Below, one piece after another: positions 1 through 64,000 of a stretch of 64,000 nucleotides of DNA. Origin of the DNA: an uncultured delta proteobacterium. GTDB taxonomy: Bacteria; Desulfobacterota; Desulfarculia; JACQYL01; CAWGVV01. A program made the position numbers and the translations under genes. The stretch is taken from the NCBI GenBank assembly GCA_963826125.1, contig CAWGVV010000002.1, positions 873,964-937,963 on the forward strand, given 5' to 3'. Within the stretch, counting starts at the first letter, position 1, and the number at the start of each line of letters is the position of its first letter. Under the pieces are notes generated by a model. The model was not told where the DNA came from. It saw nothing but the letters and a program-made list of their open reading frames with translations, and did no database searches.

Positions 1-156
1 CTGAATGAGGCCGTCCCGGCACAGGAGGGCGCCCGGAAACCACTGGGCGATTTCCCCCTGGCCTTTGCCGCCGTGGGAATTCCCACGGTCACGGGGTGTA
101 AAGATGCGCGCGTTGTGGAAAAGTTTGACGGCCATGGCCGGCCTTTCGGCCCATAA
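1..156 (+). CDS. 3' end of an unidentified gene entering from the left edge (51 codons then TAA)
   Basis: frame-1 reading from base 1 is stop-free to TAA at 154-156 with GC-rich third codon positions; no recognisable motif; the track ORF 5..211 in another frame looks like Arg/Pro/Trp-rich noise. Confidence 0.25.
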   Translation: MNEAVPAQEGARKPLGDFPLAFAAVGIPTVTGCKDARVVEKFDGHGRPFGP

Positions 157-410
157 AATTCGGGCTGGCTCCGATCCGCCCGCCATCAAGCCGGCGCGAA
201 GCAATGTGTAACGTTTCACTGGAAGGGTCCGGGCGAAATCCCCCCGCTTCTCCTCCTTTGAGGTGTCTATAAAAGCAGGGAAAAGGGATAAGTGTGGGGG
301 AATCTCTTCCCCCGCGCCCCCTGCGGAGATTTCTCGCTGTGCTCGAAATGACATCTACTTGCATATTTTTATAGTTATACCAATAGCTTAATGTTTTTGA
401 GGGAGAGTGT

Positions 411-440
411 GGAGGGAACTTTTTTCAAAAAGTTCCCTCC
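411..440. repeat. perfect inverted repeat GGAGGGAACTTTTT-tc-AAAAAGTTCCCTCC (14-bp arms) 7 nt past the hutU stop; hairpin/terminator-like or protein-binding palindrome
   Basis: read directly; arms are exact reverse complements; no clean U-tract on either side. Confidence 0.55.
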
Positions 441-446
441 CACAAA

Positions 447-2162
447 CTACTTCCCGAACATGTTGATCATGGGCAGTTTGATGCCTCGTTCTCCGGCCAC
501 TTCCATGGCCCGTTCGTATCCCGCGTCCGCGTGCCGGATGATGCCGGTGGCCGGATCGTTGCGGAGCACCGTGGTGAGGCGCAGTTCGGCCTGGTCCGTG
601 CCGTCGGCCACGGTCACCTGCCCGGCGTGCAGGGCGTAGCCGATCCCCACGCCGCCGCCGTCATGGAACGACACCCACGCCGCGCCGGAGGTCACGTTGA
701 CCATGCAGTTGAGGAGCGCCCAGTCGGCCACGGCGTCGGAACCGTCCTTCATGGCTTCGGTTTCCCGGTAGGGGGAAGCCACCGAACCGGTGTCCAGATG
801 GTCCCTGCCGATGACGATGGGAGCTTTCACCTTGCCCGTGCGCACCAGGTCGTTGAAGAGTTTTCCCGCCTTGTCCCGTTCGCCGTAGCCCAGCCAGCAG
901 ATGCGGGAAGGCAACCCCATGTGAGCCACTCGTTCTTCGGCCATCTTCAGCCAGTGTACCATACGCGTCTTGTGGGGGAATGTTTCCATGAGCGCATGAT
1001 CGGTGACTTCGATGTCGTGGGGATCGCCGGAAAGGGCGGCCCAGCGGAACGGCCCTTCGCCTTCGCAGAAGAGGTGGCGGATGTAGGCCGGGGTGAATCC
1101 CGGATAGCTCATAGCGTCGGCCACGCCCTTGCGCATGGCCTGGGCGCGGAGGTTGTTGCCGTAGTCAAAGGCCACCGCCCCCTTGGCTTTCATAGCCAGG
1201 ATGGCCCGGCAGTGGACGGCCATGGAATCGAGCGCCATGTCCATGTACCGTTTGGAGTCGGTTTTGCGCAGCGAAAGAGCTTCCTCGTAGGGAATTCCCG
1301 CCGGAACGTATCCGTTCAGTTCGTCGTGGGCGCTCGTCTGGTCGGTGACCACGTCGGGGATGAAGCCGGTTTCGACCATCTTGGGGAGCACGTCCGCGGC
1401 GTTGCCCAGCAGGCCGATGGAAAGCGGTTTCTTTTCCTGCGCCGCTTTCCGGGCCATACCGATTGCCTCGTCCATGCTTTCGGTCATGCAGTCCAGGTAG
1501 CGGGTGTCGAGGCGTCGCTGAATGCGGGCGCGATCCACTTCCACGCAGACGATGACGCCCCCGTTCATGGTCACGGACAACGGCTGGGCTCCGCCCATAC
1601 CGCCGAGTCCGCCGGTGAGGACGATCTTTCCGGAAAGGTCGGCGCCATAGTGCTGTTCGGCCAGCGCGGCGAACGTTTCGTACGTTCCCTGCAGGATACC
1701 CTGGGTCCCGATGTAGATCCACGAACCGGCGGTCATCTGGCCGTACATGATGAGCCCCTTCTTGTCCAGTTCGTGGAAGTACTCCCAGTTGGCCCAATGG
1801 GGGACGATGTTGGCGTTGGCGATGAGCACGCGCGGGGAATGGGGGTGCGTTTTCACGATGCCCACCGGCTTGCCCGACTGGACCAGCAGCGTTTCGTCGT
1901 TTTCCAGTTCCATCAAGGAGAGCACCAGGGCGTCGAAGCACGGCCAGTTGCGGGCGGCTTTGCCCATGCCGCCGTAGACGATGAGTTCGTCCGGCTTCTC
2001 GCCGTTGGCGGGGTCGAGGTTGTTGCACAGCATGCGCAGGGCCGCTTCCTGATACCACCCCTTGCAGTGCAGTTCAGTTCCGTGCGGCGCTTTGACGGGG
2101 CGCGGTTTGCCGCATCCGATCTGCAGGTCTTTTATCAATCGTTCTCGAGCTGTTGGGGCCAT
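447..2162 (-). CDS. hutU: urocanate hydratase (urocanase)
   Basis: ~570 aa; motifs typical of urocanase ([60 protein letters not shown]); start set at MAPTARER (ATG) rather than the upstream track start, which overlaps hutC. Confidence 0.9.
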
Positions 2163-2241
2163 GGAAAGACCTCCCGAATTATGACGAGCCCCGGGTGAGG
2201 GGCTGTTTGGTGAAGGAATCACTGCTTGACGACTTTTGGCA

Positions 2242-2261
2242 TATACATGTATATACAAGTG
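2242..2261. promoter_or_regulatory. HutC-operator-like palindrome (catATACATGTATATACAAGtg; core TGTATATACA) in the hutU/hutC divergent intergenic region
   Basis: palindromic GT-N-AC type site read in sequence; resembles the TTGTAT-TACAAG type operators reported for HutC-family GntR repressors; coordinates approximate (+/-1). Confidence 0.45.
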
Positions 2262-2404
2262 CGAAAAGGCAAGTCAATACTTTTCCTTTCGCGGCCATCG
2301 AATGCGGACGTGGGGAAGCTCGCGGAAACGGGCTCCTCCGAAAAAAGGCACAGCGTGTGGAATCAAAAAAGCAGGCGGGAAAGAGGAACGGGGAACATAT
2401 CAAC

Positions 2405-3166
2405 GTGAATACGAACGGAAGCGACCTCGACAACGGACAGCCCCTCCCCCTTTTTCAGCAGGTAAAGAACTACATCGCCGAGAACATCGAGTCGGGAAAC
2501 TGGGCTCCCCGGAGCCGGATTCCGTCCGAGAACGACATCGTGAACGAACTCGGCGTGTCCCGCATGACCGTACACCGCGCCATGCGCGAACTCACCGCGG
2601 AAGGTCTGCTGGTGCGGTTGCAGGGGGTGGGCACGTTCGTGGCGGAGCGCAAACCCCAGTCGGCGCTCCTGGAGATACGCTCCATCTCGGACGACATCGC
2701 CCGACGGGGAGGCGTCCACAGCAGCAAGGTGCTTCTGCTGCGTGAAGAAGCCGCCACGCGGGAACTTGCCGACGCACTGCACATCCCGCGCGGTTCCGCG
2801 GTGTTCCATTCCACCGTGGTTCATCGGGATAACGGCCGGCCGGTGCAACTCGCGGACCGTTACGTCAACCCCGCCGTCGCGCCGGATTACCTCAGACAGG
2901 ATTTCACCGTAATAACGCCCAGCGAGTACCTTTTCAGTCTCTGCCCGCTCACCGAGGCCGAACACATTGTCGAGGCCATTCTGCCCGACCCGAAGATGCA
3001 GGCGCTGCTCGAACTGGGACCGAAGGAAGCCTGCCTGGTGGTCCATCGCCGCACGTGGTCCAACGGCCTCGTGGTCACCAAGGCTCGTCTGGTGCATCCC
3101 GGCGCGGGGTTCCGGCTGGCCGGGCGGTTCAAACCGGCCTCGTCGGCCAGTCCCTTGGTGGGGTGA
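2405..3166 (+). CDS. hutC: histidine utilization repressor, GntR family with UTRA effector domain
   Basis: N-terminal wHTH (PLFQQVKNYIAENIESGNWAPRSRIPSENDIVNELGVSRMTVHRAMRELTAEGLL) plus UTRA-like C-terminus; GTG start chosen at VNTNGS because the longer track ORF overlaps hutU on the other strand. Confidence 0.75.
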   Translation: MNTNGSDLDNGQPLPLFQQVKNYIAENIESGNWAPRSRIPSENDIVNELGVSRMTVHRAMRELTAEGLLVRLQGVGTFVAERKPQSALLEIRSISDDIARRGGVHSSKVLLLREEAATRELADALHIPRGSAVFHSTVVHRDNGRPVQLADRYVNPAVAPDYLRQDFTVITPSEYLFSLCPLTEAEHIVEAILPDPKMQALLELGPKEACLVVHRRTWSNGLVVTKARLVHPGAGFRLAGRFKPASSASPLVG

Positions 3167-3490
3167 ACGTCCCCGACATCGAAGCTCTCCGGATTTCCCG
3201 GAACAACGCGCCGGCCCGTCAACGGTACAAAGAACCTGTCGAAACACCACTGCAAGCGTTGCGCCCGCCTGAAACAACCATCTCGGCATGCGATCGAGAT
3301 TTATCGGCCTGTTCGCACCCTTTCCGCTCCTGAAAACGAAAATGTCGGGTTCCGTAGCATCGTCCCGCATCCACTCCTCAAGCCATCCCGTGAGCTTCTT
3401 CCCATAAAAGATGGTCGATGGATGGTTTCACGGTGTTTTATGTTTTTCGGGTCGATTATGGCGGTTGAGGTGTGTCGGGCCTATCTTGGC

Positions 3491-3799
3491 ATGAGAGAGG
3501 GAACGAAATTCGATGATGAGAGCGCGGTAGGGATGCAGCCGATAAAGGAGTTTCTTAACAAAATCATTTGGGATAGGCGCGAAAACGTCTCCCTGTACGA
3601 GGTCGGCGTGTTCGACAGGTTCACGAAGGAAATCTCTTTCATTCCTCTCTCCAGTGTCAGGATCGAGGGCATGTCCATGCATATGGATGGCTCTGAGCCT
3701 GCCGAAATTCCCCTGCACAGAATCAGGAGCGTAAGGAAAGAAGGAAAAATCGTTTGGGAACGAAAAATCAAAAATGAAATGAATCGGGAGTGTCCGTAG
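3491..3799 (+). CDS. small DUF504/MJ1316-like protein (family mostly archaeal) in a low-GC islet
   Basis: motifs PIKEFLNKIIWD, YEVGVFDRF and IPLHRIRSVRKEGKIVWER recalled as characteristic of the MJ1316/DUF504 domain; local GC ~47% vs ~62% surroundings; start uncertain (ATG at 3491 or 3533). Confidence 0.45.
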   Translation: MREGTKFDDESAVGMQPIKEFLNKIIWDRRENVSLYEVGVFDRFTKEISFIPLSSVRIEGMSMHMDGSEPAEIPLHRIRSVRKEGKIVWERKIKNEMNRECP

Positions 3800-4117
3800 G
3801 AAACATGGACGGAAGAAAAGCCTTGGTTTGAGCCCATCACTTGTTTTCACGTGGTTGTCGGCCTGAAAATATCTTTGGGCTCGGTACCGACGGGGACCGT
3901 CACGACGAGGTATCGAAGCTTGAAAGTCGGGGGCAATTCAGCGGCAAGATAGTTTCCGCGACGGACCTCGGCAAACAGGCCGGAGGAATTTCCCGCCGAC
4001 GATGCGCACCATGTCTTTTGGTGCGGGTTCTCACGACGGCGGGCGACAAAAAAGCCGTTCATGCCGGTATCGAGGCATGAACGGCCCATGTTTCAATACG
4101 CTGAAAAAGGCTCCGGG

Positions 4118-5497
4118 TTACCCGTACGCAATGGACGGAAGCCACAGCACCAGCCTAGGCAGCAGCGCCACCAGCGTCAAGCCGATAATCTGCAGGATCA
4201 CGAAGGGGACCACGCCCTTGTAGGTGTCCCAGAGAGTGACTTCCGGCGGCGTGACCCCCATGAGGAAGAAGATGGCGAAGCCCACGGGCGGCGTGAGGAA
4301 GGACGTCTGCAGGGCCACGGCCACCAGGATGGTGAACCAGACCAGCTCCGGGTTGTCGACTCCCGGATAGACGGGCAGCTTCAGTCCCAGGGAACTGATC
4401 ACCGGCGCCAGCAGGGGCAGCACGATGAGGCATATCTCGATCCAGTCGAGGAAGAACCCCAGGATGAACACCACGCCGAGGATGACCGCGATGATGCCGT
4501 AGGGGCCGAAGGGCAACCCGGTGAGGGAACTCGCGATCACCTCGTCGCCACCCAGCAGCCGCAGCACCAGGGCGAAACAGGTGGCGCCCACGAAGATGCC
4601 GAAAATATAGCCGGTGGTCTTGAAGGTTTCGAGCGTGACGTCCCTGAGGACCTTCAAGTTGAATTTGCGGTTCTGCATGGCCAGGAGGGAAGCTCCCACG
4701 GCCCCGATGCCGCTCGCTTCGGTGGGGGTGGCGATACCGACGAAAATGGACCCCAGAACCATCAGGATGAGCCCGAAGGACGGGAGGATGGTCTTCAACA
4801 CATCCAGGAGTACGCCCGGAGTGATGGGGCGCCGGTCCTTGGCCAGAGGCGCGCCCGCCGGATGGACAAGACCGAAAATGATGATGTAGGCCACGTAGAG
4901 TGCGCCGAGCAACAATCCCGGCAACAGGGCGCCCATGAACAGATCGCCCACGGAAAGGCTCATCTGGTCGGCCATGACCACCAGCATGATGCTGGGGGGG
5001 ATGAGGATGCCGAGGGTGCCCGAGGCGGCGATGGTTCCCAGGGCCAGCGGCTTGGAATAGCCCTGATGTAGCATGGCCGGCAGCGACAGGAGGCCCAGCA
5101 GCACCACGGATGCGCCGATGATTCCGGTGGAGGCGGCCAGGATGACTCCGATGAGGGTCACCGTTACGGCCAATCCGCCCCGGATCCTTCCGAACAGGTC
5201 CTGCATGCTTTTCATCATCCGTTCGGCCACGCCGGAACGGTCGAGCATCAGTCCCATGAACACGAACATGGGGATGGCCACCAGCACCCAGTTGTCCATG
5301 AGCTTGAACACCCGGTTCACCGCCATCCCGATGATGTTGAAGTCGAGTCCCGTGGCGGTGCCCAGATACAGATCGGACAGATAGCCCACCAGGGTGAAGA
5401 TCATGGCTACGCCCCCGAGCACGAAGGCGATGGGAAATCCCGTGAACAGGAGGGCGATGAAGGTCAGGAACATCAGTATGACGAGGACGTCGCTCAA
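4118..5497 (-). CDS. TRAP transporter large permease (DctM family)
   Basis: 459-aa polytopic membrane protein with DctM-family conserved regions; directly downstream of DctQ- and DctP-type genes. Confidence 0.9.
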   Translation of the reverse strand: MSDVLVILMFLTFIALLFTGFPIAFVLGGVAMIFTLVGYLSDLYLGTATGLDFNIIGMAVNRVFKLMDNWVLVAIPMFVFMGLMLDRSGVAERMMKSMQDLFGRIRGGLAVTVTLIGVILAASTGIIGASVVLLGLLSLPAMLHQGYSKPLALGTIAASGTLGILIPPSIMLVVMADQMSLSVGDLFMGALLPGLLLGALYVAYIIIFGLVHPAGAPLAKDRRPITPGVLLDVLKTILPSFGLILMVLGSIFVGIATPTEASGIGAVGASLLAMQNRKFNLKVLRDVTLETFKTTGYIFGIFVGATCFALVLRLLGGDEVIASSLTGLPFGPYGIIAVILGVVFILGFFLDWIEICLIVLPLLAPVISSLGLKLPVYPGVDNPELVWFTILVAVALQTSFLTPPVGFAIFFLMGVTPPEVTLWDTYKGVVPFVILQIIGLTLVALLPRLVLWLPSIAYG

Positions 5498-5513
5498 GGG
5501 TAAAAACTCCTCT

Positions 5514-6038
5514 TCAGGCTTTCTTGAACAGCAGGGCCGCCGCCCGGATCATACGCGACACGGCCGCCACTCCCACCAGAGCCATGCTGACGGGAATCAC
5601 GGATTTTATGATCCAGCGGTAGGGGAGCCCCAGCGGGGAATCCGAACTTTCGTTCAGATGGTAGGAACTCTGTACGAAATCCAGACCGTGGATGAAAAGG
5701 ACGACGACAAGCGGCAGGAGCAGAAAAAGGATTCCCAGGAATTCGACCCATTCCTTCCCTCGGGGCGAAAACTTCCGGTGGGCCAGATCCAGCCGGATGT
5801 GGGAATCCGTCACGATTCCGTACGATATGCCGAACATCACGCACACGGCGTACAGGTGCCATTGGAGTTCTTCCAGGGACACCATGCCTTTTCCGAATAC
5901 ATAGCGCAAAATCACCTGGATCACGATGACGAGGACCGTGGCCACGTTCAGCCAGGCGATGGTCTGACCGATGCGGAGCACGAACCGGTCGAGGGACACA
6001 CAGACGGCGGGGGGTGCTTTGGGTTCCATAGTATTCAA
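5514..6038 (-). CDS. TRAP transporter small permease (DctQ family)
   Basis: 174 aa, four hydrophobic helices, position between DctP and DctM genes. Confidence 0.8.
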   Translation of the reverse strand: MNTMEPKAPPAVCVSLDRFVLRIGQTIAWLNVATVLVIVIQVILRYVFGKGMVSLEELQWHLYAVCVMFGISYGIVTDSHIRLDLAHRKFSPRGKEWVEFLGILFLLLPLVVVLFIHGLDFVQSSYHLNESSDSPLGLPYRWIIKSVIPVSMALVGVAAVSRMIRAAALLFKKA

Positions 6039-6132
6039 TCGTTTCGGATGCTGTTGGTTTTATCACACGGCGGGATAAAGTGGCGGGACCCGAATGGGTC
6101 CCGCCGTCTTTCGTATCTGGCCGTACGTTTCG

Positions 6133-7209
6133 TTACTTTTTCGCGGGGCCCAGGTCGCGCGGCAGGAAGCCGAGCCGGGACCAGTCTTTGTATTGGGCGC
6201 GGAAACCGTTCAGATCGTCCATTACCTTTTTGAAGAAGGGGTCTTTGGCGGACTGTTCCGTGGCTACCTCTTCCCACGCTCCCCGGAAGGCCTTCAGGAA
6301 CTCGGGGGACCAGTACATGTTGTGCACGCCGTGCTTTTCCGCGTTCTCCTCGATCACCGGGGCCTGAGTGGCCTCGCCGCGGGCGATGGACCAGGTGATG
6401 GTGGCCATGGTGGTCATTTCGATGATCTTCTGCTGGGCCGGCTTCATCTTGTTCCAGACGTCCTTGTTGATGAGCAGTTCGGTGAACGTGGACAACTGGT
6501 GCCAGCCGGGGAAGTAGTTGTATTTGGCGATCTTGTAGAAACCGAGGTTCTTGTCCATTGAGGGCAGGGAGAATTCCGTGGCGTCGATGGCGCCCTTCTC
6601 CAGGGCCGGGAAGATTTCCGCGGGCGGAAGCATGGTCACGGACACGCCCAGCTTCTGCATGGCTTCGCCGCCCAGGCCGTAGAAGCGCATCTTGAGGCCC
6701 TTGAGGTCGTCGAGGGACTTGATTTCCTTGGTGTACCAGCCGGACGATTCCGGGGGAATCAGCGCCAGGGGCAATACCTTCACGTTCATGCCCGCCTGGT
6801 CGTACATTTCCTGATAGAGCTTCAACCCGTTGCCGTTGAGCATCCAGGCCAGGTATTCGGGAGCTTCGGGACCGAAGGGAATGCTGGAAAAGATGGGCGC
6901 GGACGGAATTTTACCCGCCCAGAAGCCGGCCGCCGTGGAACCGGCGTCGATTCTGCCCTTGGAAACGGATTCCAGGATTTCGGCCGGAGAGACGAGCTTG
7001 CCGGGATCGAAAAGCTTGAACTCGACTTCGTCGCCGCTGGCGATTTTGATCTGCTCCGCCAGCCAGGGCGTGGATTCTCCCAGGATGGGCAGCGTGGGAG
7101 CGTAGAGCAACTGGCACTTGAGCACCGTCTTGGCTTGCACCGCACCCGACAACGCGACGAGCAAACAGAACACAACGGCCAAACCGAGAAGCATTCGCGT
7201 TTTCTTCAT
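6133..7209 (-). CDS. TRAP transporter substrate-binding protein (DctP family), secreted
   Basis: signal peptide MKKTRMLLGLAVVFCLLVALSGAVQA followed by DctP-type periplasmic binding fold; operon with Q and M. Confidence 0.9.
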   Translation of the reverse strand: MKKTRMLLGLAVVFCLLVALSGAVQAKTVLKCQLLYAPTLPILGESTPWLAEQIKIASGDEVEFKLFDPGKLVSPAEILESVSKGRIDAGSTAAGFWAGKIPSAPIFSSIPFGPEAPEYLAWMLNGNGLKLYQEMYDQAGMNVKVLPLALIPPESSGWYTKEIKSLDDLKGLKMRFYGLGGEAMQKLGVSVTMLPPAEIFPALEKGAIDATEFSLPSMDKNLGFYKIAKYNYFPGWHQLSTFTELLINKDVWNKMKPAQQKIIEMTTMATITWSIARGEATQAPVIEENAEKHGVHNMYWSPEFLKAFRGAWEEVATEQSAKDPFFKKVMDDLNGFRAQYKDWSRLGFLPRDLGPAKK

Positions 7210-7331
7210 AACAAAACTCCTTCTTATACGGGGAAATTGTGCGGACCCTACACCATCCGCTCGCTATCGGAAAAAAGCTCCTCAGGCCGAAAAAACAACC
7301 GATCGATCGGAGTGCTCGAAGGTAAACGCTG

Positions 7332-8624
7332 TCAACCCTTCCGATGAGACGCGCCGTTCAGGAACGTTTCCAGCCGCGGCAGGGAACCGTCGGCCTGGAA
7401 GGGCAGGCTGAACCGTTCCTTCCGGACCTGAACATCCTTCCGGCCGGCGCACGATTCGAGGAGCGCGGTCGAAGCGGCCAGCCATTCGAGATGCTTGGTG
7501 TTCTCGATCCAGGCCACTTTCACCGTTTCCGGCTTCCATACGCCGATGGTGCGGAAGGCGGTCTCAAGGGCGGCCAGGTCGGTGGGAAGGGCGATGGGTA
7601 TGCGACCCTTTTCCGGCGTGCCGCCGGTGATGCTGTTGAGGGCTGTTTTTTCGAAGTCGATCTTCTGAAACACCTTCTTGGTGATGTAATCGGCCAGTCC
7701 GATGCCGATGGCGTTGCCGCCCGTATCTTCCGTCAGGTCCCGGATGATGATCCTAAGAATTTTCGGCGAGGTGCATTCTTTTTCGTAGATGTTCATGATG
7801 CGGCCCACCACCTTGGTGTCCGCTCCGGTGCCCGAAATCTCCTTGCCGATCTCGTCGATGATGAGCACGTCGAGTTCTTCGAAGGGCAGCTTCGGCTTGG
7901 TGGCGCGCGATTCTTCCAGCAGCGCCGGTTCCCGGTCGAAGATTTCCGCCGCGGGGATCACTTCCAGCCTGCGCAGGGTGTTGCGGTGGTCTTCTATCAG
8001 GGCAACTCCGGCCAGGATGTTGAGCCGGTCGAACAGGGCCGTTGCCACGGCGTGAATGGCCTTGTAATAGGAGATGTTGACCGCCAGGTGATGCATGGCT
8101 TCCGCGCCCTGCTGCCGACCCAGCCCCACCACCGCCATTTTCAGCAGTCCGGATTCCGTGTCGCCCATGTACTCCGTGTGTTCCTTGACCCGGTTGACCA
8201 GGATGATGTGGTCGGCTTCCGCCGCGGCTTTGTCCGCATACAGGGGAATGGGCGATATGGGGTGGTTGATTTCCACGTATCCCAGATCGTTGTAAATGGG
8301 CGCGCCCACGGTTTTCTCGGTGATGCCCAGGTGCTGGAGCACCTCCACCTGCCCGGCGGCCGTTCCCCCGCCGTGGCTGCCCATGCCCGGGTAGATCACG
8401 GGATTGCCCCCGGCGGCCTTCACTTCCTGCACGAGGCAGCGCAGCACTTCGGGTTTGGAATCGATCCCCCGGCTGCCGGCGGTGATGAGCACGCGGTCGC
8501 CCGGTTTGATCTTGGAAAAGACGTTGGTCCGCTTTAGTTCGTCGGCCAGCCATTTGCCGATCTGCGGCTCCGTCGATTCGGGATAGTTCTGCCGGACAAG
8601 TCCGAATTGCGGAAACTGCATCAT
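7332..8624 (-). CDS. LarA-like (DUF2088, lactate-racemase-type) protein, putative 2-hydroxyacid racemase/epimerase
   Basis: 430 aa; N-terminal block KPGDRVLITAGSRGID and GMGSHGGGTAAG mirror the LarA blocks (VAIVISDITRP / IATGTHRP); family assignment from memory, not searched. Confidence 0.55.
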   Translation of the reverse strand: MMQFPQFGLVRQNYPESTEPQIGKWLADELKRTNVFSKIKPGDRVLITAGSRGIDSKPEVLRCLVQEVKAAGGNPVIYPGMGSHGGGTAAGQVEVLQHLGITEKTVGAPIYNDLGYVEINHPISPIPLYADKAAAEADHIILVNRVKEHTEYMGDTESGLLKMAVVGLGRQQGAEAMHHLAVNISYYKAIHAVATALFDRLNILAGVALIEDHRNTLRRLEVIPAAEIFDREPALLEESRATKPKLPFEELDVLIIDEIGKEISGTGADTKVVGRIMNIYEKECTSPKILRIIIRDLTEDTGGNAIGIGLADYITKKVFQKIDFEKTALNSITGGTPEKGRIPIALPTDLAALETAFRTIGVWKPETVKVAWIENTKHLEWLAASTALLESCAGRKDVQVRKERFSLPFQADGSLPRLETFLNGASHRKG

Positions 8625-8715
8625 GTTCGTTCTCCATCTTGGACCGAAACGGTCGATTTATCTCTCGGAAGGGAAAAAGGCCGCTTCGAGCCCGCCGATT
8701 CCCTCCGGCGCTTCT

Positions 8716-10239
8716 TCACATCACCGGACCCAGGTGCCACGGTACGAATTCGTTGTCGCCGAATCCCAGCAGTTCGCTCTTGGTCTTTTTCCCGGAAGCG
8801 GTGTCCACGATGAGGCGGAACACCTCTTCCCCCAGCGCTTCCAGGCCGGTGTCGCCGTCCAGGACCGCTCCGCAGTTCACGTCCATGTCCCGGCTCATGC
8901 GCCGGTAGGTGGCGGTGTTGGAACAGAGCTTAATGGTCGGGACCGGTTTGAAACCGCAGACGCTCCCCCTGCCGGTGGTGAATACGGCTACGTTGGCGCC
9001 TCCTGCTATCATTCCGGTTACCGATACCACATCATACCCCGGAGTGTCCATGAAGATCAGCCCTTTGGCGGTGACGGGTTCCGCATACCGGTACACTTCC
9101 ACCAGGTCGGTGGTGCCCCCCTTGGCCGCCGCTCCCAGCGATTTTTCCAGGATGGTGGTGAGCCCTCCCGCTTTGTTGCCCGGCGAGGGGTTATTGTTGA
9201 TTTCCGCTCCGTGGAGGCGGGTATATTCCTCCCACCAGCGGATGCGCTCGATGAGCTTTTCGGCCGTTCGGGGAGACGCGGCCCGTCGGGTGAGGAGGTG
9301 TTCCGCGCCGTAGATTTCCGGCGTTTCGGCCAGGATCGACGTCCCGCCGCTCCGAACCACCCAATCGGCGGCCGCCCCCAGGACCGGGTTGGCGGTGATG
9401 CCCGAATAGCCGTCGGACCCCCCGCACTCGAGGGCCACCACCAGTTCGCCCGCCGGCACCGGGGTCCGGTGCGCTTCGTCGGCACGGGGGAGCATCTCCC
9501 GAACGATTTCCACGCCCAGCCGGACGGTTTCCTCGGTACCCCCTTCGTCCTGGATGTTGAGCATGCGCAACGTTTCGCTTTCCTTGAGGTTCATGTTGCA
9601 CGACAGACATTCCAGGTGGTTTCCCTCGCACCCAAGCCCCACCAGGATGACGGCGGCGAAATTGGGGTGGCGTATCCAGCCGGCCAGGGTGCGCTGCAGC
9701 AGGTCGAACCCTTCCCCCGCCATGGCGCACCCGGCTCCGTGTTTGATCGCCACCACGCCGTCGATGTTGGGATAGCGGGAAAGCTCCTCGGAGGTGAAAC
9801 GGTCGGCGATGAACTGCACCACGCTGGCGGAGCAGCTCACCGTGGCGATCACTCCGATGAAGTTGCGGGTACCCGTTCGGCCGTCGGGCCGGACGAACCC
9901 CTGAAAGGTCGGCACGTCCTTCAGCGGAAGATATTCCGTGGGGCGCGCGTCGCGGCCGATGCCGTAGTCGCGGGCGAAGTCGTGCAGGACGACGTTGTGC
10001 ACGTGCACGTGGTCGCCCGGTTCGATGGGCCGGGAGGCGAACCCGATGGTCTGGCCGTATTTCACCACGGGATCGCCCAGCGGGATCCGTTTGACTGCCA
10101 CTTTGTGCCCTGCCGGAACGGCCGACCGGCAGGTGATGTTTTCAGCGGTAACGGCCGTTCCGGACGGGATTTCGGCGATGGCCACGGCCACGTTGTCGGT
10201 GGGGTGGAGCCGAATGACGAGAGGATGGATTTCATTCAT
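8716..10239 (-). CDS. UxaA/GarD-family dehydratase (altronate / galactarate dehydratase-like) with N-terminal SAF domain
   Basis: N-terminal SAF-like region (LHPTDNVAVAIAEIPSGTAV), then UxaA-family core; 508 aa from the ATG at MNEIHP. Confidence 0.8.
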   Translation of the reverse strand: MNEIHPLVIRLHPTDNVAVAIAEIPSGTAVTAENITCRSAVPAGHKVAVKRIPLGDPVVKYGQTIGFASRPIEPGDHVHVHNVVLHDFARDYGIGRDARPTEYLPLKDVPTFQGFVRPDGRTGTRNFIGVIATVSCSASVVQFIADRFTSEELSRYPNIDGVVAIKHGAGCAMAGEGFDLLQRTLAGWIRHPNFAAVILVGLGCEGNHLECLSCNMNLKESETLRMLNIQDEGGTEETVRLGVEIVREMLPRADEAHRTPVPAGELVVALECGGSDGYSGITANPVLGAAADWVVRSGGTSILAETPEIYGAEHLLTRRAASPRTAEKLIERIRWWEEYTRLHGAEINNNPSPGNKAGGLTTILEKSLGAAAKGGTTDLVEVYRYAEPVTAKGLIFMDTPGYDVVSVTGMIAGGANVAVFTTGRGSVCGFKPVPTIKLCSNTATYRRMSRDMDVNCGAVLDGDTGLEALGEEVFRLIVDTASGKKTKSELLGFGDNEFVPWHLGPVM

Positions 10240-10303
10240 GGAGTACACCCGTGTTTGAAAGTTTCCGCAACACGGTCTTTCCGCTCCATGGGGCGGTGTT
10301 TCC

Positions 10304-11788
10304 TCAGACCCAACGGGCGGTGACCGTCTTTTCGTCCATGAACAACCGCATGGACGCCAGACGCGATTTGGCGGTTCCCATGAAGGAATCCCGCCGCGAA
10401 CCGAGGGGGAAGAACGCGTACGGCTGGGCCACTCCCACGTTTACCCCGACGTTGCCGACATTCACTTCCCGCGTGAACCTGCGGGCGTTCTTCATGTTGC
10501 CGGTCATGATGCAGGCCGAGTGGCCCAAATTCGTTTTGGTATTGATCCACTCGATAGCCTGTTCCAGGCTGTCCCCCCGAATGAGCGCCGCCGTCGCGCC
10601 GAAGGCCTCTTCCTTGGCCATCGGCATGTCCACGGTGACGTTCTCGAGAATCGTGGGAGCCATGAAATGTCCGTGCGGGTAATCATCCGGCATGGCGGAC
10701 CTGCCGTCAAGGACCATTGTGGCGCCGTCCCGGAGCGACTTCTCGATCCACAGCAGGACTTTTTCCTTCCCGTCTTCCGTGGTGTACGGTCCCATTTCCG
10801 TTTTTTCGTCGAGGCCGTAGCCGAGGCGCATGGATTTCGCCGCGGCCGTCAGCTTGGCTTTCATCTCGTCGTAAATGTTTCCTATCACGACGACGTTGTC
10901 AACGCCCAGGCATCTCTGGCCGGTCATGCCGAAGCAGGCCCGCTGCAGCCAGGGGATGCAGGCGTCGATGTCCGCATCCGGCATGATGACCACGTGGTTC
11001 TTGCCGTTGCCGTTGATCGAGGAGGTTTTTCCCAGCTTCCCGCAGGTTTCGAAAAGCTCGTGCCCGGCGCGGTTGGAACCGATGAATCCCACCCCCTTGA
11101 TTTCCGGTTGTTCCAGAATGGTCTTGTTGATTTTCCGGCCACCATGCACCAGGTTCAGCACTCCGGGAGGGAACCCGACTTCCTGGGCGACGCGCATGAT
11201 CGCGTCGGCCGCGATGGGGTCCTGCCGGCTCGGACTCACGACCACGGTGCACCCGGCGGCCAGGGCATAGGGGACGAAGGAAGACCACGCGTGCATGGGG
11301 ACGTTGCCGGGGGTGACAATCAGGAAGGCTCCCAGCGGTTCCCACATCAGGTATTCGTCGATGCCGTTGGCCAGCTGATCCTGATACTCGTTTTGTTTCA
11401 CCAGCCCGTAGGCGGCGGAGCAGGCGGATTCGATGTTTTCGATCACCCGGCTGACCGAACCTCTGGATTCGCCGATGGTCCTTCCGTGGTCCTGGGTGAG
11501 AATACGGCAGAGGTGCTCATGGTTGTCTTCAAACGCGTGGTGCAGTTTGAACAGGAGTCTGGCCCGTTCCCGCAGGGGAAAATCCTTCCATGACTGAAAC
11601 GCCCGGTGGGCGCTGTGAACTGCTGCCAGCGCCTCATCCGTCGTGGCCTGGGGAAACTCCGCGATCGGTTGGCCGGTGGCGGGATTCGTGCTGACCTCGA
11701 CGTCGGTGGATGCGGAATCCACCCACGCTCCATCGACGAGAAATTGCAGCTTTCCATAATGTGCTCGTACTTCCGACAAAACGGCCAT
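10304..11788 (-). CDS. aldehyde dehydrogenase, methylmalonate-semialdehyde dehydrogenase (CoA-acylating)-like
   Basis: ALDH fold with catalytic Cys region FGMTGQRCLGVDNVVV and the MMSDH-type C-terminal signature GNVGVNVGVAQPYAFFPLGSRRDSFMG. Confidence 0.8.
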   Translation of the reverse strand: MAVLSEVRAHYGKLQFLVDGAWVDSASTDVEVSTNPATGQPIAEFPQATTDEALAAVHSAHRAFQSWKDFPLRERARLLFKLHHAFEDNHEHLCRILTQDHGRTIGESRGSVSRVIENIESACSAAYGLVKQNEYQDQLANGIDEYLMWEPLGAFLIVTPGNVPMHAWSSFVPYALAAGCTVVVSPSRQDPIAADAIMRVAQEVGFPPGVLNLVHGGRKINKTILEQPEIKGVGFIGSNRAGHELFETCGKLGKTSSINGNGKNHVVIMPDADIDACIPWLQRACFGMTGQRCLGVDNVVVIGNIYDEMKAKLTAAAKSMRLGYGLDEKTEMGPYTTEDGKEKVLLWIEKSLRDGATMVLDGRSAMPDDYPHGHFMAPTILENVTVDMPMAKEEAFGATAALIRGDSLEQAIEWINTKTNLGHSACIMTGNMKNARRFTREVNVGNVGVNVGVAQPYAFFPLGSRRDSFMGTAKSRLASMRLFMDEKTVTARWV

Positions 11789-12133
11789 GGGGTAAATCTC
11801 CTCTCTTTCGGGGGTTGTTGATCCTGCGTAACCGCTCGTCGATTCTTCGACGGGGAAACGACGTTGTTTTCAAAGTGCGGTTTTCCCGCTTCCCTTTCCG
11901 GTGGAACGGACGGGTGTCACCTTCCGCCGGCTGTGCCGTCCATTGGGCGAAACACGATGCTCGACCGAAAGAAGTACCGGTCCTTCCCGAAAAAGACTCT
12001 TCATCCTGCACCTCTACCGGTCCGGAGACGAGCCTTTGGGGGATAGGGGGGAGGTGTTCAATTCGACGCCGCGGAAGCGGCGGCGACGGGAGAAATTCTG
12101 TTGTGGCTTTGCCATAGGGAGCCTGCGGAACAT

Positions 12134-13477
12134 TTACATTTTTGACGGTAGATAGGAAACGAGGCCGGGAAACAGGACGAGGAACATCAGCGCGGCAAAC
12201 AGAATAAAAATAAACGGGATCGTGCCGCTGATGATGGTTTTGATCGGCACGTCCGTTACCGCTTTTATGACGAACAGATTCAACCCCACCGGGGGCGTGA
12301 TCATGCCGATTTCCACCGACAGGGTGGAAACGACGCCGATCCACAGGGGATCGAAGCCAAGGGCGGTAAACGTGGGAAAGAGAAACGGGATTGTCATGAC
12401 GATCATGCTGGTGGGATCGAGGATGCATCCCAGGACGAGCCACAACACCCAGGTCAAAATGAAAAACACCCAGCGGTTGACGCCGAACCCGACGATCAGA
12501 TTGGCCAGTCCGTGTGCGATTCCCAGGAACGTCACGACGTAACTCAACGAGAGTCCGGCGAAAATGAGGAACACGATCATGACGCTGATTCTGGCGCTGC
12601 CCGCGCAGATGTCGAAAAACGTGGAAAGGCGCAGCCTGCCCAATAGGATGATTATCAGGAAGGCGCCCGTAGCCCCCACTCCGGATGCCTCCGTCGCCGT
12701 GGCCATGCCGGTGTACAAGGTACCCAGCACAAGAACGATCAGCACCATCGGCGGAACGATGGTTTTCAGATCGGCCCAAAATTCTCCGGAAGCACTCTTG
12801 CCCGAATCGGCCGTTTCACGAACGGCTCGTTCGGCCGTCCGCTTCGGCGCCTTTTCCACGCCGACGAGGCTAGGATTGAAAGTCGCCCGGAGAACGATGA
12901 AGACACACAACAGGAAGCTTATCAGCAACCCGGGAAGTATTCCGGCGATGAAAAGCTTGGCGATGGACGTTTCCGTGATGATCCCGTACACGACGAACGC
13001 CATGCTGGGCGGTATCATGATGCCGAGCGTGCCGCCGGCGGCGATCACGCCGGTGGAAAAGCCGGGATCGTAGCCCCGGTCCACCATCTCGTTCACCGAT
13101 ATCCGGCCGATCGCCGCCGCGGTAGCCGGACTCGACCCGCATAACGCCGCGAATATGGTGCAGGCCATGGTCGCACTTACGGCGAGTCCGCCCTTCAGCC
13201 GGCTCATCCATTTGCTCAATACCGTGAAGATATCGGTGGCGATACCGCCCTTGGCCAGAATTTCGGCCATCAGAATGAAGAGCGGAGCAATCAGCATCGT
13301 CTGGCTGGTGGCCATGCTGAAGGCAATGGTGCCGATGGGATACAACTGATCGGGTGAAAGAAAGATCACCGTACACAACACCGCCACGAATCCCAAGCCG
13401 AAAGCAACGGGAGTTCCCATTGAAAGAACGATTAACAGGATGAGCACTATGACAAAAACCAGCATTCCGATACCCAT
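12134..13477 (-). CDS. TRAP transporter large permease (DctM family), second system
   Basis: 447-aa polytopic DctM-type protein following DctQ/DctP genes. Confidence 0.9.
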   Translation of the reverse strand: MGIGMLVFVIVLILLIVLSMGTPVAFGLGFVAVLCTVIFLSPDQLYPIGTIAFSMATSQTMLIAPLFILMAEILAKGGIATDIFTVLSKWMSRLKGGLAVSATMACTIFAALCGSSPATAAAIGRISVNEMVDRGYDPGFSTGVIAAGGTLGIMIPPSMAFVVYGIITETSIAKLFIAGILPGLLISFLLCVFIVLRATFNPSLVGVEKAPKRTAERAVRETADSGKSASGEFWADLKTIVPPMVLIVLVLGTLYTGMATATEASGVGATGAFLIIILLGRLRLSTFFDICAGSARISVMIVFLIFAGLSLSYVVTFLGIAHGLANLIVGFGVNRWVFFILTWVLWLVLGCILDPTSMIVMTIPFLFPTFTALGFDPLWIGVVSTLSVEIGMITPPVGLNLFVIKAVTDVPIKTIISGTIPFIFILFAALMFLVLFPGLVSYLPSKM

Positions 13478-13498
13478 AATGGAATCTCCCCAAGCCGA

Positions 13499-14002
13499 TC
13501 ACAGATATTCTTCACCTTTTTGCAGCAGATCACGTATGATGAACACTACGATTGCGGTCATCAGAACGCATCCCACAAGCATACCGGCGTAGAGATAAAC
13601 GACGGGTATCTGAATAACCGCCAGCGTCAGCTTGTTGAGGTGCAGGGCGTCCTTGATAAAGGATAAGGTCGTGCCCAGAAGAACGAGAATGTATACCAAG
13701 GAGAACGCGTAGCCCGCGACGGCCAGAAAGCAGCCGTACGACTTTCCGCATTTGCTTGAGATTACGTTTCTGATGAAATCGACCGACACGTGCGTTTTTT
13801 CCTGGATCGCCGAAGCAGTGCCCAGGAAGAAGGCCCAGATGAGCAGGTACGTGGATACGTCCAGGGTCCAGGAAGTCGGGTGGGAGAAAACGTTCCGGGC
13901 GATCGTTTCGAATGCACAGAGAAAGCTGATGAGGAAGATGATGATTCCTCCGATGACCGCCGCCACGTGGTTGACCTTGCGAACGAATGAGAAAGACGTC
14001 AT
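13499..14002 (-). CDS. TRAP transporter small permease (DctQ family)
   Basis: 167 aa, four TM helices, between DctP and DctM. Confidence 0.85.
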   Translation of the reverse strand: MTSFSFVRKVNHVAAVIGGIIIFLISFLCAFETIARNVFSHPTSWTLDVSTYLLIWAFFLGTASAIQEKTHVSVDFIRNVISSKCGKSYGCFLAVAGYAFSLVYILVLLGTTLSFIKDALHLNKLTLAVIQIPVVYLYAGMLVGCVLMTAIVVFIIRDLLQKGEEYL

Positions 14003-14073
14003 GTTGCGCTTCCTTCCTCATAAAGGCGAAGCGGCCGGTGGAAGAGAACGTTCGCACCGGCCACTCCCCGGAA

Positions 14074-15096
14074 TCACTTCACCGCTCTGAGCGCCTCCAT
14101 CAATGCAACGCCTTCAGGGCCGGCAATGGGCGTGATCTTTTCCCACAACGGTTCCCTCACCTTCCTGAACTGTTCGTTCTGTTCCTTTGTCAGGTGATAC
14201 AGTTTGCAACCCGAGTCCTGTACCGCCTTTTCAAACTGCTGCTCCATCTCCGACGCGTTCTGTATGTTGAAGTTCATCCACTTCTTGACTGACCGTTGCA
14301 CCGCTTCCTGCTGGCTCGCATTCAGGCTTTTCCATGCCTTGTCGCTCATCATCATGCCCCGGAACATCTCCGGGATTTCGGTGACCGTGACGAAGGGAGC
14401 CGATTCATACAGCTTCAGGGCTCCGGCCAGCTGCCAGCCGATGTACCCGACGTCCAGGGTGCCCCTGCCGAGGGCGGTGGGAAGATCGCGCAAGGGGACC
14501 GTAATGGGGCTTCCTCCCCACATCATGATCGCTTCCCCGCCCCATTTGCCAGGGGTACGCACGGTGGCGCCCTTGAAATCCTCGGGGCAGGTAACGAGTT
14601 TTCCGAACCGTTTTATCCCCAGAAAGGTCATGGTGCCCGCATCGTCCAGGCCGAGGTATTTGATGCCGTATTTTGCGAAAATTTTTTCAACGACGGGACG
14701 GGTGACTTTATCCACTTCCAGGTAGTGATTTCCGGGATAAGCGCCGGGTACTTCAAAGGGGGTTAATTCCTTCATGGTGGGACTGAGATAGGCTACGAAA
14801 AAGTGCCCGATATCGACGGTACCCCGTGTGACGGCCTCAAGGATGTCGTGGTCCGAAATGAGCGATCCGGCGGGAAAGGTTTCCACCTTCACCTGCCCTT
14901 GGGTTTCCTCACTCACCGTTTTGGCGAAAAACTCGTATCCTCGTCCCTGTATCCCGGTTGCCGGCGGTGCGTAGCTGAATTTCAGAACCAGAGGTTTTTG
15001 CGCCATGCCTGTCGATGCGCATACCAGCAGAATGAATGAAAAGCACATCAGTACCGTTATGAATCCTCGCGCCCGCTTTTTGCCCTCGATGCCCAT
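14074..15096 (-). CDS. TRAP transporter substrate-binding protein (DctP family), secreted
   Basis: N-terminal hydrophobic signal (FITVLMCFSFILLVCASTGMA) then DctP-type binding protein; first gene of the P-Q-M triplet. Confidence 0.85.
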   Translation of the reverse strand: MGIEGKKRARGFITVLMCFSFILLVCASTGMAQKPLVLKFSYAPPATGIQGRGYEFFAKTVSEETQGQVKVETFPAGSLISDHDILEAVTRGTVDIGHFFVAYLSPTMKELTPFEVPGAYPGNHYLEVDKVTRPVVEKIFAKYGIKYLGLDDAGTMTFLGIKRFGKLVTCPEDFKGATVRTPGKWGGEAIMMWGGSPITVPLRDLPTALGRGTLDVGYIGWQLAGALKLYESAPFVTVTEIPEMFRGMMMSDKAWKSLNASQQEAVQRSVKKWMNFNIQNASEMEQQFEKAVQDSGCKLYHLTKEQNEQFRKVREPLWEKITPIAGPEGVALMEALRAVK

Positions 15097-15309
15097 GTTT
15101 CCCCTCCTCGAAAGTTTCGTGCTGCGGAAAAATCAGTTGAGTCGAATCAGGAGCTTGGAACGAAACTTCTCGACCGATACCTCCTTTCTTTTTCACGGAT
15201 TCACCCCCCTTTTCGCGTTCGCCGGGAGACGATCGACGGGGGATGAATCCTAAGGCCGGAACAGCCGTTGATTTGCATGCAAACCGTTTTAAGCGCTTTT
15301 TTTCGTGCA

Positions 15310-15879
15310 CTAGGGTCTTTTCAGTACTTCTTCCAGCGTGAGTCCGCCGACGCGGGGCAAAGGCCTGCCCGAATCGGAAAAAGCGACGGCCACCATAATC
15401 TCGTCGCCCCTCGGAGCGTCGTGGATTCTGACTTCCATGGTGTCGAAATGGGACCGGACCCGCGCTTCATCCTTATAGTGGAGCGGCACGTCGATCGGTG
15501 TCCCTGCGGGGCCTATTTTCTTGGCCTGGGGGATGAGGGCCTTTCCCGCGCCCAAAACGTCGCGCATCGTGAGCCCCAGTTTGGGATGCAGTATGGCTCC
15601 CGTATGTTCATATTCCCCGTCGAGGCCGACGATGGCCCCTTTCCCGAAGTTGTGTATGTCCTTGGGCTCGACTTGCAGCGTATCCAGGGCGCGCTGCGTC
15701 AGTATGGTGCCCAGCTCCGCGCCCATTTCAATGAGTTCGCCGAGGTCCTCCACGTACCGCCCCGCAAAGGGGTTTTTCAGCACGGCCACGACGGCGATTT
15801 TTCGGTGACCCGGAGTGATTTCCCTGTCCATCTCCATGCAGACTTCTTCGATCATCGTGGCGAATTTCCGAATCTTCAT
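15310..15879 (-). CDS. amino-acid-synthesis family protein (PF06684-like), function unknown
   Basis: ~190 aa from ATG MKIRKFATMIEEV, with AAGGAGAA RBS 8 nt upstream; matches my recollection of the AA_synth family (…NPFAGRYVEDL…GLDGEYEH…MEVRIHDAPRGDEI…); the longer track ORF adds a Lys/Arg-rich leader with no RBS. Confidence 0.65.
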   Translation of the reverse strand: MKIRKFATMIEEVCMEMDREITPGHRKIAVVAVLKNPFAGRYVEDLGELIEMGAELGTILTQRALDTLQVEPKDIHNFGKGAIVGLDGEYEHTGAILHPKLGLTMRDVLGAGKALIPQAKKIGPAGTPIDVPLHYKDEARVRSHFDTMEVRIHDAPRGDEIMVAVAFSDSGRPLPRVGGLTLEEVLKRP

Positions 15880-15940
15880 GATTGATTTATTCTCCTTTTT
15901 TCCGGCTGATGGGAGTTGAAAACGAATATCCGTTCCGGAG

Positions 15941-17503
15941 TTATTCCCGATGCTTTTCCTTTTCCGCCGCGACTTCCTCAATCACCTCGGACAGCGGCCG
16001 GATACTATCAACGTGTCCTCCGATTGCCGCGTAGTCTTTCAAGGTCATGGTGTATTCCATGGGGACCACGATGGCGGGCGTCGGGACCCAATGATAGAAG
16101 CCCGTTTGCACGTGCTCCACGTCCACCACGAACGTGATTCCTCCGCCCGGCATGATAAAAGTCGGCGCACCGCCGATCGTTAGCCGCGCCTTGCGCTCCT
16201 TGATGGCTTCGGTCAGTTTCAGGGGCTTACCGGTGATGCCGGAACGGGACGCGCCTCCCCCGCCGCCCACGAACATGGCCGACACCCGCGATTTCTCGCA
16301 TACCGACTGCAGTTCGTTCACCGCCGCGAGTACCCGGGGAGTGGGATCCATGGGGACGAATTCGCCGTTTTCGAACCGGAGCAGGGCATGGTATCCTCCG
16401 GTGGGCTCGGTCACGAGCAGCGTCGTTCCGGGCCGGATCGTGCTCCTGCCCATGTCGATGACGTCCACGGGATTCATGGTGTCGGTTCCCCCGATGCCGT
16501 TCCCCTTGACGCCGAAATACCGCCCCGGGGTGGATTCCCGATACTTCAAAACAATGCCCGAGGGCGGAACCTTGAAATAACGGCCCGTGGCGTGGGCGGA
16601 AAACACGCCGGTGAGCTGGTGGTCCAGAATGATGACTTCGTCGGCGATGCCGTTGAACAGCGGCGAGAAAACGCCGACGGTGGCGCTGCCGCATCCCGCG
16701 GCGATTTTTTCACGTACGGCTCCGTTGATGACCGGCGGCTTCGCCACTTCAAGCACCAGCCGCGCCCCGCCCTCGACGTTCAACGAGACTTTTTTCCGGT
16801 TCGCGATGTCCGTGATGGCCTTGACGGAGAACATTCCGTTCTCACCGCCCGTAAGATGCAGTCCTCCAAGGGAAAGCACCGGGGCATTGTATTCTTCCGT
16901 GGTCACCATCCCAATGCGCCGCTTGAGGTAGGTAACCGCGGCGCCTTCTTCCCCGATGGGCAGATCGGTGTCGATCTTCACCTTTAGTCCGTTGACCGTC
17001 AGCGGGCATTCCGTCACGCACGTAACGCAATCCACGCCGTCCACTTTGTCCTGGACGATGTACGGTGCGGGCCGGAAATCGGGCGAAGTGGTCCCGGCCC
17101 CCATTCCCGTGATGAGGGGCTTTTGGATCGCGGGGTGGTATTCGGGGGGAAGAAGATCGTGGATGGGACTCTGCAGGACCAACGGAATCTTCCTCGTGAC
17201 GGTTCCCCCGTCGTTCGTATAGCGCAGACAGGCTCCGGTTTTTCCCGGTTGGATCGCGCAGCCCACGGGACAGGATGTGCAGATTACGGCGTTCGGATCG
17301 GGGAAAATCTCCCTGACCAGAGCATGTTCCGGGCAGACTTTGACGCACGCGCCGCAGTTGACGCAGTTTTCGTTCGTTCGAGCTTTCCTGTTCACCACCT
17401 CGATTGCATGAACCTGACAGATCAGCTCGCAGATTTTGCAACCGGCACATTTTTCCGAATCGATTTTGATCACAGCCAGCTCCTCATTAGCGGAACGGAT
17501 CAC
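15941..17503 (-). CDS. iron-sulfur protein: N-terminal 2x[4Fe-4S] ferredoxin domain plus large C-terminal domain; architecture resembles 6-hydroxynicotinate-reductase-type enzymes as I recall them
   Basis: CxxCxxCxxxCP twice (CAGCKICELICQ, CVNCGACVKVCP) plus further Cys clusters (CTSCPVGC, CVTCVTECP); 520 aa; specific enzyme assignment is a guess. Confidence 0.6.
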   Translation of the reverse strand: MIRSANEELAVIKIDSEKCAGCKICELICQVHAIEVVNRKARTNENCVNCGACVKVCPEHALVREIFPDPNAVICTSCPVGCAIQPGKTGACLRYTNDGGTVTRKIPLVLQSPIHDLLPPEYHPAIQKPLITGMGAGTTSPDFRPAPYIVQDKVDGVDCVTCVTECPLTVNGLKVKIDTDLPIGEEGAAVTYLKRRIGMVTTEEYNAPVLSLGGLHLTGGENGMFSVKAITDIANRKKVSLNVEGGARLVLEVAKPPVINGAVREKIAAGCGSATVGVFSPLFNGIADEVIILDHQLTGVFSAHATGRYFKVPPSGIVLKYRESTPGRYFGVKGNGIGGTDTMNPVDVIDMGRSTIRPGTTLLVTEPTGGYHALLRFENGEFVPMDPTPRVLAAVNELQSVCEKSRVSAMFVGGGGGASRSGITGKPLKLTEAIKERKARLTIGGAPTFIMPGGGITFVVDVEHVQTGFYHWVPTPAIVVPMEYTMTLKDYAAIGGHVDSIRPLSEVIEEVAAEKEKHRE

Positions 17504-17527
17504 TCGCCGGGTGGTTCGATCATCCGA

Positions 17528-18193
17528 TCAACACCCACATGTGCGCAGCGCGATGACGCGGGCGGGAGCGGCTTCACAGTCGGCAATCTTCAGGGGCAGG
17601 CACACGAAGAACATCCTGCCCTGCACGGCGTCCAGATTGACGAGGCACTCGACCAGGGGAATACCCGCCCCCAGAATGATGTGATGGGAAGGATGGGTCC
17701 GGTCCGAAGCCCTTCCGCCCGCCCGGTTGAGCGGATCGAGAGAAGGCATGTCGACGCCCAGACATTTGATTCCGCGGGCCACGAGCAGATGGGCGGCTTC
17801 CGGGGCAATGGTGCAGAAGCCCGCCGGGTCCGGGCACTTTTCAAATCCGGTGTTCAGGATCGCCACGTCGTTCTTCCGGACGTCCCCGGCCGCCTTTTCC
17901 AGGTCTTCCACCGTGATGACGCTGCCCGGCGCCTTATACTTCAGGTCCACCACCACGCCTTCCCCGACCAGCCGGTCGAGGCCCGTTTCGTGAATGTTTC
18001 CCCCGCCGTCGATTACGTGCCGGGGGGCATCCACATGGGTTCCCGCGTGCACGACCGTTTCATACTTCGTGACTTGGATGCCGTTCTCGTCGTGGTTCCG
18101 AATTCTCGTCAACGTCGGTTGGGGAATACCCGGGAAAAGACGCATTCCCTGTTCAATACGCATGCTGAGGTCGATAATTCCGTCATGTTTCAT
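17528..18193 (-). CDS. cyclase-family metal-dependent hydrolase (kynurenine-formamidase/KynB-like)
   Basis: HxGTHxDxPxH metal-binding motif (VVHAGTHVDAPRH), ~220 aa. Confidence 0.8.
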   Translation of the reverse strand: MKHDGIIDLSMRIEQGMRLFPGIPQPTLTRIRNHDENGIQVTKYETVVHAGTHVDAPRHVIDGGGNIHETGLDRLVGEGVVVDLKYKAPGSVITVEDLEKAAGDVRKNDVAILNTGFEKCPDPAGFCTIAPEAAHLLVARGIKCLGVDMPSLDPLNRAGGRASDRTHPSHHIILGAGIPLVECLVNLDAVQGRMFFVCLPLKIADCEAAPARVIALRTCGC

Positions 18194-18277
18194 TGGACAC
18201 TCTCCCTTATGGTTTCACCGATGGCATTTCGGTTAAAGGCAGTGGAGGAAAGACGGGTCCCGCCTCCCCGCGAGTCG

Positions 18278-18982
18278 CTATTTTTCCTTGGAACCGTTCG
18301 CCAGCCGAACCGATGCACTATCCGCTTTCTCTCGCGAATTGCGGAGGTTCACCATGAATCTGTTCATGGATTCGAGAATATGGCGTTCGAAATGTTCCTT
18401 TATGTTGTTTTTGTCTCGTTCCACCAGGGCATCCACCAGGACGTCATGTTCCGTAATGATGTCCGAAACCTTCTTTCTGGAGCCGGCGTTCGTTGCGGCG
18501 AGCATGCGGGTGTGCGCGGAAATGGTTTTCCAACTGAGGTGAAGTCTCTGGTGATCGGCGAGCACGAAAATTTCTTCGTGGAATTGCATGTGCAGTTCGA
18601 AGGTGTCCGCAACGTCGGCGCTGTCGTTCATTCCATGGATAATGCTTCTCAACCTGTCGACGTCGTACGGTTGAAGAATATCCGACGCCAGAGCCGCCGC
18701 ATGGCATTCCAGGAGAGCCCGCAAGGTATAGATTTCCTCAATGTCCTTTTCGGTGAAGCTCTTTACGTAGGTTCCCCGCCTCGGATAGGTGACGGTCAGA
18801 CCTTCTCGTTCCAGTTCCACGAGGGCTTCCCTTACCGGGGCGCGGCTTATCCCAAGCGATTGGGCTATTTCGGATTCGAGAACTCTTTCGTCGGGCTTGA
18901 GTTCACCGGAAAGAATTTGGTGCCTCAGAACCCGCACCACCTGTTTTGAAAGGTTCGCGCTGTCGAGCTTCAGCAGTTTCAT
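18278..18982 (-). CDS. GntR/FadR-family transcriptional regulator (wHTH + FCD domain)
   Basis: wHTH region LKPDERVLESEIAQSLGISRAPVREALVELEREGL then FCD-type helical domain; ATG at MKLLKL with GGAGG upstream preferred over the TTG track start. Confidence 0.75.
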   Translation of the reverse strand: MKLLKLDSANLSKQVVRVLRHQILSGELKPDERVLESEIAQSLGISRAPVREALVELEREGLTVTYPRRGTYVKSFTEKDIEEIYTLRALLECHAAALASDILQPYDVDRLRSIIHGMNDSADVADTFELHMQFHEEIFVLADHQRLHLSWKTISAHTRMLAATNAGSRKKVSDIITEHDVLVDALVERDKNNIKEHFERHILESMNRFMVNLRNSREKADSASVRLANGSKEK

Positions 18983-19348
18983 CTGAAGACGGAGGCCTCC
19001 TGTTGTGGTTATTTCGTCGAATGTCGACAATCGACAAATAGCCGCCCGAACCTGTTCGTGTCAAGAAAAATCGGGAAACATTCCCCATAAATCGGAGCAA
19101 GTGAAAATTTGCGCAAGCATGCGGAACGAAATCCGCCCATTCCCGGACGTTCGTCCCTCATTCAGGGTGAGGAATCATGACGTCCTGCAAACGCCCGCGG
19201 AGATCGGGGATGCGAAGGGGGACGCGCCGTTTCTTGCCACGGGTCTCTTTTGCCGGAATGACGAAACGGAGGCGCGAGGAGGATGCTCCGACCCCCTCCG
19301 GGGGGCACGGTGGATTACGCGCGACAGCCGGGCGTCCTGACGGCAACC

Positions 19349-19390
19349 AAAAAAACAGTCGTGGGGAACCGATTGCCCGTTCCCCACGAC
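19349..19390 (-). terminator. rho-independent terminator downstream of the TauE gene (12-bp stem GTCGTGGGGAAC/GTTCCCCACGAC, then UGUUUUUUU on the minus strand)
   Basis: read directly from sequence. Confidence 0.7.
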
Positions 19391-19445
19391 CGTCGTGGTT
19401 TCACCTTTTTGTTTTTCCGATCGCGGAAGGCGATCTGCCGCCGTG

Positions 19446-20525
19446 TTACTCCGCCTGGAACGCCTCCTGTCCTCCGGACTGGAGTTGGGCCTCCAGTCGC
19501 CTGCCCACCACCATGCCCTTGAGGATAATATATGCGCCGAGGATCAGGGCGAAGGCCATCAGGCCGAAACTCACCTTGTTCAGGATATTCGCCGTCCCCT
19601 CGCCCAGGGTGAAGAACTGGAGCTTGCTCAGGTACACGGGGATGGCGATGCCTCTGCTCACGGCCACGATGAGCATGATGGTGGCCATGACGAATTTGAT
19701 GACGTAACCCTTCACGTAGGTGGTGCCGATGGCTCCGAGCTGTACGCCGAAGAGGGAGCCGGCCAGAATGATCAGGGTGAGCCGGATGTCCACCATTCCG
19801 TACCAGGCCCAGATGAGCGTGCCGCCCATGCCCATGACGAAGGCGACGACCAGTTCGCTGGCCGAGGCCATGAGGCTGGAAAGTCCGAGGAGATAGATCA
19901 TGCCGGGCACGCCGATGAAGCCGCCCACGGCGATGGTGGCCGCCAGCATGCCGGTAGCCAGTCCCAGGGGAATGGTGAACCACAGGGAGATGCGGATGCC
20001 GCTGCGCTTGAAGGTGATCATGGGCCACAGTTCGATCGATTGCAGCCACTTGGCCAGCTTGGTGACCTTCTCCTCACCGCCCGACTTCTTCAGGTTCAAG
20101 GCGTCCCGGAGAATGAAGTAGCCCACGATGCTCAACACGGCCACGAAGGCGAGGCTGACGTACAGGTTGGACCCCGCCTGTCCCCATTTCTGCAAGATCC
20201 AGCGCTGAAACTGAATCCCGATCTGCACGCCGATTTCCGCCGAAGCACCGATGATGACACCGAGCTTGATATCAACTTGTCCGTAGCGGAACCGCTTGAT
20301 GGCTCCCACCAGGGCCTTGGGGAACTTGTGGCACATGTTGCTGGCCACGGCCACCGTGCCGGGGACACCGAGGCTCATCATACCGGGGGTGAGCACGAAT
20401 GCGCCGCCCGACCCGATGAAACCGCTCACCAAACCACCGACAAAGCCCACGAAAAGAAGGAAGATAAAATTCGCCGCGTTGAGATCGATGAAGCGTACGG
20501 CTTCCGTAATCGCGCTATGATCCAT
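19446..20525 (-). CDS. TauE/SafE (TSUP) family sulfite/anion exporter-type permease
   Basis: 359-aa polytopic membrane protein with the duplicated TSUP glycine-rich helices (GGLVSGFIGSGGAFVLTPGMM … IAVGGFIGVPGMIYLLG). Confidence 0.8.
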   Translation of the reverse strand: MDHSAITEAVRFIDLNAANFIFLLFVGFVGGLVSGFIGSGGAFVLTPGMMSLGVPGTVAVASNMCHKFPKALVGAIKRFRYGQVDIKLGVIIGASAEIGVQIGIQFQRWILQKWGQAGSNLYVSLAFVAVLSIVGYFILRDALNLKKSGGEEKVTKLAKWLQSIELWPMITFKRSGIRISLWFTIPLGLATGMLAATIAVGGFIGVPGMIYLLGLSSLMASASELVVAFVMGMGGTLIWAWYGMVDIRLTLIILAGSLFGVQLGAIGTTYVKGYVIKFVMATIMLIVAVSRGIAIPVYLSKLQFFTLGEGTANILNKVSFGLMAFALILGAYIILKGMVVGRRLEAQLQSGGQEAFQAE

Positions 20526-20636
20526 TTTGTACTGCTCCTTTCTCCATTACGGCCCTCTTCACCTACCGAAGAGGGCGGGACATACGATTGAAACGTTGAA
20601 AGTCGTATGGATGATGCAAACCGTCGGTTTCGCCTG

Positions 20637-21086
20637 TTACGCCCTGAGGGTCGGACGGGGGCGAACTCTCTTTTTCTCGACCCTTTTTTCGGCCTGAACC
20701 GGTTTCTCCGCCGTTTTCGTCGCGCTATGGGAAGCTTCTATGCCCAGAGCGGTCCACACGTTGCTGGCGAACGAACCGTGAACGTAGGAAAAGAGAAACA
20801 CGGTCAGCACGGGCAGGACCGCGTAGAATCCTCCCTTGGTGAAATAGCTCATTATGGGCTGAGTGAAACTGAACACCGCCAGGTAGAGGCTGACGGAAAC
20901 GACTCCGAAAACAACCGCTCTCTGCGCGGCTTTTTTCCTCTTTTTGCTCGCCACGGAAGTCGTCGTTCTATCGTTCTTGTTCATCCGATTCTCCGTTCCC
21001 CGCATAATTTCCTCCGCCATTGTAAATTCGCCGCTTTCGGCAAACGCTACCGCCGCTCCCATTGCTTCAAGCTTTTCTCGTAACAT
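20637..21086 (-). CDS. small two-TM membrane protein, unknown function; shares an N-terminal ~28-aa module with the gene upstream
   Basis: MLREKLEAMGAAVAFAESGEFTMAEEIMRG module then Lys-rich linker and two hydrophobic helices. Confidence 0.5.
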   Translation of the reverse strand: MLREKLEAMGAAVAFAESGEFTMAEEIMRGTENRMNKNDRTTTSVASKKRKKAAQRAVVFGVVSVSLYLAVFSFTQPIMSYFTKGGFYAVLPVLTVFLFSYVHGSFASNVWTALGIEASHSATKTAEKPVQAEKRVEKKRVRPRPTLRA

Positions 21087-21110
21087 TGGAAGTCCTCCTC
21101 CCTGTTAATC

Positions 21111-21617
21111 TCATTGCTCAGCCTCGATGAAGAACACCGGTAGGCTGAGATCGATACCCCATTGTTGGTTGCTGTTTTTTTGCACCAGAACGAATTCGAT
21201 TCCCTTCACCAGATGCACCAGTTTCACGACAAGCGACTGGACGGACGTCCTGCATTCGATAAACGCACCGCCGATTTCCAGTTGCGAAAACCGTTTTTTC
21301 GTCTCGCGCGTAAAAGAAGCGTCTTCCTTTCCACGAGACAGGATCCGCTTCATTCCGGTTCTCTTCTTTCCCGCTTCTTCGGATTCCCGCTGGGGATGGA
21401 GAACGAACACCACGTCGTACGTGAGCCTCTTCGACAAATTCGCGACGTATTGGTACACGGAATCGTTCAGTGACGTGCCGTTGGTGAGAAAGAGGAACTT
21501 TCGGTTTTTGCTCTTCGAGAGTTGACGGACTTCCTTCATGATCGATTCGGCCACGTCCCATTGGCCCGCTTCGGCGAATGCGGCGGCGGCGGCGATGTCT
21601 TCGAGATATTTTTTCAT
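21111..21617 (-). CDS. hypothetical protein with the N-terminal module MKKYLEDIAAAAAFAEAGQWDVAESIMKE
   Basis: ATG at 21617 has an AGGGAGGAGG RBS 8 nt upstream and a sigma-54-like promoter just beyond; the longer track ORF start lacks these. Confidence 0.5.
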   Translation of the reverse strand: MKKYLEDIAAAAAFAEAGQWDVAESIMKEVRQLSKSKNRKFLFLTNGTSLNDSVYQYVANLSKRLTYDVVFVLHPQRESEEAGKKRTGMKRILSRGKEDASFTRETKKRFSQLEIGGAFIECRTSVQSLVVKLVHLVKGIEFVLVQKNSNQQWGIDLSLPVFFIEAEQ

Positions 21618-21649
21618 CGTGCAGTCCTCCTCCCTTGGTTGTTCTAATA

Positions 21650-21664
21650 TCAATTTGCGTGCCA
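21650..21664 (-). promoter_or_regulatory. sigma-54-like promoter (TGGCACG-caaa-TTGAt on the minus strand) ~35 nt upstream of the 21617 start
   Basis: -24 element is consensus; -12 element is TTGA rather than TTGC, so moderate. Confidence 0.45.
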
Positions 21665-21953
21665 CGGGCTATTTCGTTGTTAAGCTATTGAAAATAATAT
21701 TATATTTTCTCTACTCATGCCGATTCGCCATTGCCGGCTGTTGCATTTTTCAACACCGGCCGTGCCGTGGCGGGCGGGGAAAAGGAAGAAAAGCCCCATT
21801 CCTCCCGACAAAATGGTCGTTGCAGATGGCAACAGAGGCCATGTTGCAAAAAGCAACGCATTGACAGAAGGAGAAAAGACGTGGAAAATTCAAATGCTTC
21901 GCGGTCCGGACAAGAAAAAGGAAAACGCCGCGGGCGGAGAGGGGGACAGGCGC

Positions 21954-23963
21954 ATGTTCTTCAAGAAAACGTCCGAGACCGGCACCGAGAAGGAAGAGGA
22001 GAGCCAGGAAATACAGGACCTCCGTAAGTCGGTGGAACAGGCGCGCATGCCCGACCGGGTGAAGACGATCGCCGGGAAGGAACTGGAGCGGTTGGCCAAG
22101 ACCGACCCCTCCCTGGCCGAGTACGGCATAGGACTGAACTACCTGGAATTCATCCTCTCCCTGCCCTGGGAGAAGTCGTCCAAGGACAACCTGGACTTGT
22201 CCCGCGCCGAACGGATCCTCGACGAGGAACACTACGCGCTGGCTCCGGTCAAGGAGCGGGTGCTCGAATACCTGGCGTCCAACATAAAGATCGGGTTGAA
22301 ACCCACCCGCATGATGGTGGTCGACGACGAAAAGATCGCCCTGGAGAACGTGGCCTACGCCCTACGCAAGGAAGGCCATGAGGTGCATACGGCGGAAAAC
22401 GGCCAGGAGGCACTGGACATTCTCCGGCAGTTCGATTTCGACCTGGTGGTGACCGACCTCAAAATGCGGAACGTGGACGGTATGCAGCTGCTGGAGCGGG
22501 TCAAGGCGGAATCGCCCGAGACGGAACTCATTCTGGTCACCGGGTACGCCACCGTGGACACCGCCGTCGACGCTCTAAAGAAAGGCGCGGCCCAGTATCT
22601 GCCCAAACCGTTGAACCTGGATACCCTGCGGCAGTCGGTGAACGAGATCCTCGAACAGCGGCGGAAGGTTCACGTATCCCAGGGGCCAGTGCTCTGCTTT
22701 GCCGGACCTCCGGGCACGGGCAAAACGTCCATCGGCCGATCCATCGCCAAGGCCCTGGAACGGAGTTTCATCCGCGTGTCGGTGGCGGGACTCCGGGACG
22801 AAGCGGAAATGCGGGGACACCGCCGCACCTACGTGGGGGCCATGCCGGGAAGGATTCTTTCCGAAGTCCGGCGCATAGGGGTAAACAATCCGGTGTTCAT
22901 GCTGGACGAACTGGACAAAATCGGTCAGGACTTCCGGGGAGACCCCGCGTCGGTCCTACTCGAGGTGCTGGACCCCGAACAGAACAAACGCTTCCTGGAC
23001 CATTACGTGGACATTCCCTTCGATCTGTCCCGCGTGATGTTCATCACCACGGCCAATGCCATCGAACGGCTGTCCCGACCTCTTCTGGACCGGATGGAGG
23101 TCATCCACTTTTCCAGCTACACCTTGCGGGAAAAGTCGTCCATCGCTTCGCATTATCTGGTTCCGCGCCAGCTCAAGGCCAACGGGTTGTCTCCCCGTGA
23201 GGTGGAGTTTTCAAGGGAGGCGCTGGACAAGATCATCGGCGACTACACGGACGAAGCGGGCCTCCGGAACCTGGAGCGGGAAGTGGGGAGTGTCTGCCGC
23301 AAGGTGAACCGCCTCCTGTTGCAGGACCGCCTCAGCCTTCCGAAAAAGGTGGAAGCGGCCGACGTGGAAGCGCTCCTGGGACCGCCGCGGTTTTCCCGGC
23401 TGTCCGCTTCCGATGCACGCGTTGCGGGCGTCACCACGGGGCTGGTATGGACGGAACACGGCGGCCACGTCATTTATGTTGAAACGGCCCGGATGAAGGG
23501 CCAGGGAAAGCTCATCATGACCGGTTCCCTGGGGGAGGTGTTGAAAGAGTCCGCCCAGACCGCCCTCAGCCACATTCGCAGCAACGCAGCCGAATTCGGC
23601 ATCGATCCCGAATTTTTCGAAACGAGCGACGTCCACGTCCACATTCCGGCCGGCTCGATCCCCAAGGACGGTCCCTCCGCGGGGGTCACCATCGCCATGG
23701 CCCTGGTTTCGTTGCTCACCGGCAAGCCGGTGCGCAAGGGGGTCGCCATGTCCGGGGAGCTCACCCTGAGCGGCCGGGTGCTGCCCGTGAGCGGCTTGAG
23801 GGAAAAACTGCTGGCGGCGCAGCGTGCGGGTATCTCCACGGTGATCCTGCCCGCGGCCAACGCCACGGAGATCGCCGCTTTGGAACCCGACGTGCGTACC
23901 GCAACGAACATTGTCCAGGTGGAAAACTTCCGGGGAGCGGTACAAAACGCTTTGTCGGAATAG
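21954..23963 (+). CDS. lon: ATP-dependent Lon protease lacking the Lon N-domain, with a response-regulator receiver (REC) domain inserted between the conserved pre-AAA helix and the Walker A motif
   Basis: …PVKERVLEYLA | REC (MMVVDDEKIA … DLVVTDLKMRNVDG … LVTGYAT … KKGAAQYLPKP) | GPVLCFAGPPGTGKTS … MLDELDK … Lon_C with KDGPSAG Ser and downstream Lys; start at ATG MFFKK (GGGGGA RBS), alternative ATG at 21894. Confidence 0.8.
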   Translation: MFFKKTSETGTEKEEESQEIQDLRKSVEQARMPDRVKTIAGKELERLAKTDPSLAEYGIGLNYLEFILSLPWEKSSKDNLDLSRAERILDEEHYALAPVKERVLEYLASNIKIGLKPTRMMVVDDEKIALENVAYALRKEGHEVHTAENGQEALDILRQFDFDLVVTDLKMRNVDGMQLLERVKAESPETELILVTGYATVDTAVDALKKGAAQYLPKPLNLDTLRQSVNEILEQRRKVHVSQGPVLCFAGPPGTGKTSIGRSIAKALERSFIRVSVAGLRDEAEMRGHRRTYVGAMPGRILSEVRRIGVNNPVFMLDELDKIGQDFRGDPASVLLEVLDPEQNKRFLDHYVDIPFDLSRVMFITTANAIERLSRPLLDRMEVIHFSSYTLREKSSIASHYLVPRQLKANGLSPREVEFSREALDKIIGDYTDEAGLRNLEREVGSVCRKVNRLLLQDRLSLPKKVEAADVEALLGPPRFSRLSASDARVAGVTTGLVWTEHGGHVIYVETARMKGQGKLIMTGSLGEVLKESAQTALSHIRSNAAEFGIDPEFFETSDVHVHIPAGSIPKDGPSAGVTIAMALVSLLTGKPVRKGVAMSGELTLSGRVLPVSGLREKLLAAQRAGISTVILPAANATEIAALEPDVRTATNIVQVENFRGAVQNALSE

Positions 23964-24018
23964 GGGGTTCCTATCCCCAATAATTCATGAGAGGGTCTTG
24001 AAAAAGGAAGCGTTACGA

Positions 24019-24235
24019 GTGACGGATGCCATGGCGGCCGTCCTTCACGATCCGCGCGATCCGGAAAGAACGGTCCATGCTCTTTCCACTCCGGTGATGC
24101 AGCGTATCTTTTCCATCGCGTTGGGGCACGAGGAGACCAACGACGCCGATACGCCGAAGGGCGACCCTGCGTTCAAGATCATGTCGGGGAGGCCCGCTAA
24201 ACCAGCAATACAGGCTTGCCGCTTCCGGAGGTTTT
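24019..24235 (+). pseudogene. relic of an IS1380-family (IS4-superfamily) transposase N-terminal region, truncated at both ends
   Basis: …LHDPRDPERTVHALSTPVMQRIFSIALGHEETNDADTPKGDPAFKIMSGRPA… matches the conserved DPRDP…IALGYEDxNDAD…LRxDPxFK block of IS1380-type transposases; overlaps the 3' end of the convergent carboxyltransferase gene, so not an intact gene. Confidence 0.55.
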
Positions 24236-25588
24236 TTCAGAGACGTTATTTAGAAAAGCGTCGATTGTTGACCGTAAGGCGCCAACTTCAACCACCTCGT
24301 CGAGCAGTCCCATCTCCAGCAATTTGTGTGGATCTTCAGCACCGCTCATCATTTCATGCATCGAATCGTTTTCCTTGTCATCAAAGCCGCGTGCGGCAAG
24401 TTTTTCAGCGACCCCTTTGCCGTAGATGGATATGACGGCTCCGGGCAGCGCAATGAAACCTTCCGGATCGAAGCCGGGGCCGGCCATGGCGTAAACACCG
24501 GCGGTATAGTTGCGGCGCATCACGACCGAGAGTCTGGGGACTGCTGCGTTGGCAATGGTTGAAAAAAGAAGGGATGCTTCCCTGATTACACCGGCCTGCT
24601 CAACCTGCGGCCCCACCATGAAACCTGCGTTATCGGCAAGGAAAACCATGGGGATTCCGAAAGCATCGCAGATGGATACAAAACGGGCCGATTTTCTACA
24701 GGATTCCGGAAAGAAAAGGCCACCGCGCACGGCCGAATTATTGGCGACAATACCGGTTACCCGCCCTTCTACTCTAATGAAACCGGTAATGAGCTCACGG
24801 GCAATCCCGGCTCTCGTTTCGATCAATGATCCGGCGTCTGCTATGCCCCGGATAACCGTATGAGCATCAAAAGCTTTATAAGGGGTTGCCGGAATGACCC
24901 TTTCGAGCGCTGCATTATCAAGCGCGGGCGGCACGGTTCCCGATTTCTTGTCCTGTGTCATGCAACCCAGATAATCTTTGACCCACGCAAAAGCCCCCTC
25001 CTCGTCCGATGCAACATGGTCGATTGAACCGGCTATGGAATAATGCATCCCAGAGCCGCCGAGTTCGGCGTAATTAACCGCTTTATCACAAATCTTTTCA
25101 ACTACATCCGGTCTCCCGATACTCATTCCGGCCGACTCGACCATGACTGCCGCATCGCATAACGTTACCGGAAAGGTCAGCGTTGCACCGAGCCTGTTCA
25201 GGACCACGACAACCTGGGGAACTTTACCGGAAAGCCTGGCGTGGGTGGAATACATCCGGCCAACACCGTTCTTTCCAGCCAGAAGCCGTATCGGGTCTTT
25301 GGGAAAAGGGGTCTTGCCCGGCGTTTTATGCATGGCGGGAATATCCATGACAAAGACCACCGGAAATTTTTTCTCCAACGCTTTTTCAAGCAGCGCCAGA
25401 TGGTCCTGAAGCACTTTGCAAGAGCTTTCGGGCGCTTCATCGGGCTCAATGAAAGAGGCCATGACATCGCAGCCATCCACTTTTCCGCACCCGGTGACGA
25501 AACCGTTGTTTTGGCCCGGATTGAATGGAATGAACGTATTTTTATCAAAACATTTTTCTATTCGTGCAGCTACAGTTCGGCCGATCAT
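24197..25588 (-). CDS. acyl-CoA carboxylase carboxyltransferase subunit (propionyl-CoA carboxylase beta / methylmalonyl-CoA carboxyltransferase family)
   Basis: two carboxyltransferase half-domains; C-terminal half GRVTGIVANN…ARFVSICDAFGIPMVFLADNAGFMVGP…AVPRLSVVMRRNYTAGVYAM; lower GC than flanks; no biotin carboxylase/BCCP partner in the window. Confidence 0.8.
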   Translation of the reverse strand: MIGRTVAARIEKCFDKNTFIPFNPGQNNGFVTGCGKVDGCDVMASFIEPDEAPESSCKVLQDHLALLEKALEKKFPVVFVMDIPAMHKTPGKTPFPKDPIRLLAGKNGVGRMYSTHARLSGKVPQVVVVLNRLGATLTFPVTLCDAAVMVESAGMSIGRPDVVEKICDKAVNYAELGGSGMHYSIAGSIDHVASDEEGAFAWVKDYLGCMTQDKKSGTVPPALDNAALERVIPATPYKAFDAHTVIRGIADAGSLIETRAGIARELITGFIRVEGRVTGIVANNSAVRGGLFFPESCRKSARFVSICDAFGIPMVFLADNAGFMVGPQVEQAGVIREASLLFSTIANAAVPRLSVVMRRNYTAGVYAMAGPGFDPEGFIALPGAVISIYGKGVAEKLAARGFDDKENDSMHEMMSGAEDPHKLLEMGLLDEVVEVGALRSTIDAFLNNVSEKTSGSGKPVLLV

Positions 25589-25794
25589 TGATATTCACCT
25601 CTCTTGCGCTCGGTGGTTATAGGTCGAGTAACTGCGGTCGAAAATATCCACATAGCTGGTTTCAGGAACAACGACAAGATCGGCTTATTTTTCTTTTCCC
25701 GGTTAGCATAAATGCCGCTTCGAGACCTGCAAGGGCACCGGAAAATTGCGCGGAAGCATCGTTGATGCCTCCTTTCATTATTTCCGGGTTTATC

Positions 25795-27291
25795 TCAACG
25801 CGCTCCGTTAGGGTCGCACGATCTTACATACCGCAAAATATCCTTCGCCCTCTCGGAGTACGGATTGATAACATCATAGTTTATTTCAAGATTATTCATG
25901 TATTGCAGAATAAATTCATGCCTGTTGTTGAGACCGAACGGAAGCACGCCGGAAAAGAAAAACCCCACCTTTTCGCACTGCTGTACGACAAACGGGGTGT
26001 GGGAGTCCTCCATGTCAAGGTGGAGAAAGATAGCGTCCACGCGTCGCAGGCAGAGAGCATGAACGACCGATTCCAGTTCATGCCCGATATCCTTTCCGAT
26101 GACGGCAACCTCCACATCGGCAACATTAAGAACAGGGACTATCGCCGTATGAATCCGGCTTTGCCCGTCAATAGGCGAGGCGATCTTCTCATCGCAGTGC
26201 ACGGATATTTTAAATGACCCGAACAAATCCAGTATGGTGTTCTTATGCCTCGAGGATGGATAGATAATACGTTCGGTTTCATCCGAAAGAGGCCGGTATA
26301 ACAAAAGCCCGGTTTCCTTCTGCCCGACTTTCCCGGTGAGTGCTTTAAAATCAACATCATCGGGGAAAAGTCCGAGAAACAGACCGCATGCCACATACCC
26401 CATTGCATCCGACACCTTCTGCGAGCCGATGTGGCTTGTCACGGCCCTGCCCATGATACCATTCAGATTAAATTCCACTGCTTTCTGATAACAAAACTGC
26501 GTCAAAGCATTAAAAACACCTGACCTTCGATACTCCGGTTTCACAAAGGCGACGCCAATTTCGGCGATACGGTCCGTGCTGTTTTTGTATTTCAACGCTA
26601 TGTGACCCAGGATTTCGCCCGAATCCTTACCGGTAGCGACAAAAGAGCGCAAGGTGCCGGCGTCGTTCAGTTCAATGATCTGTTCGGGATAATAAATATA
26701 CGGCTCATAGGTGTAGCCGTAAGCCTTATAGGCGCACTTTGAGATTTCCAGCGCATCTTCGGACTTGAAAGCCCGAATCTCATATGCACTATTTCCCGTG
26801 GCGATAGCCCGGCCGCTTTTGATCAGCAGATCGTTCCCACTGCCTTCCAGGACGGCTTTTGTCCGGCTATCCTCGATCTGTTTGACCAGTGTGAGGGATT
26901 TACCCTCGCGGCCCAGGTTTTCAAACACAACATCGTCCATCATCTTTTTCATCAGAAAGACGCCCAGGCCATCAGCCGCCAGTTTTTCTTCAAGCTTCCC
27001 GGGATCATAGCCCTTAACTCTGTCCGGGCTGAAGGGCATCCCCTTTTCATGGATGGTGATAAAAAACTCCGTCTCGGTGAAATGGACCGACAGCTTGAAC
27101 GTTGCATCAGCATCGCCTTCAAAGGCATGCTTGATCACATTCGTCAGCGCCTCTTCAGTCGCGACCTCAATGTCGTTGAGCGCCGGATCGGAAAATCCGC
27201 AGGAGGCTGCTATGGCGCGTATGAATGCAAGCGCAGGGCCCACAAACCGAACTTGGGAGGGAAGGGTAATAATGGATTCAACGGGTTTCAT
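25795..27291 (-). CDS. fusion protein: RsbW/SpoIIAB-like anti-sigma-factor-type HATPase domain + GNAT acetyltransferase domain + ~170-aa uncharacterised C-terminal domain
   Basis: N-box EALTNVIKHAF and G-box DGLGVFLM in first 130 aa; GNAT core ILGHIALKY…IAEIGVAFVKPEYRRSGVFNALTQFCYQKAV; low GC. Confidence 0.7.
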   Translation of the reverse strand: MKPVESIITLPSQVRFVGPALAFIRAIAASCGFSDPALNDIEVATEEALTNVIKHAFEGDADATFKLSVHFTETEFFITIHEKGMPFSPDRVKGYDPGKLEEKLAADGLGVFLMKKMMDDVVFENLGREGKSLTLVKQIEDSRTKAVLEGSGNDLLIKSGRAIATGNSAYEIRAFKSEDALEISKCAYKAYGYTYEPYIYYPEQIIELNDAGTLRSFVATGKDSGEILGHIALKYKNSTDRIAEIGVAFVKPEYRRSGVFNALTQFCYQKAVEFNLNGIMGRAVTSHIGSQKVSDAMGYVACGLFLGLFPDDVDFKALTGKVGQKETGLLLYRPLSDETERIIYPSSRHKNTILDLFGSFKISVHCDEKIASPIDGQSRIHTAIVPVLNVADVEVAVIGKDIGHELESVVHALCLRRVDAIFLHLDMEDSHTPFVVQQCEKVGFFFSGVLPFGLNNRHEFILQYMNNLEINYDVINPYSERAKDILRYVRSCDPNGAR

Positions 27292-27590
27292 TATCTGTCC
27301 CCGAACACCGATGCCTTTTCCGGTGTTCCGTCATGCCGATATTACGCTCATATGAGGCCTGAGTGATAATTTTATGTCATTTCATCGGCGATAATGAAAA
27401 TACCTTGAGGGAATTAAAGGCGTGCGGATGGAGGGTGCAATTTTTTACGAACCCGCAAGACTGGTGCCGGCGTGAGCTGTCTGTATCCGACTAATCTCCT
27501 TGTCTTTCCCCTCTTGCCGGATCCTGCGTGCCCTAAAAGCGGCAAAGCTGTCGGCGCCCCGCGGGCGGAACGGTTGGCCAGCCTTGCGGA

Positions 27591-28505
27591 TCACTTGTCT
27601 CGGGGAACCACCGCTACGATCGCCGGCAGTTTGATGCGGATTCCCGGCACGGAAATACCTGCCATGGAATTCTGGGGGACCCATTTGCCATAGGCCAGAT
27701 AGGAGAGCGAAGGGAACCGGACGGCGATCTGGGACTGATAGCCTCCATCGAGTACAATGGCTTGTTCGACGCCCAAATCGAGGTCCCGGATGAACAAAGC
27801 GTATTCCCACAGCGTATACCCGCCTTCGGAATAGAACACGAAGACGGAACCGTCCTTCCCGGTGGCCAGAATGGTCCTGTTCGCCACCAGATCGCTCCTG
27901 CGTACGCGCAGGTCACCTTTCCGGTCGAACAGCATCAGGGACTGCAGGGCGAACCGATAGCTCTGGCCGGTGAGGTCGGCGGTATCGTACTTCAGGTCGA
28001 GCAGCGCCACGCAAGGCGAGCCGTCGGGAGACTCCTTTTCCACGAACAGCCCCTTCCAGTTGGGAATGAAGGGTGTGCCCAGGTTGAGGCCGTCTTTTAT
28101 CAGCAACCCCATGGGGTTGAGGCTTTCGTAGTATTGCCCCGCGTTGAACACCACCGGGGCCCCGGTTTTCCCGCTCCATTCCTCCACCGTCAGCGGATCG
28201 GAAGTATCCCCCTCGCCGAAACGAAACGCCTCGAACCGGTATTTTGTCGAGTCGATCTTGAGCACCACGCTGGTCTTGCTTCCGTTGCGGACGTAGGTGG
28301 TGTCCTCAATTCGTCCGAACCGGACACCGTCGGCCGCTTCACTCCAGGCAATGGAAGGGGCCGCGGACGAAACCGGTGCGATGAGCAGGGGGATCAGCAC
28401 GGAGCAGAGGCCAATCACCGCCGTCGGCAAGGAACGGCGAATGCGGAGGAGAAATGTTCGCCGGTCGATCAGGGAATTGGGAATGCGGGATGATGATGAC
28501 ATCAT
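27591..28505 (-). CDS. secreted phosphodiester glycosidase family protein (NAGPA/DUF2233-like)
   Basis: signal peptide then PF09992-like core as recalled; start at MMSSSS. Confidence 0.65.
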   Translation of the reverse strand: MMSSSSRIPNSLIDRRTFLLRIRRSLPTAVIGLCSVLIPLLIAPVSSAAPSIAWSEAADGVRFGRIEDTTYVRNGSKTSVVLKIDSTKYRFEAFRFGEGDTSDPLTVEEWSGKTGAPVVFNAGQYYESLNPMGLLIKDGLNLGTPFIPNWKGLFVEKESPDGSPCVALLDLKYDTADLTGQSYRFALQSLMLFDRKGDLRVRRSDLVANRTILATGKDGSVFVFYSEGGYTLWEYALFIRDLDLGVEQAIVLDGGYQSQIAVRFPSLSYLAYGKWVPQNSMAGISVPGIRIKLPAIVAVVPRDK

Positions 28506-28610
28506 GGTATTCGAGCGAATCCGGAGATCGTCACCCCAAGTCAAGGCAGTGTACCCGGGGCGGGTTTCCTCCGTGTCGGCGCTGGGGGAGAATTGTGCGG
28601 AGCGTAAGCG

Positions 28611-29036
28611 TCAGTCCGCATGGAGGAATTTGATGAGCACGGAATTGATGCTGCGATAGATATCTTCGTCAGTGCCGTAGACGTCTTCGACATCGGGATG
28701 GTCCACGAGTTTTTCGACCACGAACGCGGTAAGAAACAGAGCGATGAAGTTCGGGTTCTGGACGAGATTCCGAAAGGGCGCTATCCGGTAGTTTATATCG
28801 AAATCTTCCGATTTTATCAGTTCTTCACAACACATGGTAATCTGACGGACCAATTCTTTCCTATTGCCGGTGACCACTATTTTTTCATCGGTGAGTTTCT
28901 GAACCATCAGGTTCACGATCTCATCGAGGAACTTTCGCAAGTCCTGAAGCTGTCGATCGCGGTGGTAGTCCTTAGAAGAATCGAGCTTGCTCAACATCCG
29001 CTCCTCTCGGTAGTTAGTGGAAAAGTCCTTTGCCAT
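28611..29036 (-). CDS. hypothetical protein (141 aa), low GC
   Basis: clean ORF with charged/helical composition; no family recognised. Confidence 0.45.
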   Translation of the reverse strand: MAKDFSTNYREERMLSKLDSSKDYHRDRQLQDLRKFLDEIVNLMVQKLTDEKIVVTGNRKELVRQITMCCEELIKSEDFDINYRIAPFRNLVQNPNFIALFLTAFVVEKLVDHPDVEDVYGTDEDIYRSINSVLIKFLHAD

Positions 29037-29280
29037 CGCGGACCTCCTTTTCGTCGATCTGGCGTCGCCTCATGGAACTCCAAACAGGCTTCCCGGAACA
29101 AGTATATCCCTTCCGGTCGGGGAAGAGGCATAAAAAAACCAACGCTAAACAATTGTACGGGGAATCGGCCGGGATTGCAATGAAACTTTTCAATTCGATT
29201 CATATTTTTCGCGTCATTGTCCCAATGGACCTCCCTCGGGATATTTCTCTCTCAAGCGAGGAGAACGGCGCTCGCCGCTT

Positions 29281-29970
29281 TCAGCGGGCCAGGGATTCGC
29301 ACACCAGAAGGGCGGTGTTCCCGGAGACGTGCAGAAGGATCGGCGTAACGATGCTACGGGAACGTTCGTAGCTCATGCAGAACAGTACCCCTCCCGCCAG
29401 CGCCGGCACGAAGGAAGCCGTATGAAATCCATGAAGAGCCGCGAACAGCAGTGCATTCAACGGAACCGCCGCCAGGGCCGGACAACGATTGCGCAAAGCT
29501 CCGTACAACCATCCCCTGAAAACCAGTTCCTCCACCAAGGGACCGTAGAGCAGAGCCATGAAAGCCGGGAAAGGGGCCATCGGAAACGGCAAGGCGGGGC
29601 AGTCGCCGGCCGAGCATCGGGCGACGAGAGGGGGGAGGTATATCGCGCACGCAGCAGCGCCGCACGCTGCGCCCCAATAGACCGCATGCCGTACGCCTCT
29701 CGTCCATGTGCCCGGATGCAGACCCAGCGCGTGCCCTCCCAGACCCCGTCCCCGCAGAAAGACCATCAGCAGTACTCCGTCCGAGGTTCGGGCAAGGAAG
29801 GTGACGAGCACAATTCCGCGTTCCCCGATACCGGGAAAAAGACCGGCGGCGAACGCCAGCGCTGCTTCCAGCAGGGCCAGTACGAGAAAACAACCGATTC
29901 CGTATCGAAAGGGAATGGGCCAGGGGGGGAGCGGCTCGGCGCGCGCGGTTACCGGTTCCATGATATCCAC
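29281..29970 (-). CDS. CPBP-family intramembrane metalloprotease (CAAX protease / Abi-like)
   Basis: EELVFRG motif and FAALH…H motif on TM helices. Confidence 0.75.
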   Translation of the reverse strand: MDIMEPVTARAEPLPPWPIPFRYGIGCFLVLALLEAALAFAAGLFPGIGERGIVLVTFLARTSDGVLLMVFLRGRGLGGHALGLHPGTWTRGVRHAVYWGAACGAAACAIYLPPLVARCSAGDCPALPFPMAPFPAFMALLYGPLVEELVFRGWLYGALRNRCPALAAVPLNALLFAALHGFHTASFVPALAGGVLFCMSYERSRSIVTPILLHVSGNTALLVCESLAR

Positions 29971-31493
29971 CCGTGGGCGATCAGCGCCCGGAGCGCCTTG
30001 TCACATATATAAGGATGGGGATGGCCGGTGCACAGCGCGGCCAGACGCTTCCCGGCCGCCGGTTCCGATCGTCGGGATAGCCCGTACACAGCGGCCGAGA
30101 CAACGACCGTGGCCGGGTCCCGGCTCAATTCGAGCAGCGCATCCAGAGCGTCGGGACGGTCGACCGCCCCCAACGCCCCAGCCGCATGAACGCGGGTGCG
30201 GAGATCGCCGCTTCGCGCGAGGACGGCCGGGGAAGGAGTATCTTTCGCCGTGATTCGTCCGGGTTCCCCGCTTCCCGACAGCGGCCCGTCCCGGCCATCG
30301 GGAATGAACAGCGCCGCCGCAACGGCAATTCCCACTATCGCAGCCGCCAGAACCGCACGCGAACGAAAACCGAGCGGCCGCAGGAGAAAACGGAACGTGT
30401 ACCCCACGATCATCAGGAAAAACAGGGGAAGGAGCGCCACCAGGCTGAAGAGTACAAGCCGCTTTACTCCTCCCGAAGGGTCCCCCGCATGGTCGAAAAC
30501 GTCACGAACGTGAGGATCGGACGGGGAAAACGGAATCCCGGTCCCGCCGCCTCGGACCGCGAACGAGAAGGAATCATCCGGGTTTTTCCTGAAAAACACG
30601 TCGGCGGCGCTATCCATTCCACTTCCGGCGGCGAACAGTATTCCGTAGGGGAGAAGTATGCGTTTGAATCGTTCCCGGTCCGGGGAGGTGAATGAATCGC
30701 CGTCGAATCCCGCGAGCAGAAAAGGTTTCTGACCTGCCGACTCCAGCGGGCGGGCCGCATCCACGGTCCCTCGATAGTAGGCTTCCGTAATGAGGCGACC
30801 GGGCCCGTTGGACAGCAGCACAATGTCCCGGAAGGAGGTGAAGTCCCGTACTCCCGCGCACCAGCCGACCCACGCCACAAGCAGCACGACCGAGAACGCG
30901 ACTATCCGGGAGACGTCGCGACCGAAGACTCCCCGCAGAAGTGTCGGGAAACGGGCCGGTTTCTCCGTCTCCGTGTTGCGGGCCAAACCGGTGTCGGTAG
31001 ACTTTACACTTTTTTTACTCCCGTTGTTCGCCGAGTCGATGTGCCGAAGAAAGTTTGCTCCGGGCTCATGGCCGGGGAGCCACGCTCCCCACTGAGTAAG
31101 CAGGGCGGCCAAGAGGGGGGAAACAACGATGCCGGCGGTGAAGAGAAGGTCGATCCGCCCGAAATGCACTACAAGCAGCAGCAATCCGGCGGACAAAACG
31201 GTGAGAAGCACCATCGCGGCGGATCTTGGGCGTGGAAAGTGCATGGCCGTCATGCAGAGGAGCAGTTCCAGCATGGTGATGCCGATGCCGAGGGTGACCG
31301 TATAGAAGCTCCCGCTGAGGAGGCAGGAAGCCGTTGTCGGGTCGGACAAGGACGGAAGCGGAAAGTAGCCGGCTCCGGCGGCGAGCCTCAGACGCACGTG
31401 CTCCCTTTCGGCGAATATCCGCACCAGACGCGTTCCCAGCACGGTAAAGAGGGTGACGTTCAAAATGAGGAATGAAAAAAAGGGCCGCCGCAC
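29949..31493 (-). CDS. polytopic membrane protein with C-terminal HEAT/PBS-lyase-type repeats; overlaps the CPBP gene by 22 nt
   Basis: several TM segments; C-terminal repeated helical pairs with …AAGALGAVDRPDALDALLELSRD…VVSAAVYGL…; function unknown. Confidence 0.55.
   Translation of the reverse strand: MRRPFFSFLILNVTLFTVLGTRLVRIFAEREHVRLRLAAGAGYFPLPSLSDPTTASCLLSGSFYTVTLGIGITMLELLLCMTAMHFPRPRSAAMVLLTVLSAGLLLLVVHFGRIDLLFTAGIVVSPLLAALLTQWGAWLPGHEPGANFLRHIDSANNGSKKSVKSTDTGLARNTETEKPARFPTLLRGVFGRDVSRIVAFSVVLLVAWVGWCAGVRDFTSFRDIVLLSNGPGRLITEAYYRGTVDAARPLESAGQKPFLLAGFDGDSFTSPDRERFKRILLPYGILFAAGSGMDSAADVFFRKNPDDSFSFAVRGGGTGIPFSPSDPHVRDVFDHAGDPSGGVKRLVLFSLVALLPLFFLMIVGYTFRFLLRPLGFRSRAVLAAAIVGIAVAAALFIPDGRDGPLSGSGEPGRITAKDTPSPAVLARSGDLRTRVHAAGALGAVDRPDALDALLELSRDPATVVVSAAVYGLSRRSEPAAGKRLAALCTGHPHPYICDKALRALIAHGWISWNR
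30992..31008. repeat. copy 1 of an exact 17-nt repeat TGTCGGTAGACTTTACA (inside the HEAT-repeat protein gene)
   Basis: identical 17-mer also at 34442..34458; both followed by N-TTT. Confidence 0.7.
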
Positions 31494-31534
31494 ACGGATT
31501 CCTTTGCCAATTCTGCACGTGTGGTATTAGAGTA

Positions 31535-32242
31535 ATGATCCGTTCTCACCAGCCCCTTATCATGGTCCGCGGCCGACTGCAACGAATCGCCGGTCTGCTG
31601 ACGGATGCAGGGATCGGGAGTTTCGTCGTGGAGGAAAGCAAAGCCCCCCTGGACAATCTCAGGTATTTTGTCGAGTGGGGGGGCCGGAATTGGGAGATGC
31701 TCCTGCGCCACGCACTGTCGAACGGTGTCGGTGGGGACCTCCGGGGCAAGCGGGTGCTGGAAATCGGTTTTCGTTCCGGGAAAATGTCCAGCCTGTTCGC
31801 GCTCATGGGGGCTGACGTGGTGGGGCTCGAGGTGCGTCCCAAGCCCACGCGAAAAGCTCGGAAAGAGGCGGAAACCTGGGGCGTCGGCGACCACACCCTT
31901 TTTGTCCGCTACGACGGGAACCTGGACGCGATCCGCGACGAAAGTTTCGATCTGATTTTCACCAAGAGCGTTCTGGTCGTACTTCCGGATATGGAGTCGT
32001 TTCTTGCGAAACTGCGGGAAAAGCTCAAACCCGGAGGCAGGTGCCTGTTTCTGGAAAACGGCCTCGGTCCGTGGCCCGTGCGCGTTTGGCGGAGATTATG
32101 CGGGCCGCGATGGGAAAACGTCACTCCGCACTATTTCACTTCCTCCGACGTCGAAATGGTCTCCCGCTATATTCCCATCGAAAAAGTTCGTCGAACGTTC
32201 CTTCCTCCCGTCTGCATGATAATGGCCCGCAAGGAGCAGTAA
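31535..32242 (+). CDS. class I SAM-dependent methyltransferase
   Basis: motif I VLEIGFRSGKMSSLFALMGADVVGLE and downstream acidic motif; start among ATGs at 31535/31562 uncertain. Confidence 0.65.
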   Translation: MIRSHQPLIMVRGRLQRIAGLLTDAGIGSFVVEESKAPLDNLRYFVEWGGRNWEMLLRHALSNGVGGDLRGKRVLEIGFRSGKMSSLFALMGADVVGLEVRPKPTRKARKEAETWGVGDHTLFVRYDGNLDAIRDESFDLIFTKSVLVVLPDMESFLAKLREKLKPGGRCLFLENGLGPWPVRVWRRLCGPRWENVTPHYFTSSDVEMVSRYIPIEKVRRTFLPPVCMIMARKEQ

Positions 32243-32293
32243 CGGCCCAGCCGACGGGCCGCCCTTCCCCGGCAGCGCCTCCCCGACCGGCCC

Positions 32294-32890
32294 TTACTTC
32301 CCGAGAATGCCGCGGACCGTTCCTATAATGACCTTCAGATCGCTTCCCACCGAGCTTGTTCGCGCATATCGCAGCGATATGGCGATTTTCTCCCCCATGA
32401 TTCTTTCGGTATAAAGACGTTCGGGGCGCGGAGTGGCGGCCAGCATCTCGCTTTCGCGGCGATACGCCAGGGATGCCGGATCGGTAATGCCCGGGCGAAA
32501 CGCCAGAATCGCCCGCTGCTCCTCGGTATAGAGCCGTACGTACCGGCCGACTTCCGGACGCGGCCCCACGATGGTCATGTCCCCGGTTATCACATTGAAA
32601 AACTGGGGGAGTTCATCGATCTTGAAAAGTCTCAGCATCCGTCCGATTCGCGTGATTCTGGAATCTCCGCCCACGGTGATGAGCGACCCCGAACCGTCTG
32701 CGTTGCTGCGCATGCTCCGGAATTTGACCATGCGAAACAGCCTCCCATCTCTTCCCACGCGCTCCTGCCGGAAAAAAGGAGCGCCGGGGGTTTCGAGCCT
32801 TACGGCCAGGGCCGTGAGGAGGAAAAGGGGGCTGAGGAGAAAGAATGCGGGGAAAGCGACGGCCAGATCGAACAGACGTTTTTTTTCCAT
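32294..32890 (-). CDS. undecaprenyl-phosphate sugar-phosphotransferase, short PglC/WbaP-C-terminal type (Bac_transf)
   Basis: single N-terminal TM then FRMVKFRSM…DELPQFFNVITGDMTIVGPRP signature. Confidence 0.8.
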   Translation of the reverse strand: MEKKRLFDLAVAFPAFFLLSPLFLLTALAVRLETPGAPFFRQERVGRDGRLFRMVKFRSMRSNADGSGSLITVGGDSRITRIGRMLRLFKIDELPQFFNVITGDMTIVGPRPEVGRYVRLYTEEQRAILAFRPGITDPASLAYRRESEMLAATPRPERLYTERIMGEKIAISLRYARTSSVGSDLKVIIGTVRGILGK

Positions 32891-32914
32891 GGCGGATACC
32901 GGACGCTCCTCCAT

Positions 32915-34102
32915 TCAGGCGGACGCCGACCGGCCTCCCCCGCGCGAATGGCGTTTGAGGATACCGGTAACCGCCGCGATCACCCGTTCCACGTCTTCGT
33001 CCGTCATGCCGGGGTAAATGGGGAGACTCACCACCCTGCGATAGCAGTCGAGGGATACCGGAAAGTCTTCCGGTTTGTATCCCAACCGGTCCCGCCAGTA
33101 CGGATGAAGGTGAAGGGGAATGAAATGAACGCTGGTACCGATCCCCTCCTCCGCCATCTTCTCGATGAAACCGTTTCGATCGATGGTGAGCCGGTCGAGG
33201 TCCAGTTGTATGACGTAGAGATGGTAGGAATGCACGTCCCGCGGACGGACCGCGCGGGGAACCTTCAGGGGGAGGTCGACGAAGGCCCGGTGGTAACGTT
33301 CGGCGATGGACGTTCTGACGCGGTGAAATTGTTCGGTTTTACGCAGCTGGTGGATGCCGATGGCAGCGTTGATGTCCGCCATGTTGTATTTGAATCCCGC
33401 TTCGACCACCTCATAGTACCACTTGGGACGGGATGAGGTGTAGCGGTCGAAAGCGTCCCGGTCGATTCCGTGCAGCCGCATGGTCTTTATGCGGGCGGCC
33501 ATGCTGTCGGAGACCGTTGTGACCATTCCCCCCTCGGCCGTCGCCAGCGGTTTGGTGGCGTAGAAGCTGAACGCCGCCGCGTCCCCCAGCCTTCCGGCCG
33601 GAACGCCTTTATAGGTACAGGGCAGGGAGTGGGCCGCGTCTTCTATGACGGCGATTCCCTTCCCGGCGCACACTTCCCTGATGGGGTCCATGTCGCAGGC
33701 CTGCCCGCCGAAGTGGACGGGGATGACCGCTTTGGTCTTCGGGCCGACGGCCTTTTCCACTTCACGGGGAAGAAGAGTGAAGGTGTCGGCGTCGATGTCG
33801 ACGAATACCGGACGTGCTCCTAGATAGGCCGCGGCTTCGGCCGTGGCCGTGAAGGTGTATGCGGGAACGATCACCTCGTCCCCGGCCTTCACGCCGGCGG
33901 CTTCCAGTGCCAGGTGCAGGGCGGCCGTGCCCGAACAGACCGCGAGAGCGTAGGGGACTCCGATATAACGGGCGAACTCCGTTTCAAACGTCCGGACCTT
34001 CGGCCCCGTGGTGATCCAGCCGGATCTGAGCGCATCGGTCACCTCATCGATTTCCTCCCGACCGATGCTGGGGAGCGCGAACGGCAGGGTGCGGGCCGAC
34101 AT
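32915..34102 (-). CDS. DegT/DnrJ/EryC1/StrS-family PLP-dependent sugar aminotransferase (PglE-like)
   Basis: family signature regions incl. PLP Lys region FSFYATKPLATAEGGMV; start at MSARTLPF. Confidence 0.85.
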   Translation of the reverse strand: MSARTLPFALPSIGREEIDEVTDALRSGWITTGPKVRTFETEFARYIGVPYALAVCSGTAALHLALEAAGVKAGDEVIVPAYTFTATAEAAAYLGARPVFVDIDADTFTLLPREVEKAVGPKTKAVIPVHFGGQACDMDPIREVCAGKGIAVIEDAAHSLPCTYKGVPAGRLGDAAAFSFYATKPLATAEGGMVTTVSDSMAARIKTMRLHGIDRDAFDRYTSSRPKWYYEVVEAGFKYNMADINAAIGIHQLRKTEQFHRVRTSIAERYHRAFVDLPLKVPRAVRPRDVHSYHLYVIQLDLDRLTIDRNGFIEKMAEEGIGTSVHFIPLHLHPYWRDRLGYKPEDFPVSLDCYRRVVSLPIYPGMTDEDVERVIAAVTGILKRHSRGGGRSASA

Positions 34103-34441
34103 GATGGTAATCCTCACAGTTTCCTGTTGTTGGTTCGAAAAGAGCGAGTGGGTCGCTCGGGTATTTCCTCATAGAGTCTTTTCTCTCCTGATTTGTACCG
34201 TTTCCGTTCCCGATTTGCAACCGACGAAAACGGGGGAAGGGCGTTTTTGAAAACCGGGCCGCGGAATCCGGAAGCGCGGAAAGCTTCTCCTGAAGAGCCT
34301 TGTTGATTTATTCGCTTATTTTTCTTTACAGCTCCCCATGGAAGACTGCAATTTCCTGTTGCTTTGGAAATAAATCCATTTTATTGGGTAAATAACGGAA
34401 GCAATTCGGGGAGAGAGGAAGCGGGGAAGAGGAATGTGCGA

Positions 34442-34458
34442 TGTCGGTAGACTTTACA
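34442..34458. repeat. copy 2 of the 17-nt repeat TGTCGGTAGACTTTACA, in the intergenic region upstream of the PEP-CTERM gene
   Basis: exact match to 30992..31008. Confidence 0.7.
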
Positions 34459-34562
34459 ACTTTGTCTGTATGGTTTCCCGCATTTCGACTGACACTGGAG
34501 ACAGTTTGTTTAAGTGTTCGATATATTTAAATAATATTCCGATGAAGTGGTTGCACGTTTTC

Positions 34563-34578
34563 TGGCATTCAAGTTGCA
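34563..34578 (+). promoter_or_regulatory. near-consensus sigma-54 promoter TGGCAT-tcaag-TTGCA, ~60 nt upstream of the PEP-CTERM gene start
   Basis: -24 GG / -12 GC elements with correct spacing read directly from sequence. Confidence 0.65.
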
Positions 34579-34637
34579 AACATTAACTACAAAAACATTG
34601 AGACGTAAAACCGTCGGTTGAAAGAAGGGAGAACGCC

Positions 34638-35474
34638 ATGAATAGAAAATTGAACGTTGTATTAGGTGTGTTTCTCGCCCTGCTGTTGGTTCATACGGTG
34701 GCCATGGCGGACATGATAACTTTCGAGGATGGGACGTATGCCAGCGGCGATGTCATCTCCACTATAGGAATCCCAGGAAGCAACGATGTGACGATTTCTA
34801 CGAGTTCCGGGAGCGCTACCATCGCTCAGGTGGGGGGGGCGACGATCGAATCGTTCTCCACAAGCAAACCGAACACCACGATAGATACGCCGATAGGAAC
34901 GGGTTCCGCGCCGGTGGGTAATTACTTCCTGAACGATGAGCACTTTGTTTCCGGAGAGACCACGCACACCTGGGTGGCGGCGAACTATGTGTTCGACTTC
35001 GCTAACCCGATCACGAGCATCGGCCTCGATGTTTATGACTATGCCGACAACCATGCCTACGGACAGAAAGCGGCAGTGACGCTGACGCTCTATGACGACC
35101 ACGACGGTACGGGCAACGTTCTGGGCACCGACGAGTGGATCTTCGACTGGACCGGTATTTACAACATGTCCGTGCCCGTGCAGATCTATCATAACGGTTC
35201 GCTTACCTCGACCTACTTTATCGACGGTGGCATCCAGTCCTTGCTCGTCAACGGCGGATTGGACGTCCTCGGTTACAGCGCTACACTGGTGTTCGGAGTC
35301 CCGGACATTGGAGTCGGCGTGGACAACATCGCTTTTGAAAATTATATCGGGAATACCCCGGTCGATCCCGAGGACCCCGTTGATCCGGTAAATCCCGTTC
35401 CCGAACCGGCCACCGTGCTCCTTATTGGAGCGGGTCTCCTGGGGTTGGGGTTGATGAGGAAGTACATTCACTGA
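34638..35474 (+). CDS. secreted PEP-CTERM sorting-signal protein (putative exosortase substrate)
   Basis: signal peptide; C-terminal VPEPATVLLIGAGLLGLGLMRKYIH = PEP motif + TM helix + basic tail. Confidence 0.8.
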   Translation: MNRKLNVVLGVFLALLLVHTVAMADMITFEDGTYASGDVISTIGIPGSNDVTISTSSGSATIAQVGGATIESFSTSKPNTTIDTPIGTGSAPVGNYFLNDEHFVSGETTHTWVAANYVFDFANPITSIGLDVYDYADNHAYGQKAAVTLTLYDDHDGTGNVLGTDEWIFDWTGIYNMSVPVQIYHNGSLTSTYFIDGGIQSLLVNGGLDVLGYSATLVFGVPDIGVGVDNIAFENYIGNTPVDPEDPVDPVNPVPEPATVLLIGAGLLGLGLMRKYIH

Positions 35475-35507
35475 GCTAGCCGCTGGAACCGACAGAAAAC
35501 CACGAAA

Positions 35508-35545
35508 GCAGAGTGGGGCCGAAAGGCCCCACTCTGCTTTTTGCT
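35508..35545 (+). terminator. rho-independent terminator (13-bp stem GCAGAGTGGGGCC/GGCCCCACTCTGC, GAAA loop, then TTTTTGCTTTC)
   Basis: read directly; 34 nt after the PEP-CTERM stop. Confidence 0.85.
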
Positions 35546-35630
35546 TTCGTCGAAACAAACTCAAGTGAACGGGTACGGCAGCCGATATAGGCAAAAACGG
35601 ACCGCTCGCCGCGGTGATGGAGAACTATTT

Positions 35631-36863
35631 GTGAAGGGCGATGAAGCAATACAAGTCTGCCACATCGTGAAACGATTCGGCGACCAATCCATACTCGAAG
35701 ATGTCACGTTCTCTGTCCGCAGAGGCAGCATCACTTCCCTTATCGGGAAAAGCGGCTCGGGCAAGAGTCTGATCCTCAAACACATCATCTCCCTGCTGAA
35801 GCCGGATTCCGGAACTGTGCTGGTCAACGGAGTGGACGTCGCCAGTGCGAGTCGAAAGACGTTGTCGGAACTCCGATCGCAAATCGGATTTCTCTTCCAG
35901 GGGAGCGCTCTTTTCGACGGAATGACGGTGTTCGAAAACATCGCGCTTCCTCTGCGCGAACGGAAAAATGCCGACGAGGAAGAGATCGCCCGGCGAGTCC
36001 GAGAGCAGGCGCGGCAGCTGGGAGTGGAGAAATCGCTGGACCTCCATCCGCCGGAACTGAGCGGCGGCATGAAAAAGCGGGTGGGATTGGCCAGGGCTCT
36101 CGTTACCGGGCCCGACATCGTGTTGTTCGACGAACCCACCACCGGCCTCGATCCCCTGCGGAGGAACGACGTCCACAGCCTTATCGCGGAGAGCCACCGG
36201 CTTTTCGGCTTCACCGCCCTTGTCGTGAGCCACGACATCCCGGAAGTGTTCGACATCTCCGACTCCGTGGTCATGATCGATCAGGGGCGGGTGGCGATGT
36301 CGGGTTCCCCTTTGGATTTCCTGAGGAGCCCCCTTCCCGTGGTGTCGAATTTTCTGGAGGGCACCAGGGGTGACCGGGACACATCAGCCGGTCTCATGGT
36401 CCGGTCGGAATTCGAGAAAAGGCTTCGTGAGGAGTACGCCCGCGCAATCCGGTACGGGAAACGGTTCTGTCTGGTCACTCTGGGTATGGGCGCTCATGAC
36501 GGGGAGGTTCATTCCAGGGACCAAGGGGCCGTGGATGCCGCCGCGATGGCGGGGATGCTGAAGGAATGCACTCGATCGAGCGATCTGCTGGCTCGCTACG
36601 ACGAAGAAAGCTTCATCCTTCTCCTTCCGCATACCTCCCTGGAGGGCGCGGACATTATGGGGCGCAGGCTGCGCTCCGTGCTCGGCAGCGGCCTCAAGCA
36701 TCCGGACGGGACCGGTCCGGAGATTTTTTTCGGGATGAGCGAATTCGACGGCGAGAAAAGCTGGGAAGACATGGTTCGCCAATCGTTCTCGGACATGACG
36801 AATCCGCCGCACGTCTTCGCTTCCGTCACGGAATCGAAGAGGATGCCCCTCCGGCCGATGTGA
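35631..36863 (+). CDS. ABC-transporter-type ATPase (MlaF/MetN-like) fused to a C-terminal degenerate GGDEF domain (YDEESF in place of GGEEF)
   Basis: Walker A GKSGSGKS, signature LSGGMKKRVGLARAL, Walker B IVLFDEPT; C-terminal region aligns to GGDEF fold (…RYGKRFCLVTLGMG…DLLARYDEESFILLLPHTSLEGA…); GTG start with GGAG RBS chosen because the upstream TTG lies inside the terminator. Confidence 0.75.
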   Translation: MKGDEAIQVCHIVKRFGDQSILEDVTFSVRRGSITSLIGKSGSGKSLILKHIISLLKPDSGTVLVNGVDVASASRKTLSELRSQIGFLFQGSALFDGMTVFENIALPLRERKNADEEEIARRVREQARQLGVEKSLDLHPPELSGGMKKRVGLARALVTGPDIVLFDEPTTGLDPLRRNDVHSLIAESHRLFGFTALVVSHDIPEVFDISDSVVMIDQGRVAMSGSPLDFLRSPLPVVSNFLEGTRGDRDTSAGLMVRSEFEKRLREEYARAIRYGKRFCLVTLGMGAHDGEVHSRDQGAVDAAAMAGMLKECTRSSDLLARYDEESFILLLPHTSLEGADIMGRRLRSVLGSGLKHPDGTGPEIFFGMSEFDGEKSWEDMVRQSFSDMTNPPHVFASVTESKRMPLRPM

Positions 36864-36940
36864 CGAGGGAGCAGCCGGCGCTCGCATGGTTCATCACGGT
36901 TCCGGGAGAATCCCGGAATTCCCGCCAATACGAATCCCGA

Positions 36941-36978
36941 AATAAAAAAAGCGCCGCCGCAAACCATGCGGCGACGCC
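36941..36978 (-). terminator. rho-independent terminator for hdrA (stem GGCGUCGCCGCA/UGCGGCGGCGC then U7 on the minus strand)
   Basis: read directly; sits between the convergent ABC-GGDEF and hdrA genes. Confidence 0.75.
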
Positions 36979-37000
36979 TTGAAAAGCACGTTCTTTGGTT

Positions 37001-38536
37001 TCAGGCCACGCGTTTTTCCCGCGTTGCGATAACCACTTCGGCCGCCCGCGCTGCGGCGCTCGAAGCCTGCGCCACCGACTCCGGAATGTCCATGGGGGCT
37101 TGGGCGCATCCGCACACGAAGATTCCTTCCCGGCTCGTGTTCAGCGGGTCCACCGAACTGGTCCGGATGAAACGGTACTCATCGAGTTCCACATCGAGGA
37201 CCTCGGCGAGTTTTTCGATTCCGGCGGGGGGCACGCAGGCGGTGGCCAGCACCACCATGTCGACCTCCATGGATTTCACCTGCCGCTCGCGGGTATCTTC
37301 GTACCAGACGAGAGGATTATGGTTTTCGCCCTCGGTAATTTCGGCCACCCGGCCCCGGATGTAGGTAATGCCGCTGTCGCGGCCGCCGCGCACCTTGTAC
37401 TCCTCAAATCCCTTGCCCACGGCGCGGATGTCCATGCCGAAGACGAAGGATTGCGTGCGATGCTCGTGCTCGCGGGCGATGATGGCTTCCTTGACCGAAT
37501 GCATGCAGCAGTAGCCGGAGCAGAAAGAATTGAAGCGAAAGTCGCGGCTGCCCACGCACTGGATGAACGCCAGCCGAGTGGCCACGTCGAAGTGAGCCGC
37601 CACCGCTTCCAGTTCATGGAGCCGTTTCTCCGAAGCCGTGTGTTCCCGTGAAGCGTTGAGCAATTCCTGCTCGTCCGGCGAAAGGCCGCCCTCCCCGCCC
37701 TCGGCCTTCTTCTCCAGGTCCGCGGCCGGTACTTGAGCCTTCTTTTCCAGCCGCTCGACATTCTTGGTCGATTTGGAAACCTTTTTCTTGAGTTCCTCGA
37801 TTTCCACCTCGGCCTTCATGTCCGAAGGCCGGTCCAGGTGTCCGCCCGTGGGACCGCTGGCGCTCAGCAGCCGCTCGAATTCCATGGCGGTGACCACGTT
37901 GTCGATTCTTCCGTAGCCGTACTCGGGAATAATGGAGGGATCGAACACGTCGTAGCCCGTGGAGACGACGATGGCGCCCACCTCAAGGGTGACGATGGTG
38001 TCGGTCTGTTCGAAATCAACCGCCCCGGCCTGGCAGACCTTGGCGCACACGCCGCACTTTTTCCCCTGGCCCAGTTGGCGGCAGTGTTCGGCATCGATGG
38101 TGAAGACGGAAGGGATTCCCTGAGCGAAGTACTTGTAAATGGCCTTGCGCTCTCCAAATCCTTCGTTGTAGGCATCCACGACCGACGTAGGGCACTTTTC
38201 GGCGCACGATCCGCATCCCGTGCAGCGGCTGTCGTTTACGTAGCGTGCCTTTCTGCGTACGGTGACCGTGAAGTTCCCGGCGCTGCCCTCGATCTTCTCC
38301 ACCTCGCTGTAGGCCATCAACTCAATGTTGGGATGCCGACCGGCATCCAGCAGCTTCGGCGAGAGAATTCAGATGGCGCAGTCGTTGGTGGGGAAGGTCT
38401 TGTCCAGTTGAGCCATCTTCCCGCCGATGCTGGGAAGCTTCTCCACCAGTTTCACCTTGAGTCCCATTTCCGCCAGATCCAGAGAACTCTGAATGCCGGC
38501 GATGCCTCCGCCTATTACCAGAACATCCTGACTCAC
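37001..38536 (-). CDS. hdrA: heterodisulfide reductase subunit A (HdrA), selenocysteine-containing: in-frame UGA at 38369..38371
   Basis: N-terminus [16 protein letters not shown] (FAD fold), then [33 protein letters not shown] continuous through the UGA at the position where Sec-type HdrA carries selenocysteine; GTG start with GGAGG RBS; the track splits the gene at the UGA. Confidence 0.85.
38331..38348 (-). promoter_or_regulatory. SECIS-like hairpin GGAUGCC-GGUC-GGCAUCC starting 20 nt 3' of the hdrA UGA
   Basis: perfect 7-bp stem with GGUC apical loop, like the E. coli fdhF SECIS apical loop. Confidence 0.6.
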
Positions 38537-38539
38537 GTC

Positions 38540-39661
38540 TTATGCCTCCAAAAGATTTTCCGCCAAAAGGTCCGTCAGTTCCTTCACCTCGATACCGAGA
38601 TCGAAGGACTTGTTGGAACAGCTGAAATGAATGGCGCACTTGGGGCAGGCCGTGACGATGGTTTCCGCTCCCGTGCTCTTTGCTTCCTCCAGCCGTTCCA
38701 CCTGGATGGACTTCGAACAGCTCGTGCAATTCATCCAGGCCGAGGTGCCGCAGCACACGCCGTTTTCCCGGTTGCGTTCCATTTCCACCAGTTCCACGCC
38801 GGGAATTTTGCGGATCAGCTCCCTCGGCTGCTCATAGATGTGGCTCATGCGGCCCAACCGGCATGGATCGTGATAGGTGACCTTCTTCCGGGCCGGCTTC
38901 AGCTTCAGTTCTCCGTCGGCGCTGGAAAGCAAATCGTTGATTTGTACGATTTCCACTCCCAGGTCCCCCACATAGCGTGGGTAGTATTCCCTGAACGTGT
39001 GGTAGCCCTCCGGACAGCTGAAGACCACCCGTTTGACTCCCGATTTCCGGATCGTGTCCGCGTTGCGCTGCGCGAGTTTCTTGAACGTCTCTTCGTCGCC
39101 GTTCCACAGGGCATCGTGCCCGCAGCACCGTTCGTCCGGGCTGACCAGCGGTTCTATCCCCATGGCATTGAGGAGCTTTACCACGTTGCGCGCACCATTG
39201 ACGGCCCCGGCCTCGATGTCCCGGAACACGATGTCGAAATAGGGACGGCAGCCCACGAAGTACATCGTGTCGCCGGCGGGATTGACCCGAACGGACCCGT
39301 CGATCCAACCGATTCGGTTCTGCCTTTGATCGCTGCAGTGCAGGGCCATGATGGACTGCATGATGCCGTGATGGGCGGGCGTGCCGGTGATCCCCCGCAG
39401 CGTGGCTTCGTCGCGGATAAGGCGGATGAACTCGGGAAAGTTGATGTTGGCCGGGCATCGTTCGAAACACCGGGAGCAGGTGAGGCAGCTCCAGATGGTT
39501 TCGTCGGAGATGTCTTCCAGATCGTAGAGGCTGCGCTCCACGATGAGTCGGGGGGAGAAATCGGGAAATACCCTGCTCACCGGACAGCTGCCGGTGCATA
39601 CGCCGCAATCCAGACAATAATACGTCTGGGTCTGTTCGATCAGTCGTTCGATGACGCTCAT
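38540..39661 (-). CDS. heterodisulfide-reductase-related Fe-S protein (HdrD-like / fused HdrC-HdrB type): 2x[4Fe-4S] plus two CCG cysteine-rich domains
   Basis: CLDCGVCTGSCP and CLTCSRCFERCP ferredoxin motifs; CCG-type motifs (CCGHD…, PCRLGR…, CCGTS…); ATG at MSVIERL is 1 nt after the mvhD stop. Confidence 0.8.
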   Translation of the reverse strand: MSVIERLIEQTQTYYCLDCGVCTGSCPVSRVFPDFSPRLIVERSLYDLEDISDETIWSCLTCSRCFERCPANINFPEFIRLIRDEATLRGITGTPAHHGIMQSIMALHCSDQRQNRIGWIDGSVRVNPAGDTMYFVGCRPYFDIVFRDIEAGAVNGARNVVKLLNAMGIEPLVSPDERCCGHDALWNGDEETFKKLAQRNADTIRKSGVKRVVFSCPEGYHTFREYYPRYVGDLGVEIVQINDLLSSADGELKLKPARKKVTYHDPCRLGRMSHIYEQPRELIRKIPGVELVEMERNRENGVCCGTSAWMNCTSCSKSIQVERLEEAKSTGAETIVTACPKCAIHFSCSNKSFDLGIEVKELTDLLAENLLEA

Positions 39662-39662
39662 A

Positions 39663-40127
39663 TCAAGCCGCCTTGGCATGGGACGGCCCGAGGGAGCGCA
39701 CCTGATCGGTGAACTGGCGAGCCGTTTCGGCAAATTTAGGACCTTCCGCGGAGGAGATCCATTCCAGTTTCACCCGGCCTTCTTCGATTCCCAGCACGCT
39801 CAACAGGTCTTTGACCTGTTCCATGGTGGCCTTGCACTTAACATTACCATCCAGGTAATGACAGTCGCCGATGTGTCAGCCGGCCACCAGCACGCCGTCC
39901 GCCCCCTTGGCGAACGAACGCAGGATGAAGTTGGGGTTGATCCGCCCTGTGCACATGACCCGGATGATCCGCATGGAGGCGGGATACTGCAGCCGGCTCA
40001 CGCCCGCCAGATCCGCGCCGGCGTATGCACACCAGTTGCAGCAGAACGCCAGGATTTTGGGAGCAAATTCATCAGACATATTCAATTCCGTATATGAGGA
40101 ATGGTTCGTTTCGCCGCGAGTCGTCAT
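39663..40127 (-). CDS. mvhD: methyl-viologen-reducing hydrogenase delta-subunit-like protein (MvhD), selenocysteine-containing: in-frame UGA at 39876..39878
   Basis: …[18 protein letters not shown]…MCTGRINP…[20 protein letters not shown]… = the GCHxGDCHY motif with the first Cys replaced by UGA; ORF continues 70 codons to TGA at 39663..39665; start ATG at 40127 or 40079. Confidence 0.75.
39842..39860 (-). promoter_or_regulatory. SECIS-like hairpin CAUUACC-UGGAU-GGUAAUG starting 15 nt 3' of the mvhD UGA
   Basis: perfect 7-bp stem read directly. Confidence 0.5.
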
Positions 40128-40382
40128 CCTCGACAAGAGTTAGACCGAAGATATCATTCACAGGTTGAGTTTTCTGTTTTTTTTATGAACAGAATAAGCG
40201 CAGAGAGTACACTATACGGAGGCGGGGGGAATCTGTCAAGCAAGGTTTAATTAAGTGATATCGCGTGTTTTATCGGTAAGTATTCCACTCCGACGCCGGA
40301 TGTTTCGCCACGGTTCACGATTGATTTACCGTTCTTGCAGGGGCAAATGGCCGTTTGTCCCATCGTTAAGCAGCATACGACG

Positions 40383-41183
40383 TCACCCGTTCAGCTCCCG
40401 CTCCAGCAGGGAAAAAAAGGGCGTCCGACCCAACCGCTCCCGCCACGGACGATGGCCGCACCGGTCCAGCAGATGGAAGCGGAACGTTTTTACCACGCGG
40501 CTCAACGGTTCCTTCACGCCTTCCGGCGGGTGCGGATCATACGCACCATGGATCGCAACCACCGGACAATCGATCCGTTTCGCCCGGTCCAGCAAGGCTC
40601 CGCTCCTGCGTAGTTCGGCAGCCTCCGTCCATACCCCGGCGAAGACGTCCGGGCTCGCAACGACGGCGACGGATTCGTCCGGTTCGTCCGGCAGTGGATC
40701 GAAGGAATCGGTTTTGGCCGCCAATGCTCCCAACCGATCCAGGGCTGCCTGTTTTCCCTGCGTCCCCTGCGTGCCCAGGATTTCCACGGCTCGATTGAAT
40801 TCGAGCCGCTCCGATTCGTCGAGGCGGGACAGCCTGTTCGCCTGAACCTTTGCGGCATATTTTTCCTCGAACGGCCCACTCGACACCAGAACAAGCTGTT
40901 TCACCAGTGCGGGATACCGAGCCGTAAGGAGAACGCAGAGCCAGGCCCCCCAGGAATACCCGATAAGCGACATTGGAATATCGCCGTTCTCTTCCAGGAC
41001 CGATCGTAGTTCCTCAATCTGTCCGTTGACGGACGCCGCCGTCTGCAACGGTTCCAGAACCCCCCGGCGGGAACCGAGCCGGCGGGCCACTTCGGCCATC
41101 TCGCCTGCGGCACCGGGGCCTCCGTGCACGACCGCAACCGAAAACGGCGCAGCCCCATACTTCCGCTTGTTCGATCGTTCCAT
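40383..41183 (-). CDS. alpha/beta-fold hydrolase
   Basis: nucleophile elbow GYSWG and HG…D/H arrangement typical of the fold. Confidence 0.7.
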   Translation of the reverse strand: MERSNKRKYGAAPFSVAVVHGGPGAAGEMAEVARRLGSRRGVLEPLQTAASVNGQIEELRSVLEENGDIPMSLIGYSWGAWLCVLLTARYPALVKQLVLVSSGPFEEKYAAKVQANRLSRLDESERLEFNRAVEILGTQGTQGKQAALDRLGALAAKTDSFDPLPDEPDESVAVVASPDVFAGVWTEAAELRRSGALLDRAKRIDCPVVAIHGAYDPHPPEGVKEPLSRVVKTFRFHLLDRCGHRPWRERLGRTPFFSLLERELNG

Positions 41184-41401
41184 TATTGTGTCGGTATTCT
41201 TTACAGTTTTTGTTTTTTCCGGAATGTCGCAGCCTTACCCGCAAAGCACAAAGTAATCATATGGCACGTTCGGTCCGGAAGCGCAACCGATCGAGCCCGT
41301 CTTTCTGCCGTCGGAATGGACTCGTTTCTTTTTGACAATGCTGGTATGGTTGGTTAGAAAGAATTTGTCGGCCAAAAACGGGGAAGAGGAGGAAATTCAT
41401 C

Positions 41402-41809
41402 GTGAAAATCAAACGCATTGCACATATCGGCGTGGCCTGCATGAACAATGAGTCCGTGAAGAAACTCTACGTGGACGGCCTCGATCTCAATCTGGACCGT
41501 GAAGAAGAGGTAGGGGAACTGAAAGTCTCCTTTGTCCCGGTGGGCGAAACGAACATCGAGCTGGTCCAGTCGACGCGGGAAGACGGCGTCATCGCCAAGT
41601 TCGTGGGAAAGAAGGGCGAAGGCATCCACCACATCGCCTTTGAAGTCGAGGACATCGAAGCAGCGCTTGCGGAACTGAAGGCCAAGGGCGTGCAACTCAT
41701 CGACGAAAAGCCCAAACCCGGCGCCCATAACGCGCGAGTGGCGTTCCTCCACCCCAAGGCGACGCACGGAGTGTTGCTGGAGCTGGTTGAATATCCCAAG
41801 GGTCATTAG
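41402..41809 (+). CDS. methylmalonyl-CoA epimerase (VOC/glyoxalase-family)
   Basis: 135 aa, IAHIGVA…GEGIHHIAFEVEDIEAA…HGVLLELVE pattern; GTG start with GGAGG RBS. Confidence 0.75.
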   Translation: MKIKRIAHIGVACMNNESVKKLYVDGLDLNLDREEEVGELKVSFVPVGETNIELVQSTREDGVIAKFVGKKGEGIHHIAFEVEDIEAALAELKAKGVQLIDEKPKPGAHNARVAFLHPKATHGVLLELVEYPKGH

Positions 41810-41890
41810 CATATTGTATATTGGGTAAGTATGAAGAGGAGAAAAGCCTCTTGGATACGTTTTTTCAAGACGAGGACGAGGATTGCCATC

Positions 41891-42736
41891 ATGTGGGAAT
41901 ACACCGAAAAGGTGAAGAATTATTTTGAAAATCCCAAGAACGTCGGGGAAGTGGACAATGCCGACGGGGTAGGGGAAGTCGGATCGCTGGCCTGCGGCGA
42001 TGCACTGCGGTTGACGTTCAAGCTGGACGACGGAGGGCGCATCGAGGACGCCAAGTTCCAGACCTTCGGCTGTGCCAGTGCCATCGCTTCCTCGTCGGCG
42101 CTGACCGAGATGATCGTGGGCAAGACGCTGGAAGAAGCCGCCAAGATCACCAACAAGGACATCGTGGATTACCTCGGTGGGCTGCCCAAGGAGAAGATGC
42201 ACTGCTCGGTCATGGGCATGGAAGCGCTCCAGGCGGCCATCGCCAATTACCGGGGCGAAAAGCCTCCCAAGGAGGAAGGGGAGGTCATCTGCAAGTGCTT
42301 CGGCATCACCGACAGGGAAATCGAACGGGTGGTGCGCGAAAACAAGCTGACTACCCGTGAGGAAGTGACCAACTATACCAAGGCGGGCGGCGGCTGCGAG
42401 TCGTGCCACGAGAAAATCCAGGCCATTATCGATCGTGTGCTGGAAGAGCAGAAGTCGGAAGATCTTCGCCGTCAGGTGAAGACCGGCCGCAGGCTCACCA
42501 ATATCCAGAAGATCAAGCTGATCGAGGAAACCCTGGAACGGGAAGTGCGGCCCGCCTTGGAATCCGACGGCGGCAGCATCGAACTGATCGACGTGGACGG
42601 CAATACGGTCTATGTGGCCCTGCGCGGAGCCTGCTCTTCCTGCAGCGCGGCACAGGTGACGCTCAAGGACTACGTCCAGGCCAAGCTGCGGGAACTCGTC
42701 ACCGACGATCTGGTGGTTGAGGAGGCACGATCATGA
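41891..42736 (+). CDS. nifU: NifU-type Fe-S cluster scaffold (IscU-like N-domain + BFD-like [2Fe-2S] + NifU C-domain)
   Basis: LACGDALRL, FQTFGCASAIASS, CKCFGITD…CESC, C-terminal CSSC; ATG at MWEYTEK. Confidence 0.85.
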   Translation: MWEYTEKVKNYFENPKNVGEVDNADGVGEVGSLACGDALRLTFKLDDGGRIEDAKFQTFGCASAIASSSALTEMIVGKTLEEAAKITNKDIVDYLGGLPKEKMHCSVMGMEALQAAIANYRGEKPPKEEGEVICKCFGITDREIERVVRENKLTTREEVTNYTKAGGGCESCHEKIQAIIDRVLEEQKSEDLRRQVKTGRRLTNIQKIKLIEETLEREVRPALESDGGSIELIDVDGNTVYVALRGACSSCSAAQVTLKDYVQAKLRELVTDDLVVEEARS

Positions 42737-43911
42737 AAACCGTCTATCTCGACAACAACGCCACCACGCGCACCGCTCCCGAAGTGGTGGAGGCCATGCT
42801 GCCCTACTTCCACGATCTGTACGGGAATCCGTCCAGCATGCATTCGTTCGGGGGCCAGGTGGCCAGGGAAGTGGAGAAAGCCCGGGAAAGCGTAGCGGCA
42901 CTCCTCGGCGCGCAGCCCGATGAGATCATCTTCACCAGCTGCGGCACGGAGAGTGACAACACATCCTTCTGGGCGGCGCTGGAGTCGTATCCCAATCGCC
43001 GCCACATCGTCACCACACGGGTGGAACACCCGGCGGTGCTCAACGTGGCCAAGTTCTGGGAAAAGAAGGGCTACCGGGTCACCTATCTGCCCGTGGACCG
43101 CGAAGGCAACCTGGACATGGCGGCGGCCGAGGCGGCCATCACCGAGGACACGGCCCTGGTAAGCATCATGTGGGCCAACAACGAGACGGGCGTGATTTTC
43201 GACGTCGAGCGGCTGGCCGAAAAAGCCAAGGCCAAGGGCGTGACGTTTCATACCGACGGCGTCCAGGCGGTGGGGAAAATCCCGATCGACATGGCGGGCA
43301 ACCACATCGACCTGCTCTCCCTTTCCGGACACAAGCTGCACACCCCCAAGGGCATCGGCGTGCTTTTCGTCCGCAAGGGAACCCGGTTCGCTCCGCTCAT
43401 GATGGGCGGGCACCAGGAGCACGGCCGCCGCGGCGGCACGGAGAACGTTCCTTACATCGTGGGCATGGGAGTCGCGAGCCGGCTCGCCGCCGCGCACATG
43501 AAAGAGGAAAACACCCGCGTCAAGGCGCTGCGCGACAGGCTGGCCGAGGGCATATTCGCGTCCATTCCCAACGTGTATCTGAACGGGAACAAGGAACACT
43601 CGCTGCCCAACACCGTGAACGTCTCCTTCGAATTCGTGGAGGGCGAATCCATCCTCCTGCTACTGAACAATCTGGGCATTTGCGCTTCTTCCGGATCGGC
43701 CTGCACGTCCGGGTCGCTGGAGCCTTCGCACGTCCTGCGGGCCATGGGGGTTCCCTTCACCGCGGCCCACGGGTCCATCCGTTTCAGCCTGAGCATCTAC
43801 AACACGGAAGAAGAGATCGATTTCGTGCTGGAACACCTGCCGGGCATCATCGAGCGTCTGCGCGCCATATCGCCTTTCTGGAGCGATCACCTCAAAAGGG
43901 CGGCTCGCTGA
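42733..43911 (+). CDS. nifS: cysteine desulfurase NifS/IscS type
   Basis: class-V aminotransferase with SGHKLHTPKG PLP-Lys region and SSGSACTS active Cys; overlaps nifU stop by 4 nt. Confidence 0.9.
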   Translation: MKTVYLDNNATTRTAPEVVEAMLPYFHDLYGNPSSMHSFGGQVAREVEKARESVAALLGAQPDEIIFTSCGTESDNTSFWAALESYPNRRHIVTTRVEHPAVLNVAKFWEKKGYRVTYLPVDREGNLDMAAAEAAITEDTALVSIMWANNETGVIFDVERLAEKAKAKGVTFHTDGVQAVGKIPIDMAGNHIDLLSLSGHKLHTPKGIGVLFVRKGTRFAPLMMGGHQEHGRRGGTENVPYIVGMGVASRLAAAHMKEENTRVKALRDRLAEGIFASIPNVYLNGNKEHSLPNTVNVSFEFVEGESILLLLNNLGICASSGSACTSGSLEPSHVLRAMGVPFTAAHGSIRFSLSIYNTEEEIDFVLEHLPGIIERLRAISPFWSDHLKRAAR

Positions 43912-43924
43912 TGGACGTGCGGGC

Positions 43925-44863
43925 ATGATAAGCGTTTCGACGAGCTGGTGTTCCGAGCAGGCACGGGACGGCGACGATTTGTTGCGCGCGTTGGAACAGG
44001 TCGGCGCCGACGCAGTGGAGCTGGAATACCGCATCACGAGTCCGTTGTGGAACGAAGCGTACCCCGCTTTCAAAGAGCGGCGCTTTACGGTGAGTTCCAT
44101 CCACAACTACTTTCCCCTGCCCACGGAATTCGGCCTGGAAAGGGCTTCCGGCGATTTGTTCAATCTCGCCTCGGAAGACGGTGACGTGCGGGACAGGGGA
44201 GTGGAACTGACCGTTCGTACCATGGAACAGGCCAACGATCTGGAAGTGGAACGTGTGGTGCTCCACTGCGGCTACCTCGAAAACATGGTCCCCTTGAGCA
44301 ACGAACTGCGGGCCGTGGTGGAAAAGGGGGATGCCAAGGCCAAGGGTGTTCTGGCGGAACTGCTGGAGGACCGGGCACGGAAAGGACGCCGGGGAATGGA
44401 CCGGCTCAAGTTCAGCCTGGAAAAGCTGCTGGGGAAAGCGGAGCGGCTGGGCGTGAGGCTGGGACTGGAAAACCGGGACTGGATTCGCCAATTGCCGGAC
44501 ATCGAGGAGATGGGGACGTTGCTCGACCTCTTCGACGGGGCGCCCGTCGGCTTCTGGTTCGACGTGGGCCACGGGGTCAAATTCGAACGCTACGGCATCT
44601 GTGCCGCCCGCGACTGGCTGGAACGCTTCGGCAAGCGGCTGCTCGGCGTACATGTCCACGACGTGGAACATTTCAAAGACCATCTGCCGCCGGGCAAGGG
44701 GGACGTCGATCTGGCGGCGCTGTTCGCCGGAGTGGACGGTTCCTTTACGCGAGTGGTGGAAATACTGCCGGGCACGAGCGCCGGGGACGTGCGCGAGGGG
44801 ATTGAAGTAACACGCGAATTATTCAGGGTAAAGGTTCCAACGGGCGGGAGTCGGAAGCAATGA
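43925..44863 (+). CDS. sugar phosphate isomerase/epimerase (xylose-isomerase-like TIM barrel) family protein
   Basis: AP_endonuc_2-type composition (VVLHCGY…LGLEN…FDVGH…HVHD). Confidence 0.65.
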   Translation: MISVSTSWCSEQARDGDDLLRALEQVGADAVELEYRITSPLWNEAYPAFKERRFTVSSIHNYFPLPTEFGLERASGDLFNLASEDGDVRDRGVELTVRTMEQANDLEVERVVLHCGYLENMVPLSNELRAVVEKGDAKAKGVLAELLEDRARKGRRGMDRLKFSLEKLLGKAERLGVRLGLENRDWIRQLPDIEEMGTLLDLFDGAPVGFWFDVGHGVKFERYGICAARDWLERFGKRLLGVHVHDVEHFKDHLPPGKGDVDLAALFAGVDGSFTRVVEILPGTSAGDVREGIEVTRELFRVKVPTGGSRKQ

Positions 44864-45462
44864 ACGTCCTGGTGGTCCTTGGACATCCGGACGAAAAGAG
44901 TTTCAATCACGCCATTGCCGGGAGGGTGGTCGAAGAATTGAAAAACCTCGGCCATGTCGTGCTGACGCATGACCTGTATCGAGAGCGCTTCGATCCCGCT
45001 CTTTCGGCCCATGAGATCCCCCGCAGTGCCGCACTTGAACCGACCGTTGCCCGGCACTGCGAAGAGCTTGCCGCGGCGGACGGCATTGTCGTGATACACC
45101 CCAACTGGTGGGGGCAACCCCCGGCGGTGCTCAAGGGGTGGGTGGACCGGGTGATCCGGCCCGGAGTGGCATATGAGTTCAGGGAAGGAGACCAGGGAGA
45201 GGGCGTACCCGTAGGATTGCTGAAAGCAAAGGCGGCCGTGATCTTCAACACGTCCAACACCCCCCGGAGTCGGGAAACGGCCGTATTCGGCGACCCCCTG
45301 GAAACGTTGTGGAAGAATTGCATCTTCGGATTGTGCGGGATATCCACCGTTCATCGCCGGACATTCGGAGTGATGGTCACCAGTACCGCACAGGAGCGGG
45401 CATGCTGGCTCGATGAAGCAGGGCGGATGATTTGGGACGTCTTCCCGAAGCACGGCGGATAA
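44860..45462 (+). CDS. NAD(P)H-dependent oxidoreductase, flavodoxin-like fold (NQO1/Flavodoxin_2 family)
   Basis: MNVLVVLGHPDEKSFNHA…GIVVIHPNWWGQPPAVLKGWVDRV pattern; 4-nt overlap with upstream gene. Confidence 0.7.
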   Translation: MNVLVVLGHPDEKSFNHAIAGRVVEELKNLGHVVLTHDLYRERFDPALSAHEIPRSAALEPTVARHCEELAAADGIVVIHPNWWGQPPAVLKGWVDRVIRPGVAYEFREGDQGEGVPVGLLKAKAAVIFNTSNTPRSRETAVFGDPLETLWKNCIFGLCGISTVHRRTFGVMVTSTAQERACWLDEAGRMIWDVFPKHGG

Positions 45463-45532
45463 ACTCCTTGCCTCATCACCGCATCCAAGCGGGAATACTG
45501 CTCCGGTGCGGGTGAGAGAGAAGGAAAGCGGA

Positions 45533-46135
45533 ATGGATCAGGGATTTACGCTGTGGCTTACCGGTCTTTCCGGCGCGGGCAAAACCACCATCGCCGGACT
45601 GGTCGAAGAGCGATTGCTGGAACTCGGCCTTCTGGCGGAAGTGCTCGACGGCCGGGAAGTTCGAAAGATGATGGGTCCGGACCCCGGCTTCGGCCCGGAA
45701 GCGCGCGAGCTGCAGGCGCGGCGGCTGACCTACGTATCGGCCCTGCTCAATCGCAACGGCGTGATTTCGATCGTAGCGGCCGTTTCCCCGATCAAATCCG
45801 TGCGCAACACGGTGCGCAGCCAGCTTCCGTTGTTTCTGGAAGTGTTCGTGGACTGCCCCATCGAAGTGTGCCGGCAGAGGGGTGCCGACGGCTTGTACGC
45901 AAGGGCCGGGAAAGGCGAAATCACTCAGGTGGCCGGGCTGGATTTTCCCTACGAACCGCCGGATAAACCTGAAGTGGTGGTTCACACCGATCGGGAAACG
46001 CCCCAGGAAAGCGCGGTGCACATTCTCCGCACGCTGGAGATTCTCTCGCTCATTCCCTCCTCCGGAGAAACGGATTACAGCGGTGAGGACGAAGAGATCA
46101 TCAAAAGGCACCTCACCGACCTCGGCTACCTTTGA
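45533..46135 (+). CDS. cysC: adenylyl-sulfate (APS) kinase
   Basis: P-loop GLSGAGKTT at N-terminus, ~200 aa, APS-kinase conserved core; ATG at MDQGFTLWLTG. Confidence 0.85.
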   Translation: MDQGFTLWLTGLSGAGKTTIAGLVEERLLELGLLAEVLDGREVRKMMGPDPGFGPEARELQARRLTYVSALLNRNGVISIVAAVSPIKSVRNTVRSQLPLFLEVFVDCPIEVCRQRGADGLYARAGKGEITQVAGLDFPYEPPDKPEVVVHTDRETPQESAVHILRTLEILSLIPSSGETDYSGEDEEIIKRHLTDLGYL

Positions 46136-47496
46136 GTTCCCCGCTCTACATTCCCGGAAAACCGCGTCCGCGCCGATTGGCGGTGCTGGGGCTGGACGGC
46201 GTGGCCTGCACGCTGCTGCGGCAACTCACGGCGCGGGGCGACATGCCCTGCCTCACCTCAATGCTGGCCGGACGGGACATCCTGCGCATCGACAGCACAC
46301 AGCCTCCCGTGTCAGCGGTGGCCTGGACCACCCTGTACACCGGGGCCAATCCCGGAACGCACAACGTTTTCGGTTTTTACGATCTCGCGGAGAATTCCTA
46401 CCGGGGATACTACGTGAGTTCCCGGGACGTGCGTGCGCCCTCTCTGTGGGAGCTTGCCGGTGAGCACGGCCTCCGTTCGCTGGTCCTCAACGTTCCCCAG
46501 ACCTATCCGGCCAAGCCTCTTCAAGGAACGCTCGTGGCGGGATTCCCCGTTCCGGACCTGAAGGAGGCGGTCTATCCTCCCCGCATGTACGATCTGCTGA
46601 TGCGCGAGGGGTACCGGGCCGACCCCGACACCAGGCACGCGGCCCGGCACCATGCCCGATTGCTGGAGGACCTCCGGCAAACCCTGGCCGCACGACGCAG
46701 GGTGGCGCTCGAACTGCTGAGGACCGAACCCTGGAACCTTTGTTTTTTCGTGATTACGGAAACGGACCGGCTGCACCACTTCCTGCACCACGTGCTGGAG
46801 GATGAAGGTCACCCGCTGCATGGGGACGCGCTGGGGCTCTACCGGGAGATAGACGGCCTGCTCGGCGAAGTGTTCGAGCTGCTGGGCGAGCATACCGACG
46901 TGGCGCTTCTGTCCGACCACGGGTTTTCCGGCTTGCACCGGGAATTTTCGATCAACCGCTGGCTCATGGAAAACGGCTACCTGTCGTATTCCCGTCCGGA
47001 CCCGGCGACCATCGAGGACATGAACCCGGCAAGCAGGGCCTTTGGGCTGGACCCTTCCCGTATCTACCTTCATTGGAAAGACCGCTATCCGCAGGGGTGT
47101 GTACTTCCCGGGAGTTCAGGCCTGGCGCTTCGGGAGGAGATCGCCGAACGGTTGGGCGAAGTGCGGGACCCGTGGAACGGCAAAAAAGTGGTGGAGAGGG
47201 TGTGGAGACGTGAAGAGCTTTTCGCCGGTCCGTACCTGGACCGCGCCCCGGACCTGGTGGTGAGCACCGCGCCCGGCTACGACCCCAAAGGGGCCGCCAT
47301 GCGGCCCGCGCTTTTGGGCCATTCTGGACTCACCGGCATGCACACGGCCGACGACGCCTTCCTCATCCTACCCGAACGGTGGGAAGGAGAGCGCCCGCGT
47401 ACCATTGAGGAAGCGGGCGTCATGCTCCGTAGCCGCTTCCTCGGCCGACCGCCTGCCCGCGGACCGGATTTCGGTACCGGAACCCGCTTACAGTGA
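46132..47496 (+). CDS. alkaline-phosphatase-superfamily protein (type I phosphodiesterase / nucleotide pyrophosphatase family)
   Basis: LGLDG…T…G near N-terminus and SDHGF metal-ligand block; start (TTG overlapping cysC stop, or GTG at AVLGLDG) uncertain. Confidence 0.65.
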   Translation: MSSPLYIPGKPRPRRLAVLGLDGVACTLLRQLTARGDMPCLTSMLAGRDILRIDSTQPPVSAVAWTTLYTGANPGTHNVFGFYDLAENSYRGYYVSSRDVRAPSLWELAGEHGLRSLVLNVPQTYPAKPLQGTLVAGFPVPDLKEAVYPPRMYDLLMREGYRADPDTRHAARHHARLLEDLRQTLAARRRVALELLRTEPWNLCFFVITETDRLHHFLHHVLEDEGHPLHGDALGLYREIDGLLGEVFELLGEHTDVALLSDHGFSGLHREFSINRWLMENGYLSYSRPDPATIEDMNPASRAFGLDPSRIYLHWKDRYPQGCVLPGSSGLALREEIAERLGEVRDPWNGKKVVERVWRREELFAGPYLDRAPDLVVSTAPGYDPKGAAMRPALLGHSGLTGMHTADDAFLILPERWEGERPRTIEEAGVMLRSRFLGRPPARGPDFGTGTRLQ

Positions 47497-48534
47497 AGAC
47501 ACCCAGCCGCCCTTGCCGAACGAACAATCGGGGAACCGGCATTCGGGGCAGCCGAGGCAGAGGCCTCCGTGGCCCATGGCGGCGATTTCCCGCCGGGTGA
47601 TTATTTCACCGGCCAATACCCGAGGCAGGAACAGGTCGAAAACAGTGGCCTTGTAGTGAAGTCCGCAGGCCGGAACTCCGACCACGGGGATGGCGCCGAT
47701 GTAGGCGCAGAGGAACATGGCGCCGGGGAGCACGGGGGCACCGTAGTGAATGGCGTCCGCGCCCGCCTTGGCGATCCCGGCTCGGGTGACGTCGTCCGGG
47801 TCCACCGACATGCCGCCCGTGGTGACGATCACTTCGGCGCCGTTCCGGATGAGGCTGGTGATGGCATCGGCGATGATGTCCGTGTCGTCGGGGGCGAAAC
47901 GGACCTCGATCACTTCCGATCCCAGGTCCGCGACCTTGTGGCGAATGATCGGTTCGAACCGGTCCTGTATGATGCCGTGGTAGACCTCATTGCCAGTAAT
48001 GACCACGCCCACGCGACGATGGACCAGCTCCCGCACGGCGATAATGCCGCCGGCCTCCCTGGCGATGCGCGCCGCTTCTTCCACCAGCGCCCGTTTGACG
48101 ATCAGCGGGATGGCCCGTGTGCCGCCCAGTTCCTGTCCGCGCTTCACCACCGTATCGGTGTGGCGGGTGGCGCACATGACCTCGGTCAGAAGGTTGAATT
48201 CCAGAAGCGCCTCGACGTTGATCTTCAGCAGCCCGTCGGTCTGGGCGAATATCTTGAGCTTTCCCTCCCGCGGTTCGCCTTCGGGCTGTGCATTGGGGCC
48301 GCACAGCGCCGGGGCCATGATGGCCACCGCTTGATCCTCGTGGAGGTCGTCTTCGCCAAGGTCCAGAACGAACAGGTGCTCCTTGCCCAACCGCCGGAGA
48401 TGGTCAAGGTCTTCCCGGCGCAAAATATAGCCTTTGCGGAAGGCGGGTCCCTTGAACTCGCCCGGGCGGACTTCCGTTATGTCATGGGCCAAAGGCAAAC
48501 CGACGGCTTCTTCAATGGGTACGCTTTTCGTCAT
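47488..48534 (-). CDS. molybdopterin-binding (MoeA/MogA-fold) domain protein with C-terminal Cys cluster
   Basis: VITTGGMSVD motif; C-terminal CLGCPECRFPDC. Confidence 0.55.
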   Translation of the reverse strand: MTKSVPIEEAVGLPLAHDITEVRPGEFKGPAFRKGYILRREDLDHLRRLGKEHLFVLDLGEDDLHEDQAVAIMAPALCGPNAQPEGEPREGKLKIFAQTDGLLKINVEALLEFNLLTEVMCATRHTDTVVKRGQELGGTRAIPLIVKRALVEEAARIAREAGGIIAVRELVHRRVGVVITGNEVYHGIIQDRFEPIIRHKVADLGSEVIEVRFAPDDTDIIADAITSLIRNGAEVIVTTGGMSVDPDDVTRAGIAKAGADAIHYGAPVLPGAMFLCAYIGAIPVVGVPACGLHYKATVFDLFLPRVLAGEIITRREIAAMGHGGLCLGCPECRFPDCSFGKGGWVSSL

Positions 48535-48860
48535 GGCACACTCGCAGTTGCATATTTCTCCGCATGCCGATCGGCCTGACCGGCAAAGAATGACACGGAC
48601 ACTGGGAATTCCATCCTTATAGCAGAAAAGGAATCACGATCTCAACCAGCATTGGACCCGGAGAGCGCACGGGCGGGAACAATCCCTCGGTTCTTCCGGG
48701 TCCGGGACCGACGCAGCGCGTTCGCATCCCGTCGAAACACATTCGAAAGGCGTGCATACACAAAAAAAATATGTCAGGGTAACTTTTCCCGAGGACCGGT
48801 GCTTTTACGCCATGCGAACCGCCGAATCCCAAACCACCGGATTCTCCCGCCCGGAAGGAT

Positions 48861-50075
48861 ATGGACAAACTTCAAATTCTCTGTTTCTTCATAAGCGGTT
48901 TTCTCGTATCGCGGCTCGTTGTGGCCGTGCGGCTCCCCGAACGAATCGTCGGCTATGCGGTGGGACGACGGCACATCACCATCGGCCGGGTGACGTTCTA
49001 CCTCATTGCTCTTTCAGCCTTTCTTTCCTGCTTCATTCCCAACGCCATCACCGCTCTCACCATGCTGCCGGTGCTCGAACTCTTCCGGCAGGCGTATGAA
49101 AAGAACGGCGAAAACGGGGATTCCATTCCCACGCTTCTGGCGCTCTCCGTCATTTACGGGTCCAACATCGGGGGGATGGGAACCATTACCGGAACGCCCG
49201 CCAACGGCATCTACATCACCTTCCTCGAAGCGCACAAGGTGCCGGGCGCGGCTTCCATCCAGTTTGCCTCGTGGCTGCTCTGGGCGATGCCGCTGGTCGT
49301 TTGCCTGGTGGTCATGGCCTGGTTGGTCATTATGGCGGTGCTCAGACCCTGGCGTTCGGTGAAGTGCACCGTGAACATTACCCTGAAGGAGGAGCACCAC
49401 GACAGGCACCGGCAGGCATGGGCGATCTTCCTCACCCTGGTCTACTTCGCCTCGTCGTTTCTCTTCTCCAGCTGGCTCATCGTTTCTCCGCACAGGATGA
49501 TCCCCATTCTGATCGTCACCGCCGCCTTCACGATGGGCTTTCTGTTGTTTCTTTTCTTTGTCCCCGTGCGCTGCGCCGGAACGGACCGGAAACGGCCGCT
49601 GCTCGCCGTGACCGACTGCTACAGCGGTTTGCCCCTACGCGGATTTCTGTTCGTGGGGGTGGCCTTCGGGTTGGGAATCACCGCGTATTTGCTCGGCCTG
49701 CACATCAAAATGGCCGAATGGCTCACCGCCATCGTTCCCGCTCGGATCACCCTTTTCGCCTTTTTTCTGAGCGTGGCGCTGATGACTTCCTTTGCCACCG
49801 AAATATTGAGCAATACCGCCGTGCAGATAGGAATGTTCGTATTCCTGCTGCCCCTCTCGCTCAAGATGGGCTTCCCGCCGATCACGGTGCTCCTGGTGGC
49901 CACGCTTTCGTGCAACTGCGCCTTCATGACGCCCATTGCCACGGGAGTGAACGGCCTGGTTTTCGGTGGAGTGAGGAAGGTTGCCCTCTGGCGCATGCTG
50001 GTCGTGGGGACGGTAATGAACATTACCGCTGCGCTGCTTATCTCTTTCTGGATGTACCGCGTGGTGCCTTGGTGA
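48861..50075 (+). CDS. anion permease of the SLC13/DASS or ArsB/NhaD (CitMHS) superfamily
   Basis: 404-aa polytopic protein with GGMGTITGTPAN and TPIATGVN hairpin-loop-like motifs. Confidence 0.55.
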   Translation: MDKLQILCFFISGFLVSRLVVAVRLPERIVGYAVGRRHITIGRVTFYLIALSAFLSCFIPNAITALTMLPVLELFRQAYEKNGENGDSIPTLLALSVIYGSNIGGMGTITGTPANGIYITFLEAHKVPGAASIQFASWLLWAMPLVVCLVVMAWLVIMAVLRPWRSVKCTVNITLKEEHHDRHRQAWAIFLTLVYFASSFLFSSWLIVSPHRMIPILIVTAAFTMGFLLFLFFVPVRCAGTDRKRPLLAVTDCYSGLPLRGFLFVGVAFGLGITAYLLGLHIKMAEWLTAIVPARITLFAFFLSVALMTSFATEILSNTAVQIGMFVFLLPLSLKMGFPPITVLLVATLSCNCAFMTPIATGVNGLVFGGVRKVALWRMLVVGTVMNITAALLISFWMYRVVPW

Positions 50076-50532
50076 TTTCCGGGGCGGGAACCGTAGGAGC
50101 TCTGTGTGCCCGTCGTGAGATTCTCAAAGGGCGGACGGTTATTTTTCTGTTCATGCTCTGATGCTCAGCGAACGGTACGTGAACCGATCCCCCACCCGGA
50201 CCATCCCCCGCTGGGAGGCGGGAGGGGCTGAGTTCGCCCCGATACCCGATCCGCTCGCCTGACGCCGATCCACTGTCCGACACCCCCCCGTTCGGGCTGA
50301 GCGATGAGAGCCCGGCCGTTGGCGTAAGGCGTGAAGAACAAACAGCGGTCCGCGTATCGGCGATTTGTCATCTCGAACGATAGCGGGAAATTGCACAGCC
50401 GGGGGCGGCGGCTGTGCTCCACAAGCGGATCGTTTCGCCAGGACAATTTATGCTGAGCACGGGCGCCTCGCCAGTGCGTCGGGGAAACCACTCTGAGCGT
50501 CGAAGGATTTCGCCGTTGATTGAGGGGGTTTT

Positions 50533-50572
50533 GAAAAAAGAGAGGCCGCCCGATGGGCGGCCTCTCTTTTTT
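50533..50572. terminator. bidirectional rho-independent terminator (AGAGAGGCCGCCC-GATG-GGCGGCCTCTCT flanked by A-run and T-run), ~30 nt after the hppA stop
   Basis: read directly. Confidence 0.8.
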
Positions 50573-50596
50573 TCATCGTGCTGCGGAGTGGATCGA

Positions 50597-52600
50597 TTAC
50601 TTCCAGTAGGCCACGAGCAGCGGAGCGATAACCAGGGACACGACCGAGATCAGCTTGATGAGGATGTTCATGGTCGGGCCCGACGTATCCTTGAAAGGAT
50701 CGCCGACGGTATCGCCCACAACGGCTGCCTTGTGGTTGGCCGAACCCTTGCCACCGTAATGGCCGGATTCGATGAGCTTCTTGGCGTTGTCCCATGCGCC
50801 GCCGGCATTGGCCATGAACAGGGCCAGCAGAACGCCGGTGAGGGTGGCGCCGACGAGCATTCCGCCCAGCGCGCCCTTACCGATGATAAAGCCGACTGCG
50901 ACCGGGGAAAGAACACCCACGAGGCCGGGAGCGATCATCATCTTCAAAGCGCCCTTGGTGCAGATGTCGACGCAGGTGGCCGGGTCGGGTTTGCCGGTTC
51001 CTTCCATGAGTCCGGGAATTTCGCGGAACTGGCGGCGGATTTCTTCCACCATCTGCCCGGCGGCCTTGCCCACGGCGGTCATGGTCATGGCGGCGACAAG
51101 GTAGGGAACGATGCCGCCGATGAACACACCGATGACCACATAAGGATCGGTGATGTCGATGGTGTCCATGTGGGCGGCCTGGGTGTAAGCCACGAACAGA
51201 GCCAGGGCGGTCAGAGCGGCGGAGCCGATGGCAAAGCCCTTGCCGATGGCGGCCGTGGTGTTCCCCAAGGCGTCCAGTTTATCGGTGATGGCTCGGGTCT
51301 CGGGGCCGAGTTCGGCCATTTCGGAAATACCGCCCGCATTGTCGGCGATGGGGCCGTACGCATCGACGGTCATGGTCACGCCCACCGTGGAAAGCATGCC
51401 GACGGCGGAGATGCCCACGCCGTACATGCCGCCCGTGATGTAGGCGACGTAGGTGGCCACGCAGATGCCCAGCAGCGGCAGTGCGGTACTTTCAAAGCCC
51501 ACCGCGATGCCGGTGATGATGACCGTGGCCGGGCCGGTAGCCGACTGCGCAGCGATCTTGTGCACCGGAGTGGACGAAGTGTAGTACTCGGCCAGAAGGC
51601 CGATGATGATACCCACCACCAGGCCGGAAATAACCGACCAGAAAACACCCAGGGGCAGACCGATGAGCGTCACGATGTAATAGGTTGCCACAATGAGGCC
51701 GGCTGCGCCGATGAACGTGGAGTAGCGCAGTGCCGCGGCAGGCTCGGCTCCCTGCAATACCTTGATGGAACCCACGCCGATGAACGATGCCAACAGACCG
51801 CCCATGACGACCAGAAGCGGTGCGGCCATGTAAGCCGAGCGCAGCGCTTCCTGATCCTGGGGCAGCACCATGGTGGCGGCGATGGCGATGGTGGCGATGA
51901 TGGCGCCGACGTAGGATTCAAAGATGTCCGCACCCATGCCCGCGATGTCGCCGACGTTGTCACCGACGTTATCGGCGATGACGCCGGGGTTGCGCGGGTC
52001 GTCTTCGGGAATGCCCGCTTCCACTTTGCCCACCAGGTCGGAGCCGACGTCCGCGGCCTTGGTGTAGATACCGCCGCCCATGCGGGCGAACAGGGCGATG
52101 GAGCTGGCGCCCATGGCGAAGCCGTTAATGATGCTGGCCGTTGCGGGGTCCTTCCCGTAGATATAGAAGAAGATACCCACGCCGATGAGGCCCAGGCTGG
52201 CCACCGAGAGGCCCATGACGGAACCGCTGAGGTAGCTGATGTTGAGTGCCCTGGCCTGTCCGTGCTTGTTGGCGGCTTCGGCGGTCCTCGAGTTGCCGCG
52301 AGTGGCGGCGCTCATGCCGAAGTAGCCCGCCAGGATCGAGCAAATTGCACCGGAACCGTAGGCGATGGACGTTTCCCAATTGATTCCAAAGCCGAGAAGC
52401 ACGAACACCGCGGCGGCAAAGAAAAAGAGAATACTGTATTCCCTCTTGAGGAATACCATGGCCCCTTCATGGATCATGGTCTCCAGCTCTTGCATGCGTT
52501 CGTTGCCGTTCGGCTGACTTTTCACATAGGAATAAATCAGGAAGGCAATGACGATGCCGAGCCCGCCCAAATAGGGAGCGTAAACCGTTAAGTGCAGCAT
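50597..52600 (-). CDS. hppA: membrane-bound proton/sodium-translocating pyrophosphatase
   Basis: [57 protein letters not shown] signatures; start at MLHLTV avoids overlap with pth. Confidence 0.9.
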
Positions 52601-52625
52601 CTTTTCTCCAACCTCCTTTTGGTAA

Positions 52626-53222
52626 TTAATTAAAAGCATTCATGGCTTTGGAAATCCCTTCCCGGATCCAGGTTTCCACCGCCATTACGGCTTTTTCCAC
52701 TGCTTCTCCGGCCTGGTCAGTCTCATCCGAATAAAAAGAATTGAGCACGAATTCCTCGACAGGTTCACTGTAACGGGGACGTCCGATCCCCACCTTGAGG
52801 CGGAGGAACGCCTTCGTTCCCAACTCCCTGATGATGGAATCAACCCCTTTGTGTCCTCCGGACCCTCCCCCGTGAGCAAACTTCATTCTGCCCAAGGGAA
52901 GATCGAGGTCGTCATGCACAATCAAAACGTGATCTAAAGGAATCTTGTAGTAGGCTATCCATTTTTGAACGGCTTGGCCGCTCAAGTTCATGTACGTCTG
53001 GGGTTTGACCGTCAGCACATGCGTCGCCCCCCAGCGGTGTTCCCGCCACAAACTCTGAAACTTCTCCCGTTCGGCACCGGCGGAGAGCGAACGGAGGAAG
53101 TGATGGGCCGCCGAAGAGTCGATATGATGACCGGGAAAACGATCGATCACCTGAAAGCCGACGTTATGCCGGGTCTTCTCGTATTGCCTTCCAGGATTTC
53201 CCAGTCCCACTAAGAGATGCAC
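52626..53222 (-). CDS. pth: peptidyl-tRNA hydrolase
   Basis: LLVGLGNPG…H N VGF N-terminus and GHKGVDS motif. Confidence 0.9.
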
Positions 53223-53267
53223 GCTGTCTCTCCGTTCTCTCGGCTGTCAGAACGGACGCAACGGCGG

Positions 53268-53891
53268 CTATTCCTCAGCGCCTTCTTCCTCGGCGCCCTC
53301 TTCCTCAGCACCGGCAGCTTTTTCGCCGGCGACGGTCGGTGCAGCCACGGTGGCGATGGTATAATTCACATCGGAAACGACTCTCATCTTATCGCCGAGG
53401 TCGATGTCCAGAATATGGAGCACGTCGCCGAGCTTCATTTTACTCACGTCCACTTCAACCGTCTCCGTCAGATCGCCCGGCAAGCCGGCCACGGTGATCT
53501 CTCGACGGATCTGTTCCAGCATGCCGCCGTCGGCCAGACCGATGGGAGTGCCGGTGAGATGCACGGGAATTTCAAGAGTGACTTCCTGGTCCATTCGGAC
53601 TTCCCAGAAGTCGACGTGCAGGGGGGTGCGCTTGAGGACGTCCCGCTGTATTTCCTTGATCAGAGTGAGTTTATCCGTGCTTCCGCCTTCTTCGTTGATG
53701 CGGAGTTTGATGAATTCGCCAGCGCCTTCTTTGAGCGCCGTATCGAACTTTCGAACATTCACCGTGAGGGAAATGGGTTCGGAATGAGAACTATAGAATA
53801 TGGCCGGGATGTTGCCCGTCACACGAAGTTTTCGTGCCACGCCTTTTCCCGTGCCCGTACGACGTTCTACTTCTATTTCCTGAAACTTCAT
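53268..53891 (-). CDS. rplY: 50S ribosomal protein L25 / general stress protein Ctc, with an acidic AGAEEEGAEEEGAEE tail
   Basis: L25/Ctc N-terminal and beta-barrel domains; tail encoded by three tandem 15-bp repeats. Confidence 0.85.
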   Translation of the reverse strand: MKFQEIEVERRTGTGKGVARKLRVTGNIPAIFYSSHSEPISLTVNVRKFDTALKEGAGEFIKLRINEEGGSTDKLTLIKEIQRDVLKRTPLHVDFWEVRMDQEVTLEIPVHLTGTPIGLADGGMLEQIRREITVAGLPGDLTETVEVDVSKMKLGDVLHILDIDLGDKMRVVSDVNYTIATVAAPTVAGEKAAGAEEEGAEEEGAEE

Positions 53892-53985
53892 GCTCTGTGT
53901 CCTCCGACAAAATAGGGTGCTCTTGGTTTACTCCAGGCACCCTTCAACGTCAAGTGTGTTCTAATGACATTTTTCACAAATTAAA

Positions 53986-54954
53986 TCAAACAAAAAGTGA
54001 ACTGACCGAATCGTCGTTGTGGACACTCAAAATGGCCTTGCCCAATAACTGCGCCACCGACAAACACTGGATTTTTTTCGAAGAACGAGCGGCCCGCGAA
54101 AGGCGGATGGTATTGGTGACCACCAGCTGTTCTATGGGCGAGGCTTCGATTCTCTCCAGGGACTTCCCCGACAGCACCGCGTGGGTCACGCAACCGAAAA
54201 TGCGGGACGCCCCATGCGCCTTGAGGGAATAGGCCGCCACGGAGAGGGTGGTTCCCGTGTCCACAATGTCGTCCACGATCACTACCGTCCTGTCGGACAC
54301 GTCGCCGATGACGTCGATCTTCTCCGGTGTCAGGGTGGGACCGTCGTCCCGTGTGTCCACAATGGCCAGGTCGACGTCCATGCGTTCGGCAAACTCTCTC
54401 ACCCGTGTGACTCCGCCGGTGTCGGGCGAAACCAGCACCACGTCCTGCCCCAAATGGGCTTTCAGATAGCCGATTTCAACGGGCATGGCAAAAAGATGAT
54501 CGACGGGAATGTCGAAGAAGCCCTGGATCTGGCCCCGGTGCAGGTCCATGGTGATTACCCGGTTCGCCCCGGCCGTGGTGATGAGGTCCGCAACCAGTTT
54601 TGCGCTGATGGGAACGCGCGGGGCCACCTTGCTGTCCTGGCGGGCATACCCGTAATAGGGCAGCACGGCGGTGATGCGGTTGGCGGAGGCCCTCTTGAGG
54701 GCATCGATCATAATGAGCAGTTCCATCAAATTCGAATTGACGGGGGACGCGGTGGGCTGGATGACGTAGGAATCCTTCCCCCGCACGTTCTGAAACAGCT
54801 CGACGAACAACTCCCCGTCGCTGAACTGTCGAATGAGGGCATCACCCAGCGGCAAGTCCAGAAATTGACCGATCTCCTGCGCCAATTCCGGGTTGGACGT
54901 TCCCGAAAAAATGACAAGGTCGCCGACTTCCTCGTAAAAAGGAGAATATGGCAC
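53986..54954 (-). CDS. prs: ribose-phosphate pyrophosphokinase
   Basis: PRPP-binding VIVDDIVDTGTT and N-terminal FSG-SNP-LA motifs. Confidence 0.9.
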   Translation of the reverse strand: MPYSPFYEEVGDLVIFSGTSNPELAQEIGQFLDLPLGDALIRQFSDGELFVELFQNVRGKDSYVIQPTASPVNSNLMELLIMIDALKRASANRITAVLPYYGYARQDSKVAPRVPISAKLVADLITTAGANRVITMDLHRGQIQGFFDIPVDHLFAMPVEIGYLKAHLGQDVVLVSPDTGGVTRVREFAERMDVDLAIVDTRDDGPTLTPEKIDVIGDVSDRTVVIVDDIVDTGTTLSVAAYSLKAHGASRIFGCVTHAVLSGKSLERIEASPIEQLVVTNTIRLSRAARSSKKIQCLSVAQLLGKAILSVHNDDSVSSLFV

Positions 54955-55115
54955 CGATTTTCGTCTCCCCGACGCAGTAACGGTCCCTACTTCCGCTCAA
55001 TACCGGAAGCGAAAGGCAACCAGACGCGTACAGATGAAGTATGACATCAAGCGGAATACACTTTCGTTCCGCCGATTCGAGGCGCTGACGGCGTGCTCGT
55101 GCCTACGTTCAATAT

Positions 55116-55190
55116 TGGCTGGGGCGGCAGGATTCGAACCTGCGAATGCGGGTTCCAAAGACCCGTGTCTTACCGCTTGACGACGCCCCA
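55116..55190 (-). tRNA. tRNA-Gln (anticodon UUG), 75 nt with encoded CCA
   Basis: cloverleaf folded by hand: 7-bp acceptor stem, T-arm GCAGG-UUCGAAU-CCUGC, anticodon stem CGGGU/ACCCG with loop CUUUGGA, discriminator G. Confidence 0.85.
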
Positions 55191-55231
55191 ATGCAATCTT
55201 TTTTCCGCTGGGACAGTGCCGGTTGCTTTCC

Positions 55232-56080
55232 TCAGAAGCCGCGAACCAGCGATGCCTTCCACCCGTGCCGGGCGACTGCTTCCCGATACGAGGCTTCAGC
55301 AGGTTCCCGCCGAGAGAACATCCCGAAAACGGTGGGGCCGCTCCCGCTCATAAGCGCCTGCTCGGCGCCGAGTGATACGAGGGTTTCGCGGATGGCCCGC
55401 AATTCAGGGTAGGCGGCCAGCGTTACGCTTTCCAGATCGTTGTGCAGGTTCTCAACCGCCCATGTGGCAATCCCAGGGCCATTTTTTATAGGACTGCGGG
55501 TAGTTATTGTCAACTCCATTTTCAGATTGCGGTACACCCACGCAGTGGGGACTTCAAGGGGGGGATGCACCAGCACGAACCATTTCCGCGGCAGCGTCAC
55601 TGGGGTGAGCCGCTCGCCGACACCCTCCCCCACGGCGGCGGAGACTTCCCGCAGGAAGAACGACACGTCGGCGCCGAGGGAGAGCCCCATCTCCTCCAAC
55701 CGTTCGTTCGAGAGGGGACGGCCGAAAAGGTGGTTCAGGCCGAGGAGCGCGGAGGCCGCATCGCTGCTGCCTCCGCCGAGTCCTGCGGCCAGCGGGATCG
55801 ACTTGCGGAGCGTCAGCTCGACGCCCGCTTCCGATCCCGTGGTCCGCAGGAAAAGATCGGCCGCCCGCCATACGAGATTCCGCTCGTCCTCCGGCAGGAC
55901 GCTGTCCGGGCAGGACAGCGCCACCGAAGGAGTGTTCGAACGGCCGACCCGCAGACGGTCGAACAGCGACACTCGTTGGAATACCGTTTCCAATTCGTGG
56001 TAGCCGTCGGGCCGCCTGCCCACCACCCGCAGGTGGAGGTTGATCTTGGCCGGACAGAGAATTTCAATGGCTGCGGCCAT
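55232..56080 (-). CDS. ispE: 4-diphosphocytidyl-2-C-methyl-D-erythritol kinase
   Basis: GHMP-kinase motifs (PAKINLHL, LAAGLGGGSSDA). Confidence 0.9.
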   Translation of the reverse strand: MAAAIEILCPAKINLHLRVVGRRPDGYHELETVFQRVSLFDRLRVGRSNTPSVALSCPDSVLPEDERNLVWRAADLFLRTTGSEAGVELTLRKSIPLAAGLGGGSSDAASALLGLNHLFGRPLSNERLEEMGLSLGADVSFFLREVSAAVGEGVGERLTPVTLPRKWFVLVHPPLEVPTAWVYRNLKMELTITTRSPIKNGPGIATWAVENLHNDLESVTLAAYPELRAIRETLVSLGAEQALMSGSGPTVFGMFSRREPAEASYREAVARHGWKASLVRGF

Positions 56081-56086
56081 CTGCGC

Positions 56087-57520
56087 CTACCCCAGCGACA
56101 GCGTGACAAAGAAGGTGTTGTTGCCCCGTCTGACCAGCAGCAGCACGTCCTCTTTGGCAGGAAGACTCTTCACCACGCGGGAGTAGTCGTCCATGCTCTT
56201 GATGGGCTGTCGGTTGATCTCCTCGATGACGTCTCCGGGCCGCAATCCCGCCTCAGCAGCGGTGCCTCCCTGTACCACGTCATTGATTACCACGCCGTTC
56301 TCCTGGTCGATTCCCAGCTGCTTGGCCAGTTCCGGCGTGAGTTCCTGCACGGTGAAGCCCAGTTTGTCCTCTTCGCCCGGCGTGGCGGTGGCAGCGCCCG
56401 TTTTCGTTTCCTTCATTTCACCCACGGTGACTTCGATCGCCTTTTCCTTGCCGTTTCGGATCACCTTGATGGGCACGGAGGTACCGACGGCCGTGGTAGC
56501 CACCATGGTGGGAAGGTCGGACCATTCTTCGATCTTCTTCCCGTTATATTCCACGATCACGTCGCCGCGCTTGATGCCTGCCTTCTCGGCGGGACTGCCG
56601 GCGGGAACGTCAGCCACCAGGGCGCCCTTGTCGTCCTTGAGCGAGAAAGACTTCATGAGTTCGGGGGTGATCTTCTGAATCATGACGCCGAGCCAGCCGC
56701 GGACCACTTTTCCGTGTTCCTTGAGCTGTGCCACGATGGTTTTGACCATGTTGGACGGAATGGCGAAGCCGATTCCCTGGCCGCTGGCCACGATGGCCGT
56801 GTTGACACCCACGACCTGTCCGTCCATGTTGATAAGCGGACCGCCGCTGTTGCCCGGATTGATGGAAGCGTCGGTCTGCAGAAAATCGTCATACGGGCCG
56901 GCACCGATGTTGCGCTGTTTGGCGCTGATGATCCCCTGGGTTACGGTGTTCTCCAGGCCGAAAGGATTCCCCACCGCCAGTACCCAGTCTCCAACCCTGA
57001 TGGCGTCGGAATCGCCCAACGGCAGATAGGGGAAAGGACCGTCCGAATCCAGCTTGATCAGGGCGATGTCCGTTTTGGGATCGCGCCCGACGATCTTGGC
57101 CGGATAGGTGTGTTTGTCGGAAAGGCGGACTTCGATTTTGTCCGCGTCGTCAACCACGTGGTTGTTGGTGATGATGTACCCCTTCGAATCGAAGACAAAT
57201 CCGCTCCCCAATGCGCGCTGCTTGTATTCGCGAGGGATCTGGTTGCCGAAGAATCGGCGCATAAAATCTTCGAACGGGTCCTCGCCCCGGTGAAATTGAC
57301 CGGGGGAAGGCTGAAGGCCCTGGGTCTTCACATCCTTGACCACGCTGATGTTGACCACGGCCGGTCCTACCTGTTTCGCCAGATCGGCAAAAGAAGGCAG
57401 CGTCGCCATCGCGGCCGGCGCCGGTGCTGGCATTGCCAGAAGCAGGAACAGGAGCATTGCCGCCAGCATATGAACGGGCCTCGTAAATCCCTTCGGTTCA
57501 AAGTTGATTCGTTTGTTCAT
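56087..57520 (-). CDS. degP: periplasmic serine endoprotease DegP/HtrA (Do family) with two PDZ domains
   Basis: signal peptide; trypsin-like catalytic GNSGGPL; two PDZ repeats. Confidence 0.9.
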   Translation of the reverse strand: MNKRINFEPKGFTRPVHMLAAMLLFLLLAMPAPAPAAMATLPSFADLAKQVGPAVVNISVVKDVKTQGLQPSPGQFHRGEDPFEDFMRRFFGNQIPREYKQRALGSGFVFDSKGYIITNNHVVDDADKIEVRLSDKHTYPAKIVGRDPKTDIALIKLDSDGPFPYLPLGDSDAIRVGDWVLAVGNPFGLENTVTQGIISAKQRNIGAGPYDDFLQTDASINPGNSGGPLINMDGQVVGVNTAIVASGQGIGFAIPSNMVKTIVAQLKEHGKVVRGWLGVMIQKITPELMKSFSLKDDKGALVADVPAGSPAEKAGIKRGDVIVEYNGKKIEEWSDLPTMVATTAVGTSVPIKVIRNGKEKAIEVTVGEMKETKTGAATATPGEEDKLGFTVQELTPELAKQLGIDQENGVVINDVVQGGTAAEAGLRPGDVIEEINRQPIKSMDDYSRVVKSLPAKEDVLLLVRRGNNTFFVTLSLG

Positions 57521-57540
57521 CTTGCGGTCTCCCTTCTTTG

Positions 57541-57981
57541 TTATACCCTTACATTGAGGTACTTCATCCTCATCTCGTAAAGGATGTAATCGATCATCTG
57601 TTGTTCGTCGCTACTGAGGTTTCCCTTGGTCTTGTCTTTCAGCATTGCGATCATGTCGATGGTGTGTTTGGCCAGGGCGAGGTCTTTTCTCGTCTGACCC
57701 GAACTCGGATCGGGGGCTTCTCCCATGTGCACCAGACTCGATGAGAAGAGGGACCAGATGAACGTGGAGAACGTCACTTCGGGAAGCTGAGCCGATTGCC
57801 GTTGTTCTCCCGCCTCGTCGTTGGCGGGACGGTCCATCTCCGGTCCGCTTTCCCGCTCCGGAGGCGACTCCTGCCCGGATGTTCCGGTTTGCGTCGGCTC
57901 CGTCGGTTTTTCGGCGACCTTCTCCTCTTCGCCCAGTTTTCGCCTGTCCTTGATCACGAACCCTCGATCGTCTTCACTCAT
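57541..57981 (-). CDS. DUF1844-family protein
   Basis: acidic N-terminal half then conserved LPEVTFSTFIWSL…GEAPDP…LALAKHTIDMIAML…KTKGNL block. Confidence 0.65.
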   Translation of the reverse strand: MSEDDRGFVIKDRRKLGEEEKVAEKPTEPTQTGTSGQESPPERESGPEMDRPANDEAGEQRQSAQLPEVTFSTFIWSLFSSSLVHMGEAPDPSSGQTRKDLALAKHTIDMIAMLKDKTKGNLSSDEQQMIDYILYEMRMKYLNVRV

Positions 57982-58021
57982 AGTCTACTCCCTTCTCGAT
58001 GTTCAGCGCTTGCCTTCGGTT

Positions 58022-59602
58022 TCACATGTCGAATTGGACGGCCTCGATCACCACGGGCAAGCCGTTCAGACCGTTCATGGCATCCTGGGGAACGGAAACG
58101 TCCGTATCGATCAGGATAACATTCAGCTTGTTCTCTATGTCCTGCCCCACGCTCATGCGGTTGATGTTCACCCCCCGCTTCCCCATGAAGGACCCGATTT
58201 CTCCGATGACCCCCGGGGCATCCTGGGATTTGATGAAGACAAGATGGCCCTTCGGAGCGGCTTCCAGGGGAAAGGCATCGATTTTGACGATGCGCGGCTC
58301 CTTCTTTCCGAATAATGTTCCGGCGATATACCACTCCCGCATGCTGGTTCGTACGAGAATCGTGACCAGGTTGAGGAAATCCTCGCCCGTGTCGCTTTTG
58401 CTTTCCAGTATTTTGATGCCGCGTTCCCGTGCGATGACCGGCGCGTTGACGAAATTGACCATGTCGCGCAGCCGGGGGGAGAGCAGACCGACGAGAGCGG
58501 CAATGGTCAACGGTTTGCAATCGTAGCCGGAAATTTCACCCGTGTAGGTGACGGTTATCTCTTCGACTCCGCCCTGCAACAGGTTCCCCACGAATTTGCC
58601 CATCCGTTCGCACAGGTCCAGGTAGGGTTTCAGAACCGTGAGCTGGTCTCCGTCGATGGAGGGCATGTTCACCGCGTTTTTCACGGTGGCGTTGATCAGG
58701 TAATCGGCGATTTGCAGCGCCACCTCCACGGCCACGTTGCGTTGGGCCTCTTCGGTGGACGCCCCGAGGTGGGGCGTGCAGATGACGTTGTCCAGCGTCA
58801 TGAGCGGGCTTTCCAGCGGGGGCTCCGTCTGGAACACGTCCAGGGCGGCGCCTCGCAGTTTGCCCCTCTTGAGGGCTTCGTAGAGCGCATCCTCGTCCAC
58901 AATGCCGCCCCGGGCGCAATTGATGACCATGGCGCCGTCTTTCATGCGGCCGATGGACTCTTTGTTGATGATGGCGGTGGTCTGTGCCGTTTTGGGCACA
59001 TGAACGGTTACATAGTCGGAACGGGCCAGAAGTTCTTCAAGGCCGACCAGCTCCACGCCCATTCGCTTGGCGGCGTCCTCTTTGAGGAAGGGGTCGTGGG
59101 CGATGACCTTCATTTTGAGTCCCAGGGCGCGATCGGCCACGATGCTGCCGATCTTTCCCAGACCGACGATCCCCAGGACCTTGTTGAAAACTTCCTTGCC
59201 CTGAAATCTTTTCTTTTCCCACTTGCCGGTTTTCATGGAGGCCGTGGCCTGCGGGATGTTGCGGGAGAGGGCGAGCATCATGGAGATCGTGTGCTCGGCC
59301 GTAGTTACCGTATTTCCCTCGGGCGTGTTCATGACCGCGATGCCGCGGGCGGTGGCTGCGGGAATGTCGACGTTGTCCAGGCCGATTCCGGCTCGCCCGA
59401 TCACCTTGAGCCGTTTTCCCTCACGGATCAGATCTTCGGTGACCCTGGTTGCGCTGCGTATGATGAGGCCGTCATACTCCCCGATGACTTCCAGCAATCC
59501 GGCCGGGGTAAGACCGGATTTTTCATCAACCTTTATTTTTCCTGTATTCCTGAGGATATCCGCTGCTTCCGCTGCCATGTTATCGCTTATGAGAACTTTC
59601 AC
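58022..59602 (-). CDS. serA: D-3-phosphoglycerate dehydrogenase with C-terminal ACT domain
   Basis: NAD-binding GLGKIGSIV, catalytic RGG…D…H set, ~526 aa with allosteric tail. Confidence 0.9.
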   Translation of the reverse strand: MKVLISDNMAAEAADILRNTGKIKVDEKSGLTPAGLLEVIGEYDGLIIRSATRVTEDLIREGKRLKVIGRAGIGLDNVDIPAATARGIAVMNTPEGNTVTTAEHTISMMLALSRNIPQATASMKTGKWEKKRFQGKEVFNKVLGIVGLGKIGSIVADRALGLKMKVIAHDPFLKEDAAKRMGVELVGLEELLARSDYVTVHVPKTAQTTAIINKESIGRMKDGAMVINCARGGIVDEDALYEALKRGKLRGAALDVFQTEPPLESPLMTLDNVICTPHLGASTEEAQRNVAVEVALQIADYLINATVKNAVNMPSIDGDQLTVLKPYLDLCERMGKFVGNLLQGGVEEITVTYTGEISGYDCKPLTIAALVGLLSPRLRDMVNFVNAPVIARERGIKILESKSDTGEDFLNLVTILVRTSMREWYIAGTLFGKKEPRIVKIDAFPLEAAPKGHLVFIKSQDAPGVIGEIGSFMGKRGVNINRMSVGQDIENKLNVILIDTDVSVPQDAMNGLNGLPVVIEAVQFDM

Positions 59603-59753
59603 CTCTATCCTCCATGTAGGTGCTCCGGGGAACGTCAGCCCGGCTTTCTGTTCTATTCTTGATTCGCATTCGGCTCAGCGCAAGTCCCCAAAGGGACTTT
59701 TTTTCGCATTTCCACGTAATGAAATTCACGGTCCCCGCCGGGGATTGAGTACG

Positions 59754-60350
59754 TCAGCCCTTGTGATTGAGATGGGGGATATAGAAGACATATTCGCTTC
59801 CCAGCAGCAGGAACTGCTCTTCGACCCCTTCCTCGATGCGGGTGAACAGTTCCTTCAGGGTTTCCGCTTGTCTCAGTTCCAGGAGGAAGCGGTTCAGGTC
59901 GTAGTGCATGGGCCAGAGGGGAAAAAGAAAATTCTGGGAGTTTCCGTGCCACTGAACCCCCAGCTTTTCCTTCAGTTCGATGATCTTCTGATAGAAGGTG
60001 CGTACCAGGGCGGTTCTGAGCACCGGCTGGGGAACCTTCATGAGGCACTCCATGAGACCCGCCAGAAAATAGACCTGGCGCATGGCCGGAGGGTCCTCCC
60101 GATAGCGGAGCAACCCCCGGAGCGTGAACTCGAGCCCGTTTCGGAGAGGGATGTGGTTGGGTACCTGGGAGATATGGGCATGTTCCGCCCCCAGTACTTC
60201 CTGTCGATGCCGTTCGAACTTTTCCGCTTCCGCATTGATGACCAGTATCGCGTGCCCTCCCTGCCAGTCGGCCCATCGGAACTTGAGGGGTTTTTCGATG
60301 ATGACATTGGAGGGCGGAGTTTCCGATTTGAACTGAATGACCTTGCCCAT
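59754..60350 (-). CDS. hypothetical protein (198 aa)
   Basis: clean ORF, plausible codon usage, no recognised family. Confidence 0.45.
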   Translation of the reverse strand: MGKVIQFKSETPPSNVIIEKPLKFRWADWQGGHAILVINAEAEKFERHRQEVLGAEHAHISQVPNHIPLRNGLEFTLRGLLRYREDPPAMRQVYFLAGLMECLMKVPQPVLRTALVRTFYQKIIELKEKLGVQWHGNSQNFLFPLWPMHYDLNRFLLELRQAETLKELFTRIEEGVEEQFLLLGSEYVFYIPHLNHKG

Positions 60351-60533
60351 ATGTGTACCCTAAGAAGAGTCGCGGGAGGCGGAAGTTTAATTAAATGTTG
60401 ACTTCTACTGCATGATACTTTATTGTTCCTTAAATAAAAAGAGTGCTCGGCGTTAATCTCCTGCGGGGTCGCCCCCGGCAGGTTTTTTCATTGGAAGTAC
60501 GGGTAAGAGAGAGGAGCCGAAAGAGATATTATC

Positions 60534-60698
60534 ATGAGCAGAAGGAAATCAGTCAAATCCATCCGCAAAGAGAACCGTCTCAAGGCCAGTATGAACAGCA
60601 AGAAACGGATCTGCCGTAAATGTGGCCAGGTAATCGAAGGTCCGAATTACTTTTTCTGTGATTCCTGCCATCGCACCGTTTCGAAAACCGTAGCGTAA
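60534..60698 (+). CDS. small (54-aa) basic zinc-ribbon protein (CxxC…CxxC), not in the supplied ORF track because it is under 60 aa
   Basis: ATG at 60534 to TAA 60696..60698; MSRRKSVKSIRKENRLKASMNSKKRICRKCGQVIEGPNYFFCDSCHRTVSKTVA; GAGAGGAG upstream; possible TTGACT -35 element at ~60405. Confidence 0.4.
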   Translation: MSRRKSVKSIRKENRLKASMNSKKRICRKCGQVIEGPNYFFCDSCHRTVSKTVA

Positions 60699-60752
60699 AG
60701 ATGACAGACCCTCCTCCTCTCTCGCGCAAACTCTAGACAGAAGCGTCGGACA

Positions 60753-61112
60753 TTACGAGAGGAGACCTCTTTCCTGCAGGTAGGTCATGGTTCTATGGCT
60801 TACGGTAGCCGCTTTGCTGACGGCCGCGGTGAGGTCGTGAATGGCTTCGGAGGCAATGCCCGAGTCAATCTTCACCTGGGCCTGTTCAAGGTGTCCGGCA
60901 ATGGCGGCCCACTCCTCACGCGGCGACACCCGGCCGGCGATCCCCAGCTCGGCTGCAAGGTAACCGATGTACACTGATACCACCCGTTCCGCGCCCCTCT
61001 TCTCCATGGAAGGCAGCCCCTCCACCACCGACAGCATGGAGCTTGCCGCGATCAGGCCCGACTTTATCCGTTCGCCCATCATGAATCCCAGAATGGCTTC
61101 TTTATCCGACAT
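60753..61112 (-). CDS. hypothetical protein (119 aa)
   Basis: ORF with coding-like composition; no family recognised. Confidence 0.4.
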   Translation of the reverse strand: MSDKEAILGFMMGERIKSGLIAASSMLSVVEGLPSMEKRGAERVVSVYIGYLAAELGIAGRVSPREEWAAIAGHLEQAQVKIDSGIASEAIHDLTAAVSKAATVSHRTMTYLQERGLLS

Positions 61113-61315
61113 GTTGTTGTCCTTTTGTCCGCTTCGATACGGATGCTGGAGAAGCAGCCGCTATTATTTTTTCGTAACATAGTTAACATACGATGCCCTT
61201 GCAAGCTCCGTTTCCGAAAACGTCGCCTGCGGGGGTGACGAGAGGGATACCGGCGCGCCGAGGCGGCCGGGGAAATCGAGCCGAAACGGGGATAACGAGC
61301 ACGGGAGATAACGTA

Positions 61316-62506
61316 ATGGCGATTTCTGACAAAATGCAAACTTTCATCGGAAGGTCTTCCTGGATCCGGAAAATGTTCGAAGAGGGGGCCATACTGAAAA
61401 ATCAGTACGGGTCCGACAACGTGTTCGATTTTTCGCTGGGTAACCCCAACCTGGACCCCCCGGACTCTTTCTACCGTATTCTCGACAAAACGGTGAAGGT
61501 GCATGGTATTTCGGCCCACGGTTACCCGCCCAACGCCGGTCTGCCCCAGACCAGGGCCGCTGTGGCGGACTACCTGAAAAAGGAGCACGGTCTGCCGTTC
61601 ACGGGCGACAACGTCATCATGACCTGCGGAGCGGCGGGGGCGCTCAACATCGCGTTGAAAGCCGTTCTCAATCCGGGCGACGAGGTGATCTGCCCGTCTC
61701 CGTACTTTGTGGAATACGATTTCTACGTGGACAATCATCAGGGAGTCCTCAAGGCGGTGCCCACCCGCGAGGATTTCTCCCTGGACATCGAGGCGGTGGA
61801 ACGGGCAATCAACGCCGGGACAGCGGCCATGATCATCAATTCGCCCAACAACCCCACGGGACGGGTGTACGACGAGGAACAGCTCCGGAACCTGGCCCGG
61901 GTACTGAACGAAGCCAAGGCCAAATTCGGACGTCCCGTTTACCTTATTTCGGACGAGCCCTACCGGAAGATCGTGTACGACGGAGTTTCCGTCCCCAGCC
62001 ATTTCCACCTCTATGAGCATTCCATCCTGGGGACCTCCTATTCCAAGGACCTGTCCCTGCCGGGAGAACGCATCGGCTACGTGGCGGTGAACCCCGAGAT
62101 GGAAGGCGCCGGCCAGCTGGTGAACGCCATGACCGTCGCCAACCGTATCCTGGGATTCGTGAGCGCGCCGGCCATGATGCAGCGGGTGGTTACGGAGCTG
62201 CAGGGCCATTGCGTGGACATCGCGCAGTACCGAAAGAAACGGGACATGATCTGCAAGGGGCTGGAAGAGGCGGGGTATCAATTCGCCAGGCCCGAGGGAG
62301 CGTTCTACCTGTTCCCCCGGACGCCGATCCCCGACGACGTGGAATTCGTGAACCTGCTCCGGGAGGAGAAAATCCTGGCCGTACCCGGAAAGGGCTTTGG
62401 CGGGCCCGGCTACATCCGGTTGGCCTACTGCGTGGAAGACCGAACGATCGAAAACTCCCTTCCGGGATTCCGCAGGGCCATGGAAAAGGCCGGGAACATG
62501 AAATGA
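61316..62506 (+). CDS. class I/II PLP-dependent aminotransferase (aspartate/alanine aminotransferase-like)
   Basis: NPTG, SYSKDLSLPGERIGY (PLP-Lys) motifs; ATG at MAISDK with GGGAGA RBS. Confidence 0.85.
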   Translation: MAISDKMQTFIGRSSWIRKMFEEGAILKNQYGSDNVFDFSLGNPNLDPPDSFYRILDKTVKVHGISAHGYPPNAGLPQTRAAVADYLKKEHGLPFTGDNVIMTCGAAGALNIALKAVLNPGDEVICPSPYFVEYDFYVDNHQGVLKAVPTREDFSLDIEAVERAINAGTAAMIINSPNNPTGRVYDEEQLRNLARVLNEAKAKFGRPVYLISDEPYRKIVYDGVSVPSHFHLYEHSILGTSYSKDLSLPGERIGYVAVNPEMEGAGQLVNAMTVANRILGFVSAPAMMQRVVTELQGHCVDIAQYRKKRDMICKGLEEAGYQFARPEGAFYLFPRTPIPDDVEFVNLLREEKILAVPGKGFGGPGYIRLAYCVEDRTIENSLPGFRRAMEKAGNMK

Positions 62507-62540
62507 TCAACGCGGTTGTTCCGGGGGAAGGTGTCAGCTG

Positions 62541-63611
62541 ATGGCGCGCGTGGCCGTGGCCATGAGCGGAGGGGTGGACAGCGCGGTGTCGGCCGCCCTG
62601 CTGCGCGAAGAGGGGCATGACGTCATCGGGGTGCACATGATCATCGGGGGGGCAGAGTCCGCCGCCGGCGTTTCGCACGTCCGCGCCGTGGCCGACGCCT
62701 TGGAAATCCCCCTCACGACGATCGATCTTTCCGCTTCCTTCCGGCGGGAAGTGGTGGACTATTTCGTCTGCGCCTATCGGCGGGGAAGGACCCCGAACCC
62801 CTGTGCGGTGTGCAACCCGCGCATCAAGTTCGGGTTGCTCAGGGATCGGGCGCTGGCGGCCGGCGCGGACGTTTTCGCCACCGGCCATTACGTTCGGACG
62901 CGCCGGGAGGGTCTTTCGGGCCGGACGTTGCTGCTCAAGGGAGCGGACGCCAAAAAGGACCAGAGCTACTTCCTGCACCGGCTGACGAGTGAGCAGCTTG
63001 CGGGAAGCCTCTTTCCCCTGGGCACGTTCACCAAGGACCGGGTCAGGGACATGGCGGCCGAACGATCCATCGGCGGCTTGACGACTCCCGAGAGCCAGGA
63101 ATTCTGTTTCATGGGCGACGAAAACTACAAGCGGTTCGTGGAGTCGGCCGGAGAACCCGAACCGGGGGACATTGTGGACATCCACGGGAACGTGCTGGGG
63201 CGCCACGGAGGAATTCACCGCTACACCGTGGGGCAGCGCAGGGGATTGAACCTGCCTTCCACCGAACCGTATTATGTCGTCGCCATCGACCCGGCCGAAC
63301 GCCGGGTGGTCATCGGGAGAAACAGCGATCTGTTTTCACGGAAGATGCTGGTGGGAGACGTACACTGGATCGTCGACGAACCGGTCGGCCCCTTCAGGGC
63401 CGCCGCGCGGGTGCGATTCCGCCACCGGGAAGCCCCCGCACTGCTGGAACCCGGCGCGCCGGGCGAAGTGCGGGTGACGTTCGACCAGCCGGTCCGCGCG
63501 GTGACTCCCGGCCAGGCGGCCGTCTTCTACGACGGCGATACGGTCCTGGGGGGCGGATGGATCGTCCGGGCGGATGGGGAGGGTGAAAGGGAACATGACG
63601 GCGGAACATAA
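62541..63611 (+). CDS. mnmA: tRNA-specific 2-thiouridylase
   Basis: PP-loop VAVAMSGGVDSAV, catalytic Cys regions, ~356 aa. Confidence 0.9.
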   Translation: MARVAVAMSGGVDSAVSAALLREEGHDVIGVHMIIGGAESAAGVSHVRAVADALEIPLTTIDLSASFRREVVDYFVCAYRRGRTPNPCAVCNPRIKFGLLRDRALAAGADVFATGHYVRTRREGLSGRTLLLKGADAKKDQSYFLHRLTSEQLAGSLFPLGTFTKDRVRDMAAERSIGGLTTPESQEFCFMGDENYKRFVESAGEPEPGDIVDIHGNVLGRHGGIHRYTVGQRRGLNLPSTEPYYVVAIDPAERRVVIGRNSDLFSRKMLVGDVHWIVDEPVGPFRAAARVRFRHREAPALLEPGAPGEVRVTFDQPVRAVTPGQAAVFYDGDTVLGGGWIVRADGEGEREHDGGT

Positions 63612-64000
63612 ACCCACGGCGCACATCCATACCCTGGGATGCAAGGTGAACCAGGTGGAATCGGCCCAGATCGCCGACTTCCTGCGGAAAGCGGGTTACT
63701 CGGTTCACACGGGACCGTCCGGAGCGGGTGCGGATCTGTGCATCGTGAACACCTGCGCGGTCACCCACAAGGCTGCGGCCGAATCCCGCAGGGCCGCCGC
63801 GCGCATGGCGCGCTCGGGAGCCGTTACCGTGGCCACCGGCTGCGCCGTACAACTTTCTCCCCACGAATACGAAGCCATTGAGGGGATCGGTTGTGTAGCC
63901 GGCAACGGGCACAAAACGGACCTCCTGGATCCGGAAAAATTATCCTGCCGCTCCGGCGGACCGCGGATGCTGATGAGCGACATACTGCGCCGGACCGGGT
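63595..64000 (+). CDS. 5' part of a MiaB/MtaB/RimO-family radical-SAM methylthiotransferase (continues past window end)
   Basis: MTAEHKPTAHIHTLGCKVNQVESAQIADFL… = UPF0004/MTTase N-domain with the three conserved Cys; overlaps the mnmA end by 17 nt; open to the edge. Confidence 0.7.
   Translation, partial: MTAEHKPTAHIHTLGCKVNQVESAQIADFLRKAGYSVHTGPSGAGADLCIVNTCAVTHKAAAESRRAAARMARSGAVTVATGCAVQLSPHEYEAIEGIGCVAGNGHKTDLLDPEKLSCRSGGPRMLMSDILRRTG

Follow-up and report, generated by a model that had tools for sequence, protein, structure and literature searches.

Few nickel-pincer nucleotide (NPN) enzymes have an assigned function. One described parallel to the locus analysed here is the pair of D-gluconate 2-epimerases GntE1 and GntE2 (LarA homolog (LarAH) groups 19/20; TM0442, PDB 4NAR), which use NPN to epimerise a sugar acid at C2 within a uronate/aldonate pathway. 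LarAH group 22 was without an assigned function in 2020 (Desguin 2020, PMC7583248); no later characterisation was found in a literature search. Characterised dehydratases of the UxaA/GarD superfamily include E. coli UxaA and GarD, the D-arabinonate dehydratase C785_RS13685 and a D-idonate dehydratase (PMC6336799). Four cysteines of D-arabinonate dehydratase (Cys134/173/208/276) have been proposed as iron ligands; they are conserved in the dehydratases of the superfamily and absent from sulfolactate sulfo-lyase/SuyB (Watanabe 2019, PMC6336799).

The window analysed here is a 64-kb stretch of DNA from an uncultured delta proteobacterium. Six genes lie in series on its minus strand according to Pfam, NCBIfam and gene calls, in the order given by an earlier sequence-only reading: an MMSDH-like aldehyde dehydrogenase (ALDH; 10304-11788; 494 aa; Pfam Aldedh 1.6e-115), a UxaA/GarD-superfamily dehydratase (8716-10248; 507-510 aa), a LarA-superfamily protein (7332-8624; 430 aa), and the TRAP solute-binding protein DctP1 (6133-7209; Pfam DctP), small permease DctQ1 (5514-6029; 171 aa; PF04290 on the called gene of the identical Logan contig L001) and large permease DctM1 (4118-5473; 451 aa; Pfam DctM 9e-73, TIGR00786 above cutoff; gene call in L001). 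All three TRAP components are encoded together (4118-7209), and a terminator-like hairpin on the same strand (4052-4087; 14-bp stem followed by a T-run) marks the operon end past DctM1. A second TRAP system, not mentioned in the earlier reading, is found directly upstream of the ALDH (12134-15096). The dehydratase, the LarAH and DctPQM1 probably form one small catabolic module, while the ALDH is probably part of another pathway, conserved separately. The LarA membership given by the sequence-only reading holds and its dehydratase coupling is plausible; the role it gave the ALDH is not supported, and its hexonate/hexarate substrate is doubtful.

The LarA-like protein belongs to group 22. It matches NCBIfam NF052515 ('nickel pincer cofactor-dependent isomerase, group 22') at 452.2 bits, above the cutoff of 400, and is 42% identical (E 9e-93) to Cagg_0419, classed as a Group 22 LarAH with the signature R-H-H-K-H (Desguin 2020, PMC7583248). 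It had been described as 'LarA-like (DUF2088)'; LarA-superfamily membership is borne out by NF052515 and by the conserved residues, but the match to Pfam Lar_N (DUF2088, PF09861) scores only 12.9 bits (E=0.066), short of the 23.3-bit cutoff. The significant Pfam match is to DUF362 (5e-8, 33.6 bits), which shares a clan with Lar_N/DUF2088 (PMC11770544), and precomputed PF09861 matches are present on some close relatives. The protein has the two-domain LarA fold. The catalytic and nickel-pincer residues, which the sequence-only reading singled out for checking, are all in place: H84, H149, K162 and H178 align by hhalign with H108, H174, K184 and H200 of LarA, and the 16-residue spacing from K162 to H178 is that of the NPN-tethering lysine K184 and the nickel-ligand histidine H200. 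R52, the counterpart of the phosphate/substrate arginine R75, lies within a 'GSRG' motif, where the hhalign register is off by one. These five residues are invariant in 92 of 92 bacterial and archaeal family members, and the Desguin dataset has R, H and H at the corresponding group 22 positions (PMC7583248).

The window protein shares the wider group 22 signature (R, H, H, T, acidic, K, H). It differs from the group at large in falling within a distinct subclade (E151/K271/N278/E281; 17 loci, 43-60% identity) found mainly in Thermodesulfobacteriota MAGs; the best relative among the 80 LarAH loci listed is 61% identical. GntE1/GntE2 are only ~15% identical to it and have E, V, A and H at LarA positions 175/176/358/359, where group 22 has T, D/E, V and L. 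GntE also supplies a kinase, whereas the proposed partner here is a dehydratase. The product of 7332-8624 is a putative NPN-dependent 2-hydroxy-acid (aldonate) 2-epimerase/racemase.

The dehydratase has the three-domain architecture of the characterised superfamily enzymes (Pfam SAF 9e-14, GD_AH_second 1e-44, GD_AH_C 1e-103); a probable ATG start at 10239 gives 507 aa. Among solved structures E. coli GarD (6U7L) is nearest, and identity to a protein annotated as GarD is ~35%, but with the GarD equivalog TIGR03248 the enzyme scores 380.6 bits, short of the 730.85 required. An alignment of 16 homologs shows no variation at Cys139, 174, 207 or 275, whose numbering is close to that of the four cysteines of D-arabinonate dehydratase, a match made by position, not by alignment. 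Orthologs with 50-66% identity occur in Desulfobacterota MAGs, Azospirillum, Paracoccus, Ralstonia and Roseobacters; those at 50-61% are located in hexuronate or pentonate-type clusters. Orthologs at 54-62% are accompanied by SDR, FAH-family, ILVD and TRAP genes, as in a non-phosphorylative pentonate route. Unlike the characterised UxaA/GarD systems, the window enzyme has no SDR, FAH or aldolase partner among the window ORFs scanned.

Genes for a group-22 LarAH and a UxaA-family dehydratase are adjacent in Pseudosulfitobacter plasmids (with a gap of 68 bp in the five records read), one Sulfitobacter record, Loktanella, Sporomusa termitida and a metagenome contig (L134); both proteins match 47 Pseudosulfitobacter and 13 Sulfitobacter records. 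The two genes are 2-7 kb apart in three MAG loci (L054, L059, L060), and a 60% UxaA ortholog in L092 is immediately preceded by a different LarA-type gene. Adjacency in such distant lineages supports coupling of the epimerase to the dehydratase, as the sequence-only reading had proposed. The linkage is infrequent: UxaA is found close to LarAH in only 3 of the 80 LarAH loci listed, just one of 83 UxaA loci has a LarAH nearby, and no UxaA gene was found in any of the other loci of the window subclade. The LarAHs linked to UxaA in Roseobacters and Sporomusa share just 34-36% identity with the window protein and differ at E151/K271/N278/E281.

Group-22 LarAHs are found in sugar-acid contexts across many lineages. 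Their other neighbours include ILVD/EDD or enolase-type sugar-acid dehydratases, uxaC, SDRs, and a four-carbon acid-sugar kinase together with PdxA. The typical neighbours listed for group 22 (TRAP, sugar-acid dehydratase, LarE, SDR, uxaC) are the same; the Desguin table lists ILVD-type (COG0129) dehydratases for the group and does not list the UxaA type (COG2721). In the window subclade, 10 of the 17 loci contain corrinoid methyltransferase genes, several of them with a TRAP system. These links hint at anaerobic catabolism of O-/S-methylated hydroxy acids.

The closest solved structures to DctP1 are 4PET, 5CM6, R. sphaeroides TakP (2HZK/2HZL) and the 'ketoacid-binding protein' 7UG8; TakP and the lactate-binding TTHA0766 of T. 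thermophilus (2ZZV) are its best-matching described counterparts. DctP1 is thus predicted by homology to be a TakP/lactate (2-oxo-acid) type binding protein, which would make hexarates less likely than a small monocarboxylate with hydroxyls at C2 and C3, e.g. glycerate. Since the operon (11788-4050) also lacks any kinase or aldolase that would act on a 2-keto-3-deoxy-hexonate, hexonates or hexarates are doubtful substrates here.

DctP1 also raises the possibility that LarAH, working with the TRAP system, racemises lactate or some other simple 2-hydroxy monocarboxylate, which would make both enantiomers usable by an anaerobe with stereospecific dehydrogenases; the dehydratase would then be a mere neighbour. 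Homologs of DctP1 with 49-56% identity are encoded on four Rhodobacterales plasmids, and in all three contexts read they head operons with a D-lactate dehydrogenase, two of which also contain an alpha-hydroxy-acid oxidase. The Q and M subunits are fused in the Roseobacter operons and separate in the window. Many LarAHs of the window subclade are flanked by TRAP genes, and the Haloarcula marismortui LarAH adjoins LUD-domain (lactate utilisation) proteins. Lactate has no 3-hydroxyl group and so cannot be a substrate for the dehydratase, which weighs against a joint module. However, group 22 has D, T and I in place of the lactate-binding residues Y294, Q295 and K298 of LarA (PMC7583248), and a lactate racemase would be redundant in five loci of the same subclade which also contain a canonical LarA. 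The adjacency of LarAH and dehydratase also recurs across phyla. A racemase of this kind is unlikely.

MMSDH, (methyl)malonate-semialdehyde dehydrogenase, is a CoA-acylating enzyme (B. subtilis IolA, 1T90). TIGR01722 is the best NCBIfam match of the window ALDH (366.3 bits, under the cutoff of 448.5), and its closest solved structures are MMSDHs; identity to annotated MMSDHs is 38% or less. The sequence contains 'INGNGKNH', with no Glu at the usual 'ELGG' site, and an Arg-Cys pair in 'GQRC'. Absence of the general-base Glu and an Arg before the catalytic Cys, read by eye and not from an alignment, are presumably MMSDH-like features. The ALDH is probably CoA-acylating and MMSDH-like, judging from these motifs and the family match.

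The sequence-only reading suggested that this ALDH could finish a single pathway: a hexonate or hexarate would be taken up, LarAH would epimerise it, the UxaA-type enzyme would dehydrate the product, and a semialdehyde arising later would be oxidised by the CoA-acylating ALDH. The genes are contiguous and on the same strand with short gaps; only ~55-64 bp separate the ALDH stop from the dehydratase start and no convincing terminator was found between them, so co-transcription is possible. UxaA orthologs are also found with ALDHs and aldolase/DHDPS-family enzymes in sugar-acid clusters of Ralstonia, Paracoccus and Pseudosulfitobacter, and a 61% dehydratase ortholog adjoins uxaC in Azospirillum. 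Conservation of the upstream genes points elsewhere. Upstream of the ALDH, all on the minus strand and assigned by Pfam, are DctM2 (12134-13477), DctQ2 (13499-14002), DctP2 (14074-15096), AA_synth (15310-15981), a 520-aa protein with two [4Fe-4S] clusters (15941-17503), a cyclase-family hydrolase (17528-18193) and a GntR/FCD regulator (18278-19030). The order GntR/FCD-cyclase-FeS protein-AA_synth-DctPQM-ALDH is repeated in two contigs of relatives (L173/L174), where the genes corresponding to 12134-19030 are 69-83% identical and the ALDH orthologs (72-86%) are the last gene of the block; UxaA and LarAH genes are both absent from these contigs. No relatives of the ALDH were found among the 80 LarAH loci listed (tblastn, E<=1e-10, at least 50% of the query), and ALDHs occur in only 3 of the 83 dehydratase loci and are unrelated to it (27-30% identity). 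ALDHs of sugar-acid clusters are of other types (SSADH/KGSADH-like, 26-30% identity). The operon contains no aldolase or KdgD-type enzyme which could make an aldehyde from a 2-keto-3-deoxy acid, and its binding protein is of the lactate/2-oxo-acid type. The ALDH is therefore outside the LarAH-dehydratase route and terminates the GntR-cyclase-FeS-AA_synth-TRAP2 module (12134-19030), and the full pathway is unlikely. ALDH orthologs are located in clusters resembling those for N-heterocycle degradation, and not in valine, inositol or sugar-acid clusters; the cluster next to the ALDH may encode a variant anaerobic N-heterocycle pathway.

A LarA-type enzyme requires NPN, which is made by the products of larB, larC and larE. 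As the sequence-only reading stated, none of these genes is found in the window, either by NCBIfam scans of ~40 window ORFs or by six-frame tblastn of the whole 64 kb with LarB, LarC and LarE from three organisms (E<=1e-5); LarAH may therefore be short of its cofactor. Elsewhere these genes do accompany group-22 LarAHs: larB, larC and a larE-like gene in Loktanella, larE, larB and larC in Paenibacillus, and larC in Pseudosulfitobacter. In L134 the LarC, LarE and LarB genes are positioned between LarAH and UxaA. This supports NPN dependence of the group, in agreement with the cofactor requirement noted earlier.

It is rather improbable that the window LarAH is not an epimerase, being either apo/inactive for want of NPN biosynthesis or a catalyst of another hydride transfer, e.g. 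intramolecular redox isomerisation of a hydroxy acid. Besides the absence of larBCE from the window, this would fit the suggestion that some LarAH groups perform other hydride-mediated reactions (Desguin 2020, PMC7583248), substrate-binding residues unlike those of every characterised LarAH group, and the usual corrinoid methyltransferase partners of the subclade. In contrast, two-sided proton transfer needs both catalytic histidines, and neither varies in the family; conservation across the family is strong (mean column identity 67%) and the gene itself intact; and LarC is encoded within 10 kb of LarAH in the closest relatives among the matches listed (L004, L005).

Racemisation of (S)- to (R)-3-sulfolactate by LarAH, with the UxaA-family enzyme as a fused SuyAB-type sulfo-lyase yielding pyruvate and sulfite for sulfite respiration, is very improbable. 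In its favour, SuyAB falls within the UxaA/GarD superfamily, the known 'racemisation' takes two dehydrogenases so that a one-enzyme racemase would make sense, the anaerobic host has Hdr-like genes and a TauE/SafE-family gene is located at 19446-20525. Against it, the window enzyme is fused and full-length, its four invariant cysteines match by position those of dehydratases, its 50-61% orthologs are in sugar-acid clusters, and a literature search gave no connection between LarA and sulfolactate.

On balance we favour a single catabolic module of the dehydratase, the group-22 LarAH and DctPQM1, in which the epimerase feeds the dehydratase and the ALDH takes no part. From gene content, family membership, conserved residues and synteny, all directly observed, we infer the following chemistry, order of steps and substrate. 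The TRAP system would import a small 2,3-dihydroxy carboxylic acid. LarAH would hold a lysine-tethered nickel-pincer nucleotide, with Lys162 as the tether and His178 as a nickel ligand, and would invert C2 via transient hydride transfer, with the acid and base roles falling to His84 and His149. The C2 epimer would be supplied to the stereospecific, iron-dependent UxaA-type dehydratase, which would remove water from C2-C3 to give a 2-keto-3-deoxy acid. Dehydration would erase both the C2 and C3 stereocentres; the epimerase would thus only broaden the range of usable stereoisomers. Given a lactate/2-oxo-acid-type DctP1 and no kinase, aldolase or second dehydratase following, the substrate may be a short aldonate, in the simplest case D/L-glycerate converted to pyruvate. 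We know of no UxaA-family glycerate dehydratase.

Group 22 is a large clade, with more than 4500 protein-search matches in many bacterial phyla and haloarchaea, and the window LarAH adds a member to this catalogued orphan group. The comparative data correct a tempting mis-assignment of the ALDH to the LarAH-dehydratase route and narrow the candidate substrates to 2,3-dihydroxy (sugar) acids. A binding protein combined with an epimerase and a dehydratase makes a compact, testable set that could reveal the substrate of the group. A speculative and rather unlikely further possibility is that group-22 LarAHs are nickel-pincer C2-epimerases of short aldonic acids (glycerate, tetronates), and that LarAH, dehydratase and lactate-type TRAP system here provide a self-contained route to pyruvate that accepts D- and L-glycerate alike, or the two enantiomers of a 2,3-dihydroxy acid resembling it. 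If true, this would be the first function for an orphan nickel-enzyme group that is widespread in bacteria and haloarchaea.

The run of genes lies on the minus strand and consists of an aldehyde dehydrogenase (ALDH, 10304-11788), a UxaA/GarD-family dehydratase (8716-10248), a LarA homolog (LarAH, 7332-8624) and the TRAP transporter proteins DctP1 (6133-7209), DctQ1 (5514-6029) and DctM1 (4118-5497). These assignments come from Pfam and NCBIfam; DctQ1 is a gene call with PF04290 on the Logan contig identical to the window (L001). The best model for the ALDH is a CoA-acylating MMSDH (366 bits, under the 448.5 cutoff); the dehydratase has SAF, GD_AH_second and GD_AH_C domains and scores 380 bits against the GarD cutoff of 730. 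A second TRAP system (12134-15096, minus strand) is located 5' of the ALDH. After DctM1, a strong terminator-like hairpin (4087-4052) ends the transcription unit; an 80-residue ORF called on the Logan contig (3847-4089, minus strand) overlaps this hairpin, has no family match and is probably not a genuine gene. Matches in a sigma-70 promoter scan were no more numerous than in shuffled sequence. Between DctP1 and DctQ1 there is a GC-rich hairpin with a perfect 12-bp stem (6080-6107), which may stabilise the binding-protein portion of the transcript. Just outside the module, at 447-3166, are the urocanate hydratase gene hutU (912 bits) and a divergent HutC-like regulator of the GntR/UTRA type; this pair has no relation to the module.

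Several lines of evidence from sequence comparison firmly place the 7332-8624 product in the LarA superfamily. It passes the NCBIfam model NF052515 ('nickel pincer cofactor-dependent isomerase, group 22') with 452 bits against a cutoff of 400. The sequence-only reading had called it a LarA-like DUF2088 protein; the LarA kinship holds, but the Lar_N/DUF2088 match (E=0.066) falls short of the Pfam threshold and Pfam reports DUF362 instead (5e-8). LarA was not found in a direct sequence search of PDB chains; the relationship is detectable only by profiles, fold comparison and curated models. Desguin et al. 2020 (PMC7583248) list Rxyl_2987, Bcoa_1745, Cagg_0419, BMD_3424 and others under group 22 in their supplementary dataset. 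These are plainly of one family with the LarAH, which shares 42% identity with Cagg_0419 (E 9e-93). Desguin et al. class the group as 'unknown function', with SDR, dihydroxy-acid dehydratase, LarE, TRAP components, sugar kinases, IclR and glucuronate isomerase as associated genes (PMC7583248). No characterisation of group 22 was found in the searchable literature; the LarAH adds a new protein to a group that has been catalogued and is uncharacterised. A 520-residue protein with two [4Fe-4S] clusters (15941-17503) was considered as a second DUF362/LarA-like protein and rejected, as it has no similarity to the LarAH and only a ferredoxin domain in Pfam. AKR-type NPN enzymes (NphT, 2026) have a different fold and are not relevant here.

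The catalytic and nickel-pincer nucleotide (NPN) residues of LarA are in place. In a profile-profile alignment to canonical LarA homologs, H84, H149, K162 and H178 correspond to H108, H174, K184 and H200 (L. plantarum numbering), and the 16-residue spacing from K to H is retained. These four residues and R52 (R75 in LarA) are invariant in 46 close homologs and also across 92 bacterial and haloarchaeal members of the family (34-60% identity). The substrate contacts of LarA (Y294, Q295, K298, F175 and F176) are replaced in group 22 (Desguin dataset, PMC7583248); consequently, the substrate is not expected to be lactate-like in the LarA sense.

The absence of LarB, LarC and LarE from the window, noted in the sequence-only reading, was borne out by NCBIfam scans of about 40 ORFs and by six-frame tblastn with queries from three organisms. 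In other organisms, NPN biosynthesis genes are found in the immediate neighbourhood of group-22 genes: LarAH-hypothetical-larB-larC-larE-like in Loktanella, uxaC-LarAH-SDR-larE-larB-larC in Paenibacillus, LarAH-larC in Pseudosulfitobacter and LarAH-LarC-LarE-LarB-UxaA on a metagenome contig (L134). LarC is found less than 10 kb from the LarAH in the two nearest relatives with large contigs (L004 and L005). The family is likely to depend on NPN; for the LarAH itself this is a prediction.

Pairing of a LarAH with a UxaA-type dehydratase is infrequent among close relatives and recurs in phylogenetically remote lineages. A UxaA relative occurs within 10 kb in only three of the 80 closest LarAH loci listed (L054, L059 and L060), and one of 83 UxaA-ortholog loci contains a group-22 LarAH (L134). 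Plasmids of Pseudosulfitobacter and Sulfitobacter carry GntR, a UxaA-like gene (51%), a group-22 LarAH (35%) and LarC in that order; the gap between the UxaA-like and LarAH genes is 68 bp in five Pseudosulfitobacter records examined, and both genes match 47 Pseudosulfitobacter and 13 Sulfitobacter records. The order is IlvD/Edd-Ldh-DHDPS-UxaA-LarAH in Loktanella and enolase-TctCBA-LarAH-split UxaA in Sporomusa termitida. At a further locus (L092, 8816-11545), a LarA-superfamily gene of another group, whose product shares 29% identity with a canonical LarA homolog, is located directly 5' of a 60% ortholog of the dehydratase; UxaA-type dehydratases thus partner more than one LarAH group. COG2721, the UxaA-type dehydratases, is already tied to LarAH group 5 (Desguin Table S1, PMC7583248).

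Other group-22 genes adjoin ILVD/EDD dehydratases and 2-hydroxy-acid dehydrogenases. In Natrinema an enolase-superfamily enzyme is the neighbour, together with SDR, FAH and mannonate dehydratase; in Haloferax the neighbours are pectate lyase and a glycoside hydrolase of family GH28. On a Haladaptatus halobius plasmid (L183, 5938-9921) the genes directly after the LarAH encode a four-carbon acid-sugar kinase, a cupin and PdxA, which suggests a D-erythronate/D-threonate 2-epimerase in the tetronate pathway. The neighbouring enzymes share one substrate class, 2,3-dihydroxy (sugar) acids, for which a C2 epimerase would supply a stereospecific dehydratase or kinase. Adjacency in distant lineages and these neighbours support the proposed epimerase-dehydratase coupling at the level of gene context.

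The LarAH's own subclade lowers confidence in transferring this pairing. The signature E151/K271/N278/E281 defines 17 loci among the matches listed (43-60% identity), and the LarAH-UxaA pairing of the window is unique among them; the UxaA-linked LarAHs found in Roseobacters and Sporomusa do not share this signature. Ten of the 17 loci contain a Pfam-confirmed corrinoid methyltransferase set (URO-D-type methyltransferase, B12-binding protein and pterin-binding methyltransferase). TRAP transporter and GntR/FCD regulator genes are common as well, canonical LarA occurs at some loci and an ILVD dehydratase is adjacent at one. The substrate at the methyltransferase-linked loci may be a methylated hydroxy acid. 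In the nearest relatives (L004-L017, e.g. L014, 10004-17668), TRAP, GntR/FCD and the methyltransferase set are the usual flanks, sometimes with canonical LarA and LarC.

Four cysteines (C139, C174, C207 and C275) are invariant in the dehydratase alignment. They correspond, by residue position rather than by alignment, to Cys134/173/208/276, which are conserved in UxaA/GarD dehydratases and not in sulfolactate sulfo-lyase (Watanabe et al. 2019, PMC6336799). Desulfobacterota MAGs commonly encode orthologs (54-66% identity), in varying contexts. The Azospirillum ortholog occurs with uxaC, that of Ralstonia with aldolase, tartrate dehydrogenase and SSADH, and further proteobacterial orthologs with SDR, FAH, ILVD, enolase and TRAP genes. 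A sulfolactate racemase/sulfo-lyase system is disfavoured by the cysteines, the fused architecture and these contexts.

The nearest solved structures to DctP1 are 4PET, 5CM6, TakP (2HZK/2HZL) and a 'ketoacid-binding protein' (7UG8). TakP binds 2-oxo acids; 4PET and 5CM6 are reported to contain bound pyruvate. Of its annotated homologs, the closest (49-56% identity) are encoded on four plasmids of Rhodobacterales; in each of the three contexts examined, the homolog is the first gene of an operon that includes D-lactate dehydrogenase, and two of these operons also include alpha-hydroxy-acid oxidase. These similarities suggest that the ligand is a small 2-hydroxy or 2-oxo monocarboxylic acid. Downstream of the module genes, the operon encodes neither a kinase or aldolase nor a second dehydratase. 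With this TakP/lactate-type binding protein and gene content, a short aldonate is more likely than the hexarates proposed earlier; we infer that the simplest substrate for binding protein, LarAH and dehydratase together would be glycerate or similar, which would give pyruvate directly. A TakP-like binding protein beside a Desulfobacterota UxaA ortholog (L184) was rejected as a conserved partner; DctM is 46% identical, DctP only 28%, and the system is not orthologous.

Other genes in the window bear on the host. NifS (42733-43908), Prs (53989-54954) and MnmA (62541-63608) each cluster alone at 90% identity in a set of about 15 billion proteins; by this comparison, the host is without a close sequenced relative. 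An MmdA/GcdA-like carboxyltransferase (24197-25588, minus strand), which could serve glutaconyl-CoA decarboxylation, and a pair of HdrA-like and HdrC/TfrB-like Fe-S proteins (37001-39733, minus strand) indicate an anaerobic lifestyle. A Lon-type protease (AAA and Lon_C; 21717-23963, plus strand) is unusual in its architecture: residues 200-308 form a response-regulator receiver domain.

The ALDH had been proposed to finish the epimerase-dehydratase route; by gene context, it is the terminal enzyme of a neighbouring module and lies outside that route. It closes an eight-gene block (10304-19030, minus strand) of GntR/FCD, cyclase-family hydrolase, the 520-residue FeS protein, AA_synth (PF06684), DctPQM and the MMSDH-like ALDH. 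Two loci (L173 and L174) contain the entire block in the same order (69-86% identity); there it stops at the ALDH and unrelated genes come next. Orthologs are highly conserved (72-86% identity); the 80 closest LarAH loci listed contain no relative of the ALDH, and 83 UxaA loci contain no ortholog; since the enzyme ends a conserved block and is not found in these loci, it is assigned to the neighbouring module. Read-through transcription from the ALDH into the dehydratase gene is possible. The usual general-base Glu motif is missing from its sequence and Arg-Cys is retained, as is the case in MMSDHs. At two further loci (L175 and L176) the ALDH (76-77% identity) is 3' of GntR/FCD-DctPQM, with an isochorismatase-family protein, a three-subunit molybdenum hydroxylase, an amidohydrolase, an FeS-protein homolog (49% identity) and ApbE as neighbours. 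We take such clusters to resemble the anaerobic nicotinate pathway of Eubacterium barkeri. The MMSDH-like ALDH could then convert 2-formylglutarate to glutaryl-CoA; if true, this would be an undescribed variant of that pathway.

What the first reader, a model, noticed from the sequence alone, without database searches (positions are those of the whole stretch)
12134..19030. GntR-regulated cluster: cyclase-family hydrolase + large [4Fe-4S] protein + AA_synth-family protein + TRAP transporter, possibly N-heterocyclic acid catabolism
Minus-strand order is FadR/GntR regulator, KynB-like cyclase-family hydrolase (HxGTHxDxPxH), 520-aa protein with N-terminal 2x[4Fe-4S] ferredoxin domain and more Cys clusters, PF06684-like 'amino acid synthesis' protein, then DctPQM. 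The Fe-S protein's architecture is what I recall for 6-hydroxynicotinate-reductase-type enzymes, and cyclase-family enzymes hydrolyse ring or formyl amides. With the MMSDH-like ALDH just downstream, this resembles a reduce, ring-open, oxidise logic for a pyridine or pyrimidine-type carboxylate. The AA_synth family has no established function. The assignment is speculative.
Basis: inference. Interest (0 to 1): 0.55.

Follow-up and report, generated by a model that had tools for sequence, protein, structure and literature searches.

The report
Variant pyridine-ring reduction and opening gene cluster
This is a conserved gene cluster of anaerobic sulfate-reducer-type bacteria that most likely imports a hydroxylated pyridine carboxylic acid (6-hydroxynicotinate or a close relative), reduces the ring, opens it by hydrolysis and oxidises the resulting aldehyde; it is a variant of the known anaerobic nicotinate pathway with a different ring-opening enzyme.

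Summary

- **Fe-S protein.** It belongs to the family that RefSeq and JGI name 6-hydroxynicotinate reductase (Hnr). It has 8+4 invariant cysteines and a ~440-aa catalytic part with no solved structural relative.
- **Two clades in 90 homologous loci.**
  - The canonical clade has Mo-hydroxylase, amidohydrolase, Hnr, ApbE-like and AA_synth, which is the layout of the nicotinate cluster. A paralogue of this type exists in the window's own genome.
  - The window's clade never has the ApbE-like gene. The hydrolase directly upstream is either the amidohydrolase or, as here, a cyclase-family metallohydrolase.
- **Conservation.** The whole unit (GntR, cyclase, Hnr-like, AA_synth, DctPQM, ALDH) recurs at 69-86% identity in an unrelated 102-kb metagenome contig.
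- **ALDH.** It is MMSDH-like, keeps both carboxylate-binding arginines, and is 64-78% identical to the ALDHs of canonical clusters. This points to 2-formylglutarate as the shared intermediate.

The reduce, ring-open, oxidise reading is supported. The exact substrate and the role of AA_synth remain inferred. I rate it a new variant of a known kind, of moderate interest.

The parts
18278..18982 (-). GntR-family regulator with FCD (FadR C-terminal) effector domain; the ORF can extend to 19030
   Evidence: Pfam GntR 7.5e-17 and FCD 4e-19. Called as 234 aa in L001. Orthologues at 67-70% identity lead the same cluster in L084, L089, L090 and L091.
17528..18193 (-). Cyclase-family (PF04199, KynB-like) metal-dependent amidohydrolase; proposed lactam ring-opening hydrolase replacing enamidase
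   Evidence: Pfam Cyclase 7.6e-30. The arylformamidase equivalog TIGR03035 scores only 88.7 bits against a cut-off of 223. PDB neighbours are 1r61, 8hmo, KynB and isatin hydrolases. All homologues at 62% identity or more that have flanking sequence lie in the same cluster as the Hnr-like gene, directly next to it in all but L084 and L092.
15941..17473 (-). 6-hydroxynicotinate-reductase-like Fe-S (flavo)protein. N-terminal 2x[4Fe-4S] ferredoxin domain, then a third 4-Cys cluster site (C65/C68/C72/C82), then a ~440-aa catalytic part of unsolved fold
15310..15879 (-). AA_synth / DUF1185 (PF06684) protein, the conserved partner of Hnr-like reductases
   Evidence: Pfam 1.2e-68. PDB 2qtp 1.3e-64. 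Adjacent to the reductase in 8 of 11 contigs of this clade and in 57 of 65 evaluable canonical loci.
14074..15096 (-). TRAP transporter solute-binding protein DctP
   Evidence: Pfam DctP 3e-45. 66-77% identical orthologues in L084 and L089, but only 22-25% identity to the DctP of canonical clusters.
13499..14002 (-). TRAP small permease DctQ
   Evidence: Pfam DctQ 2.9e-18. 63-74% identity in L084 and L089.
12134..13477 (-). TRAP large permease DctM
   Evidence: Pfam DctM 2e-85; TIGR00786 scores 322 bits against a cut-off of 268. 70-77% identity in L084 and L089.
10304..11788 (-). MMSDH-like (probably CoA-acylating, decarboxylating) aldehyde dehydrogenase; the proposed oxidise step
   Evidence: Best NCBIfam match is TIGR01722 MMSDH at 366 bits, below the 448.5 cut-off. 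All the nearest PDB chains are MMSDHs. The alignment to 1t90 keeps the Arg in '...vsRvienie' and the 'gqRC' Arg-Cys pair. 86% identical and in the same position in L089; 64-78% identical to ALDHs in 26 canonical loci.

Best explanation
This is a GntR-controlled catabolic unit for a carboxylated 2-pyridone. The most likely substrate is 6-hydroxynicotinate, or an N-substituted 6-oxo-pyridine-3-carboxylate. It is a hydroxylase-free variant of the anaerobic (Eubacterium barkeri / Azorhizobium type) nicotinate pathway.

Proposed steps:
1. The TRAP transporter imports the acid (inferred).
2. The Hnr-like enzyme takes electrons from reduced ferredoxin through its two [4Fe-4S] clusters, a third cluster and a flavin. 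It reduces the C4=C5 bond of the pyridone, giving a 1,4,5,6-tetrahydro-6-oxonicotinate-type enamide (by homology).
3. The cyclase-family metallohydrolase hydrolyses the lactam N1-C6 bond, doing the job of enamidase (inferred from gene replacement at the same position and from published precedents).
4. The AA_synth protein converts the unstable ring-opened enamine or 2-formyl-dicarboxylate into the aldehyde form used next, acting as a tautomerase or deaminase type helper (the most speculative step).
5. The MMSDH-like ALDH oxidatively decarboxylates 2-formylglutarate with CoA to glutaryl-CoA, CO2 and NADH (inferred from conserved substrate-carboxylate arginines and from orthology to ALDHs of canonical clusters).
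For: **Family.** More than 7,700 homologues were found. 17 of the 120 listed are named 6-hydroxynicotinate reductase by JGI or NCBI. Plasmid homologues at 39-43% identity mostly carry the same name. The 8+4 invariant cysteines fit the two [4Fe-4S] plus one [2Fe-2S] clusters reported for the E. barkeri enzyme (Alhapel 2006 abstract, from my own knowledge).

**Canonical relatives (79 loci; counts, gene order).**
- Mo-hydroxylase large subunit present in 56/64 evaluable loci.
- Amidohydrolase directly upstream in 60/72.
- ApbE-like gene directly downstream in 66/72.
- AA_synth present in 57/65.
- This layout matches the proteobacterial nicotinate cluster, described as the first three pathway steps plus a transporter plus two conserved unknown proteins (PMC3511419).
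- The window's own genome has such a paralogue, P0038/L082.

**Window clade.** It is separate in the NJ tree. It has no ApbE-like gene. The hydrolase is a cyclase in 8 contigs and an amidohydrolase in 2, directly upstream of the reductase except in L084 and L092, where other cluster genes intervene.

**Synteny.** The full unit including the ALDH recurs in L089 at 69-86% identity.

**Aldehyde step.** An ALDH or an AFOR recurs in this clade.

**ALDH type.** It is MMSDH-like with both arginines and the catalytic Cys conserved. It is 64-78% identical to canonical-cluster ALDHs.

**Cyclase precedents.** HpoH and PKC open a pyridine ring at N1-C6, and isatin hydrolase cleaves a cyclic amide (PMC6214936, PMC6117287, PMC9304392).

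**AA_synth context.** Outside Hnr clusters it again sits between a hydrolase and an ALDH. Its homologue TgnF is reported to stimulate semialdehyde oxidation (PMC7913881).
Against: - I made no direct alignment to the characterised E. barkeri Hnr, because its sequence was not obtainable here. The link rests on database names, cluster layout and the 42% identity figure in PMC3511419.
- The 64-kb window contains no Mo-hydroxylase. The substrate must therefore arrive already hydroxylated, or the hydroxylase is encoded elsewhere.
- The window's TRAP binding protein is not orthologous to that of canonical clusters (22-25% identity), so the imported compound may differ.
- The relative L084 does carry Mo-hydroxylases, but of a different subfamily (31-35% identity), which hints at another substrate.
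- The cyclase is KynB-like ('LVE' at the I(L/I)E position). This type is so far known for linear formamides.
- No ApbE-like maturase is adjacent, although E. barkeri Hnr has a covalent flavin.
- The role of AA_synth is untested.
Confidence: 0.62

Rival explanations
1. The machinery is the same, but the substrate is a different N-heterocycle rather than 6-hydroxynicotinate. One candidate is an N-methyl-2-pyridone-5-carboxylate derived from trigonelline or NAD breakdown products. The N-substituted lactam would explain why enamidase is replaced by a cyclase-type hydrolase, with release of an amine instead of ammonia. Another hydroxylated pyridine or pyrimidine carboxylate is also possible.
For: - The genome already has a canonical nicotinate-type paralogous cluster.
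- The reductase forms a distinct clade.
- The TRAP binding protein is unrelated to that of canonical clusters (22-25% identity).
- L084 links the same unit to Mo-hydroxylases of a different subfamily.
- The hydrolase type differs from the canonical one.
Against: The ALDH is 64-78% identical to ALDHs of canonical clusters. This argues for the same aldehyde intermediate, and so for the same carbon skeleton; only an N-substituent would be compatible. No gene for methylamine handling lies nearby in the window.
Confidence: 0.22
2. The conserved unit ends at DctM. On this view the ALDH belongs to the downstream UxaA-type dehydratase, LarA-like isomerase and second TRAP module, acting as a 2-ketoglutarate-semialdehyde-type dehydrogenase of a sugar-acid pathway.
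For: - A 345-bp gap separates DctM from the ALDH, whereas only 55 bp separate the ALDH from the UxaA-like gene.
- The second-best NCBIfam match of the ALDH is alpha-ketoglutaric semialdehyde dehydrogenase at 278 bits.
- No strong terminator occurs before 4087-4052.
Against: - In L089 the ALDH (86% identity) follows DctM in the same way, and no UxaA gene follows it.
- Orthologous ALDHs sit inside 26 canonical Hnr clusters.
- UxaA and LarA homologues are absent from all 96 other related loci.
- The best matches are MMSDHs with the carboxylate-binding arginines conserved.
Confidence: 0.1
3. The cluster is unrelated to heterocycle reduction. The cyclase would be a kynurenine formamidase, AA_synth would work in amino-acid synthesis, and the Fe-S protein would be a generic electron-transfer subunit.
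For: The best NCBIfam hit of the cyclase is arylformamidase. The family name 'amino acid synthesis' and the JCSG context argument point the same way (PMC2954203).
Against: - The arylformamidase score of 88.7 is far below the cut-off of 223.
- No tryptophan or kynurenine genes are present in the window.
- The Fe-S protein has a ~440-aa conserved non-ferredoxin domain with many invariant residues.
- That protein is tied to Mo-hydroxylase and amidohydrolase genes in about 80 loci.
- The 'amino-acid' inference for DUF1185 rested on neighbouring branched-chain-type ABC transporters. Such transporters also flank Hnr clusters.
Confidence: 0.03

Closest known systems
Eubacterium barkeri nicotinate fermentation cluster (Hnr 6-hydroxynicotinate reductase EC 1.3.7.1 plus enamidase; Alhapel et al. 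2006)
   Same: The logic is the same: ferredoxin-dependent reduction of a 2-pyridone carboxylate, followed by hydrolytic C-N ring opening to a 2-formyl dicarboxylate (PMC9304392). The Fe-S protein has the long form with an N-terminal 2x[4Fe-4S] domain plus four more invariant cysteines. This matches the reported cofactor set (my own knowledge of the abstract).
   Different: The window has no nicotinate dehydrogenase. It has no enamidase; a cyclase-family hydrolase is present instead. The aldehyde is oxidised by an MMSDH-like ALDH rather than reduced to 2-(hydroxymethyl)glutarate, and there is no B12-dependent branch. Direct sequence identity to E. barkeri Hnr was not measured.
Proteobacterial / Thermodesulfobacteriota nicotinate clusters (Azorhizobium caulinodans type; PMC3511419; canonical loci L004-L081, L082, L088)
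   Same: They share the Hnr-like reductase plus AA_synth core. An orthologous ALDH (64-78% identity) occurs in 26 of the canonical loci and a TRAP large permease in 26. The predicted route goes via 2-formylglutarate to a glutarate or glutaryl-CoA level product (Kitts 1992, my own knowledge).
   Different: Canonical clusters carry a three-subunit Mo-hydroxylase, an amidohydrolase and an ApbE-like (UPF0280) gene between the reductase and AA_synth. The window lacks all three. Its reductase is only 47-52% identical and lies in a separate clade.
Cyclase-family (PF04199) ring and amide hydrolases: HpoH / pAO1 'polyketide cyclase', isatin hydrolase, kynurenine formamidase
   Same: The fold and the HxGTHxDxPxH metal site are the same. 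HpoH and PKC are assigned hydrolysis of the pyridine N1-C6 bond, and isatin hydrolase cleaves a cyclic amide (PMC6214936, PMC6117287).
   Different: Those enzymes act in aerobic pathways on trihydroxypyridine, isatin or formylkynurenine. None has been linked to an Hnr-type reductase. The window enzyme is closest to the KynB/BsAHD subgroup and falls below the arylformamidase cut-off.
Trigonelline (tgn) cluster protein TgnF and coumarin cluster protein HcdD (DUF1185 members)
   Same: They belong to the same Pfam family. The context is the same: a hydrolase plus an aldehyde dehydrogenase in a heterocycle or aromatic-ring catabolic cluster. TgnF is reported to stimulate semialdehyde oxidation (PMC7913881).
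   Different: Plasmid-borne relatives in such non-Hnr contexts are only 39-43% identical to the window protein, and I could not compare the TgnF and HcdD sequences themselves. Those pathways are aerobic and oxygenase-based, and no mechanism has been established for any member.

Membership tests
6-hydroxynicotinate reductase (Hnr) family | Full-length homology to the characterised E. barkeri Hnr | not testable with these tools
   The E. barkeri sequence was not obtainable: the genome scan returned only the best 80 loci, the afdb50 library was unavailable and the paper is not held. Indirect support: the window protein is 39-43% identical over residues ~60-509 to plasmid proteins mostly named Hnr in their records. 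A Bradyrhizobiaceae protein from the same kind of cluster is 42% identical to E. barkeri Hnr (PMC3511419).
6-hydroxynicotinate reductase (Hnr) family | Cysteine ligands for two [4Fe-4S] clusters and one further Fe-S cluster | tested here: met
   C9, C12, C15, C19, C37, C40, C43 and C47, plus C65, C68, C72 and C82, are invariant in 60 sequences. The Fer4 domain covers residues 12-62.
6-hydroxynicotinate reductase (Hnr) family | Covalently bound flavin | not testable with these tools
   Canonical relatives have an adjacent ApbE-like gene in 66 of 72 loci, which fits flavin attachment. The window clade has none. The invariant C261-G262-S263-A264 motif is a candidate attachment site only.
6-hydroxynicotinate reductase (Hnr) family | Genomic association with nicotinate dehydrogenase (Mo-hydroxylase) and enamidase | tested here: not met
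   No Mo-hydroxylase or amidohydrolase homologue is present anywhere in the window. The paralogue P0038 in the same genome sits next to amidohydrolase, ApbE-like and AA_synth genes; its 4.6-kb contig is too short to show a Mo-hydroxylase.
Kynurenine formamidase / arylformamidase (TIGR03035) | Score above the equivalog cut-off | tested here: not met
   88.7 bits against a cut-off of 223.05.
Cyclase family PF04199 metallohydrolases | HxGTHxDxPxH metal-binding motif and domain match | tested here: met
   VHAGTHVDAPRH is present. Pfam gives 104 bits against a cut-off of 23. The motif is aligned with 1r61 and KynB structures.
CoA-acylating methylmalonate-semialdehyde dehydrogenase (TIGR01722) | Score above the subfamily cut-off | tested here: not met
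   366.3 bits against a cut-off of 448.5. It is the best-matching family, but the protein is not a certified member.
CoA-acylating methylmalonate-semialdehyde dehydrogenase (TIGR01722) | Catalytic Cys302 with Arg301 and Arg124 that bind the substrate's beta-carboxylate (residue roles from my own knowledge of B. subtilis MSDH studies) | tested here: met
   The alignment to 1t90 keeps 'vsRvienie' and 'gqRC'.
AA_synth / DUF1185 (PF06684) | Full-length domain match and similarity to solved members | tested here: met
   230.5 bits, covering profile positions 1-175 of 175. 2qtp 1.3e-64 and 3byq 1.8e-33.
TRAP transporter (DctPQM) | All three components adjacent | tested here: met
   DctP, DctQ and DctM Pfam matches; TIGR00786 is above its cut-off.

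The most novel reading that the evidence does not exclude
The window represents an undescribed branch of anaerobic pyridine-ring catabolism. In this branch a distinct Hnr-like reductase clade works with a cyclase-family lactam hydrolase instead of enamidase, and acts on a pre-hydroxylated or N-alkylated pyridone carboxylate, for example N-methyl-6-oxo-nicotinate from trigonelline or NAD breakdown. In the same reading the DUF1185 'amino acid synthesis' family is in fact a general enamine or 2-formyl-acid processing enzyme. It would couple ring-opening hydrolases to aldehyde dehydrogenases across heterocycle pathways.
Probability: 0.2. Interest if true: 0.65.

Novelty: new variant of a known kind. 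Interest (0 to 1): 0.45.

Why it matters
Anaerobic breakdown of pyridine vitamins and alkaloids is known biochemically from essentially one organism, E. barkeri. The data here show three things.

- **Abundance and diversification.** The Hnr-type reductase is very common in Thermodesulfobacteriota, with more than 7,700 sequence clusters. It has split into at least two clades with different accessory genes.
- **A testable function for DUF1185.** The link between the reductase and AA_synth, and more widely between hydrolase, AA_synth and ALDH, gives the first concrete, testable function for PF06684. That family has solved structures but no known role, and its name is probably misleading.
- **A broader role for cyclase-family enzymes.** Replacement of enamidase by a cyclase-family hydrolase would widen the known chemistry of that family to reduced pyridone lactams.

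The reductase's catalytic domain has no solved structural relative, so a structure would be new. None of this overturns current understanding; it extends a known pathway type.

Tried and rejected
- **Direct comparison with E. barkeri Hnr.** This was not possible. The genome scan kept only the 80 best loci, all 47-68% identical and almost all Thermodesulfobacteriota MAGs. The afdb50 fold library was unavailable. The Alhapel 2006 paper is not held.
- **Substrate from the binding protein.** The best PDB matches of DctP are weak (E about 1e-17), so no ligand can be inferred.
- **Riboswitches or RNA elements.** None was found in the cluster. The long DctM-ALDH spacer is not conserved with L089.
- **Operator search.** GGTGAAACC occurs only twice in the window, upstream of GntR and upstream of the cyclase. 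It is absent from the orthologous regions of L084, L090 and L091, so it is not established as an operator.
- **UxaA, LarA and the second TRAP as part of the pathway.** Rejected. They are absent from all related loci, and no UxaA gene follows the ALDH in L089.
- **Thr265 of the 'GSAT' motif as an ApbE-type flavinylation site.** Not supported as stated, because it is Ala in P0028.
- **Promoter and terminator scans.** Results were at background level, apart from one strong terminator after the second TRAP operon.

Full report
**1. What is in the window**

All genes are on the minus strand.

| Gene | Coordinates | Evidence |
|---|---|---|
| GntR+FCD regulator | 18278-18982 (ORF to 19030) | Pfam GntR and FCD |
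| Cyclase-family protein | 17528-18193 | PF04199, 7.6e-30; motif VHAGTHVDAPRH |
| Fe-S protein | 15941-17473 (ORF to 17503) | Fer4 domain at residues 12-62 only |
| AA_synth / DUF1185 | 15310-15879 | PF06684, 1.2e-68 |
| DctP, DctQ, DctM | 14074-15096, 13499-14002, 12134-13477 | Pfam matches |
| Aldehyde dehydrogenase | 10304-11788 | best family is CoA-acylating MMSDH |

- For the Fe-S protein, public gene calls use the GTG at 17473, which follows a GAGGAG Shine-Dalgarno sequence.
- The ALDH scores 366 bits against TIGR01722, below the 448.5 cut-off.

Further downstream on the same strand lie three more items:
- a UxaA/GarD-type dehydratase (8716-10248);
- a LarA-like nickel-pincer isomerase (7332-8624; NF052515 at 452 bits, above its cut-off of 400);
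- a second TRAP system (4118-7209).

The rest of the window is unrelated housekeeping, plus a urocanase/HutC pair. There is no Mo-hydroxylase, amidohydrolase or ApbE-like gene anywhere in the 64 kb.

**2. The Fe-S protein**

- A search of the large protein collection returned more than 7,700 homologues.
  - The 100% match lies on a 2.67-Mb contig.
  - 17 of the 120 listed relatives carry the JGI or NCBI name '6-hydroxynicotinate reductase'.
- Alphaproteobacterial plasmid homologues are 39-43% identical over residues ~60-509, and most are named the same in their records. They lack the N-terminal ferredoxin domain.
- Twelve cysteines are invariant in 60 aligned sequences.
  - Eight form the two CxxCxxCxxxC motifs.
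  - The other four are C65, C68, C72 and C82.
  - As I recall the Alhapel 2006 abstract, the E. barkeri enzyme has two [4Fe-4S] clusters, one [2Fe-2S] cluster and a covalently bound flavin, so the pattern fits.
- An AlphaFold model is confident (pLDDT 92.6, pTM 0.86).
- PDB sequence search, Pfam and NCBIfam give nothing beyond Fer4.

So the protein does not belong to any other characterised family.

I could not align it directly to the E. barkeri sequence. The link is indirect:
- the database names;
- the cluster layout described below;
- the published 42% identity between a Bradyrhizobiaceae cluster member and E. barkeri Hnr (PMC3511419).

**3. Comparative genomics: two clades**

I collected 80 loci from species-representative genomes. 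Contigs found through individual homologues and through the cyclase were added. I scored all of them by tblastn with the window's proteins and with the neighbours seen in L024 and L084.

*Canonical clade (79 loci, 47-52% identical to the window protein)*

The stereotyped order is [TRAP], [ALDH], Mo-hydroxylase small/medium/large subunits, amidohydrolase, reductase, ApbE-like protein, AA_synth.

| Feature | Loci with the feature / evaluable loci |
|---|---|
| ApbE-like directly downstream | 66/72 |
| Amidohydrolase directly upstream | 60/72 |
| Mo-hydroxylase large subunit present | 56/64 |
| AA_synth present | 57/65 |
| Cyclase | 0/79 |

- The Sagittula plasmid shows the same core with RefSeq names: Hnr, UPF0280 family protein, then two amino acid synthesis family proteins.
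- The window's own genome carries such a paralogue, P0038 (51% identity), flanked by amidohydrolase, ApbE-like and AA_synth genes.

*Window clade (63-77% identity)*

- It forms a separate branch in a neighbour-joining tree.
- In its 11 distinct contigs the ApbE-like gene is never present between the reductase and AA_synth.
- The hydrolase is one of two types. It sits directly upstream of the reductase, except in L084 and L092, where other cluster genes intervene.
  - A cyclase-family protein at 62-77% identity: window, L087, L089, L090, L091, L092, L002 and L084.
  - The enamidase-like amidohydrolase: L083 and L086.
- An aldehyde-oxidising enzyme recurs: an ALDH in the window, L089 and L083, and an AFOR in L084, L086, L002 and L092.

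*Synteny of the whole unit*

- L089, a 102-kb metagenome contig, reproduces the complete unit in the same order.

| Gene | Identity to window (%) |
|---|---|
| GntR | 69 |
| Cyclase | 77 |
| Reductase | 77 |
| AA_synth | 83 |
| DctP | 77 |
| DctQ | 74 |
| DctM | 77 |
| ALDH | 86 |

- No UxaA gene follows the ALDH in L089.
- UxaA and LarA homologues occur in none of the related loci.

The functional unit is therefore 10304-18982, one gene longer than the reported interval. The UxaA, LarA and second TRAP genes are a separate neighbour.

**4. Roles of the other components**

*Cyclase*
- Its nearest solved relatives are uncharacterised metal hydrolases (1r61, 8hmo), kynurenine formamidases and isatin hydrolases.
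- It is far below the arylformamidase equivalog cut-off (88.7 against 223).
- Published members of this family open a pyridine ring at N1-C6 (HpoH and the pAO1 'polyketide cyclase') or hydrolyse a cyclic amide (isatin hydrolase) (PMC6214936, PMC6117287, PMC9304392).
- The slot-for-slot alternation with the enamidase-like amidohydrolase, together with these precedents, is the basis for assigning it the lactam ring-opening step.
- One caveat: it carries the KynB-type 'LVE' motif, whose meaning is unsettled (PMC6117287).

*ALDH*
- All the closest PDB chains are CoA-acylating MMSDHs.
- The alignment with B. subtilis MSDH keeps the catalytic Cys and both arginines. From my knowledge of the MSDH literature, these arginines bind the substrate's beta-carboxylate.
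- 2-Formylglutarate, the product of enamidase (PMC9304392), is exactly such a 2-substituted malonate semialdehyde. The predicted reaction is 2-formylglutarate + CoA + NAD+ giving glutaryl-CoA + CO2 + NADH.
- The window ALDH is 64-78% identical to ALDHs inside 26 canonical clusters. The same carbon skeleton is therefore probably produced.
- That in turn points to 6-hydroxynicotinate, or an N-substituted derivative, as the substrate of the window's unit.

*AA_synth*
[quoted passage not shown] No function is known.
- Its 'amino-acid' label came from neighbouring branched-chain-type ABC transporters (PMC2954203). Such transporters also flank Hnr clusters.
- 389 plasmids carry a homologue but only 26 carry an Hnr homologue, so the family is broader than Hnr clusters.
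- In three sampled non-Hnr contexts it again sits with a hydrolase and an aldehyde dehydrogenase. One of these has a gene set that I take to resemble the trigonelline (tgn) cluster.
- The homologue TgnF is reported to stimulate semialdehyde oxidation by TgnE (PMC7913881).
- The most economical hypothesis is that AA_synth processes the unstable ring-opened enamine or 2-formyl acid into the ALDH substrate. This is inference only.

**5. What remains open**

Several observations leave room for a substrate other than 6-hydroxynicotinate, or for N-substituted pyridones:
- no hydroxylase is present in the window;
- the TRAP binding protein is not orthologous to the canonical one (22-25% identity);
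- a canonical paralogous cluster exists in the same genome;
- L084 carries Mo-hydroxylases of a different subfamily.

Other negative or inconclusive checks:
- The lack of an adjacent ApbE-like gene may mean the maturase of the paralogous cluster is shared, or that the cofactor chemistry differs.
- No riboswitch or conserved non-coding element was found.
- A 9-mer, GGTGAAACC, is unique to the two regions upstream of GntR and of the cyclase. It is not conserved in orthologous loci.

**6. Verdict**

- It is a new variant of a known kind: an Hnr-type pathway with a cyclase-family hydrolase, and without a hydroxylase or ApbE-like gene.
- Interest is moderate. The main value lies in testable functions for DUF1185 and for this cyclase subgroup, and in the scale and diversification of Hnr-type reductases in anaerobes.

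Noticed in passing
window 7332-10248 and 4118-7209 (minus strand): Directly downstream of the ALDH lie a UxaA/GarD-family dehydratase (SAF+GD_AH domains; galactarate dehydratase HMM at 381 bits, below its 731 cut-off), a LarA-like nickel-pincer-cofactor isomerase of 'group 22' (452 bits, above its cut-off of 400) and a second DctPQM system. This looks like a separate hydroxy-acid or sugar-acid module of unknown substrate. It is not conserved with the Hnr-type unit elsewhere.
   Followed up: partly
window 21717-23963 (+): A Lon protease carries a response-regulator receiver domain (residues 200-308) in front of the AAA+, lid and Lon_C domains. The receiver replaces or interrupts the usual N-terminal substrate-recognition region, which suggests phosphorylation-controlled proteolysis.
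   Followed up: no
window 18211-18219 and 19397-19405: The 9-mer GGTGAAACC, which resembles a FadR/GntR-type GT-N3-AC half-palindrome, occurs only twice in the 64-kb window on either strand. One copy is 17 bp upstream of the cyclase start; the other is ~415 bp upstream of the GntR start. It is not found in the orthologous regions of L084, L090 or L091.
   Followed up: partly
L024 11531-12379; L082 2559-3440; L088 10473-11357: Canonical Hnr clusters almost always encode an ApbE-like / UPF0280 protein between the reductase and AA_synth (66 of 72 loci). This would fit maturation of the covalently bound flavin reported for E. barkeri Hnr. I found no statement of this link in the papers I read. Within the invariant CGSA stretch of the reductase, Cys261 and Ser263 are candidate attachment residues; Thr265 is not invariant.
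   Followed up: partly
L088 (Sagittula stellata plasmid NZ_CP155730.1, 83310-102704): This alphaproteobacterial Hnr cluster has hydantoinase/oxoprolinase A and B subunits, a ferredoxin-NADP reductase, two tandem AA_synth genes and a Rieske oxygenase subunit, and no enamidase-like amidohydrolase. The ring-opening hydrolase may therefore be a third, ATP-dependent type. The Hnr there lacks the N-terminal ferredoxin domain.
   Followed up: no
L084 6328-6720: In the syntenic JGI contig a 130-aa remnant of an aldehyde dehydrogenase C-terminus sits between the cyclase and DctP. A tungsten-type AFOR with a small ferredoxin follows AA_synth. This looks like replacement of the ALDH by an AFOR.
   Followed up: no
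window 447-3799: A urocanase (minus strand) sits next to a GntR/UTRA (HutC-like) regulator and a small MJ1316-domain (RNA cyclic-end recognition) protein on the plus strand. No other histidine-utilisation genes are visible nearby.
   Followed up: no
L099 (Rhizobium beringeri plasmid NZ_CP140876.1, 224449-236985): An AA_synth homologue heads a GntR-regulated set: alpha/beta hydrolase, flavin reductase, LLM-class monooxygenase, aldehyde dehydrogenase, NIPSNAP protein and ABC transporter. From memory this matches the published trigonelline (tgn) gene set. It is a useful comparison point for the function of DUF1185.
   Followed up: no

What the first reader, a model, noticed from the sequence alone, without database searches (positions are those of the whole stretch)
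20637..21665. Two adjacent small proteins sharing an N-terminal (E)xIAAAxAFAExGxxxxAExIM module behind a sigma-54-like promoter, divergent from the REC-Lon
The proteins encoded at 21617 and 21086 (minus strand) begin MKKYLEDIAAAAAFAEAGQWDVAESIMKE and MLREKLEAMGAAVAFAESGEFTMAEEIMRG. The second then continues into a two-TM membrane anchor, the first into a soluble alpha/beta-looking domain. A TGGCACG-N4-TTGA element (21650..21664, minus strand) lies about 35 nt upstream of a strong RBS. The pair sits between a TauE/SafE permease and the unusual REC-Lon, suggesting a small regulated module (possible Lon substrate or adaptor pair) of unknown function.
Basis: seen in the sequence. Interest (0 to 1): 0.5.

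Follow-up and report, generated by a model that had tools for sequence, protein, structure and literature searches.

The report
Shared hairpin on split transporter partners
Two small neighbouring proteins share a 30-residue TPR-like helical hairpin that occurs only in species where a stress-protein domain and its membrane partner are separate genes, and they sit in an already described sigma-54-controlled stress operon beside a phosphorylation-controlled Lon protease.

Summary
Genes A (21111-21617, minus) and B (20637-21086, minus) share an N-terminal hairpin and lie behind TGGCAC-N5-TTGA (21650-21664).

The locus is not unknown. By gene order and regulatory sites it matches DVU3302-DVU3298 of Desulfovibrio vulgaris Hildenborough. 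That operon is the published sigma-54 target of the DVU3305 (activator) / DVU3304 (kinase) / DVU3303 (REC-Lon) "three-component system". Three GTTGC-N5-GCAAC sites, the gel-shift-validated DVU3305 motif, lie 75-195 bp upstream of the promoter.

A is the hairpin plus a divergent universal-stress-protein (USP) fold. B is the hairpin plus a conserved two-helix membrane core and a basic RPRPTLRA tail.

What is new is the distribution across 82 related loci:
- 34 loci encode USP and membrane core as one protein, and none has the hairpin.
- 44 of 48 non-fused loci have it.
- It nearly always comes in pairs: one on the USP protein, one on a tail-bearing protein (B, or a 55-residue protein S).

The hairpin is TPR-like and unannotated, and it recurs in hundreds of small proteins near TauE and two-component genes.

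Best reading: a docking hairpin that rejoins the split USP-membrane unit accompanying the TauE permease. A role as Lon substrate or adaptor remains untested.

The parts
21843..21857 (.). Activator (EBP) binding site 1, GTTGCAAAAAGCAAC, exact palindrome GTTGC-N5-GCAAC
   Evidence: The motif equals the gel-shift-validated DVU3305 site TGTTGCGATATGCAACA (Rajeev 2011 supplement).
21819..21833 (.). Activator binding site 2, GTTGCAGATGGCAAC, exact
21740..21754 (.). Activator binding site 3, GTTGCATTTTTCAAC, one mismatch
   Evidence: The three sites are the only matches at up to 1 mismatch in the 64-kb window.
21650..21664 (-). Sigma-54-type promoter TGGCAC-N5-TTGA (-24 GG present; -12 is GA instead of GC)
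21111..21617 (-). Gene A, 168 aa: N-terminal hairpin plus divergent USP-like domain (inferred counterpart of DVU3301)
21531..21617 (-). Hairpin module of A (residues 1-29; predicted helices 2-16 and 20-34)
21126..21506 (-). USP-like domain of A (below Pfam threshold; lacks the G-x2-G-x9-G-S/T nucleotide motif)
20637..21086 (-). Gene B, 149 aa: hairpin plus basic linker plus two-helix membrane core plus basic tail (inferred counterpart of DVU3300, with the small protein S/DVU3302 in effect fused on)
21000..21083 (-). Hairpin module of B (residues 2-29)
20727..20939 (-). Conserved membrane core of B (two hydrophobic helices and the FSYVHGSFASNVWTALGIEAS motif)
   Evidence: G61, G85, P92, S100, H103, G104, W111 and G115 are invariant
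20640..20663 (-). C-terminal tail RPRPTLRA, the motif shared by B, fused USP-B proteins and the small S proteins
20552..20576 (-). Perfect 9-bp stem with 7-nt loop between B and TauE, no T-run; role unknown
   Evidence: read from sequence
19446..20525 (-). TauE/SafE (TSUP) family permease, inferred counterpart of DVU3299
21861..21889 (+). Sigma-70-like promoter TTGACA-17-GAAAAT in front of REC-Lon
   Evidence: consistent, which says the DVU3303-3305 operon has no sigma-54 promoter
21954..23963 (+). REC-Lon: receiver domain + AAA+ + Lon_C protease, inferred counterpart of DVU3303. The ORF is open from 21717; probable start is 21954.

Best explanation
A and B are the first two genes of a sigma-54-dependent stress operon, A-B-TauE. 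By gene order and regulatory sites it corresponds to DVU3302-DVU3298 of D. vulgaris Hildenborough. A DVU3305-type enhancer-binding response regulator switches it on by binding the three GTTGC-N5-GCAAC sites upstream of the TGGCAC-N5-TTGA promoter.

The operon encodes a cytoplasmic, probably non-nucleotide-binding USP-like domain (A) and a small two-helix membrane protein (B). B always sits directly in front of a TauE-family anion permease. In about 40% of related loci, USP and membrane core are a single polypeptide.

The shared 28-30-residue element is one TPR-like helix-turn-helix hairpin with the signature L-E-x4-A-x-A-F-A-E-x-G-(D/E)-x2-(T/x)-A. I infer that it is a docking module. When the USP-membrane protein is split, one hairpin stays on the USP half. 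A second sits on a polypeptide carrying the basic RPRxxLxA C-terminal tail, which is B itself here and a 55-residue protein S in most relatives. The two hairpins would pair and rebuild the unit non-covalently. By analogy with USP-transporter pairs, that unit would regulate or accompany the permease. The divergent REC-Lon, phosphorylated by the same kinase, probably controls turnover of components of the system.

Shown: the genes, the promoter, the activator sites, the synteny, the USP fold, the TPR-like nature and the fused/split distribution.

Taken from the literature for the matching D. vulgaris locus: activator binding, the sigma-54 promoter, and cofitness of Lon, kinase and regulator.

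Inferred: hairpin-hairpin docking, regulation of TauE, and the role of Lon.
For: Regulation:
- The window holds a single sigma-54-like site and three activator sites, all in the 300-bp A/Lon intergenic region.
- Both elements recur in related loci.
- Rajeev 2011 gel-shifted DVU3305 on TGTTGCGATATGCAACA and mapped DVU3302-3298 and DVU3303-3305 as its targets.
- Kazakov 2015 lists a sigma-54 promoter for DVU3302-3298.

Synteny:
- B is followed by TauE in essentially all loci, and REC-Lon is divergent in 70 of 75 informative loci.
- The activator gene is nearby in 60 of 64 informative loci.

Proteins:
- The AlphaFold model of A has pLDDT 85.5. It shows helices 2-16 and 20-34 followed by a beta-alpha-beta domain.
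- The best Foldseek PDB hits are all USPs, including the KdpD USP domain and TeaD of the TeaABC transporter.

Docking:
- None of 34 fused loci carries the hairpin, against 44 of 48 non-fused loci.
- The four exceptions are two overlapping or frameshift-like USP/B ORFs (L006, L065), one truncated flank (L077), and one locus (L023) whose pair lies elsewhere in the locus.
- A neighbour-joining tree of TauE needs about 7 fused/split changes, so this is not one inherited event.
- Hairpins come in pairs: one on the USP protein and one on a tail-bearing S or B.
- Fusion proteins P0051 and P0068 lack the hairpin.
- The hairpin region has lower model confidence (71-86) than the USP core (above 90), as expected if it needs a partner.
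Against: - No interaction was computed or measured. The tools offer no multimer prediction.
- The model of a natural tandem-hairpin protein was not confident (pTM 0.46; three long helices), so it does not show hairpins packing on each other.
- In the commonest split arrangement the second hairpin is on the soluble S protein, not on B. Simple 'USP re-docks on the membrane core' therefore holds literally only for the window type (A + B). Elsewhere it needs the extra assumption that the tail is the functional handle.
- Some loci have three or four hairpins, or a hairpin inserted inside the USP domain.
- The fused/split correlation rests on a quick neighbour-joining tree.
- The activator and kinase genes are not in this window.
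- The -12 GA departs from the sigma-54 consensus.
- Published fitness data are hard to reconcile with simple activation. Loss of Lon, kinase or regulator is beneficial in chlorate, while loss of the permease is harmful.
Confidence: 0.5

Rival explanations
1. The hairpin is a recognition tag (degron or adaptor-binding element) through which the phosphorylation-controlled REC-Lon selects A and B.
For: - Near-universal divergent linkage with REC-Lon.
- REC-Lon lacks the usual Lon N-terminal substrate-binding domain, so it needs another way to find substrates.
- Lon, kinase and regulator have cofitness above 0.9 in D. vulgaris.
Against: - The 34 fused-type loci have no hairpin at all, yet most of them keep the divergent REC-Lon.
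- Hairpin proteins occur in TauE/USP or receiver-gene loci with no Lon within 5 kb (L086, L087, L088).
- The element that is common to fused, split and S proteins is the C-terminal RPRxxLxA tail, not the hairpin.
Confidence: 0.12
2. The hairpin binds the basic C-terminal RPRxxLxA tail of B or S, in the way TPR domains clamp C-terminal peptides. Tail and hairpin would then be the two halves of the docking pair.
For: - The hairpin is TPR-like with a nearly invariant Glu and usually a second acidic residue.
- The tail is Arg-rich and ends in a free small residue.
- Tail-bearing and hairpin-bearing proteins always co-occur in split loci.
Against: - Fused proteins keep the tail but have no hairpin anywhere in the locus.
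- From general knowledge, one hairpin is too small to form a TPR peptide groove, which normally needs three repeats.
Confidence: 0.1
3. The hairpin proteins are connector or anti-adaptor-like small proteins that bind receiver domains (REC-Lon, the activator, or stand-alone REC proteins) and tune phosphotransfer.
For: Tandem-hairpin proteins sit directly beside two or three stand-alone receiver genes in L086 and L088, and beside kinase/activator pairs in L087.
Against: - It does not explain the strict absence from fused loci, which have the same signalling genes.
- No sequence or structural evidence for receiver binding was obtained.
Confidence: 0.1
4. The similarity is a chance resemblance of two Ala-rich amphipathic N-termini with no common origin or role.
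For: The segment is short and Ala-rich. Neither window protein hits any Pfam family above threshold: A has no hit at E <= 0.1, and B has only one sub-threshold hit to an unrelated family, outside the hairpin.
Against: - Profile E-values are 1e-11 to 1e-13.
- Positions E, A, A-E and G are nearly invariant across 43 instances.
- All 82 hits in 1.86 million six-frame residues fall in these operons or their neighbouring genes.
- A database search finds 801 proteins at E <= 1.
Confidence: 0.01

Closest known systems
DVU3305 / DVU3304 / DVU3303 'three-component system' and its target operon DVU3302-DVU3298 in Desulfovibrio (Nitratidesulfovibrio) vulgaris Hildenborough (Rajeev 2011; Kazakov 2015; Trotter 2023)
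   Same: - Same gene set and order: REC-Lon divergent from small hypothetical proteins, a USP-like protein, a small membrane protein and a TauE-type anion permease.
- Same activator motif, GTTGC-N5-GCAAC.
- A sigma-54 promoter in front of the small-protein operon and none in front of Lon.
Sources.
   Different: - Here the 55-75-residue S protein (DVU3302 type) is not a separate gene. Its hairpin sits on B.
- The order is A-B rather than S-A-B.
- The trailing USP gene (DVU3298 type) is absent.
- The kinase and activator genes are not next to Lon in this window.
- The published work does not mention the shared hairpin, the tail, or the fused/split pattern.
Tetratricopeptide (TPR) repeats, Pfam TPR_4 / TPR_12 / TPR_14
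   Same: - Two antiparallel helices of about 14 residues.
- Small residues at the helix-packing positions and an aromatic residue after the turn.
- Pfam TPR models hit tandem-hairpin relatives at or just below threshold (27.2 and 27.4 bits against a cut-off of 27).
   Different: - One repeat per protein instead of arrays of three or more.
- A very sharp signature of its own (AFAEAGE).
- No Pfam TPR hit for either window protein at E <= 0.1.
- Found on USP and membrane proteins of one operon type.
USP proteins attached to transporters or their sensors (TeaD with the TRAP transporter TeaABC; the USP domain of KdpD)
   Same: The USP fold of A is among the best structural matches to 3hgm (TeaD) and 7ji4 (KdpD USP). 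It is genetically tied to a permease, and in relatives it is fused to the permease-adjacent membrane protein.
   Different: - Sequence identity is 5-17%.
- It is below the Pfam Usp threshold.
- The nucleotide-binding glycine motif is absent (read from the sequences).
- The partner is a TauE/TSUP permease plus a private two-helix membrane protein.
Docking domains that rejoin split multienzymes such as PKS/NRPS subunits (recalled from general knowledge, not tested here)
   Same: Short terminal helical elements are present only when one functional unit is divided between polypeptides. They are absent when the unit is fused.
   Different: Unrelated sequences and fold. Here the pairing is inferred only from distribution.
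Response-regulator-controlled proteolysis (RssB with ClpXP, CpdR with ClpXP) (recalled from general knowledge)
   Same: A receiver domain gates an AAA+ protease in response to a kinase. The receiver of REC-Lon resembles the RssB and CpdR models.
   Different: Here the receiver is fused directly to the Lon ATPase-protease and replaces its N-domain. No substrate is known.

Membership tests
Sigma-54-dependent promoter | -24 element with GG (TGGCAC) | tested here: met
   TGGCAC at 21664-21659
Sigma-54-dependent promoter | -12 element with GC (tTGCt in Desulfovibrionales, per Kazakov 2015) | tested here: not met
   The element is TTGA. The same departure (TTGA or TTGT) is conserved in 35 of 47 related promoters. 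The consensus is quoted.
Sigma-54-dependent promoter | Fixed spacing between the two elements, and position just upstream of the gene | tested here: met
   GG to TG spacing matches the consensus pattern. The element ends 32 nt before the ATG. The position is conserved in 47 of 70 loci, against 0.05 expected per locus.
Sigma-54-dependent promoter | Upstream binding sites for an enhancer-binding protein | tested here: met
   Three GTTGC-N5-GCAAC sites lie 75-195 bp upstream. The motif was validated by gel shift for DVU3305.
Sigma-54-dependent promoter | Transcription depends on RpoN and the activator | not testable with these tools
   Only literature on the matching D. vulgaris locus is available. 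The activator gene is not in this window.
DVU3302-3298 / DVU3303-3305 system | Conserved gene order: REC-Lon divergent from USP-like, small membrane protein and TauE | tested here: met
   Nitratidesulfovibrio loci L068 and L082-L084 show the same arrangement. D. vulgaris Hildenborough belongs to that genus.
DVU3302-3298 / DVU3303-3305 system | Kinase and sigma-54 activator encoded next to REC-Lon | tested here: not met
   There is no activator homologue in the 64-kb window. It is present within 8 kb in 60 of 64 informative related loci.
Universal stress protein (Pfam PF00582) | Pfam model above the gathering score | tested here: not met
   No Pfam hit for A at E <= 0.1. A fused relative also gives none. 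Only P0051 hits Usp, at 2e-5.
Universal stress protein (Pfam PF00582) | USP alpha/beta fold | tested here: met
   Model pLDDT is 85.5. The top 18 Foldseek PDB hits are all USPs, probability 0.98-1.00 and TM-score by target 0.26-0.63, mostly 0.5-0.63.
Universal stress protein (Pfam PF00582) | ATP-binding motif G-x2-G-x9-G-(S/T) | tested here: not met
   No such glycine motif appears before the last strand in A or its 32 relatives (read from the alignment).
TPR repeat | Match to Pfam TPR models | tested here: inconclusive
   Window proteins: none at E <= 0.1. Tandem-hairpin relatives: TPR_4 at 27.2-27.4 bits against a cut-off of 27, and TPR_12 up to 29.2 against 30.1.
TPR repeat | Helix-turn-helix of about 34 residues | tested here: met
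   Helices 2-16 and 20-34 in the model of A.
TPR repeat | Tandem array of three or more repeats forming a superhelix | tested here: not met
   There is one repeat per protein here. Relatives have one to three.
Lon substrate or adaptor | Binding to, or degradation by, REC-Lon | not testable with these tools
   Only genetic linkage is available. The hairpin's distribution argues against it being the handle.
Phage_holin_4_2 (PF04020), for B | Pfam model above the gathering score, shared by family members | tested here: not met
   17.8 bits against a cut-off of 28.8, and only 1 of 20 family members hits.
TauE/SafE (TSUP) permease, for the downstream gene | Pfam PF01925 above the gathering score | tested here: met
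   118 bits against a cut-off of 32.6.

The most novel reading that the evidence does not exclude
The AFAEAGE hairpin and the RPRxxLxA C-terminal tail together form a modular targeting code. The hairpins assemble USP and small partner proteins. The tail then delivers the assembly, or the membrane core, to the kinase-activated REC-Lon. Signal-dependent proteolysis would thereby gate a TauE-family anion exporter. This would be a post-translational arm of the 'three-component system', and it could explain the opposite chlorate phenotypes of the signalling genes and the permease in D. vulgaris.
Probability: 0.15. Interest if true: 0.7.

Novelty: new variant of a known kind. Interest (0 to 1): 0.42.

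Why it matters
The operon, its sigma-54 control and its link to REC-Lon are already published for D. vulgaris, so that part only confirms known biology in a new genome. The added value has three parts.

1. A previously unannotated TPR-like single-hairpin family with a sharp signature. A profile search finds 801 database proteins at E <= 1. The sampled members come from Thermodesulfobacteriota and Nitrospirota.
2. A clean natural fused-versus-split pattern that points to a docking role.
3. A shared C-terminal tail that is a concrete candidate handle for the uncharacterised receiver-Lon protease.

Together these give testable hypotheses for three hypothetical proteins of a stress system (DVU3300-3302). 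That system affects chlorate tolerance and probably sulfur-oxyanion export in sulfate reducers.

Tried and rejected
- The word-index homologue search with A found only A itself. The exhaustive HMMER search was needed to find the family of 33 representatives.
It was replaced by an alignment of S proteins and module-bearing N-termini.
- An AlphaFold model of a natural tandem-hairpin protein (P0135) was meant as a proxy for hairpin-hairpin packing. It gave pTM 0.46 and three long helices, so it was not used as evidence.
- Fitness values for DVU3298-3303 were not found in the held supplements of Trotter 2023.
- Rfam found no RNA family in 19000-24200.
- The Pfam Phage_holin_4_2 hit to B was rejected: it is sub-threshold and only 1 of 20 members hits.
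- No intrinsic terminator separates A, B and TauE. The terminator-like hits are at chance level.
- The raw count of activator-motif matches in the window is not significant by itself (3 against 2.24 expected at up to 1 mismatch). The argument rests on their clustering in one intergenic region and on conservation across loci.
Full report
**What is in the window**

On the minus strand lie gene A (21111-21617, 168 aa), gene B (20637-21086, 149 aa) and a TauE/SafE permease (19446-20525). Both A and B start at an ATG behind the same strong Shine-Dalgarno sequence, GGGAGGAGG.

Divergent on the plus strand is a protein with a receiver domain, an AAA+ module, a Lon lid and the Lon_C protease. Its ORF is open from 21717, but relatives align only from residue about 65-80. 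Regulatory sites also fall inside the first 47 codons, so the likely start is 21954.

The two N-termini align 13/28 identical and 22/28 similar, E = 1e-6 for the pair. Neither A nor B reaches any Pfam or NCBIfam threshold.

**The promoter and its activator sites**

TGGCACGCAAATTGA (21664-21650, minus) is the only TGGCAC-N5-TTGM match in 64 kb. It ends 15 nt before the ribosome-binding site and 32 nt before the ATG.

Upstream of it, within 118 bp, are the only three matches in the window to GTTGC-N5-GCAAC at up to one mismatch: 21740-54, 21819-33 and 21843-57.

This palindrome is the binding site of the sigma-54 enhancer-binding response regulator DVU3305 of D. vulgaris Hildenborough. The supplement of Rajeev et al. 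2011 lists a gel shift on AAAGCCTCGTGTTGCGATATGCAACACGAGGCCAC that is lost when the half-sites are mutated.

The same paper describes DVU3305, the kinase DVU3304 and the 'unusual' Lon-containing response regulator DVU3303 as a three-component system. [quoted passage not shown]

Kazakov et al. 2015 list a sigma-54 promoter for DVU3302-3298 but none for DVU3303-3305. In line with this, the window has a sigma-70-like TTGACA-17-GAAAAT at 21861-21889 in front of Lon.

Trotter et al. 2023 report three things:
- Lon, kinase and regulator have pairwise cofitness above 0.9.
- Those three genes are detrimental in chlorate.
- The putative anion transporter DVU3299 is needed in chlorate.

**Conservation**

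A search of one genome per species with the B family returned 80 loci. They come from Desulfovibrionaceae, Desulfocapsaceae, Desulfobacterales, Desulfomonilaceae and Syntrophobacteraceae.

- B is followed directly by a TauE gene (64-77% identical to the window's) in all but one locus with enough flank.
- REC-Lon is divergent, 0.4-3.4 kb upstream (usually 0.4-1.6 kb), in 70 of 75 informative distinct loci. It is elsewhere in the locus in three more.
- An orthologue of the activator (47-100% identity to the L002 protein) lies within the fetched 8 kb in 60 of 64 informative loci. It is within 1.5 kb of Lon in 38. The window itself has none.
- A sigma-54-like element in the same position occurs in 47 of 70 loci, against 0.05 expected per locus.
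- Exact GTTGC-N5-GCAAC palindromes, one to three copies, occur in the same intergenic region in at least 35 loci.
- The -12 element is TTGA (26 loci) or TTGT (9) rather than TTGC. This is a conserved departure from the consensus.

It is also already known for the model organism.

**What A and B are**

An exhaustive HMMER search with A found only 33 cluster representatives. All are 135-231 aa, and all carry the hairpin at or near the N-terminus.

The AlphaFold model of A has pLDDT 85.5 and pTM 0.79. It shows two helices (2-16 and 20-34) followed by an alpha/beta domain. The best PDB matches to that domain are all universal stress proteins, including the KdpD USP domain and the transporter-associated TeaD. 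The nucleotide-binding glycine motif is missing (read).

B belongs to a family of about 70 clusters. Most are about 104 aa and consist of two hydrophobic helices, the invariant FSYVHGSF..N.W..LGIE motif and a basic tail ending RPRxxLxA. Only the closest relatives carry the N-terminal hairpin.

**The fused/split pattern**

Two database proteins are USP-B fusions without a hairpin. Profiles for the hairpin and for the USP part were iterated on the loci. They sort the 82 distinct loci as follows.

| Architecture | Loci | With hairpin |
|---|---|---|
| USP and B core in one ORF (250-310 aa) | 34 | 0 |
| Not fused | 48 | 44 |

The four non-fused loci without a detected hairpin are explained as follows:
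- L006 and L065 have USP and B ORFs that abut or overlap, as after a very recent split or a frameshift.
- L077 has a truncated flank.
- L023 has a hairpin pair elsewhere in the locus.

In non-fused loci the hairpins nearly always come in twos. One is on the USP protein. The other is on a 51-77-residue protein S (hairpin, basic linker, RPRxxLxA-type tail) or on B itself, as in the window.

A strict form of the tail motif ends 46% of B or fused proteins and 45% of S proteins. It ends 1.8% of background ORFs.

On a neighbour-joining tree of TauE the fused/non-fused character changes about seven times. The association is therefore not one inherited accident, although that tree is only a rough guide.

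**The hairpin beyond this operon**

In six-frame translations of all loci (1.86 million residues) the profile gives 82 hits at E < 1e-3. All are in these operons or in neighbouring USP or S-like genes. They include USP proteins with two N-terminal hairpins and USP proteins with a hairpin inserted in the middle of the domain.

A database search with an alignment of S proteins found 801 proteins at E <= 1. Many are 84-132-residue proteins with two or three tandem hairpins, from Thermodesulfobacteriota and Nitrospirota.

Pfam TPR models (TPR_4, TPR_12, TPR_14, TPR_6) hit these proteins at or just under threshold, always on the hairpin. So the module is a diverged TPR-like repeat with its own signature. 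It is not an annotated family.

Three of the four contexts examined again contain TauE permeases or two-component genes, and two of them (L087, L088) contain TauE. None of the four has a Lon:
- L087: kinase, sigma-54 activator, USP with an inserted hairpin, a two-hairpin protein, a one-hairpin protein, a B-core protein, TauE and a USP.
- L088: a kinase, stand-alone receiver genes and TauE.
- L086: a three-hairpin protein followed by three stand-alone receiver genes.
- L085: no recognisable related genes.

**Mechanism**

The distribution is what a docking element would show. It is absent when two parts are covalently joined, present on both parts when they are separate, and variable in where it is attached. 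I therefore take hairpin pairing between the USP protein and a tail-bearing partner as the best explanation. In this window it would tether A to the membrane protein B next to the permease.

This is an inference. No complex could be predicted with the tools, and the tandem-hairpin model was not confident. The frequent placement of the second hairpin on soluble S rather than on B means the tail, not the membrane core, may be the part that has to be linked to the USP domain.

The hairpin is unlikely to be the Lon handle. Fused lineages keep REC-Lon without it, and Lon-free loci have it. The tail is the better candidate for that role, but nothing here tests it.

**Verdict**

The sigma-54 control, the conserved linkage with REC-Lon and the nearby activator in relatives all hold, and they match published work on DVU3298-3305. 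The 'unknown module' is a new, sharply defined TPR-like hairpin family. Its fused/split distribution suggests docking.

Novelty is moderate: a new variant of a known kind, inside a known regulon.

Noticed in passing
window 21650-21653 (minus); loci L028, L032, L035, L037, L040, L052, L067, L068, L078, L081 and others: The -12 element of this operon's sigma-54 promoter is conserved as TTGA (26 loci) or TTGT (9) instead of the Desulfovibrionales consensus tTGCt. A conserved non-consensus -12 base may tune basal or induced expression.
   Followed up: partly
window 21861-21889 (+): A sigma-70-like promoter, TTGACA-17-GAAAAT, lies immediately next to the activator binding sites and upstream of the probable REC-Lon start at 21954. 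Activator binding could therefore also affect Lon transcription without a sigma-54 promoter, as reported for DVU3303-3305.
   Followed up: partly
window 20552-20576 (minus): A perfect 9-bp stem with a 7-nt loop (GCCCTCTTC-GGTAGGT-GAAGAGGGC) lies between B and TauE, 26 nt before the TauE start codon, with no T-run. It may be a processing, stability or translational element.
   Followed up: no
window 23964-27291: Most relatives have the kinase and sigma-54 activator genes converging on REC-Lon. This window instead has a carboxyltransferase (24197-25588, minus) and an HATPase_c_2 + GNAT protein (25795-27291, minus). The cognate two-component genes must be elsewhere in this genome.
   Followed up: partly
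L086:5001-5399, L088:5001-5360, and proteins P0108, P0111, P0165, P0201, P0210: A second class of small proteins carries two or three tandem AFAEAGE hairpins with a different conserved C-terminus (..GLxGVxVxYGxV..). They are encoded beside stand-alone receiver genes, and in L088 also beside a TauE permease. Function unknown.
   Followed up: partly
L087:4491-4976, L015:6510-7190, L023:10746-11429 (minus), L078:1276-1782 (minus): In these USP-like proteins the hairpin is inserted in the middle of the USP domain rather than at the N-terminus. Each is paired with an S-like or multi-hairpin small protein.
   Followed up: partly
L052:13817-14515, L074:13832-14620, protein P0099: These proteins carry two tandem N-terminal hairpins. 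In L052 and L074 the pair is followed by a USP-like domain. In P0099 (135 aa) it is followed by an unrelated C-terminal region.
   Followed up: no
literature, PMC13490349: [quoted passage not shown] Whether that membrane protein belongs to the B family was not checked.
   Followed up: no
window 21717-21953 (+): The 748-aa REC-Lon ORF listed mechanically is over-extended by about 79 codons. The extension covers the three activator sites and the sigma-70-like promoter.
   Followed up: yes
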